NCBI RefSeq assembly: GCF_018336915.1
Contig: NZ_CP064923.1
Location: 3,480,001 to 3,512,000, forward strand
Source of the DNA: Acaryochloris marina S15
GTDB taxonomy: Bacteria > Cyanobacteriota > Cyanobacteriia > Thermosynechococcales > Thermosynechococcaceae
Direction of reading: 5' to 3'
DNA length: 32,000 bases
This document shows, piece after piece, positions 1 through 32,000 of this stretch; position 1 is the stretch's first letter, and each line of letters begins with the position of its first letter. The notes beneath the pieces were generated by a model. The model worked only from the letters and a program-made list of their open reading frames with translations, had not been told where the DNA came from and did not search any database. Made by a program: the position numbers and the translations under genes.

Positions 1-1
1 C

Positions 2-175
2 CACAGTCATGGGTATGCGGTCCTGACGGATCTGGCATGGCTGGGGGGATATTCTCTGTGGCAGCTACGGCAGTTAGTCCAGCACAAGCCTCAAGTCGAT
101 CCCCCCCATCTTTTACAAGACTTCTTTTGCAATAGTGCCTTTGTCAAGGGGGGGCAATGTCGCAGCAAGATTTAA
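2..175 (+). CDS. Possible 3' end of an upstream CDS (partial, function unknown)
   Basis: Frame 2 is open from the window edge to TAA at 173-175 (..HSHGYAVLTDLAWLGGYSLWQLRQLVQHKPQVDPPHLLQDFF..). Frame 1 is also open to 133-135 but is low-complexity. There is no start in the window and no family was recognised. Confidence 0.25.
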   Translation, partial: HSHGYAVLTDLAWLGGYSLWQLRQLVQHKPQVDPPHLLQDFFCNSAFVKGGQCRSKI

Positions 176-705
176 GCCTCTGGCAACAAATTAGGGAAGA
201 CTGGCGAGCCCATCAGTCCGATTGGACCAAACCGGGATTTCGAGCAGTCGCCGTCCATCGGTTTGGGGTTTGGCGAATGCAGCTGCAGCCAAAGCTGTTA
301 AGAGCCCCGTTTAGCCTGATTTACCGGGGGCATTACCGCTACATTCGCAATGTCTATGGAATTGATTTACCCTATACCGTCAAATTAGGGCGTCGGGTGG
401 TGATTGAGCATCAAGGAGCCATTGTTATCCATGGAGATAGCGAAATTGGCGATGAGAGTATTATTCGTCAGGGGGTTACCTTGGGGAATCGATATTTGGA
501 TCATCCTTTGGATGCCCCCAAGCTAGGAGCACGAGTGAATATTGGGGCAGGAGCCAAAATCCTAGGAAATGTGGTGCTGGGGGATGATGTCAATATCGGG
601 GCTAATGCGGTCGTTTTGTCAGACGTTCACCCAGGACAAACAGCAGTGGGCATTCCGGCCAAAATCTTGACATCCCATAGCCTCCCCATCCCTGGTGGAG
701 ATTAA
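157..705 (+). CDS. Hexapeptide-repeat (left-handed beta-helix) O-acetyltransferase, serine-acetyltransferase-like short form
   Basis: ATG at 157 is preceded by a G-rich tract. Imperfect hexapeptide repeats are visible (GARVNIGAGAKILGNVVLGDDVNIGANAVVL). The N-terminal WRAHQSDWTKPGFRAVAVHRFGVW motif is typical of short SAT-like acetyltransferases in polysaccharide loci. The protein lacks the long N-terminal helical domain of true CysE. Confidence 0.8.
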   Translation: MSQQDLSLWQQIREDWRAHQSDWTKPGFRAVAVHRFGVWRMQLQPKLLRAPFSLIYRGHYRYIRNVYGIDLPYTVKLGRRVVIEHQGAIVIHGDSEIGDESIIRQGVTLGNRYLDHPLDAPKLGARVNIGAGAKILGNVVLGDDVNIGANAVVLSDVHPGQTAVGIPAKILTSHSLPIPGGD

Positions 706-725
706 GATCGCCAGCATTCACTTTT

Positions 726-1745
726 ATGTCTAAGGACTTAGTAGAACCCACAGCAGCAGAACAAACCATAGGCTTAGTGGCCATTGGTCGCAACGAAGGT
801 GATCGTCTCAAAGCCTGTTTGAATTCTGCGATCGCACAATTGTCTACCAACCATATTGTCTATGTAGACTCTGGTTCTACGGATGATAGTGTGGCCTGGG
901 CCACGAATTTAGGGATCACAGTGTTGACCTTAGACTTATCCATACCCTTTACTGCGGCTCGGGCCCGCAATTCTGGATATAAATCTCTCTATACTGACTA
1001 TCCTCAGCTGCAGTTTATCCAATTCATCGATGGGGACTGCCAGTTAGCAACCGATTGGTGCGCAACAGCATTAGCGACTCTAGTTGCTCATCAAGATGTA
1101 GCGGTCGTGTGTGGTCGGCGACGAGAAAAATATCCTGAACAGTCTGTCTTTAATCAGCTCTGTGATATGGAATGGAATACACCCATTGGTGAAGCGTTAG
1201 CTTGTGGAGGAGATGCCCTCATTCGGGTCTCAGCCCTTCAACAAGTGGACGGATATCGAGGATCTTTAATTGCGGGAGAAGAACCAGAACTCTGCCTGCG
1301 ACTGCGGCGCCACCATTGGCGTATTCTCCGAATTGATGCAGATATGACCTGGCATGATGCTCAAATCACACATTTCAGTCAATGGTGGCAGCGTACTGTT
1401 CGGGCTGGACATGCCTATGCAGAAGGCGCATGGCTCCACAGCGCACCTCCCGAACGCCATTGGGTACGAGAAAGTCTGCGCAGTTGGATATGGGGGTTTA
1501 TTCTGCCAATTACGATATTGGCAACATTGCCTGAGAGTAACGGATGGAGTCTATCTGGTGGTCTAGTTTATGTATTTCTGGTCGCAAAAATATGCTGGAA
1601 TCAGCACTCCAATCATTCCTGGCCAGCGTCAATACAATATGCACTATTCTGCGTACTAGGAAAGATTCCAGAAGCACAGGGGCAGCTCCAGTTTCATTGG
1701 CACCGGATCACGGGTCGTACGCCAAAAATTGTGGAATACAAATGA
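726..1745 (+). CDS. Family 2 glycosyltransferase with hydrophobic C-terminal segment
   Basis: GT-A signatures are present: VAIGRNEGDRL, YVDSGSTDDS, and the FIDGDC DxD-like motif. The hydrophobic tail is WIWGFILPITILATL. The gene starts 20 nt after the acetyltransferase stop, so co-transcription is likely. Confidence 0.8.
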   Translation: MSKDLVEPTAAEQTIGLVAIGRNEGDRLKACLNSAIAQLSTNHIVYVDSGSTDDSVAWATNLGITVLTLDLSIPFTAARARNSGYKSLYTDYPQLQFIQFIDGDCQLATDWCATALATLVAHQDVAVVCGRRREKYPEQSVFNQLCDMEWNTPIGEALACGGDALIRVSALQQVDGYRGSLIAGEEPELCLRLRRHHWRILRIDADMTWHDAQITHFSQWWQRTVRAGHAYAEGAWLHSAPPERHWVRESLRSWIWGFILPITILATLPESNGWSLSGGLVYVFLVAKICWNQHSNHSWPASIQYALFCVLGKIPEAQGQLQFHWHRITGRTPKIVEYK

Positions 1746-1780
1746 GGAGCCTAATCTATCAGAAAATTAGGCACATGGAA

Positions 1781-2029
1781 TTAGTAGGCTAAGGTCTCTA
1801 GGGTCTGCTTAAGATAGGACCGCACCAAACCGTCTAGGGGTTTGCCTTGGGCATTCGCATCTAAGCCTCGCTCTAGTACCCAGCGCTTGAAGCCGGAACT
1901 ACTTGAGATGACTTGCTTGAGATCAGGCCAGAATAGCTCTGAATCATCAGAGAGATAATGATTAGCTGTAGGAGACGAAAGAGGACTCATAACTGTCTTC
2001 CAAATAGGTGAGGAATAATCACTCAGCAT
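1781..2029 (-). CDS. Hypothetical small protein
   Basis: An 82-codon ORF with an ATG start and a purine-rich upstream stretch, convergent with the GT2 gene. No family was recognised. The C-terminal half has a normal amino-acid composition. Confidence 0.4.
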   Translation of the reverse strand: MLSDYSSPIWKTVMSPLSSPTANHYLSDDSELFWPDLKQVISSSSGFKRWVLERGLDANAQGKPLDGLVRSYLKQTLETLAY

Positions 2030-2245
2030 TTAACTCTTCTTTTAGAATAGCTGAGTTCACGGACCCATGCACACGTTGCATCAAAACAAAATGATAAAGA
2101 AGCGCTTTCAAAGATCCATCTGCTCCTTGGATCTAAGGGGAGTGGGACAATCCCTTAAAAATTCCTTATTACACCCTCCAGCCTACTCAAATTAGAGGCT
2201 GGAGAGTGTGACAGGGAATACAGAAAATAAAGGGCACAGGGTAGA

Positions 2246-4657
2246 TTAGGTCGCTGCAGATAATGTTCTCCGCTTCGTCACCATCTGAAAGGCTTCAATC
2301 CGATCGCCTTCAGTCCAACCACTGAAGTTATCAACGCCCACACCACATTCATAGCCTGAGTTCACTTCGCGAACATCATCTTTCATCCGCTTGAGGGAAT
2401 CTAGGATGCCTTCAAAGACCACGTCATTGCCTCTTTGGATTCGAATGCGACAATTCCGTACCAATTTCCCAGATTGAATGTAACAACCTGCGATCGCACC
2501 TCGTCCCACAGGGAACACGGCCCGAACTTCGGCTTCGCCCAAGTCTTCCTCTACAAACTCAGGTTCTAGGAGGCCTTCCATGGCGCCTTCAATATCTTCC
2601 AACAGCTTATAAATGATGTCATATTCACGGATATCCACTCCGGCCTGATCGGCGGCTTGTCGGGCCCCGGTGGCTAAGCTAGTGTTGAAACCAATGATGA
2701 CGGCACCACTGGCGGAAGCCAAATCTACATCTGTTTCGCTAATTTCGCCAGGTGCTGACAGCAATACGCGAACTTGAACTTCATTTTGAGGCAGTTGAGC
2801 CAAAGAACCCAACAGAGCTTCAAGGGATCCTTGGACATCTGCTTTGATGACCAGGTTCAGTTCTTTCAGTTCTCCTTCACGGGCCTTTTCAGACAAGGCA
2901 TTGAGAGAGACTCGTCGAGAGGCCAGGGCCTGCTGCAAGCGAGTATGGCGCTGTTGATCCGTCCGCTGTCCTGCCTGAGATCGGGCTACTTTCTCGTCCA
3001 CGAAGACTTCAAATTCTTCACCCGCAGCAGGCACTTCACTCATCCCCAGCACCTCGACGGCAAAGGAAGGACTAGCCGTATCGACGCGGGCACCGCGATC
3101 GTCAACCATGGCCCGCACTTTACCGAAGACAGACCCGGCGACTAACACATCACCGATTCGGAGGGTACCGTTTTGAACTAGCAAACTAGCAACCGGACCT
3201 TTGGCCTTATCTAAGTGAGCCTCAATCACCGTTCCCTTAGCAGGGCGATCCGGATTGGCCTGCAAATCTTCGACTTCAGCGACCAGCAGCACCATCTCAA
3301 GCAGCGTATCTAGGTTTTCCCCCTTAAGGGCACTGACCGGCACCATGACCGTTTCGCCACCCCAATCTTCAGGGACTAGATTATGCTCACTCAGTTCTTG
3401 GCGAACTCTGTCCAGCTGAGCCCCTTCTTTGTCGACTTTATTGATGGCAACAATAATGGGAACTTCTGCGGCCCGCGCATGGCTAATCGCTTCCAGGGTT
3501 TGTGGACGCACGCCATCGTCGGCAGCTACTACCAAAATGGCGATATCCGTCACTCGTGTTCCCCGAGCCCGCATGGCGGTGAAAGCTTCGTGACCTGGTG
3601 TATCCAGGAAGACGACCTGTTGCACTCCATCTCCATGGGTTAAGTCAACATGGTAGGCCCCGATATGCTGAGTGATGCCACCAGCTTCTCCTTGGGCAAC
3701 CTTCGTTTCGCGAATTGCATCCAAGAGGGTGGTTTTACCATGATCAACATGGCCCATAATGGTGACCACAGGCGGACGAGATTGCAGTTTCTCAAGATCT
3801 TCAGCATCCAGCATTTCTGAAACTTTACGGGCTTCAGATTCTTCTTCCTGGGTTTCGACCTCACAATCTAATTCTTCTGCCACCATCGTGGCAGTTGGAA
3901 TATCCAGAACCTGATTGATATTGGCGGCAATTCCCTTCATAAAGAGAATCTTAATCACTTCAGTTTCGGGAACAAGGAGCTCCGCTGCCAATGCTTGGAC
4001 CGTTAAGTCGGAGGTTAAGGTCAGCAGCGTGGGCCGTTCGACCTCGACCTCCTGCTGTTGACGATAGCGATTTCGCTGCCGTCGATTGCCACCTTTAGAG
4101 GGACCAGGGCTGCGATTGATAGGAACAGTCGTGGGTTTAGACTGCTTCATTGATTTAGGCTTAGGCGGTCGCACCAAAGATTGACTCACATCAATAGCCG
4201 TTTGACTATTAGCGCCATCTGCTCCAAAAAGATCGTCTTCATCCTCCTCCATCTCTTTTTGCGTGCGCCGCTTCTGCTTGAGGCTAGCTTTTGAAGCCTT
4301 AGTGGGCCGATCTTCTAACTGATCATCTGATTTAACAGTCCGCTTATCTTTTTTCTGACGTGATGTTGGCGGCTTGAGAACGAGTAGCTCAGTGGTGTCA
4401 TTGTTGTCTTTGGCTGCGCCCGCTCCACTAGTCTTGGATGCTTCCTGCTCTTTCTCAGCTTGTTGTTTCGCTTTTGTGATGGAAATGGGGCGAATCAGTC
4501 GAGGACGAGGCGGTTCTGTTGCTGCCGGCTTAGTCGGCGGCTCCACGGTTGGCGAAACGGCGCCTGTTCTAGGGCTAACTTTAGGCTCTTCTGGACGAGT
4601 AGGTTTGGGGGGGGAATTGAAAGTGGGTTTGCTCAGAAGCTGAGGCTTCTTCACCAT
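2246..4657 (-). CDS. infB: Translation initiation factor IF-2, downstream fragment (linker, G domain, domains II to C2)
   Basis: GTPase motifs [20 protein letters not shown] and NKVD are present, with a C-terminal IF-2 fold sequence. The reading frame is open upstream of the ATG at 4657 as far as 4819, without any start codon. The gene continues from the 4684..5334 fragment in a different frame. Confidence 0.95.
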
Positions 4658-4683
4658 CTCGGGAACTTGAGTGGCTGGTTTTG

Positions 4684-5334
4684 TCAGTACCTTCTCTGCT
4701 CTATTCGCTGGGGGGATAGGGTTGGGCTCGCGGGCTTGGCAACGGAAGGAGGCTTGATGGCAGACTTCTCTGTAGCCACAGGCTTCTCGGGTGCACGAGT
4801 GGGTTCTGGGCGAATAGGCTTAGGAGCCTGCAAGGGCTCAGATGAATCTGCTGCACTCACAGATGGAGGCGCTGCACTCACAGATGGAGGCGCTGCACTC
4901 ACAGATGGAGGCGCTGCACTCACAGATGGAGGCGCTGCACTCACAGATGGAGGTGTTGCACTCACAGATGGAGGCGCTGCACTCACAGATGGAGGTGCTG
5001 CTAAAGTCTCAGCGGGTTTTGAGGGTTGTTTACGCAGCTCAAGAATTTGTTGTTTTTTGGGTCGATCTTGCTTGACTGGCTTGGCAATGGGGCGAGGCTT
5101 TTGCGCACTGCCTTCCTTGGCAGCAGCCGGCTTGCGGTTGGGCTGATTTGCCTTTTGGCTAGATGGATGATTTTTGGCAGCAGATCGAATTTTTGCGGCT
5201 TCATCCTCAGTAATCGTACTGCTGTGATTTTTGACAGCAATATCGAGCTGATCGCATACTGCCAAAATGTCTTTGTTCTCCAAATTTAACTCTCTTGATA
5301 GCTCGTAAATTCTAATTTTGTGATTATTACTCAT
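4684..5334 (-). CDS. infB: IF-2 N-terminal domain plus repeat-rich linker, upstream fragment of frame-disrupted infB
   Basis: [46 protein letters not shown] is the conserved IF2_N domain. The ORF ends at TGA (4684-4686), eight codons after a C6 run. It lies in the +1 frame relative to the 2246..4657 fragment. Confidence 0.85.
4850..4996. repeat. Tandem repeat, 21 bp x 7 (plus a 5-nt partial copy), inside the infB linker
   Basis: The unit gctgcactcacagatggaggc repeats head-to-tail with only three substitutions over 147 bp. It encodes (SAAPPSV)x7 on the minus strand. Confidence 0.95.
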
Positions 5335-5636
5335 CCACTGGCCCCTTTAGTCTCCTGTGATCTTACATAGTTCTACCCTTTACGTTTTTGGGATAAGGAT
5401 ATGTTTGATGTTACTTTTTGGTCTTTTTGCGTTCCATTGGCATAGCTGATTGCCCAGCTAATAGTAAGGATAAAAACTCCTTCTTAAGCATTATCCATGC
5501 TGTTTGACAAACTTGCGAGTGGGAAGTAAAACTTTCACTGTTCGTTTGGTGGAGCTAACGCTTTATCTAGCATCCACTTTATGGGAAGGATGATCAAGCA
5601 ATATTGCTATTATCAACTATTTTTTGTTGGCATTGG

Positions 5637-5688
5637 CTGAAAGATGCCATAGCGTTAGCAAATGATTATTCGTTATGGCATCTTTCAG
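5637..5688 (-). repeat. Perfect 15-bp inverted repeat (extendable to 18 bp with one G-U) forming a hairpin in the nusA-infB spacer
   Basis: ctgaaagatgccata (5637-5651) is the exact reverse complement of tatggcatctttcag (5674-5688). No U-tract follows on either strand, so it is not a canonical intrinsic terminator. Confidence 0.7.
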
Positions 5689-5775
5689 AAATTCTGGATA
5701 TTGAAGAGAGTCAGGCATCTTGAAGGATTTATGACATCAGATTGCAGGTCCAGATACAAAGATCTATCTGCAACA

Positions 5776-7137
5776 TTACTCTTCCATGTCTTCAGACGTG
5801 TTGACTGCCTCCTCTACTTCTGGGGATTCATCTTCCTCCACATGGGCTGAAAGTTCTTCGCTTGAGGCTTCGCTACTCGATTCAGCACCAGCATCTGATA
5901 CTTCAGGCATCTCCAGGTCAGGTTGTTCCACTTCAATGGCGATTTCATCCTCATCGACTTTCTGGGCTTGAAGTTCGCTCAATTGCAGATCTTCAGCTTC
6001 TTGATCATAGTTGGCAATATCTTTGATATCGATTTTCCACCCAGTTAGACGAGCCGCTAACCGGACGTTCTGGCCTTCTTTACCAATCGCCAAACTTAGC
6101 TGATCTTCGGCAACGAGGACATGGGCTTGGCGTTCTTCAGTATCAATCAGACGAACCGCATCAACTCTAGCAGGACTGAGGGCATTGGCAATATAGGTGG
6201 CTGGATCAGGGGACCAGCGAATAACATCAATCTTTTCGCCTCTGAGTTCATTCACCACAGCTTGAATTCTGGACCCTCGGGCACCAATACAGGCACCGAC
6301 GGGATCGACTTCTCGTTCTAAGGTGTCCACAGCAATTTTGGTGCGGGGACCAACCTGACGAGAGGGGGGATTGGCTTCTCGGGCGACGGCAACAATCCGA
6401 ACGACCTCATCTTCAATTTCTGGGACTTCATTGGCAAATAGATAGACGACTAAGCCTGCATCGGCTCTAGAGACAACTAATTGAGGTCCCCGATGAGGAC
6501 CATCCGCCACTCGCTTGAGGAACACTTTAAAGGTGGCATTGGCCCGATAGTTGTCATTGGGAAGCTGTTCGCGCTTGGGCAATTCAGCTTCAACTTCTGG
6601 TTGCCCAAATGCACTGGTGACGGCCATGATCACAGAACGACGCTCAAATCGAAGTACACGAGCTTGTAATACAGTTTTTTCGAGGTCCTGAAACTCTTCT
6701 TGAATGAGTTTGCGCTGTTGATCCCTCAGCTTTTGGGATAGAACCTGCTTGGTTTGGATGGCAGCCATCCGTCCAAATTCATTCTGCTCGGGGGTCACAT
6801 CTAGGACAACGGTATCGCCGAGTTGAGCTTCGGGAGCGACTTCTCGTACTTCAGTCAATGCAATTTGGTGGTCGGTACTTTCCACATCATCAACGATCAT
6901 TTTGGTTGCTAGAACCAGAAAGCCTTCTTCTTCGATATCCAGTTCGACATCGAAATTATAAAAATATTCTTCGTCGAATTGAGCCCCACTATCTAAGAGT
7001 AGGGTACGTCGATAGCGCTCATAGCCTTTCAGAAGGGCCTCTTGCAGGGCAGCTTGTACCGCAGGTTTGGGAAGATTACGTTCACGGCTGATCACATTAA
7101 TCATTTCCGCTAAACCAGGTAACTGGACCATGGACAT
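5776..7137 (-). CDS. nusA: Transcription termination/antitermination factor NusA, with acidic C-terminal tail
   Basis: The N-terminal, S1 and two KH regions are recognisable (VDPVGACIGARGSRIQAVVNELRGEKIDVIRW; GKEGQNVRLAARLTGWKIDI). AAGGAG lies 7 nt upstream of the ATG. The gene follows rimP, as in the canonical operon. Confidence 0.95.
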   Translation of the reverse strand: MSMVQLPGLAEMINVISRERNLPKPAVQAALQEALLKGYERYRRTLLLDSGAQFDEEYFYNFDVELDIEEEGFLVLATKMIVDDVESTDHQIALTEVREVAPEAQLGDTVVLDVTPEQNEFGRMAAIQTKQVLSQKLRDQQRKLIQEEFQDLEKTVLQARVLRFERRSVIMAVTSAFGQPEVEAELPKREQLPNDNYRANATFKVFLKRVADGPHRGPQLVVSRADAGLVVYLFANEVPEIEDEVVRIVAVAREANPPSRQVGPRTKIAVDTLEREVDPVGACIGARGSRIQAVVNELRGEKIDVIRWSPDPATYIANALSPARVDAVRLIDTEERQAHVLVAEDQLSLAIGKEGQNVRLAARLTGWKIDIKDIANYDQEAEDLQLSELQAQKVDEDEIAIEVEQPDLEMPEVSDAGAESSSEASSEELSAHVEEDESPEVEEAVNTSEDMEE

Positions 7138-7202
7138 AGGCTTACTCCTTGCTGAACTAGGGTGTGAGGGAGAGATTCGAGGCTGGATAAATATCTAGGG
7201 AG

Positions 7203-7667
7203 TTATTCAGGAGAGTCGTGGAGCTGCACCTGAAGAATTTCTTCCCGGGGAATCTTGATGGGGCGACCTTTTTGATTGAGCCGGACAAATTTCTCATCTC
7301 GACCCGTGAGGTTACCCATCCATTGGTGATGGCCTCGATAGGGCTGATGGGTTTGAATGAGTACGGGAAAACCTCTGAAGGAAACGAAGTCGCGATCGCA
7401 AGTCAGTAGTGTCGACAGCCCTGGGCTAGAAATCTCTAGCACATAGGCATCTGGAAAAACATCATCCTCATCCAAGACCGTTTCCAAGGCGCGACTCATT
7501 TTCTCGCAATCTTCCAAACCAGTATCTGCATCACAATTGCGAATATCAACCCGCAACACAGGCGGATTTTGGTTGGTCTGAAACACAGCGCCCACCACTT
7601 CCAGATTAAATTGGGCTGCAACAGGGGCAGCCAGGTCGATCACTTTAGGGATTAATGGATGTGTCAT
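7203..7667 (-). CDS. rimP: Ribosome maturation factor RimP
   Basis: The protein is 154 aa and carries the RimP core motif LEISSPGL. It sits directly upstream of nusA. Confidence 0.9.
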   Translation of the reverse strand: MTHPLIPKVIDLAAPVAAQFNLEVVGAVFQTNQNPPVLRVDIRNCDADTGLEDCEKMSRALETVLDEDDVFPDAYVLEISSPGLSTLLTCDRDFVSFRGFPVLIQTHQPYRGHHQWMGNLTGRDEKFVRLNQKGRPIKIPREEILQVQLHDSPE

Positions 7668-7685
7668 GGAGATAACCCTGACAAT

Positions 7686-7708
7686 AAAAAAAGTGGGTTA
7701 ACACCCAC
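7686..7708 (-). terminator. Rho-independent terminator-like hairpin followed by U7 (minus strand)
   Basis: The minus-strand RNA reads GUGGGU-GUUA-ACCCAC followed by UUUUUUU (the A-run at 7686-7692 on plus). It lies between the stop of the 7818..9302 gene and the rimP start codon, 18 nt before rimP. Confidence 0.6.
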
Positions 7709-7737
7709 CTTGAAAGCTCAAACCAAAAGCATGAGCC

Positions 7738-7753
7738 GTGGGCAGACGCCCAC
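7738..7753 (-). promoter_or_regulatory. Second GC hairpin, sequence-related to the terminator stem (possible anti-antiterminator element)
   Basis: gtgggc-agac-gcccac forms a 6-bp stem. Its 3' arm (GCCCAC in the RNA) can also pair with the 5' arm (GUGGGU) of the terminator hairpin 29 nt downstream. Confidence 0.35.
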
Positions 7754-7817
7754 CAAGGTCCTAGTGTAGCGCAGCCCGACGCAGTTTGGATTAATTGGCA
7801 AGAGATGAATAGACAGA

Positions 7818-9302
7818 CTAAGAGCGAGAAGAGCCTGGAATCACCTGAACAGCAGGTAACTGACCCGAATCACGGGTGACTTGGCGCAAATGTTCAACCT
7901 CTGCAGCGGCTCCCTCTCCATCTTTAGACTCTAGGCGTTGCAAAATCGTGAGTTTAGTTTCTTCCAAAAAGTCTGTAAGTAGGGACTGAATTTCATCTAG
8001 GGTTTCTTGATTTTGAAGCTCACCCCGTAAGGCATCCGTGAAATGTTCTCCTAGCTGATCGAAAATATCTTTGCCCTTCTGATCGTTTAAGACCTTCGTC
8101 AGAGTGGACTGGGAGGTTTGGGTAAGTTGTTTCGACACTTGTTCGGCAATCACATTGGGAAGCGTCATCATCCCGGGCAGTTGCTGGGCTTGTCGATAAA
8201 AAGGAATATCGCTCAAGGCCTCCACAATGGCATGGCGGATCACATTTTCTAAATCGGGGGTGAGCTGGGGCAGCACTTTATAAATGGTGATCTTGACGGC
8301 CTGGAGAATCAGCTCCTCCAACTCGTTTACTTCGTTAATCTCAACGGTGTCAGTTTCAGGATTCAGTAACCATTGTTCAATCACCCCTTGCTCAATAGCA
8401 TCCTGAGCAATGCCAACGGACTGAACCAGGACGATTTCCGTCATGTCTCCCGCCAGACTTTCGGCTAAGAACCGATTAATTTGAGTCTGCATCCGGCTGA
8501 GATTAATCCAGCCCACCTGATGCAGTCGCAATGTGATTGGCAAAATGCGCAGAATTCGCCAAATCGGTATAAAAAAGAGCAGATCATACCAGCGCCAAAA
8601 AATCGTATCTTTCCAACTGGTCCCCTGGCGGCGGCGACTCAGGTAGAAGGTTCGGACCAAATAGTCCAATCCAAACAGGAGAACAAAGGGCAAATCAATA
8701 ATGACAAAGAAGTCAACAAAATCGCCGCTTTCTCCAAAGGGACGATAGTAGTTAGAGGCGATCAGCGGTCGAATATCTTTATTAAAAAATTCGAGCTCCC
8801 GCGTCCATAAATTCTTCTTCAGGTAATCGACACTCCAAAACTCCCGAAAGGAGCCCTTGGCCGACTCATTATCCAGTTGCTCTCGCATCCGGTTCTTGAT
8901 TTTCTCTAGAGTCCCGGTTTTGTTGGCAAGCTCAAATGGATTCTCATCCACCATTTCTGCACTCTGCCCTCTCAGCTGCTCCAATAACTTTTGGAGTTCA
9001 GCTCCTTCCGTCCCCGACTTCGCCAGCTGTTGCTCAACTTGATCCACCGTTTCCAGATATTTCTGAGTATCCCGATTGGCCACGATCCCTTTAATGGGGT
9101 CATAGAGTTCTGTGATTTGAGGCAGTCGACTTAAATAAAAATCTCGAAGCGGGATGTAGGTGATGTTGAAGAGCACTAAGCTTAAATTCGCTAGGGCAGC
9201 TAGGGCCATCAGTCGATCTAAGCCCAATAACCAAGGATTACGTCGAGTTCGTCGTCTCTTATATTGCTTCGTGTTGTTGCGACTAACGGGGGACGAGGGC
9301 AT
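7818..9302 (-). CDS. Conserved-looking membrane protein with ion-transport-family S2-S4-like segment but no pore region
   Basis: The N-terminus is basic (KRRRTRR) and is followed by TM1. A roughly 140-aa hydrophilic, coiled-coil-like loop comes next. It is followed by FVIIDLPFVLLFGLDYLVRTFY (S2-like), WYDLLFFIP (S3-like) and WRILRILPITLRL (S4-like). No TVGYG-type selectivity sequence is present. The last roughly 220 aa are soluble. Confidence 0.6.
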   Translation of the reverse strand: MPSSPVSRNNTKQYKRRRTRRNPWLLGLDRLMALAALANLSLVLFNITYIPLRDFYLSRLPQITELYDPIKGIVANRDTQKYLETVDQVEQQLAKSGTEGAELQKLLEQLRGQSAEMVDENPFELANKTGTLEKIKNRMREQLDNESAKGSFREFWSVDYLKKNLWTRELEFFNKDIRPLIASNYYRPFGESGDFVDFFVIIDLPFVLLFGLDYLVRTFYLSRRRQGTSWKDTIFWRWYDLLFFIPIWRILRILPITLRLHQVGWINLSRMQTQINRFLAESLAGDMTEIVLVQSVGIAQDAIEQGVIEQWLLNPETDTVEINEVNELEELILQAVKITIYKVLPQLTPDLENVIRHAIVEALSDIPFYRQAQQLPGMMTLPNVIAEQVSKQLTQTSQSTLTKVLNDQKGKDIFDQLGEHFTDALRGELQNQETLDEIQSLLTDFLEETKLTILQRLESKDGEGAAAEVEHLRQVTRDSGQLPAVQVIPGSSRS

Positions 9303-9342
9303 ACCAGAAGATAAAGTAGAACATCAGGATGATAAGCGGACT

Positions 9343-9654
9343 TTACGCAGCTCCTAAGACTGCTTGGAGTCGGCTTCTAAACTCACCTTTGGGATGCCCG
9401 CCTTTGACTTCGCCCAAAACCGAGAACTCTGCATCAGGAGAGTCACAAATAATATAGGTCGGCCAACCCATCTCTGATTTATCGGGGTATTGAGTCAGAA
9501 GGATTTTGCGATATTTGCGGTAAGTAGCGGTGTCCTGCATTTTGACATCAATAAATTCTAAGCCCAGCTCCTCTGTGACCTTCTGATCATAGAAGGACAT
9601 TTTGTGGCAAATCCCACAGTCTTCAGAAGAGAACTTGATGACGGCTCTACCCAT
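9343..9654 (-). CDS. Thioredoxin-fold protein with CxxC motif
   Basis: The protein is 103 aa. A CGIC redox motif lies near the N-terminus (FSSEDCGICHKM), and the size and pattern fit a thioredoxin-like fold. Confidence 0.65.
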   Translation of the reverse strand: MGRAVIKFSSEDCGICHKMSFYDQKVTEELGLEFIDVKMQDTATYRKYRKILLTQYPDKSEMGWPTYIICDSPDAEFSVLGEVKGGHPKGEFRSRLQAVLGAA

Positions 9655-9805
9655 TTTTCACTTACCTTAACTAGCCCAGTGTGCGTTATTGTCCATGCTA
9701 TCAGTCTGAGTGAATCCCTCAAATCCATCGATAGGTCCATCACAATCTTGGATGGCACGGAAGACTAATCAACGAAATAGAATTTGGCAGAGTACATTAG
9801 AAGGT

Positions 9806-10270
9806 ATGAGTGAGTCTTTCAAAATTATTAGTGATAATCGCCAAGCCCGATTTCAATACGAAATCCTAGAGGTGTTTGAGGCAGGCCTTGCCCTAACCGG
9901 AACTGAAGTCAAAGCAATCCGAGCTGGGAAAGTCAATTTACGGGACGGATTTGCCCAAATCCGTAATGAGGAAGCATTCCTACTCAATGTGCATGTCTCA
10001 CCCCATAGCAATGCTGGCCAGTTTTTTAACCACGATCCTCGGCGTACTCGCAAACTCCTAATGCATCGCCAAGAAATTCGTAAGCTGATTGGCAAAACCG
10101 AACAAAAAGGACTGACCTTGGTGCCATTGAAACTTTATCTCCAGCGGGGCTGGATCAAAGTGACGATCGGCTTAGCACAGGGTAAGAAACTCCACGACAA
10201 GCGGGAATCAATCAAGCAACGTCAGGATAAGCGAGATATGGAACGGGCTTTAAAGCGGAGTGTTCAGTAG
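9806..10270 (+). CDS. smpB: SsrA-binding protein SmpB
   Basis: MSESFKIISDNRQARFQYEILEVFEAGLALTGTEVKAIRAGKVNLRDGF.. matches the conserved SmpB N-terminus, and the basic C-terminal tail is present. The internal ATG at 9806 gives the canonical length of about 154 aa. The track start at 9710 adds 32 non-conserved residues. Confidence 0.92.
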   Translation: MSESFKIISDNRQARFQYEILEVFEAGLALTGTEVKAIRAGKVNLRDGFAQIRNEEAFLLNVHVSPHSNAGQFFNHDPRRTRKLLMHRQEIRKLIGKTEQKGLTLVPLKLYLQRGWIKVTIGLAQGKKLHDKRESIKQRQDKRDMERALKRSVQ

Positions 10271-10288
10271 AGTTGAGCACAGATAAGC

Positions 10289-11746
10289 TTACATCGCAGC
10301 TTGCCAAGTGCCATGAAACCCAAAGGGGATAATCTCGGGCAAGCCTAAAACAGCAATAGGACCCAAATCTAACTGGTTCGCTGTAAAAATTTGCACGGTA
10401 CTTTGATCCTGGTTGCCATCAAAAACAACGGTTAATAGCCACCCTTCATAGGCATTGGACGGATCAGGTGCATAAATGGCTTCCATGGGGTAACAGCCTG
10501 AAGGAAAAGCCATACTCCTCACCGCAGCGTTTTTACCATCAATGCGAGCGATGCTATCAAACATTTCCTCCACAGGTCGTGGACTGTGAGAATGATGATT
10601 CAAATAAATGGCGGTGGTCTTCTGTCCAGTTTCCAGGGGGGAAACGATAGGAAATTCACAACCAAAATTAAACCGCTGCTCGTTCTGCAAGACTTGGCCG
10701 GTCTGAGGATTAATATGTAGCTGCCACAGTTCCCCGGAAGCAGGGGTTTGCGGATAGCCTGTGACCACTTCTTTCAGCCACTGATTGGTTTGAAAATCAG
10801 GATAGCGAATATAGTCCAGGACAATATTGCCAGCAGCATCTTCATAACCATTGCCAAAGTGCCATTGGAACCAAGGATGAGTTTCAAAGCGGGTCACCTC
10901 CTGAAAGGTATCTCGATCGATCACAATGATCTGCGTTCCCTCTTGGGGCTGCCACTGTAAGGCATCACTTAAACTTTTCGTTGCCAACATGATGGGCAAC
11001 ATCTGCAAGCGTAACGGCGGTACAACAAATACTAGATAACGCCCAGCCAGAACAAAATCATGAACTAGAGACAGCCCTGGCAAGGGAATAGAGGCTTGCC
11101 GATCAATGGCACCAGAGGCATGGCTGCAGTAGAGCTGAATATAGGTTTTGGGACCAAAGATAACGCCAAAGTTATAGATGTTGCCCGTTTGTGGATCTCG
11201 TTTGGGATGAGCAGAGTAAGTGAGCTTAGGGGTTAAGCCTGAAAGAGCATCCAATCCTTGGGTTTCTAGGGTAACGGGATCAAGGGCATGGGGATTTCCC
11301 CCTTCCCAAAGGGCGAGCAATTTGTCAGGTAATGCCAAAACCGAGGTATTGGCTACATTTTTGGGGGGAACGCCCCACCGTTTCCAAACCGGACCAGGGG
11401 CCATTTGCCCATAGCCTGAATAGAGAAATTGATCTTTCGCTTCTTCTGCTTGAAGTTCCTGGGTTTGGACATAGCGGTAACTAGCTGTTGCCCCTCCAGC
11501 ATCAAAGCGGACGGCCAAAATGCCGCCGTCTCCGTCAAACCAGTGATCAACGGTTTGGCCCTGACGGGACAAACGCCCAGGGCCATTGCGATATAAGGTG
11601 CCTTGAAAACCTTCTGGAATTTGACCCGATAACAGCGGCAGGGGAGTGGGACCAAATTCCGTAGCGGGGGTTGCGATCGCACGGGCCCACAATGGCTTGC
11701 CTTCAGAAAAGCGGTTCCGTGCTGCATCACGATCTTGAGTCTGCAT
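10289..11746 (-). CDS. Carotenoid/apocarotenoid cleavage oxygenase (RPE65 family)
   Basis: The four iron-ligand His contexts are present: SAHPKRD, LVHDFV, WHFGNGYE and FGFHGTW. The ATG at 11746 has GAGG 5 nt upstream. A GTG at 11752 is an alternative start. Confidence 0.9.
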   Translation of the reverse strand: MQTQDRDAARNRFSEGKPLWARAIATPATEFGPTPLPLLSGQIPEGFQGTLYRNGPGRLSRQGQTVDHWFDGDGGILAVRFDAGGATASYRYVQTQELQAEEAKDQFLYSGYGQMAPGPVWKRWGVPPKNVANTSVLALPDKLLALWEGGNPHALDPVTLETQGLDALSGLTPKLTYSAHPKRDPQTGNIYNFGVIFGPKTYIQLYCSHASGAIDRQASIPLPGLSLVHDFVLAGRYLVFVVPPLRLQMLPIMLATKSLSDALQWQPQEGTQIIVIDRDTFQEVTRFETHPWFQWHFGNGYEDAAGNIVLDYIRYPDFQTNQWLKEVVTGYPQTPASGELWQLHINPQTGQVLQNEQRFNFGCEFPIVSPLETGQKTTAIYLNHHSHSPRPVEEMFDSIARIDGKNAAVRSMAFPSGCYPMEAIYAPDPSNAYEGWLLTVVFDGNQDQSTVQIFTANQLDLGPIAVLGLPEIIPFGFHGTWQAAM

Positions 11747-11804
11747 GGCCACCTCATTATCCCTGAAACAATGGATGAGCTAACTTTACCTCAATCGACA
11801 AAGA

Positions 11805-11825
11805 AGCCCTCTATTACCGAGGGCT
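11805..11825 (-). terminator. Putative terminator hairpin downstream of the LTD-protein gene
   Basis: A 7-bp stem agccctc/gagggct with a 7-nt loop. On the minus strand it is followed by the U-rich UCUUUGUC. It lies 30 nt after the stop at 11855. Confidence 0.4.
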
Positions 11826-11854
11826 GTGATATTCAAACTAAAAGGTTTGACGAC

Positions 11855-14800
11855 CTACCAGAGCGCTCGCACGGGAGGTGGAGATTCAGGTTCATCGCGC
11901 GAGGGCGCATCAATTTTTTGTTGAGGTGCAGGTCGCTCCACTGGAGGAGGCGATTGCTCAGAGGGTGTAGGGGATTGTTCACCAGGGTCACTGGGACGAG
12001 TGGTCTCACTTGGACTTATTTGTTCTATCGGATCAGGAGTTTGAGGAGTCCCCGATCCAGGAACTTTGCCTGGAGAAGGATCAGGTAGATTATCTGGCAC
12101 ATTACCAGGTTGGGGAGAAGGTGACGGTAAGGGCACAGGAATTGGGAATGGTTGGGACGTCGATCCACTCGGTGGCTCTGCACTAGGTTGAGGTGCAGGA
12201 GTTGCTCCTGGTATTGGTTCTGGGCTGGGTGTGGGTTGAGGTGTTGGACCTGGTATAGAACCAGGTGTGGGGCTTGGCACGGGAAATGGCACGGCTCCAG
12301 GAACTGACTCTGGTGCTGGAGCTGGGGTTGGGGCTGGACTGGGGGTTGGTGCAGGGGCAGGTTCTGGGGCTGGAGCCGGTATTGGGGCTGGTGTTGGGGC
12401 TGGTGTTGGGGCTGGAGCCGGTATGGGGCTTGGCGCAGGAAATGGCACAGATCCAGGTGTGGGTTCTGGAGTAGGTTCTGGCTCAGGGGTTGGCATAGGA
12501 CCAGGTTCCGGAGTCGGTTCTGGTGTTGGTATCGGTTCTGGTTCGGGAACTGGCTCTGGAGTAGGTGTCGGAGTTGGTTCTGGGGTTGGCTCAGCTTCAG
12601 GTGCTGGTTCTGGAGTAGGTTCTGGCTCAGGGGTTGGTGTAGGACCAGGTTCCGGAGTCGGTTCTGGGGTTGGCTCAGGTGCTGGTGTTGGTATCGGTTC
12701 TGGTTCTGGAGTCGGCTCTGGCTCAGGTGTTGGTTCTGGAGTCGGCTCTGGCTCTGGAGTAGGTTCTGGAGCTGGTTCGGGAGTTGGCTCTGGAGTCGGC
12801 TCTGGAGCTGGTTCTGGAGTTGGTTCTGGCGTTGGTTCGGGAGCTGGCTCTGGAGTAGGTGTCGGAGTTGGTTCTGGGGTTGGCTCAGGTGCTGGTTCAG
12901 GAACTGGCTCTGGCTCAGGAGCTGGGGTTGGCTCTGGCTCTGGCTCTGGAGTTGGCTCTGGCTCTGGCTCTGGAGTTGGTTCTGGAGCTGGTTCTGGTTC
13001 TGGTTCTGGCGTTGGTTCGGGAGTCGGCTCAGGTTCGGGAGTTGGTGTCGGAGTCGGCTCTGGTTCTGGAGTTGGTGTCGGAGTCGGCTCTGGTTCTGGC
13101 TCAGGTTCTGGAGTAGGCTCATCTGAACCATTGTTATTGCCTGCAACACTGGTAATCCTGCTGCCTGTAGGATCTGTATCAATCGTTTCTAGATAGCCCA
13201 AGCAGCGGGTGCTGGCATCACCACTCGTTGTGGGTTCCCAGCAGGCACTGTTGTTGGAATCTTGCCCATTCGCAGTCAGACTAATGGATTGCCCATTATC
13301 AGCCCCCCCTAATGTTGTTTGGGCAGCATCATCCCACAGCCCTAATGATGCAGGGGGTGGGGTATTAATCGCTGTACTGCTGCTTGTATTTTTACCGTAG
13401 GCAATGTAGTCAATAATCTGGTTTTGGCCATCGTATAACCAGACATCATCCCCGGTGTTATTGAGTTTTGGACGTTGCCCTAACCAGGCTTGAAAAGCTG
13501 CATCTGGGGCCTGATGGGCGGATATAGGATTACCTTGAGCATCTTTCTCACTGCCAATCCAAACAACCGCATATTCCCCTGGTTGGAGGATGGTATTAGC
13601 GGGAAAAACGTAGGGGCTGGTATTGCCTGTAATACTTCCGGTATTGCCATCTATATCGCCATCCAGAATATTGCCATCTATTAATTGCAATCCGCCAATA
13701 TCAACTGCTTCATCTGATGGATTGAATAGCTCAATAAACTCATCGTTATTCTCAGCATTGGCTCTGCCAATCGTTTGTTTGTAAAGCACCTCATTGATAA
13801 CGATTTTCCCAGACAGGGGCGATAGCTGAGGTGGATCACCTGCTTCGGACGATGGTTCTGGGTCTGGTGTAGGTTCGGAAGCTGGCTCAGGTGTTTCTGC
13901 TCCACCCTCTGGTTCAGGAGTAGGAGTGGGTTCGGGGGCAGGATAAGGGGTTGGGTCGGGAACTGGCTCTGGAGTAGAGTCTGGGGCTGGCTCAGCTTCA
14001 GGTGCTGGTTCTGGAGTGGGTTCAGGCTCAGGTGTTTCTGCACCGCCCTCTGGCTCGGGGGTTGGCTCTGGCTCAGGGGTAGCTTCTGGCGCTGAATCGG
14101 GTGTTCCTGGGCTACCCTCCGGTTCAGGTGTTGGGTCGGAAATTGGTTCTGACTCGGGTTCTGGAGTAGGTTCAGGAGCGGGTTCGGGTTCGGGAGTGGG
14201 TTCAGGCGTTGGCTCAGCTTCAGGAGCGGGTTCGGATTCTGGAGTAGGTGTAGGCTCAGGGTTTTCTGCTCCCCCCTCTGGCTCTGGAGCAGGAGTGGGC
14301 TCTGGTTCTGGAGTTGGAGTCGGTTCGGGAGCAGGCGTAGGCTCTGGTTCTGGGGTGGGTGGCGGAGCAGGCTCAGTTTCTGGCTCTTGAAAGGGAAGAC
14401 AACTAAATGACAAAGAGTTGAGGCGACCACTTTTACTTCCCTTGGGTTTTAGTGCACCGATTCGATAGCGGAAACTACTGACATTCTCATAAGAAGCAGT
14501 TATTAAAGTTTGCGTTGCATCTGTGCTGATACCCGGTTGCGTCTTGACTGTATTGGATTCAAAGCGACCAGATGGAGGGGTAATAGTTGGCTTTAGGGTC
14601 GTGGGATTCTCGAGGGTATAGCTAGAGAATCCCTCTAGCTCGATGTACTCCCTTAAGTCTTTACTATCTCCATCTATGTCTACACCGGAAGCATTGAAAG
14701 CTTTGATGGTGGTAGGTGTGTTCGATCCTGTTTCTACAAAACTGATAATCAGGTCTACACTCGAATCCCCTTTTTGCTTGGAAGCATTGAGAGTAGGCTG

Positions 14801-15202
14801 CAGAGCATCTGCGGACCCTGTGCTGGCATTATCAATTGCCCCTAAGGTTGCACCATTGTTGAACTTGTCCACCGTGACCAATGCATCAATACCAGGAGCA
14901 ACCTGGGTAAATCGGTAGATGGAGCCGATGGATAGGTTGGGTTGATTGTTTTCTTTTTTAGGATTACGAAAAGACAGCTCTACGATTGAGCTGCCATTAC
15001 ACATCTTGGTCTCTGCAATTTGGAAGACAGATGTTTCTGCGTTCTGAATTGAGGGGATGGGGGAGTAGATGCTCGGTGATGTTGGGGTCGCTGTATGGGT
15101 GGCAGAAGTGCGAGCTAAAGCGGCATCTGCTAAAAATGTGCATGCCATGAGAAGTGCAGCGAAGGGAGCACGATTGGCGAGTAATACTATCCAGCGACCC
15201 AT
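11855..15202 (-). CDS. Secreted lamin-tail-domain (LTD) protein with unknown N-terminal domain and two very long Pro/Glu/Thr spacers
   Basis: The ATG at 15202 has GGAG 9 nt upstream and opens a signal-peptide-like sequence ([30 protein letters not shown]). The LTD signature is [45 protein letters not shown]-type low complexity of about 190 aa precedes the LTD, and about 420 aa follows it. Confidence 0.85.
11900..13120. repeat. Low-complexity cryptic repeat (PEPTPEP.. then PAPTPAP.. then PS-rich) at the 3' end of the LTD gene
   Basis: Degenerate 6 to 12-nt periodic ggttct/ggctct/ggagtt motifs on the plus strand keep several frames open on both strands. Confidence 0.9.
13830..14395. repeat. 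Low-complexity PEPT spacer between the N-terminal domain and the LTD, punctuated by EPEGGAE(T/N)PEP
   Basis: The cryptic periodicity is the same. The EPEGGAE motif recurs three times, plus one EPEGSPGTP variant. Confidence 0.85.
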
Positions 15203-15476
15203 GATTTTTCTCCTCAGCCATCCATAAATGGGAAACTCTAATACTTGTATCACTTTGCGATCGCAAAAAAATTCCAATGCAATACACTTTTTGAGGAATC
15301 GTTTTGAATATCATTCCTGGTAGGTATTTCCCCGATCCCGCTAGATCTTGATTTTTTTATTTCGAGGCATTGATTCGTTTGGGATGTTGAGAATTATCTT
15401 GATTTTTCCTTAGATACCAAAGCCTGACATTTGTCCCATTTATGATGAGTTGGACAATCGCTAAGGTCAGGTCAAT

Positions 15477-16043
15477 ATGGGAGAATCAAAGCGCCGCAAG
15501 CAAATTTTAGGAGACACCTACGGTCAGAACTCCTTCATTTTGATTAAAGGCGAACGGCAGTTCGAAGAGCATTTTCAAACGTTCTGCCAAGCTTGGGAGC
15601 AAAAGTTAAAAGAAATTAGTGGGTCTTCTGAGTCTGGAGCTGAACTCTCTGAAGCAGAAATCCAAGAAAAAGATCAGACCTTTCAAACCTGGCTTACACA
15701 ATACCTACAAGATTATCGTCCTCAAGATCGAGAAAGGCTAACTGGCGGGTTATTGGACTTTCTCTATGCGGAGATGGAAAAACTTGAGGAAGAAGAAGAT
15801 CCTGAAAAGCTACAGCAAAAGGTTTCCAACTGGGTTTTAGAAGCGCTGACATTATTCACATTGCTAAAGCCCCATTTAACCGTGGAGCAGCAGCAGGACT
15901 ATGCTCACCCACTACTCGAACTCTACGAAATTATGCTCAATGAAGTGAAGGACGAGATGCCCGCCGACCAAAAAGAAGAAGCCCAAGAGTCCCTAACGGA
16001 GATGTTTGGGGTTTGTTTAGATATTCCTGCAATCGAAGAATAA
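15477..16043 (+). CDS. Hypothetical acidic cytoplasmic protein
   Basis: A 188-codon ORF with an ATG start, divergent from the LTD gene. The composition is normal but Glu/Gln-rich, and no family was recognised. Confidence 0.55.
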   Translation: MGESKRRKQILGDTYGQNSFILIKGERQFEEHFQTFCQAWEQKLKEISGSSESGAELSEAEIQEKDQTFQTWLTQYLQDYRPQDRERLTGGLLDFLYAEMEKLEEEEDPEKLQQKVSNWVLEALTLFTLLKPHLTVEQQQDYAHPLLELYEIMLNEVKDEMPADQKEEAQESLTEMFGVCLDIPAIEE

Positions 16044-16059
16044 AAGCCGCCTTTGCAAT

Positions 16060-16080
16060 ACCCGACTATTTTAGTCGGGT
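16060..16080 (+). terminator. Putative terminator hairpin after the 15477..16043 gene
   Basis: An 8-bp stem acccgact/agtcgggt with a 5-nt loop, 17 nt after the stop. The following U-tract is weak (AUAUUUG). Confidence 0.35.
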
Positions 16081-16084
16081 ATAT

Positions 16085-16113
16085 TTGACGGTATTTTATG
16101 CCCGTGTTAGCAT
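16085..16113 (+). promoter_or_regulatory. Sigma70-like promoter candidate for the thrC-like operon
   Basis: TTGACG (16085-16090), a 17-nt spacer, then TAGCAT (16108-16113), about 55 nt upstream of the ATG at 16169. Confidence 0.35.
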
Positions 16114-16168
16114 CTAGCGAATTGAACAGATGCGTTGTTGACGTATTCCTATCGAAATTGCTAAACCC

Positions 16169-17467
16169 ATGACTCAAACCCTTACCAATCAATCTCGCAG
16201 CTCTGCTCTGAAAGCACTGAAGTGTAAAGAATGCGGAGCCGAGTACGAACTGCAAGCAACCCACGTTTGTGAACTCTGCTTTGGCCCCCTAGAAGTAAGC
16301 TATGACTTCAGCCGCCTTAGCCAGCCGATTACTCGTGAAAGTATTGAAGCCGGTCCCAACTCCATTTGGCGGTATCGCTCCTTCTTGCCCGTTGAGACAG
16401 ATACCCCGATTGATGTGGGAACGGGCATGACCCCTTTAGTGAAGTCCCATCGGTTAGCTCGGCAATTGGGGCTCAAGAATCTATATATCAAGAACGACGC
16501 CGTCAATATGCCCACCCTGAGCTTTAAGGATCGGGTGGTATCGGTAGCGTTGACTCGGGCACAAGAGTTGGGTTTCTCGACCGTGTCCTGTGCCAGTACT
16601 GGTAACTTGGCAAATTCAACAGCTGCCATCGCAACTCGGGCGGGCCTCGATTGCTGCGTGTTCATTCCAGCGGACTTGGAAGCGGGTAAGGTCATGGGTA
16701 CCCTCATCTACGGTCCAACGGTAATGGCTGTTCAAGGCAACTACGATCAGGTCAATCGCCTCTGTTCAGAGGTCGCCAACACTCACGGTTGGGGCTTCGT
16801 CAACATCAATCTGCGTCCCTATTATTCTGAAGGCTCCAAAACCCTCGGATATGAAGTGGCTGAGCAACTGGGTTGGGAACTTCCTGATCATATTGTTGCG
16901 CCCCTCGCTTCGGGCTCTCTGTTTACCAAGATTTATAAGGGTTTCCGCGAATTTATCGATCTCGGTTTAGTCGATGAAAAAGCCGTGCGGTTTAGCGGTG
17001 CCCAGGCCGAAGGCTGCTCTCCCATTGCCCAAGCCTATCGGGAAGGCCGCGACTTCATCAATCCGGTGAAACCCAATACAATTGCCAAATCCATTGCCAT
17101 TGGTAATCCTGCCGACGGGGTTTATGCCATCGATATTGCCAAGAAAACCAATGGCACGATTGAATCGGTTACCGATGCTGAGATAGTTGAAGGCATGAAG
17201 TTGTTGGCTGAAACAGAAGGCATCTTTACAGAAACAGCTGGCGGCACTACCGTCGCTGTCCTTAAGAAGCTCGTCGAAGCCGGTAAAATTGACCCAGAAG
17301 AAAAAACTGTGGTCTACATCACGGGCAACGGCCTCAAGACCCAAGAAGCGGTCCAAGGTTGCATCGGTCAGCCCTTTGAGATTGAGCCTAAACTCGGAAG
17401 TTTTGAGCGAGCCCTAGAGCGCTCCCGCACATTGGATCGGTTGGACTGGCAACCTGTGCTTGTATAG
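16169..17467 (+). CDS. thrC: Threonine-synthase-family PLP enzyme with N-terminal zinc-ribbon
   Basis: The PLP-lysine motif is [18 protein letters not shown] and the C-terminal ITGNGLK are present. The N-terminal four-Cys ribbon is [14 protein letters not shown], as in the archaeal/actinobacterial ThrC clade. Confidence 0.88.
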
Positions 17468-17510
17468 GCTGTTAGTCGTTTCATTTGTTTCTCTATTGCA
17501 GTTGAATCCT

Positions 17511-17786
17511 ATGTCCGTTACTGTCCTTATTCCTACGCCCTTACAAAAGCTGACGAAAAATCAGGCGACCGTCGAATGTGACGGCAGCAGCATTGGCGAA
17601 TTACTAGAATCCTTGGAACAAAGTTGTCCAGGAATTAAAGCACGTCTTTGTGATGAGAAAGGCGAATTGCGCCGTTTCGTCAACTTTTATGTAAATAATG
17701 AAGATATCCGTTTTTTAGAGGGACAACAAACGGCCCTCAAAGACGGTGATGAAGTTAGTATCATTCCTGCGATCGCAGGGGGGTAA
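17511..17786 (+). CDS. CysO/MoaD/ThiS-family ubiquitin-like sulfur-carrier protein ending in Gly-Gly
   Basis: The 91-aa protein from the ATG at 17511 ends ..[14 protein letters not shown]-stop. The internal [14 protein letters not shown] closely resembles the mycobacterial CysO pattern as I recall it (RFVNIYVNDEDVRF .. LPAVAGG). The gene starts 43 nt after the thrC-like stop. Confidence 0.88.
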
Positions 17787-17798
17787 ACCAACAAACCT

Positions 17799-18197
17799 AT
17801 GGCAGAAGCAGAAAAGAAAGCAGCCGAGGCTGCCCCAGCAGCAAAACCGAAAGAAAAGAAGCCTAAGCTCGAAGATAAGCCCTTTGCAGAGTTTGTCCAG
17901 CAAGACTATCTTCCAGCCCTTGAGAAAGCCTTGGCTGCTAAAAGTATTAGTGATTTGCAGCTAAACTTTGCAGACAACAACATCACGGGTGAATGGCTAA
18001 ATGGCACCCGCCAGTTTACGGTGTATTTCCCCGAAGGCGATATCAAAAAGCAGCGGGCCTTTTCCTGGTCTAATACAGGCAGCAACCCCAGTACAATTGA
18101 GCCCTTTCTCTGCGACGAGCGGAAAATCACTCTAGAGTTGCTCGTCTTTGGAGTAGTCCAGCGGCTAAATGCCCAGAAGTGGTTAGGTGGGAATTAA
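17799..18197 (+). CDS. Hypothetical protein with Lys/Ala-rich N-terminus, probably co-transcribed with the sulfur-carrier gene
   Basis: The ATG lies 12 nt after the carrier-protein stop. The protein is 132 aa, and after the N-terminal KKAAEAAPAAKPKEKKPK stretch it has a globular-looking composition. The family was not confidently recognised. Confidence 0.6.
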   Translation: MAEAEKKAAEAAPAAKPKEKKPKLEDKPFAEFVQQDYLPALEKALAAKSISDLQLNFADNNITGEWLNGTRQFTVYFPEGDIKKQRAFSWSNTGSNPSTIEPFLCDERKITLELLVFGVVQRLNAQKWLGGN

Positions 18198-18400
18198 ACC
18201 TCTTTTTCAACCCTATTCCTAAACCTAAGGGACCTTAATGCTTAAGGACCTCCCTGGCGGTTGGTATCGCCTTACAGCAGTATCTGTCACGGCCCCAAGG
18301 CACTTATTTTTAAATTCGGAAATCAAGGAATTATCAGGGAGTAGGGAATAAGAGGCGACCTATACTTCCCTCCAAACAATCACCCCATAAAAAGGGACAT

Positions 18401-18432
18401 GCCTGTATGAGTCACGAATGACTCATACAGGC
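18401..18432 (-). terminator. Strong hairpin downstream of the chemosensory operon (putative terminator)
   Basis: A perfect 13-bp stem gcctgtatgagtc/gactcatacaggc with a 6-nt loop, 45 nt after the stop at 18477. A U5 tract begins 8 nt after the stem on the minus strand. Confidence 0.5.
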
Positions 18433-18476
18433 ATCTCTGTAATAATCCTAGATCGATGGCAATTAAGCCGATGACT

Positions 18477-18998
18477 TTAGATCGAGCCAAGCTGTTCAGG
18501 ATCCAGTAAGAACAAAGGATCAACCCCTCCATCATCAACAATCATGGAGCTGACACAGTGGATATTGCCCCGATCAAGATAAGCCTCAGGCAAGGAGGCA
18601 AACTGGGATTTTCCAGCTCGACGAATGGTCGGCTGGGAATCGATAGGGACGCCCACAACATCGCCTGCTTCAGTTTTAACCAGAACTAAACATCGTTGAA
18701 GCTCCTCTTCAGGTAAAGGTACAGCACCTTGCTTATCCTCTACCAGGGGTTGAGCCGTCTCATTAAAAATTCGATGTCCAACATCCACAACCGTAATTTC
18801 TTGACCTTGGTGAAGGATGAGGCTAATGCCCGTTTGATATGGATCACCATGCAGCTGCCCTAAGGGAATGACTTTTTGTACCGCCTTCACTGGTAACGCA
18901 AACCATTCTCCCCGGAGTTGGAAGGCAATAAGCTGTTCAGTTGCTTCGGTTTTGCGATTGGCACCCCGCTGCGATCGCACCGATGAAAAAATAGCCAT
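18477..18998 (-). CDS. CheW-like coupling protein (second CheW of the operon)
   Basis: A CheW-domain pattern is present (LIAFQLRGEWFALPVKAVQKVIPL .. VGVPIDS). The ATG is at 18998, and the track's TTG at 19007 is an alternative start. The gene starts about 10 to 20 nt after the CheA stop. Confidence 0.8.
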   Translation of the reverse strand: MAIFSSVRSQRGANRKTEATEQLIAFQLRGEWFALPVKAVQKVIPLGQLHGDPYQTGISLILHQGQEITVVDVGHRIFNETAQPLVEDKQGAVPLPEEELQRCLVLVKTEAGDVVGVPIDSQPTIRRAGKSQFASLPEAYLDRGNIHCVSSMIVDDGGVDPLFLLDPEQLGSI

Positions 18999-19017
18999 AG
19001 CATTCAATCACTCAAAA

Positions 19018-22000
19018 TCATTTTGCTTGGGTAAACTGCTCAAGGGTTTGCAGAAGCTCTTTCTCTCTAAAGGGTTTGGAGAAATAGGCAGAAGCGCCCA
19101 GAGTCATTGCTAACTTACGATGCTTATCCCCACTTCGGGACGTCAGCATTGCCACAGGAATCGACTTAAAGTCAGCCTTAGCCTTCACATGGGCCAAGAA
19201 GCCGTAGCCATCCATCCGAGGCATCTCAATATCACACACCACGGCCTGAATCGGCAGACCTGAATCGAGTTTTTCCAGAGCATGTTGGCCATCCTTAGCC
19301 TGCTCAACCCGGTATCCTGCCTTTTCTAGCGTTAGGGCAAGGAATCGGCGAACATTAACGGAGTCATCCACCACCATTACCAAAGGCTGCTCAGTAGCGG
19401 TATCTAAAAGTGGAGTGTCGGAGCCAGATAAAGCACCTGCCAAACCACTAGAACCACTGGAGAAATCATTATTGCGATCATTCATCCAGTTGAGCAGACT
19501 GAGAGCATCGATCAGGGGAATAACCCGACCATCCCCCAAAATCGTACAGCCCGCAAAGCCTTCCGGCATAGCAATATTCCCTTCCGCCTGACGAATGGTA
19601 ACTTCCTGTTCACTCCAATAGCGATCGACCTTCAAGCCCACTAACTCATTGCCATCAGCCACCATCAACACCGTAGGAGCATTGATACTAGGAGACTCTT
19701 CTGTATCCGGCAATTTCGCGATTCGGGGCAGTTTCAACCACTGACTGAGGCGAACCAACGGCACCATTTCCCCATCCCAGTTCAGGACTTCGGCCCCTGC
19801 ACTATCTAAAACATCTTCAGAATTCAGTAGCATCATTTCTTCAATGATATCGGTGGGGAAGGCCAACATCATATTGGCAACTTCTACGAGCAATACCCGA
19901 ATGACCGATAAGGTGAAAGGCACAGAAATGGTAAAGGTCGTTCCTACCCCGGCTTCCGTTTCAACGGCAATTGTGCCTCTAATTTTTTGGAGATTGGTGC
20001 GGACCACATCCATGCCGACACCTCGGCCAGACAAATCGGTCACTGCAGATGCCGTGCTAAATCCAGGTTCAAAAATCAAATCGAGTAAATCACTGGTGCT
20101 GGCATTGCGAAGATCCTCCGCGTCCAGCCCCATTTCCATGGCTCGATTTTTAATTTTATCGAGGTTAATACCGTCCCCATCATCCTTGATCGTAATTTGA
20201 GTTTGGTTACCTCGATACATTGCCCGAATTTCGATCACCCCCTTCGGGGGTTTACCGGCAGCAACCCGCGCTTCCGGCTTTTCGATCCCATGATCAAAGG
20301 AGTTGCGGATTAAGTGAATCAGCGGATCATTCAAGGATTCTAGAATTGAGCGGTCGACCAGGGTCGTCCCCCCGATAATCTTCAGCTCAACTTGCTTACC
20401 AAAGCGTAAACTCAAATCCCGCAATACTCGGGGGAATCGGCTGAGCAATTCCGAGACCGGACGCATTCTTACTTGCGTCATGTTGGTCTGAATCAGTTTT
20501 GAGGTTCGAGTGAGTCCTCGGGTGGTTTGTTCCGCATCCCCCAAACTGGTATTAATATCCCCAGTAACCTCCTGAATTTGTACCGCAGCTTCCATCAATT
20601 CTTGGGATAGCAAGTGCATTTCGCTGTAGCGGTCCATCTCTAGCAAATCAAAATCACTATCGAGATGCGGGTTACTATAGCTTGCTGGCGGTGTCGAACC
20701 ATTGGTCGGGCTGCCCACTCCAACAGGAACAGCCATCGCTGGCAAAGCCTGGGCAGACACTTCCTGCACTGAAATTTTGTCGTAGGCGGCACGCAACTGA
20801 GCATTCGACTTATCAAGGGTGTGAACCCGGTCTCGCAACAGCTCGGTTAGATCCCGCAACTGCTTCAACTGCATTTGCAAACCATTTCGTTCAATAATCA
20901 GCTCTCCAAATAACTCATTGAGCTGATTGAGCTTACTAACCGGAACTCGAATCGTCGTATCTGCAGCCTCTGGTGCCGCTGCTGCAGCCGCCATCGGTTT
21001 GGCAACCGTCCGGGTCGAAGCACGCTTCCGAGCCGGTTTGCGTTCAGCAACTTTCGGCGCTTCTACAGGGGGACTGACCGACTGATCAGGAGTCGCGTCA
21101 AAGGAACTAATCAGGTCTACCGCTTCTGCAGCAAATGAGTCAGACCACTCTACCTCTTCTGCTATTTCTGGCTGAGTTGTAGAACTCTCCACCTCAAGGG
21201 CAGGCGCAGCCGTTTCTTCGGGGACGAAGGATTCAATTTCTTCAGCAATACCTGCCAAATCCACATCGGCAAAAGCATCCAAGTCTGCGGCGGGAGCGAG
21301 CTGTGGTTCTTCTAGCGCCGGTATCTCTACAGAAGAAGCGGCTTCTGAGGGGGCAACTGCTTCTAAATCTTGGGGTTCTAGGGTTAGGTCCGCCCCTGCA
21401 AATAGGTCGGATTCTGCGGCGGCTACTTCCAACTCTTGGGGGTCAAATTCTAACTCAGCCCCTGCAAATAAGTCTGGCTCGGCTACAGTCGCGTCTAATT
21501 CTTGAGGTTCAAATTCTAGCTCAGCCCCTGCAAGCAAGTCGGCTTCAGCTGGATCGGCTATTCCCAAATCGAGGGGTTCTAGAGAAAACTCCATGCCTGC
21601 AAATGGATCAGCGTCTTCCGGTGTCAGATCCGCTGAAACATCAGCAGGTTGTCCGATGGCACCTGCAATCTCTCCCAGAGAGCTAACATCCAGAGCGTCA
21701 GGAATCGCATCTTTTTGGCCCACTAGGACCATAGCTTGCGATCGCCGAAGTTCTTGCAAACCCACTTCAGCAATTTTGATCTGCTGATCTGGATCAGTTG
21801 AAGACTTCAGATATTGCAATGTTGACTGACATAAACCGTGAAATGCAGGTATATCAAGCATTTCTCCTAATCCACCTAATTCCTCCAGGGTGGAATCAAA
21901 TTCAGCGACGATGATACTTACATCTTGACTGGCCATTTGCTCTTCTAACCGAGTCAGGCATTCTTCTACTTCTGACTCAAAAAGCACAAAGCTCATGTCT

Positions 22001-22449
22001 TCCCCCACCTCAGAAGAGAGGAGTGACGCTTCGTCCTCTGGCTGCGGGTCACCCAGTAAATCATGGAGTTGTTCCATAACCGGGTTGGCTTGGGTTTCGA
22101 GCCACTGCTCGTCAACGTCATCCCCCTGTTGATTAAGGGTTGCAACCTGACGCATGAAATCCATGCCCGTTAGCAACAGGCTTTCGGCTTCGCCATTCAC
22201 CTCGACTTTACCGATTTTAAGGACTTTGAAAAAGTCCTCCAGACGGTGGGCCAACTGACTCAGGTTATGGAAGCCCATCAAGGCGGCTCCCCCCTTAACG
22301 GAGTGGGCAGCTCGCAGAACGCCATCCATTTGTTGTCGATCAACACCGCTGGTGCCTATTCCCAGAAGGCCCGATTCAATTTGGTGACAATGCTCAAAGG
22401 CTTCTTCCAGAAACTGAAGGCGAACTTCCTGTTCACTATCGTGGGACAT
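19018..22449 (-). CDS. pilL: Hybrid CheA-type histidine kinase (Hpt, long acidic linker, dimerisation/HATPase, CheW-like domain, receiver)
   Basis: The Hpt motif is AAHSVKGGAALMG. The N-box is HLIRNSFDHGIE, G1 is DDGDGIN and G2 is GRGVGMDVV. A CheW-like segment follows, then a C-terminal REC (VVDDSVNVRR..CDIEMPRMDG..SKPF). The symbol is assigned by analogy to cyanobacterial Tax/Hmp loci. Confidence 0.92.
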   Translation of the reverse strand: MSHDSEQEVRLQFLEEAFEHCHQIESGLLGIGTSGVDRQQMDGVLRAAHSVKGGAALMGFHNLSQLAHRLEDFFKVLKIGKVEVNGEAESLLLTGMDFMRQVATLNQQGDDVDEQWLETQANPVMEQLHDLLGDPQPEDEASLLSSEVGEDMSFVLFESEVEECLTRLEEQMASQDVSIIVAEFDSTLEELGGLGEMLDIPAFHGLCQSTLQYLKSSTDPDQQIKIAEVGLQELRRSQAMVLVGQKDAIPDALDVSSLGEIAGAIGQPADVSADLTPEDADPFAGMEFSLEPLDLGIADPAEADLLAGAELEFEPQELDATVAEPDLFAGAELEFDPQELEVAAAESDLFAGADLTLEPQDLEAVAPSEAASSVEIPALEEPQLAPAADLDAFADVDLAGIAEEIESFVPEETAAPALEVESSTTQPEIAEEVEWSDSFAAEAVDLISSFDATPDQSVSPPVEAPKVAERKPARKRASTRTVAKPMAAAAAAPEAADTTIRVPVSKLNQLNELFGELIIERNGLQMQLKQLRDLTELLRDRVHTLDKSNAQLRAAYDKISVQEVSAQALPAMAVPVGVGSPTNGSTPPASYSNPHLDSDFDLLEMDRYSEMHLLSQELMEAAVQIQEVTGDINTSLGDAEQTTRGLTRTSKLIQTNMTQVRMRPVSELLSRFPRVLRDLSLRFGKQVELKIIGGTTLVDRSILESLNDPLIHLIRNSFDHGIEKPEARVAAGKPPKGVIEIRAMYRGNQTQITIKDDGDGINLDKIKNRAMEMGLDAEDLRNASTSDLLDLIFEPGFSTASAVTDLSGRGVGMDVVRTNLQKIRGTIAVETEAGVGTTFTISVPFTLSVIRVLLVEVANMMLAFPTDIIEEMMLLNSEDVLDSAGAEVLNWDGEMVPLVRLSQWLKLPRIAKLPDTEESPSINAPTVLMVADGNELVGLKVDRYWSEQEVTIRQAEGNIAMPEGFAGCTILGDGRVIPLIDALSLLNWMNDRNNDFSSGSSGLAGALSGSDTPLLDTATEQPLVMVVDDSVNVRRFLALTLEKAGYRVEQAKDGQHALEKLDSGLPIQAVVCDIEMPRMDGYGFLAHVKAKADFKSIPVAMLTSRSGDKHRKLAMTLGASAYFSKPFREKELLQTLEQFTQAK
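21393..21600. repeat. Diverged 66-bp (22-aa) tandem repeat x3 plus a degenerate fourth, in the CheA linker
   Basis: cccctgcaa recurs at 21393, 21459 and 21525. The unit encodes an acidic DL(F/L)AGAELEF(E/D)PQEL(D/E) motif. Confidence 0.8.
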
Positions 22450-22543
22450 GGTTTATCTCTCAGTACCAATTATTAACTCGGCAATCAGCCTGCGCCCGAT
22501 ATCAAGATTGAGTCAATCTTGTAGGGCGTTGTATGAAAAGGGC

Positions 22544-22584
22544 GGGTCAAAGCTGAATGAGGTCAGCCTATCTAGCTTTGACCC
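22544..22584 (-). promoter_or_regulatory. Intercistronic hairpin between the MCP and CheA genes
   Basis: An 11-bp stem gggtcaaagct/agctttgaccc with a 19-nt loop, starting 13 nt after the MCP stop. CUUUUC lies 3 nt after the stem on the minus strand. A second 8-bp hairpin is at 22503-22521. Confidence 0.5.
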
Positions 22585-22597
22585 ATCGGACTTCTAG

Positions 22598-24991
22598 TTA
22601 GGCTTCGCCAATTTTGAAGGTACTCACAGAAGTTTGGAGCTGCTTGGCAATTTCCACCGTTTCTTGTAGTGATTCGGCCACTTGGCGCGAAGAATCAGAG
22701 GTATTCTCAGACACTTTCGCCACGTTTTGAACCAGCTTAGACAGCATCTGGGCTTTCGCCGTCTGGGATGCGGTAGAACCAGAAATCGTTTGCACCAAGT
22801 CCGAAATCTGTTGGGACACTGACACAATTTGGCCAAGGCTTTGCTTGGTATCTTGGACCATGCGTGTTCCTTCAACCACCTGGGTTGTACCCACTTCCAT
22901 CGCGTTGACCACCTCAGCAGTTTCTAGCTGAATGTTCTCCACAATTTGCTCAATTTCCTTCGTTGCTGTTGCAGACTGAGACGCTAGCGCACCCACTTCT
23001 TCCGCAACCACCGCAAAACCCCGACCTTCTTCACCAGCTCGAGCCGCCTCAATACTGGCGTTAATGGCCAGCAAGTTGGTCTGCAAGGCAATTTGGTTAA
23101 TCAAAGAAACCGCTTTAGAAATCTGCTGAGAAGATTCACCCAATCGTTTCACTTTCTTAGCCGTTTCCGCAACGGTTTCGCGGAGCTGGTCAATACTCGC
23201 CACTGTGAGATCCATAGTGTTTCCACCATTCACCGCTGTTTCAGAGGCTGTCTTGGCGATTTCGGCAGCCTGTTGAGCGTTATCCGCAACTTCTTGGGCA
23301 GCTTGGGTCAAATCTTCCACGAATTGGAGGGACTGTTCCACTTGCTCGGCCTGGGCTGACGCCTCATCCGCCAACGTCACAATAGACGAGCTATTGGTTG
23401 ACACTGAATCGTTCACCTGGGCAGAGGCAACTTGCACCTGGGCCACAATATCTCTCAAGTTCTCAATAATGGAGTTAAAGAAGTCACCCACAATTCCGAT
23501 TTCGCTGGCGTCCACGTTGGCTCGGACAGTTAAGTCTCCATCAGAGGCCGCTTCAACGTCGGTCAATAGGGTCAGCAAGTCCGACTGCAACGCTTCATTC
23601 TGTTTTCGCTGGGTTTCGGCAGCTTCTTGCTGTCGTTTTAATTCTTGTTGAGAGGTATATTCTTGCTCCAACAACAGGGTTTGAAGTTGTTCCGCCATGG
23701 TGTTGATGTTGCCCCCCAGTTGAGCAAGCTCATCCTCTCCAGAGATATTTACCCGAGTCTCCAAGTCTCCTAGACCAATTGCGTTCACCGCTTCAGCAGA
23801 CTCAATAATCGGTCGAGTAGCCCGTTCGGAGATAACGACCGCCAGGGCACCCACCACCACCGCGGCTGCGAGGGTACCTAGAATCAGGGCCAACTGCAAC
23901 TGAGCCACCGATTGGAAGGCCACATCCTTATCTGTTTCCAGAATGACTTTCCAGCCCAAATCGGGTAAGTTTGCCAAGAACGGGTCGTCAGAACTGTTTA
24001 AGGTGTCGAACGGCACAATGGTCTCTAACTTGCCATCTTTATCGAGGGTTTGAATCTCTGAGGTCTTGACATCCTTAAACCAGGAGAATTTCTCATTGCC
24101 AGTTAAGGGCTTTCCGGTTTTATTGGCTGCCAGAATGGCTGCTTTGGCTTCATTCGATCCTGCAAACAGGTTGCCGTTTTGATCCACCAGATAGCCATTT
24201 TCATGGCCTTCAATGCCCTTGAGCAAATCTTCCAGGAAGGTTACTGGCATTCTGGCCCGGACCACACCAATGGGTTTGCCAGAGGTTCGATCAAGCACCA
24301 CATTAGCGGTGTACACCGAGATTACCCCAGAAGATTGAGACAATAGGGGCTGAGAAATAATGGGTTGTCCAGATTTTACGGCGGCTTGGAAATAACTCCG
24401 GTCGCTGTGATTATCCAGGGCCTTGCCCGATGATTGGGCCATGACGTTTCCCTTCAAGTCGAAGAAAGCAACACTGTTGTAGATGGTGTAAGCCTTAATA
24501 AACTTGTCTAGGGATGCTTGTTTCGCTTCCCTAGAAGTAGATTTGCGCAGGGCCGGATCGACGAGAACATCCAAACCAGACATAATCTGGATGTCACCAT
24601 ATCTCTCCCGCATGTAGGAGGCAACCTTAGCCGAGATCTGGGTGGTCAGACTTTTTTTGTTCTCAATAATCTTGTTCGAAACCGAGTCGTTGGCAATAAA
24701 GTTGGCAACGAGTCCAATCACCGCTACGGGGATAACCCCCAGGGCAACCGCCAATGCCGTGGCCTTAGTTTTGAGTCCAAATCGCTGGGACAGGGGCTTC
24801 GCGGCCGCTGCTGGTGCAGAGGTAGCAATAGGTGCAGGGCTTTTCGAGATTTCTGCAACGGCCTTAGAGTCAGCCTCTTGCGGGTACGCCTCGTTTAAGC
24901 CAGAGGTCATCTGCTCTAGATCGAGGGGGACAATATTTTTGTCACCATGGCCATTATTGGTGGCTGTCTCATCTACATCTTTCATGTGCAT
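22598..24991 (-). CDS. pilJ: Methyl-accepting chemotaxis protein with two TM helices, periplasmic Cache-like sensor and HAMP
   Basis: The conserved signalling hairpin is [26 protein letters not shown]. The TM segments are [22 protein letters not shown] and [21 protein letters not shown], flanking a region of about 260 aa. No GAF or phytochrome domain is present, so this is not PixJ-type. Confidence 0.92.
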
Positions 24992-25171
24992 GGGGAATCG
25001 TGCCTCTCTGAATACGGATAATGTTGTATAGAAGATTCAAGGCTCAATGAGCCTAAGAAATAAAATTGCTGTAGTGCTTTCTCCAGGGGGAGATCTTGGA
25101 AGATCACCCCGTTTTAGTTAGTTTTGACCGAAGGATTTTTCAATACTTCAAAACCTTTCCCCCTGGTGGTA

Positions 25172-25666
25172 TTAACGCTGTAGTACGGATGAGTTAACAA
25201 TTGCGTCAGGGTCCAGAACCAATAGAATTTCTTTTTCTTCTGGCAAACACCCCCGCAAATAGGGCGCAATATTAGGGGCAACGGTACCAATGGGAGACTG
25301 AACCGTATCTGTGGCGAACCGCGTTACACCATGTACAGTTGGAACAGCTAAGCCGAGGGGAACCTTTCCCACTTGGAGAATGGCAACGTTGAATTGTCTA
25401 GCGTTGGCCATTAAGCCGGTATAGCCCAGCATGATGGACAGGTCCACCACCCAAAACACCCGACTTCGCTGGTTCAACAGACCCAGGACACAGGTAGGCA
25501 TATTGGGAATAGGCGAAACTTGCTCAACAGGCACCACAATGACTTCACGTGCTGCCTCCATGGGGAGTGCGACGGGCACACTCTCACTCAACCGCAACTT
25601 TAGGTAAGGATCACCTAATCCTTCCTGTGACGGCGATGATTGAAGGTCTAGGGTGGGCAGTGTCAT
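25172..25666 (-). CDS. pilI: CheW-like coupling protein
   Basis: A CheW-domain pattern is present (..VALPMEAAREVIVVPVEQVSPIPNMP..VLGLLNQRSRVFWVVDL..). The start is 3 nt after the CheY stop, indicating tight coupling. Confidence 0.88.
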   Translation of the reverse strand: MTLPTLDLQSSPSQEGLGDPYLKLRLSESVPVALPMEAAREVIVVPVEQVSPIPNMPTCVLGLLNQRSRVFWVVDLSIMLGYTGLMANARQFNVAILQVGKVPLGLAVPTVHGVTRFATDTVQSPIGTVAPNIAPYLRGCLPEEKEILLVLDPDAIVNSSVLQR

Positions 25667-25669
25667 GAC

Positions 25670-26026
25670 TTAAACAGACCGAACAGCTTGGAGCAAATCT
25701 TCGCGGGTGAAGGGCTTGGTTACATAAGCGTCTGCCCCTTGCTTTTTACCCCAGAGCTTGTCTAAGTCTTGATTCTTAGAGGTACAAATCACCACGGGTA
25801 ATTGCTGAGTCGCCTCATTCTTCTTCAAACTGCGACAGAGTTCAAAGCCACTCATGCCGGGCATCACTACATCCGTCACCACAAGATCGGGCTTCTGAGA
25901 TTCTGCTTTGGCTAAGGCATCCTTCGCATCGGTTGTGCTGATAACGGCATAGCCAGCTTCTCGTAAATAACTACAAATTAGCTCTAGTTCCGCTGGACCA
26001 TCATCCACTACTAAAATTGTTTTCAT
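25670..26026 (-). CDS. pilH: Single-domain CheY-like response regulator
   Basis: The protein is 118 aa, with ILVVDDGPAEL, DLVVTDVVMPGMSGFEL and a conserved T..KPF. Confidence 0.92.
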   Translation of the reverse strand: MKTILVVDDGPAELELICSYLREAGYAVISTTDAKDALAKAESQKPDLVVTDVVMPGMSGFELCRSLKKNEATQQLPVVICTSKNQDLDKLWGKKQGADAYVTKPFTREDLLQAVRSV

Positions 26027-26130
26027 TTGTTGTTGCTCCTAAAACAAATAAAGTTAAGCTTGTAAACTGTGGCCTCATCTGATGTCTTCAGAGTGCCCCT
26101 TTTTATAAAAAATACCCCTAGGTGTATTTT

Positions 26131-27360
26131 TTAGGTCAGGTGGCGAAAGACCATTTTTTGAAGATCCGCTTGGGTAAACGGTTTGGTTAAATAGTCCGTG
26201 GCCCCAGCAACTTTGGCTTTGGCCCGGTCAATTAACCCTGTGTTTCCTGTTACCATCACCACCGGAATTTTCTTGAATTGAGAATTCTTGCGGATCAGGC
26301 GACAAAGCTCGTAACCATCCACCCAAGGCATGCCGACATCTAACAAAATCAAATCCGGCTTAGCCCGCATAATTTGGATTAAGGCTTTCACTGGATCGCT
26401 GATCATCACAACAGAAACGTTTTGATCTTGCAGATATCGATTAATGGTATTGAGAATGGCGGGGCTATCATCCACACAGGCAATGGTGTAGCTCTTCTGG
26501 CCAATCTCGCTGGTGCCAATATTTCCTAATGCAGCATCACTATTGGACTGTGCGCCACTAGACTGAGGGGCATTGCCAACCGCCCCGATGGCCAATCGAG
26601 GTAACTGATTAAAGGGGGGTTGTGGATCTTGCAATAAGATTACTTTGTCCACAATCAAAGAGTTGAGGTTTTGGGCCAGTTGGAGTTCATCGAGGTTGAG
26701 TAGCACCCCAAGGTGGCGAAAGCTAAATCCTCGCAGAATTTTCTGTAACTGTTGAACTTTACTCGGAGATAATTTTGCTGCTCCAGGACTCTGCTCTGAA
26801 AAATAGAGCCGCTGATGGGGGGACCAAACCATTGGCCCTAAAGCTTGCCAGGCATTCAAACGTTTCTGACATTTTTGCAGTAAGGGGGGGATGGTCTGCT
26901 TGGTATAAACAGGAAGGTGAGCCGACTTAGGTAAAAACTTATAGGTTCCTTCAGAGACCAACAAATAGGACTCTAGAATCTCGACGACAATGCCTTCTAC
27001 CAAGGTTGCAGCTTCGGCAGGCTTTAGCTGGTTGGTTCTTACTAACCAAGAAATGGCTTGATAATCAGGGCAAATCTGCTCGGAGGAGTCGCCGTTAAAG
27101 TTGATTCTGACTTGAGTCCGTACTTCGCTGTTGAGGGAAGGAACCTGACGACTGAGCCGTCGCAAATGGTTATCTAACAGGTCCAGGGGGTCAGCCGAGT
27201 AGGTCGCATAAACTAACTGGCTTTCTTCAAGATAAAAAAACCAATTGATAGCGCCGTTAGAAACGACTAAGCAACCATCTTTTTTGGCATTAGCATGCTG
27301 GCTGAGCAAGTCTGCTACGTTCAACTTGTTTGAGATTTTGCCACTCATAGTTGCTGCCAT
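26131..27360 (-). CDS. pilG: PatA-type response regulator (N-terminal PATAN domain plus C-terminal receiver)
   Basis: The N-terminal DGCLVVSNGAINWFFYLEESQLVYATY pattern is typical of PATAN domains. The C-terminal REC reads IACVDDSPAIL..DLILLDVGMPWVDGYEL..TKPF. It is the first gene of the operon, as in pixG/pilG/hmpA. Confidence 0.88.
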   Translation of the reverse strand: MAATMSGKISNKLNVADLLSQHANAKKDGCLVVSNGAINWFFYLEESQLVYATYSADPLDLLDNHLRRLSRQVPSLNSEVRTQVRINFNGDSSEQICPDYQAISWLVRTNQLKPAEAATLVEGIVVEILESYLLVSEGTYKFLPKSAHLPVYTKQTIPPLLQKCQKRLNAWQALGPMVWSPHQRLYFSEQSPGAAKLSPSKVQQLQKILRGFSFRHLGVLLNLDELQLAQNLNSLIVDKVILLQDPQPPFNQLPRLAIGAVGNAPQSSGAQSNSDAALGNIGTSEIGQKSYTIACVDDSPAILNTINRYLQDQNVSVVMISDPVKALIQIMRAKPDLILLDVGMPWVDGYELCRLIRKNSQFKKIPVVMVTGNTGLIDRAKAKVAGATDYLTKPFTQADLQKMVFRHLT

Positions 27361-27834
27361 GGGTATTGTTCTTCCTTCTCAACACACAACGATTTGGTGA
27401 ACTCTGCATTTATGACACAGAGGAAAATAGGTAGTCAGTGGGAGTCATTCAGTTGAGAGAATACTTAGAAAAGTGTAGAAATCTACGTTAACGAAAATAT
27501 GGATATGACACATTAAGTAATAATCGGTTATTTCTGTTCATGGTTGAAGATGTCTCAACCTGAATGTTCAGAAAGTCCTTATTTCAGAGCAAGTAGAGAA
27601 TCTATAGTACTCTTCTGTTGGCTCTCTATGGGTCACATTATCTGTAACTGTTTCTATCCTTTGTCTGACTTCAGGTCATCCCTGCTATATGCTCTACAAA
27701 CTGTATTTTTCCACTTAGGTTAACGGTCTTACTAAAGATCGTTACTCTTTATAGTTCCCCGTATGGGTCTTAACGGATCACCGTGAAATCAACTAGAAAT
27801 ATTTTTTTGTGATTGCAAAGTATAGGCTAATTCA

Positions 27835-27866
27835 AAAGACCCATGACAATTTTGCCATGGGTCTTT
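27835..27866 (-). terminator. Putative terminator hairpin downstream of comFB
   Basis: An 11-bp stem aaagacccatg/catgggtcttt with a 10-nt loop, about 135 nt after the stop at 28001. On the minus strand the stem runs into UUUUG. Confidence 0.45.
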
Positions 27867-28000
27867 GCAAGAATTGCTTTCCTGCTTTTTATCTCTTGCG
27901 TAGGGTAATCCGACGATTGGGCTGAGCCATAAAAACTGACCCAACTGTCGTCCGACTTAACAGTGACCACAATTCAAGCGGATAGAGAGGCTAAACAGAC

Positions 28001-28393
28001 TTAACCGTCCAACTCTAGATCCGTCATGGAGTCAGCCAATTCCTCTAGGGCCATCCTGGCAATATGCATTTCTGCTTCGACTTCCTCTTGAGGAAGAAGG
28101 GGAGTCGTCACCCGCGTGGGCTGCTGAGCAACCACTTTTAAGGATTGATGGACGGCAGCCCGTAGGCGTTGCCCAAATTGTTGTTGCCCTCGCTGCTTTT
28201 GCCGATAGACCCCTTCTTGACTAGAAGCATAAAGGGGTGGCAATCGATTGAGGGCATAGGATACGACGTCAATGCGGTTTAAAGCTTTGGCGGTTTCAGG
28301 TTTAAAGTTGCGGGTTTGCCGGTCGATTTCTTCTTCGACCAGCTCTTCCATCACGTTCTTATAGACCTGAGCTTTGTAAAATGCTTTTAACAT
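28001..28393 (-). CDS. comFB: ComFB-family protein (late competence development protein ComFB domain; cyclic-dinucleotide receptor family)
   Basis: NVMEELVEEEIDRQ and DVVSYALNRLPPLYASSQEG are the characteristic ComFB-domain motifs. The protein is 130 aa. Confidence 0.8.
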   Translation of the reverse strand: MLKAFYKAQVYKNVMEELVEEEIDRQTRNFKPETAKALNRIDVVSYALNRLPPLYASSQEGVYRQKQRGQQQFGQRLRAAVHQSLKVVAQQPTRVTTPLLPQEEVEAEMHIARMALEELADSMTDLELDG

Positions 28394-29117
28394 GTGTTTA
28401 GCTAGTGTCCCTGCCTCATAAAACTAGTGTTCCCCATATTTTTTCAAATTTAGTATGGGACAGCCTCCGAATATTCTCGGTTAATCATGACTTTGCCCAG
28501 AGGCACATGCTTCTATATTGATCGGCTACTAATTTAGTTTTATACGTATTTTCCCCTAAAAGTATAAATTTAATCTAAGAAAGTTCATGCTCTGCCTACA
28601 TTTCCTTAACCCAAGAATAGATTCATACTTATAAATACGGTTGAAATATTGAGATTAAAAGATTCATGTCGCCAGGTCTCTGCAGTGGCCGAGAAAGATT
28701 TGCTCGCGAAAGAATATGCCGTCTGCATCAATTGCTTAGCAGAATTTAGCTCATTAATGAACTGCATGTTCTTATGCAGTTGCTACATCAACTATTTATT
28801 TAGGGGGCTCTCTCAATTGATGGAACGGATAACGGTGGGGCTTAGTCCTTCTCTGCTCTAAAAACTTGAAGATCTACTGGCTGTTCCGATCTTAGGTATT
28901 GACTCAATATAGGTATGGCTAAATCACTAATTGGTCATTCCTATATTGTCAATATTTGATGATCAAGGCTGACATAGATAACTTTTTCTGGTGTATTGGT
29001 TCTCGAGAATAAAGCGGAAGGAGACAGGCTCCTCCCAGGTTTACTCGTTGATTTCTTTCTCGTCATCGGTAGAAATGATGTCAGAATAAAGACCAACCTC
29101 ATCTGTTTAGCGAAATC

Positions 29118-29708
29118 ATGAGCCAAATTCATTCCCATAGTGGCACTGGCATTCCCTTGACTGGCAACGATATTGATACGGATCGGATTATTCCTGCCCG
29201 GTTTTTGCGATGCGTGACCTTTGACAGTCTGGGACAACAGGTCTTTGCGGATGATCGCCAGCAAACGGGTGGACAGCATCCATTTGATTTACCACAATTC
29301 CAAGGGGCCAGCGTATTAGTCGTTAATGGCAACTTTGGTTGCGGTTCATCCAGGGAACATGCCCCCCAAGCGATTGCAAAATGGGGGATTAAGGCGATTG
29401 TCGGGGAAAGTTTTGCCGAAATCTTCTTTGGAAATTGTGTGGCGATTGGCATTCCTTGCGTTACGGCTGCTGCCGATGTGGTGCAACAACTACAATCCCA
29501 TCTGACTCAGCATCCCGAAACGATGGTGCAGATTGACCTAGACCCACTGACTCTGACCTGGGGGGATGTCTCCCATGCCATTAGTATGGGCGAAGGCCCT
29601 CGGCAAATGATGCTATCTGGCACCTGGGATGCCTGTGGGCAATTGTTAGGCCAGGTCAAAAAGATCGAGAAAACAACAGAACGGTTACCTTATTTAGCCT
29701 GGAGTTGA
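29118..29708 (+). CDS. leuD: 3-isopropylmalate dehydratase small subunit
   Basis: GNDIDTDRIIPARFL and NFGCGSSREHAPQAI are LeuD/aconitase-swivel motifs. The protein is 196 aa. Confidence 0.92.
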   Translation: MSQIHSHSGTGIPLTGNDIDTDRIIPARFLRCVTFDSLGQQVFADDRQQTGGQHPFDLPQFQGASVLVVNGNFGCGSSREHAPQAIAKWGIKAIVGESFAEIFFGNCVAIGIPCVTAAADVVQQLQSHLTQHPETMVQIDLDPLTLTWGDVSHAISMGEGPRQMMLSGTWDACGQLLGQVKKIEKTTERLPYLAWS

Positions 29709-30115
29709 GGCTGCGATCGCAGAACGGTCTCCAGCGTTTGCCAGTCTTTGGTGTGAATAATCCAAGGAGACAGTCTCACTTTTTTTAGGGCGTCTCCTTG
29801 TTGAACATACAATTGCCGCCCCTGGAGCTGTAGATCACTCAAGGTGCTGATGGAATAGGATCTGACCTTTTTTCCCAACATGTTATACAAAGCAACTTGG
29901 TCATGATGGATCGTAGCCATGGGTTTGGTGAAATAGCCAAAGCTAATATAGCCAATTAGGCATCCCAAGATCAGAGGGAAGTAAAACTTGCCTAAGAGCA
30001 AGAGCCAAACTCCCAAACCGATATTAAGCCCGCCCAATAACATAAAGACAATGGCGACCTCTCTTTTATAGCGGAGAAGGTAGGGGAGTTGAGGAAGGGA
30101 AGGATCTGTACTCAT
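29690..30115 (-). CDS. Small membrane protein (two TM helices plus a PH-like soluble tail), function unknown
   Basis: Two hydrophobic segments are present (VAIVFMLLGGLNIGLGVWLLLLG and PLILGCLIGYISFGYF). The 3' end overlaps the leuD 3' end by 19 nt in convergent orientation. Confidence 0.55.
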   Translation of the reverse strand: MSTDPSLPQLPYLLRYKREVAIVFMLLGGLNIGLGVWLLLLGKFYFPLILGCLIGYISFGYFTKPMATIHHDQVALYNMLGKKVRSYSISTLSDLQLQGRQLYVQQGDALKKVRLSPWIIHTKDWQTLETVLRSQPQLQAK

Positions 30116-30208
30116 GTCTTGAGGTTAATGAAATAGCTCACCTCTATGATTACCACATCAAGATTTTCCCTGTCGTGGGGATTTCAAGCACAATAATAAG
30201 GTCTCGGC

Positions 30209-31174
30209 TTAATATGACTTGGCGGTAGGACGAGGCTGTAGACAGGCTTTGCAAATCGCTTCAATATGTCGATGGTCGGTCCCGCAACATCCCCCTAAGA
30301 CATTCAGGTTAGGTAAGGCATCACTTAAATTTAAATATTGCTGACCCAGTTCCTGGGGGTTACCATCATCGAGTTCTACCGCTTCATCCAATTCGGCATG
30401 GCTTTTGGTGGATGCATTGGCCCGAAGTCCATGAATGCGGGTCAGCCAAGGTTCGTTGGTTGCAAATATATGATCGAAATGGGATGGATGAGCACAGTTG
30501 ATCATGTAATAAATAGGTCCATTGCCCGTGGCGGCATCGACTTGTGCGATCGCATCTTTCAATACTTGCCCCGTCGGTAATTTGCCGTCAGTTTCCACGG
30601 TGAAGGAGATAACCACAGGCATACCGACTAAGTGGGCTGCTCTCGTAATGCCAATGGCTTCTTCGGCATAGGTCATGGTGACGGCACTGACCATATCGGC
30701 TTCGGCATCCCGAAAGGCTTCAATTTGAGGGAGATGGTATACCTGAGCTTCGGCTGGAGTCATGGCGGTATCGACCTGATACCCGTCTCCCCGAGGGCCG
30801 ATACAGCCACTAATCACCATGCGGCTGGTTTCGGTTTCGTATTGTTGGCGAATGGTATGCAGAAGTGCGATCGCATTCCGATTCATGGCGGCTAACTCGG
30901 CTGCATCATACCCAAGCTTGGTGCCCCAGTCTGGATTGGCTCTCCACGTTGCACTTTCTAGAATCAGGCCCACTTCATAGGTCTGAGCGAGCTGAGCATA
31001 GGTTTGAAAGTACTCGTAGAGAGCTTGATACCCTGGATTATCTTTTAATAAATCGAAGGCAGCAAAATTAGGTAAATCGATGCCTTGATGAAAGATTAGG
31101 GTGGTTTCTAGCCCCCCGTCCGTCAAAAAAACGTCGCTCGATAATTGGGGTAAATTTTGTCGATATTGAGGCAT
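30209..31174 (-). CDS. mmuM: Homocysteine S-methyltransferase family protein
   Basis: The N-terminal FLTDGGLETTLIF and the zinc-ligand motif GGCCGT near the C-terminus are present. The ATG at 31174 has GGGGAG 6 nt upstream. The track start at 31249 adds 25 unsupported residues. Confidence 0.85.
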   Translation of the reverse strand: MPQYRQNLPQLSSDVFLTDGGLETTLIFHQGIDLPNFAAFDLLKDNPGYQALYEYFQTYAQLAQTYEVGLILESATWRANPDWGTKLGYDAAELAAMNRNAIALLHTIRQQYETETSRMVISGCIGPRGDGYQVDTAMTPAEAQVYHLPQIEAFRDAEADMVSAVTMTYAEEAIGITRAAHLVGMPVVISFTVETDGKLPTGQVLKDAIAQVDAATGNGPIYYMINCAHPSHFDHIFATNEPWLTRIHGLRANASTKSHAELDEAVELDDGNPQELGQQYLNLSDALPNLNVLGGCCGTDHRHIEAICKACLQPRPTAKSY

Positions 31175-31659
31175 GGGCTGCTCCCCTGTCAGATGCATAT
31201 ACCTTTCAGGGTGTGGGATTTCAACAGACGGAACAATGATCACTATCACCCCAGTTCAACACCCCAATCACAGCCCCTACCGCTCATTTCACTGCCATTT
31301 ATTTTGCCGCCGTCGCATGGATTGGGTGATCTGTTTCCAACGAGCTTTGGTGTTGATCTGCGCTTTTTGATCTTGCTGGCGGTACAGATAGGCTTCTTCT
31401 TTGCGGATTAATCGTTTTGAATAAAAGTGACCATGCAGTGCAGGCTTTTGTCAGGATGTGCGAACGATGCAATTTCAGGCTGGGCAGGGGAAGCGGAGTC
31501 AGTGAATTCTATGCAAGCCGACCTATTCAGCAACATCCATCAGCAGAGCGTTAGCCTCAAGAAAGAGTTGCACTACTTCCTTCATAGTTTGTAGCAATGG
31601 TGATGGACTCTAGAGGGTAGCACGTTATTCTAAATGGGAGATCTAACTTGCATACTCTA

Positions 31660-32000
31660 ATGGTTGCCTCCCCAGAACAAGTCCATCTCTCCCCAGAACA
31701 ATATCTTTCCCATGAGGAAGCCAGTCCCATCAAGCATGAATACCGGGATGGGGAAGTCTATGCAATGGCAGGTGCATCAGATGCCCATGTCACCATTGCA
31801 GGCAATCTATTTGCAATCTTACGCAATCACATCAGAGGGTCTGGATGCCGAGTCTATATCTCGGATATGAAAGCACGTGTCAACCCGAACAATCGTTTTT
31901 TCTATCCTGATGTCATGGTGACCTGTGATGATCGCGATCAGGCAACAGCAACCTACAAACAATTTCCCTCCTTGATTGTGGAAGTCCTTTCGGCCTCCAC
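31660..32000 (+). CDS. Uma2-family (DUF820) putative endonuclease, 5' partial (runs off the window)
   Basis: My own translation from the ATG at 31660 is MVASPEQVHLSPEQYLSHEEASPIKHEYRDGEVYAMAGASDAHVTIAGNLFAILRNHIRGSGCRVYISDMKARV..FYPDVMVTCDD..PSLIVEVLSAS. This carries the Uma2 motifs (EY..GE, YPDV, VEVLS). It is not in the ORF track because no stop lies within the window. Confidence 0.8.
   Translation, partial: MVASPEQVHLSPEQYLSHEEASPIKHEYRDGEVYAMAGASDAHVTIAGNLFAILRNHIRGSGCRVYISDMKARVNPNNRFFYPDVMVTCDDRDQATATYKQFPSLIVEVLSAS

Follow-up and report, generated by a model that had tools for sequence, protein, structure and literature searches.

Identification of a probable MetM/MetO-type operon

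We analysed a stretch of 32,000 nucleotides of the Acaryochloris marina S15 genome (the window) and observed three genes on the same strand, preceded by a promoter-like site, that are likely to constitute a cyanobacterial operon of the MetM/MetO type. The genes encode a homologue of threonine synthase (ThrC-like), a small Gly-Gly carrier and a protein of 132 aa. The assignment, made from sequence comparisons, follows from the adjacency of the first two genes in 80/80 cyanobacterial species, from the likeness of the carrier to CysO, from the SAM riboswitches that precede homologues of the enzyme, and from its remodelled phosphate loops. The MetM/MetO pathway was already published in 2024, and the Acaryochloris pair would be a further instance of it. 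The features of the locus are as follows.

16058..16082, no strand: IscR type-1-like operator; 25-bp inverted repeat ATACCCGACTATTTTAGTCGGGTAT that abuts the -35 box
16085..16113, plus strand: sigma-70-type promoter from a consensus scan; -35 TTGACG, 17-nt spacer, extended -10 TGtTAGCAT
16169..17467, plus strand: thrC-like ORF, 432 aa; MetM-type candidate for a carrier-thiocarboxylate-dependent homocysteine synthase
17511..17786, plus strand: Gly-Gly carrier, 91-aa beta-grasp protein of MetO/CysO type; 43-nt gap after the thrC-like ORF
17799..18197, plus strand: ndhV, 132 aa, DUF2996 family; 12-nt gap after the carrier
18399..18434, minus strand: hairpin with a 16-bp stem followed by a T-run, from a terminator scan

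The hairpin is the terminator of a convergent CheW-like gene and shows where the plus-strand unit ends on its 3' side. An earlier note made from the same DNA had given the ORF positions, the two gaps, the SFKDR motif, the cysteine ribbon and the AIAGG end, and all of these hold. It had also stated that the window has no E1 or JAMM gene; consistent with this, a scan of the window ORFs with 120 aa or more, apart from a 1140-aa proline-rich ORF and the overlapping or antisense ORFs, found neither ThiF/E1 nor JAB/JAMM domains. Among the neighbours of the 80 cyanobacterial loci, E1, JAMM and rhodanese genes were not recurrent; those that recurred were ndhV, moaD and two genes whose products have a TM2 and a rubrerythrin domain, respectively. 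A canonical thrC was found neither in the window nor in the loci compared with it.

The carrier is of the CysO type

The carrier ends with AIAGG followed by the stop codon and matched the Pfam ThiS family (PF02597) with 72 bits. Its best solved relative is CysO of Mycobacterium tuberculosis (3dwg_C, E 7.6e-22; 49% identical over the full length), whereas the best MoaD entry reached only 2.4e-11. This ranking agrees with the earlier description of the carrier as CysO-like rather than MoaD. On the moaD model the score was 20.8 bits (cut-off 66), and on the thiS model 17 bits.

In every one of the 80 cyanobacterial species, the two genes share a strand and the carrier gene lies directly 3' of the thrC-like one; the test of gene adjacency that had been set beforehand did not refute the pair. 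The carrier adjoins a ThrC-like gene also in two more distant lineages. Almost all the complete cyanobacterial carriers (77/78) terminate with A[VI]AGG-stop. A separate moaD-type gene is located upstream in 24/80 loci; its product ends with PPVSGG and reached 59.8 bits with the moaD model. That the carrier itself is MoaD was ruled out by its moaD-model score, by the CysO-first ranking of the PDB matches and by the distinct moaD-type gene in those 24 loci. The earlier note had raised the objection that the carrier might track with the molybdopterin genes; it was not upheld: the carrier resembles CysO, and the moaD-type gene of the same loci is a different one. Three of the refutation tests listed in that note could be run, and none of them refuted its idea.

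The enzyme is a ThrC-family protein with remodelled phosphate loops

The ThrC-like protein has the motif LSFKDR, in which Lys120 aligned to Lys61 of Thermus thermophilus ThrC. Together with the Pfam PALP match (258 bits) and the NCBIfam thrC score (TIGR00260; 338 bits, cut-off 167), this confirms its earlier placement in the ThrC family. At its N-terminus is a ribbon formed by Cys19/Cys22/Cys34/Cys37 (CxxC-N11-CxxC; NinF-type ribbon in Pfam), and this four-Cys ribbon is kept in 80/80 cyanobacterial species. Across the cyanobacterial orders the protein is 84–87% identical.

All the database sources label this protein as threonine synthase. It could accordingly be the housekeeping threonine synthase as annotated, in which case the carrier would serve another pathway and the adjacency would be historical. 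Besides the TIGR00260 score, PRK08197 gave 303.3 against a cut-off of 303, so that both NCBI equivalog cut-offs for threonine synthase were passed, and the nearest solved structures in a PDB search (172–209 bits) were all threonine synthases; CysM and CysK were absent from these matches. A cysteate synthase model gave 92 bits, with the ribbon included.

The active-site loops, however, argue against a housekeeping function. We take Thr88, Asn154, Ser155, Arg160 and Asn188 to be the substrate-phosphate loop residues of T. thermophilus ThrC (1UIM/1V7C work). The canonical loop residues are kept in all five solved ThrCs, whereas the ThrC-like protein does not have the canonical substrate-phosphate loop. 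In the alignment to 1uim, Thr88 is replaced by Leu147, Ser155 by Asn214 (with a one-residue insertion), Arg160 by Tyr219 and Asn188 by Ser, while Asn154 is retained as Asn212. The changes that characterize the clade, in T. thermophilus ThrC numbering, are T88->L, N157->R, R160->Y, Q164->S and GNAGN->ASGSL, and its signature is STGNL / VNxNxRP[YF]YxEGSKT. The loop signature was observed in 120/120 cyanobacterial matches, in at least 112/120 actinobacterial matches and in all the riboswitch-linked homologues. Thus, the substrate-phosphate and the PLP-phosphate loops are both unlike those of the five solved ThrCs, and are invariant within the clade.

Other observations also weigh on the annotated function. 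The Microcystis orthologue formed some threonine from O-phosphohomoserine in vitro (PMC12172450), which speaks for a threonine synthase. But the 80/80 adjacency across orders is unexpected for unrelated genes, and the homologues are under SAM riboswitches, not under threonine-related signals. A canonical ThrC2 is also present in Microcystis, two ThrC copies being conserved in cyanobacteria (PMC12172450); in Synechocystis, sll1172 and sll1688 are both annotated thrC. Furthermore, the label of threonine synthase is often given to MetM in error (GapMind 2026). We therefore regard a housekeeping threonine synthase as improbable.

Homologues of the enzyme are linked to methionine

Along their full length, the Micromonospora and Actinoplanes orthologues share 53% identity with the enzyme; they have the same ribbon, and SAM-I riboswitches precede both of them (69–73 bits; cut-off 44). 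On a non-cyanobacterial metagenome contig, a SAM riboswitch (71.5 bits) is followed by a 55%-identical ThrC-like homologue together with a ThiS-family carrier that has a tail after the GG. Another homologue, 64% identical, is accompanied by a carrier and a NIL-domain gene. In all, RF00162 precedes ThrC-like homologues (53–55% identical) in three non-cyanobacterial lineages. In contrast, the DNA 5' of the thrC-like gene in the window gave no match to a SAM riboswitch or any other Rfam element, either at the gathering threshold or with E up to 10, and so lacks the kind of methionine/SAM-responsive control that S. albulus metM has in its riboswitch.

MetM and MetO of Streptomyces albulus convert O-phosphohomoserine to homocysteine, according to what PMC12172450 and GapMind 2026 relay of Hasebe et al. 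2024, Appl Environ Microbiol 90:e01247-24; this is the Streptomyces pair that the earlier note had mentioned, and its publication in 2024 is attested by the same two sources. That note knew of no description in cyanobacteria. This did not hold: Hasebe et al. 2024 found homologues among cyanobacteria, as far as PMC12172450 reports that work, and PMC12172450 itself is a study of the Microcystis orthologue (80+% identical to the window protein) and its metO-like neighbour. Identities of 51.6% between the Microcystis orthologue and S. albulus MetM, and of 47% between the neighbour and MetO, are reported (PMC12172450). This figure for MetM, the 53% identity to the riboswitch-controlled actinobacterial proteins and the shared loop signature serve as proxies for orthology of the window protein to MetM.

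The same study proposed a 'moonlighting ThrC', that is, a bifunctional threonine synthase/threonine deaminase acting in threonine and isoleucine metabolism (PMC12172450). In vitro, the 80+% identical Microcystis orthologue had weak threonine synthase and threonine deaminase activities; with Na2S it gave no clear homocysteine, and in vivo there was no rise in methionine (PMC12172450). Threonine induced thrC 10.5-fold and the metO-like neighbour 6.8-fold, and methionine reversed the induction of thrC (PMC12172450). The proposal, however, leaves unexplained the obligate Gly-Gly carrier partner that is co-induced with the enzyme, and the assays were made with Na2S and no thiocarboxylated carrier. 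We infer that an induction by threonine that methionine reverses is what methionine starvation through aspartate-pathway feedback would produce, and the SAM riboswitches at the homologues point to methionine as well. A moonlighting ThrC hence appears to us to have little chance of being the correct explanation.

It is similarly doubtful that the pair makes some other sulfur compound, either cysteine from O-phosphoserine, as CysM-CysO does, or a thio-intermediate for Fe-S or cofactor assembly. The closest solved relative of the carrier does belong to the CysM pathway, O-phosphoserine can serve as a substrate for relatives of ThrC (the match to the cysteate synthase model extends over the ribbon), and the thio-intermediate would fit the IscR-type operator described below, such type-1 sites being typical of Fe-S assembly genes (PMC8593673); but the sole characterised members of the ThrC-like clade make homocysteine (Hasebe 2024, to the extent relayed by PMC12172450 and GapMind 2026), homologues that bear this active-site signature are under SAM control, and the enzyme is far from CysM/CysK.

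We counted the following against the MetM/MetO reading: the equivalog cut-offs that are passed, the Microcystis assays, the absence of a riboswitch in the window, and the absence of a linked E1 or JAMM gene.

Proposed mechanism of homocysteine synthesis

From homology and context, we propose that the MetM/MetO-type operon works in the following way. It would be transcribed from the conserved promoter at 16085–16113. The C-terminal Gly-Gly of the carrier would be adenylated and thiocarboxylated by an E1-rhodanese of the MoeZ/MoeB type that is encoded elsewhere. O-phospho-L-homoserine would be bound by the ThrC-like PLP enzyme on Lys120, and elimination of the phosphate would give a PLP-bound intermediate of the vinylglycine type. 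The carrier thiocarboxylate would then attack C-gamma, whereas threonine synthase adds water at C-beta. The adduct may release homocysteine directly; alternatively, it may first undergo an S-to-N acyl shift and then be hydrolysed by a JAMM (Mec-like) peptidase. Homocysteine would finally be methylated to methionine. Since an IscR type-1-like operator flanks the promoter, the cyanobacterial operon is probably under a regulator of the Rrf2/IscR family, in place of the SAM riboswitch that its relatives in other phyla have.

The carrier-mediated conversion of O-phosphohomoserine to homocysteine had been put forward in the earlier note. The adjacency, the CysO-like carrier and the riboswitches add comparative evidence to this part; the inclusion of the third gene and the novelty in cyanobacteria had to be given up.

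The third gene is ndhV

The product of the third gene, called unknown in the earlier note, belongs to DUF2996 (PF11210, 149 bits), a family that has been equated with NdhV (PMC12038448). Its residues 7–132 matched Tlr0472 of the Thermosynechococcus NDH-1 complex (6khi_V/6l7o; E 9e-41), with which it has an identical C-terminus, QKWLGGN. By these matches the gene is ndhV, encoding a cyanobacterial NDH-1 subunit. Only 28/71 loci have ndhV on the same strand at a distance of up to 1.5 kb downstream, so it is not a demonstrated part of the sulfur module in which it had been placed. It is a frequent but non-universal neighbour, which here is probably co-transcribed with the pair, given the 12-nt gap; it is probably a syntenic neighbour that is functionally separate from the sulfur chemistry.

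The promoter adjoins an IscR type-1-like operator

A promoter of the TTGACG-17-TAGCAT type had been suggested in the earlier note. Taken alone, such a sequence is no better than chance, with 6 sites against 3.4 ± 1.7 in shuffles. What upholds the candidate is its conservation: the TTGAC box, the 17-nt spacer and TGnTAnnAT are kept in about 64/71 distinct orthologous promoter sequences, the spacer being 17 nt in 56 of them and 18 nt in 8.

Beside this promoter we observed an operator that the earlier note did not mention. The repeat at 16058–16082 has 0 mismatches to ATASYYGACTRWWWYAGTCRRSTAT, which we take to be the IscR type-1 operator consensus, and 0.00 matches were expected in shuffles. 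The consensus was checked against the Escherichia coli iscR and nfuA sites, which show 1–3 mismatches. With E. coli PiscR site A the repeat has 19/25 positions in common, and the left half is identical (11/11). It is kept across the cyanobacterial orders, adjoining the conserved -35 box; 67/80 cyanobacterial loci have one copy each, and no more, of the core CCCGAY-N7-RTCGGG, in all cases 5' of the thrC-like gene. Neither the window nor 1.29 Mb of flanking cyanobacterial sequence contained further copies of the operator.

A metagenome scan for the repeat returned 27 cyanobacterial thrC-like promoters and 3 more that were cut by contig ends, as well as about 45 ordinary terminators from other phyla. 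Three gammaproteobacterial matches lie between metH and nfuA, 44–71 nt from nfuA. A methionine regulon that shares the repeat through metH was rejected, as this gammaproteobacterial site is the known IscR type-1 site of nfuA. The site fits neither the MetR consensus (ATGAA-N5-TTCAT) nor the ATC-N10-GAT core, which is common to the gammaproteobacterial SahR and SamR motifs (PMC4239095).

A conserved RNA hairpin was also rejected: the arms of the repeat are near-invariant, with few compensatory changes and many C-A/T-T mismatches where they vary. This pattern is better explained by a DNA site to which a protein binds, although the repeat may have a secondary role as terminator of the upstream gene. 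The exact type-1 match and its conservation point to putative Rrf2/IscR-like control of the operon in place of a SAM riboswitch. Synechocystis has an IscR homologue, Slr0846 (PMC7058544), and Rrf2 proteins of the Slr0846 type are the obvious candidates for binding to the operator. In the literature searched, we found no link between an IscR-type site and the thrC-like/carrier operon, and a full-text search with the motif sequence gave irrelevant matches only. The IscR-type operator at a MetM/MetO-type operon appears to be the one new point of this analysis.

A broader and more speculative idea, which we hold only tentatively, is that cyanobacterial homocysteine comes mainly or only through MetM/MetO, and that the operon is wired to an Fe-S-sensing IscR-type Rrf2 regulator through a phylum-wide type-1 operator. 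This would tie methionine synthesis to the status of Fe-S clusters and sulfur trafficking, and not to SAM. On this idea, the repeated linkage with ndhV and moaD may reflect a common sulfur and Fe-S economy.

Implications

If the MetM-type assignment is true, thousands of cyanobacterial 'threonine synthase' genes would be homocysteine synthases, and sulfur would enter cyanobacterial methionine biosynthesis by way of a protein thiocarboxylate acting on O-phosphohomoserine. This would bear on metabolic models, on how the toxicity of threonine to bloom-forming Microcystis is interpreted, and on the evolution behind the O-phosphohomoserine branch point of plants. The assignment conflicts with the published 'moonlighting ThrC' reading (PMC12172450). 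The IscR-type operator offers a concrete, testable handle on the regulation of methionine synthesis in cyanobacteria.

Comparison with known systems

Like MetM/MetO of S. albulus, the Acaryochloris pair consists of a PLP enzyme homologous to ThrC and a small Gly-Gly carrier of the ThiS/MoaD type, and O-phosphohomoserine is presumed to be the substrate. The actinobacterial orthologues share the ribbon and the active-site signature of the enzyme. The S. albulus metM gene has a SAM riboswitch upstream, whereas Acaryochloris has an IscR type-1-like operator at the promoter instead. Cyanobacterial carriers end exactly at the GG and are thus without need for C-terminal maturation, while the carriers of two non-cyanobacterial metagenome homologues have 5–17 extra residues. 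In Micromonospora and Actinoplanes no carrier gene was called beside the enzyme; in cyanobacteria the two are always adjacent.

The CysO-CysM-Mec-MoeZ system of M. tuberculosis (3DWG) is similar in its carrier, with the 49% identity to CysO and the same GG end. The logic is also common, in that a protein thiocarboxylate attacks a PLP-bound intermediate derived from a phosphorylated hydroxy-amino acid. The PLP partner, however, is of the CysM/CysK type in M. tuberculosis and of the ThrC family in Acaryochloris, and the substrate is O-phosphoserine (beta-replacement) in the former and predicted to be O-phosphohomoserine (gamma-replacement) in the latter. Genes for mec and moeZ are not linked to the Acaryochloris locus. 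In Wolinella succinogenes, a protein thiocarboxylate is reportedly the sulfide donor for homocysteine in the HcyS-MetY-HcyD-HcyF system, a finding attributed to Krishnamoorthy and Begley in 2011. MetY of Wolinella is a fold-type I O-acetylhomoserine sulfhydrylase acting on O-acetylhomoserine, in contrast to the fold-type II ThrC homologue of Acaryochloris.

Canonical ThrCs, for which T. thermophilus 1UIM, Bacillus subtilis 6CGQ, Aquifex 2ZSJ and M. tuberculosis 2D1F served as references, have the fold and the SFKDR Schiff-base lysine in common with the Acaryochloris enzyme. The latter has an extra N-terminal four-Cys ribbon of about 60 residues, and in it the canonical STGNT is changed to STGNL, PVGNAGN to PLASGSL, and N-S-x-N-P-x-R-x-EGQKT to N-x-N-x-R-P-Y-Y-x-EGSKT.

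The operator resembles the type-1 sites for IscR at the E. coli iscR, erpA and nfuA promoters in being a 25-bp inverted repeat, and its half-site ATACCCGACTA is that of PiscR site A. Presumably, PiscR site A sits directly upstream of the -35 box, as the Acaryochloris repeat does. The operator in Acaryochloris precedes an amino-acid biosynthesis operon, whereas the E. coli sites, in a different phylum, precede Fe-S assembly operons, and the cyanobacterial consensus is relaxed at the central T/A positions compared with E. coli type-1. The nfuA genes of E. coli and of metagenomic gammaproteobacteria carry the same motif as the Acaryochloris operator.

Genes of the operon

An ORF check of the window gave three same-strand ORFs at exactly the positions proposed in the earlier note.

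Features of the operon (window coordinates)
16085-16113, plus strand: promoter-like TTGACG-17-TAGCAT, from a consensus scan
16169..17467, plus strand: thrC-like ORF, 432 aa, ThrC-family fold-type II PLP enzyme
17511..17786, plus strand: carrier ORF, 91 aa, ThiS/MoaD-family, ending AIAGG-stop, 43-nt gap after the thrC-like ORF
17799..18197, plus strand: third ORF (ndhV), 132 aa, 12-nt gap after the carrier ORF

The thrC-like protein shows 100% identity with the annotated threonine synthase of Acaryochloris sp. 'Moss Beach', and scores 258 bits with Pfam PALP and 338 bits with NCBIfam thrC. Its Lys120 lies within LSFKDR, and the N-terminal ribbon is formed by Cys19, Cys22, Cys34 and Cys37.

Among solved structures the carrier is closest to M. 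tuberculosis CysO (3dwg_C, E 7.6e-22, 49% identity), along with the CysO-like protein 4n6e_B of Amycolatopsis. MoaD entries came far below CysO among the structure matches, and the NCBI moaD model yielded only 20.8 bits. By these matches the carrier is classed as CysO/MetO-like and not MoaD, in agreement with the first assignment. The carrier goes together with the ThrC-like gene, and a molybdopterin-type carrier is encoded separately, which answers one of the refuting conditions of the earlier note. A moaD-type gene (about 86 aa, ending PPVSGG; best match moaD, 59.8 bits) immediately precedes the operator and promoter of the thrC-like operon in 24/80 cyanobacterial species (e.g. L011:8666-8950 and L031:9629-9886 among the compared loci), which often places two different Gly-Gly carriers side by side. 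The window has no such gene at that upstream position.

The third ORF, previously described as unknown, matches Pfam DUF2996 (149 bits) and chain V (Tlr0472) of the Thermosynechococcus NDH-1-ferredoxin structures 6KHI/6L7O (E 9e-41, with an identical C-terminus). In the NDH-1 complex of cyanobacteria, the DUF2996 protein is NdhV (PMC12038448), and these matches identify the predicted product as NdhV. As the gap is only 12 nt, ndhV is likely to be co-transcribed with the carrier gene in the window. Among the 71 loci for which the sequence reached far enough, 28 have ndhV downstream, on the same strand and no more than 1.5 kb away; at a limit of 6 kb the count is 34/80 cyanobacterial loci. We treated this recurrent synteny as that of a passenger and not of an obligatory partner.

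The enzyme-carrier pair and its link to methionine

We scanned one genome per species and obtained 80 cyanobacterial loci from many orders, including Nostocales, in which the ThrC-like enzyme is 82-87% identical. The Cys ribbon is present in all 80, and in all 80 the carrier gene lies 3' of the thrC-like gene on the same strand (median gap 118 nt), which answers the question of whether the adjacency holds in related genomes. The A[VI]AGG-stop end was found in 77 of the 78 complete carriers. Pairing of the two genes is thus universal in cyanobacteria (80/80 species scanned).

As relayed by PMC12172450 and GapMind 2026, a 2024 study of Streptomyces albulus described MetM, a ThrC homologue, and MetO, a sulfur carrier, which together with MoeZ and Mec convert O-phosphohomoserine to homocysteine. 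The same sources relay a SAM riboswitch upstream of metM and homologues in cyanobacteria.

A representative search returned the actinobacterial relative P0125 (53% identity). Compared over the full length, the orthologues of P0125 in Micromonospora and Actinoplanes have 53% identity to the window protein; they share its ribbon and are preceded by SAM-I riboswitches (69-73 bits, cut-off 44). The non-cyanobacterial metagenome contig L204 carries a SAM riboswitch (71.5 bits), a 55%-identical ThrC-like gene and a ThiS-family carrier. On another metagenome contig, L206, the gene of a 64%-identical ThrC-like protein comes first, then that of a carrier with 56% identity to the carrier of the window, then a NIL-domain gene. 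By these riboswitch- and carrier-linked homologues, the clade is repeatedly SAM-controlled and repeatedly paired with a carrier of the window's type.

The NIL-domain gene on L206 (L206:3826-4062, directly after the ThrC-like/carrier pair) encodes 78 aa; its domain (PF09383) is known elsewhere from the methionine transporter MetN and from proteins of sulfur metabolism. The non-cyanobacterial carriers have tails past the GG, of 17 residues (L204:6432-6758) and 5 residues (L206:3531-3821), implying proteolytic maturation; cyanobacterial carriers stop at GG, so that maturation would not be needed.

Altered phosphate loop of the ThrC-like enzyme

We aligned the window protein with five solved threonine synthases. 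When residues are counted in the T. thermophilus sequence, the PLP lysine is Lys61, as in the published numbering.

Aligned segments, T. thermophilus ThrC followed by the window protein
STGN-T88; STGN-L147
N154-S155-V-N157-P-H-R160-L-EG-Q164-KT; N212-I-N214-L-R216-P-Y-Y219-S-EG-S223-KT
PVG-N188-AGN; PLASGSL

In ThrC, Thr88, Asn154, Ser155, Arg160 and Asn188 bind the phosphate of substrate and product, and the retained phosphate steers water to C-beta. The pattern STGNL / RP[YF]Y.EGSKT was present in 120/120 cyanobacterial matches, in at least 112 of the 120 matches from actinobacteria and in all riboswitch-linked homologues. The altered phosphate loop would fit a changed reaction outcome.

A different function has been argued for the Microcystis orthologue, namely that of a bifunctional threonine synthase/deaminase, and clear MetM activity was not obtained for it (PMC12172450). 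However, those assays used Na2S as the sulfur source and not a thiocarboxylated carrier. In the same study, threonine induced the enzyme gene 10.5-fold and its metO-like neighbour 6.8-fold, and methionine reversed the threonine induction of thrC. In our reading, methionine starvation would have this effect. A canonical ThrC2 is also reported in cyanobacteria (PMC12172450).

A conserved putative IscR-type operator upstream of the operon

Alignment of the upstream regions revealed a conserved block in about 72/79 sequences, with the consensus A-W-W-CCCGAY, seven A/T, RTCGGG-TAT, gTTTGAC (-35), 17 nt and TGnTAnnAT (extended -10). The promoter candidate put forward earlier is strengthened by this conservation. 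The core repeat occurs once per locus in 67/80 loci, invariably upstream of the thrC-like gene. Its arms are near-invariant with few compensatory changes, which speaks for a DNA site bound by protein rather than for an RNA hairpin.

The window repeat ATACCCGACTATTTTAGTCGGGTAT (16058-16082) has 0 mismatches to what we take to be the IscR type-1 consensus, ATASYYGACTRWWWYAGTCRRSTAT, and no such match is expected by chance. We compared this consensus with the E. coli iscR and nfuA sites. The E. coli K-12 PiscR site ATACCCGACTAAATCAGTCAAGTAA has 19/25 positions in common with the window site, the left half being identical (11/11), and is followed by a second site, ATAGTTGACCAATTTACTCGGGAAT; the nfuA promoter contains ATAACCAACTAAAATAGTCAACTAT. 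In three gammaproteobacterial metagenome contigs, a perfect repeat lies 44-71 nt upstream of nfuA. The new element is the conserved IscR-type operator, and an Rrf2/IscR-like regulator probably controls the operon in cyanobacteria. In Synechocystis, Slr0846 is an uncharacterised homologue of IscR.

In the divergent metH-nfuA intergenic region, the three gammaproteobacterial contigs (L120:5853-5873, L139:6500-6520 and L152:9347-9367; GC 0.49 to 0.61) have a 27-bp perfect palindrome, TATACCCGACTAAAATAGTCGGGTATA, that is identical in all three and that we read as the IscR type-1 site of nfuA. Closer to metH, the same contigs have another conserved block, ACAATTGAACGATGCGAGGATT. Just after the -10 box, a second GTTGAC(G/A)G-like motif was seen in 32 of the 72 loci examined, mostly of Nostocales and Chroococcidiopsidales, and about 9-10 nt past the box in roughly 25 of these 32. 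The window copy, GTTGACGT (16133-16150), is further downstream than usual.

Neighbouring genes in the window

The operon is surrounded by a CheW/CheA/MCP cluster, a proline-rich giant ORF, RPE65, smpB and rimP-nusA-infB. ThiF and JAB domains were absent from the other scanned window ORFs of at least 120 aa (the proline-rich 1140-aa ORF being left out), in line with the earlier note, which saw no E1 or JAMM protein.

Other features of the window
2246-5334, minus strand: infB (IF-2) as two ORFs in different frames, 4684..5334 (IF2_N domain) and 2246..4657 (remainder)
11855-15277, minus strand: 1140-aa ORF, mostly Pro-Glu-Pro-Thr repeats
18399-18434: perfect 16-bp-stem palindrome between the convergent ndhV and CheW-like gene, with a T-run on the minus strand only
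18477-27360, minus strand: chemotaxis-like cluster convergent to ndhV (CheW-like gene, hybrid CheA with receiver domain, MCP with dCache and HAMP, CheW, DUF4388-receiver protein)
30209-31249, minus strand: 346-aa stand-alone protein, homocysteine S-methyltransferase domain by PF02574 (129 bits)

The infB frame change is close to a C run at about 4707-4712 and may reflect a sequencing error, a real frameshift or a gene that is split. The repeat composition at 11855-15277 gives rise to several long ORFs that overlap one another, on either strand. The PF02574 protein, encoded 12 kb from the operon, scores under every NCBIfam equivalog cut-off and could be a consumer of homocysteine made by the operon; no operator copy was found upstream of its gene.

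Proposed pathway and comparison with known systems

Comparative evidence supports a MetM/MetO-type reading of the locus. The carrier-dependent homocysteine synthesis by a ThrC-like enzyme that the earlier note suggested stands in its main interpretation, by the adjacency in 80/80 loci and the riboswitch-linked homologues; its view of the third gene does not, nor does its remark that it knew of no description in cyanobacteria, as the system has been known since 2024 and cyanobacterial homologues were already noted.

In the proposed pathway, the carrier would be thiocarboxylated by an E1 encoded outside the locus, the PLP enzyme would remove phosphate from O-phosphohomoserine, and the thiocarboxylate would attach at C-gamma. 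Homocysteine would then be set free, possibly via a JAMM peptidase, a release step modelled on those of the CysO/Mec and HcyS/HcyD systems. With MetM/MetO of S. albulus, the locus has in common a ThrC-like enzyme and a sulfur carrier.
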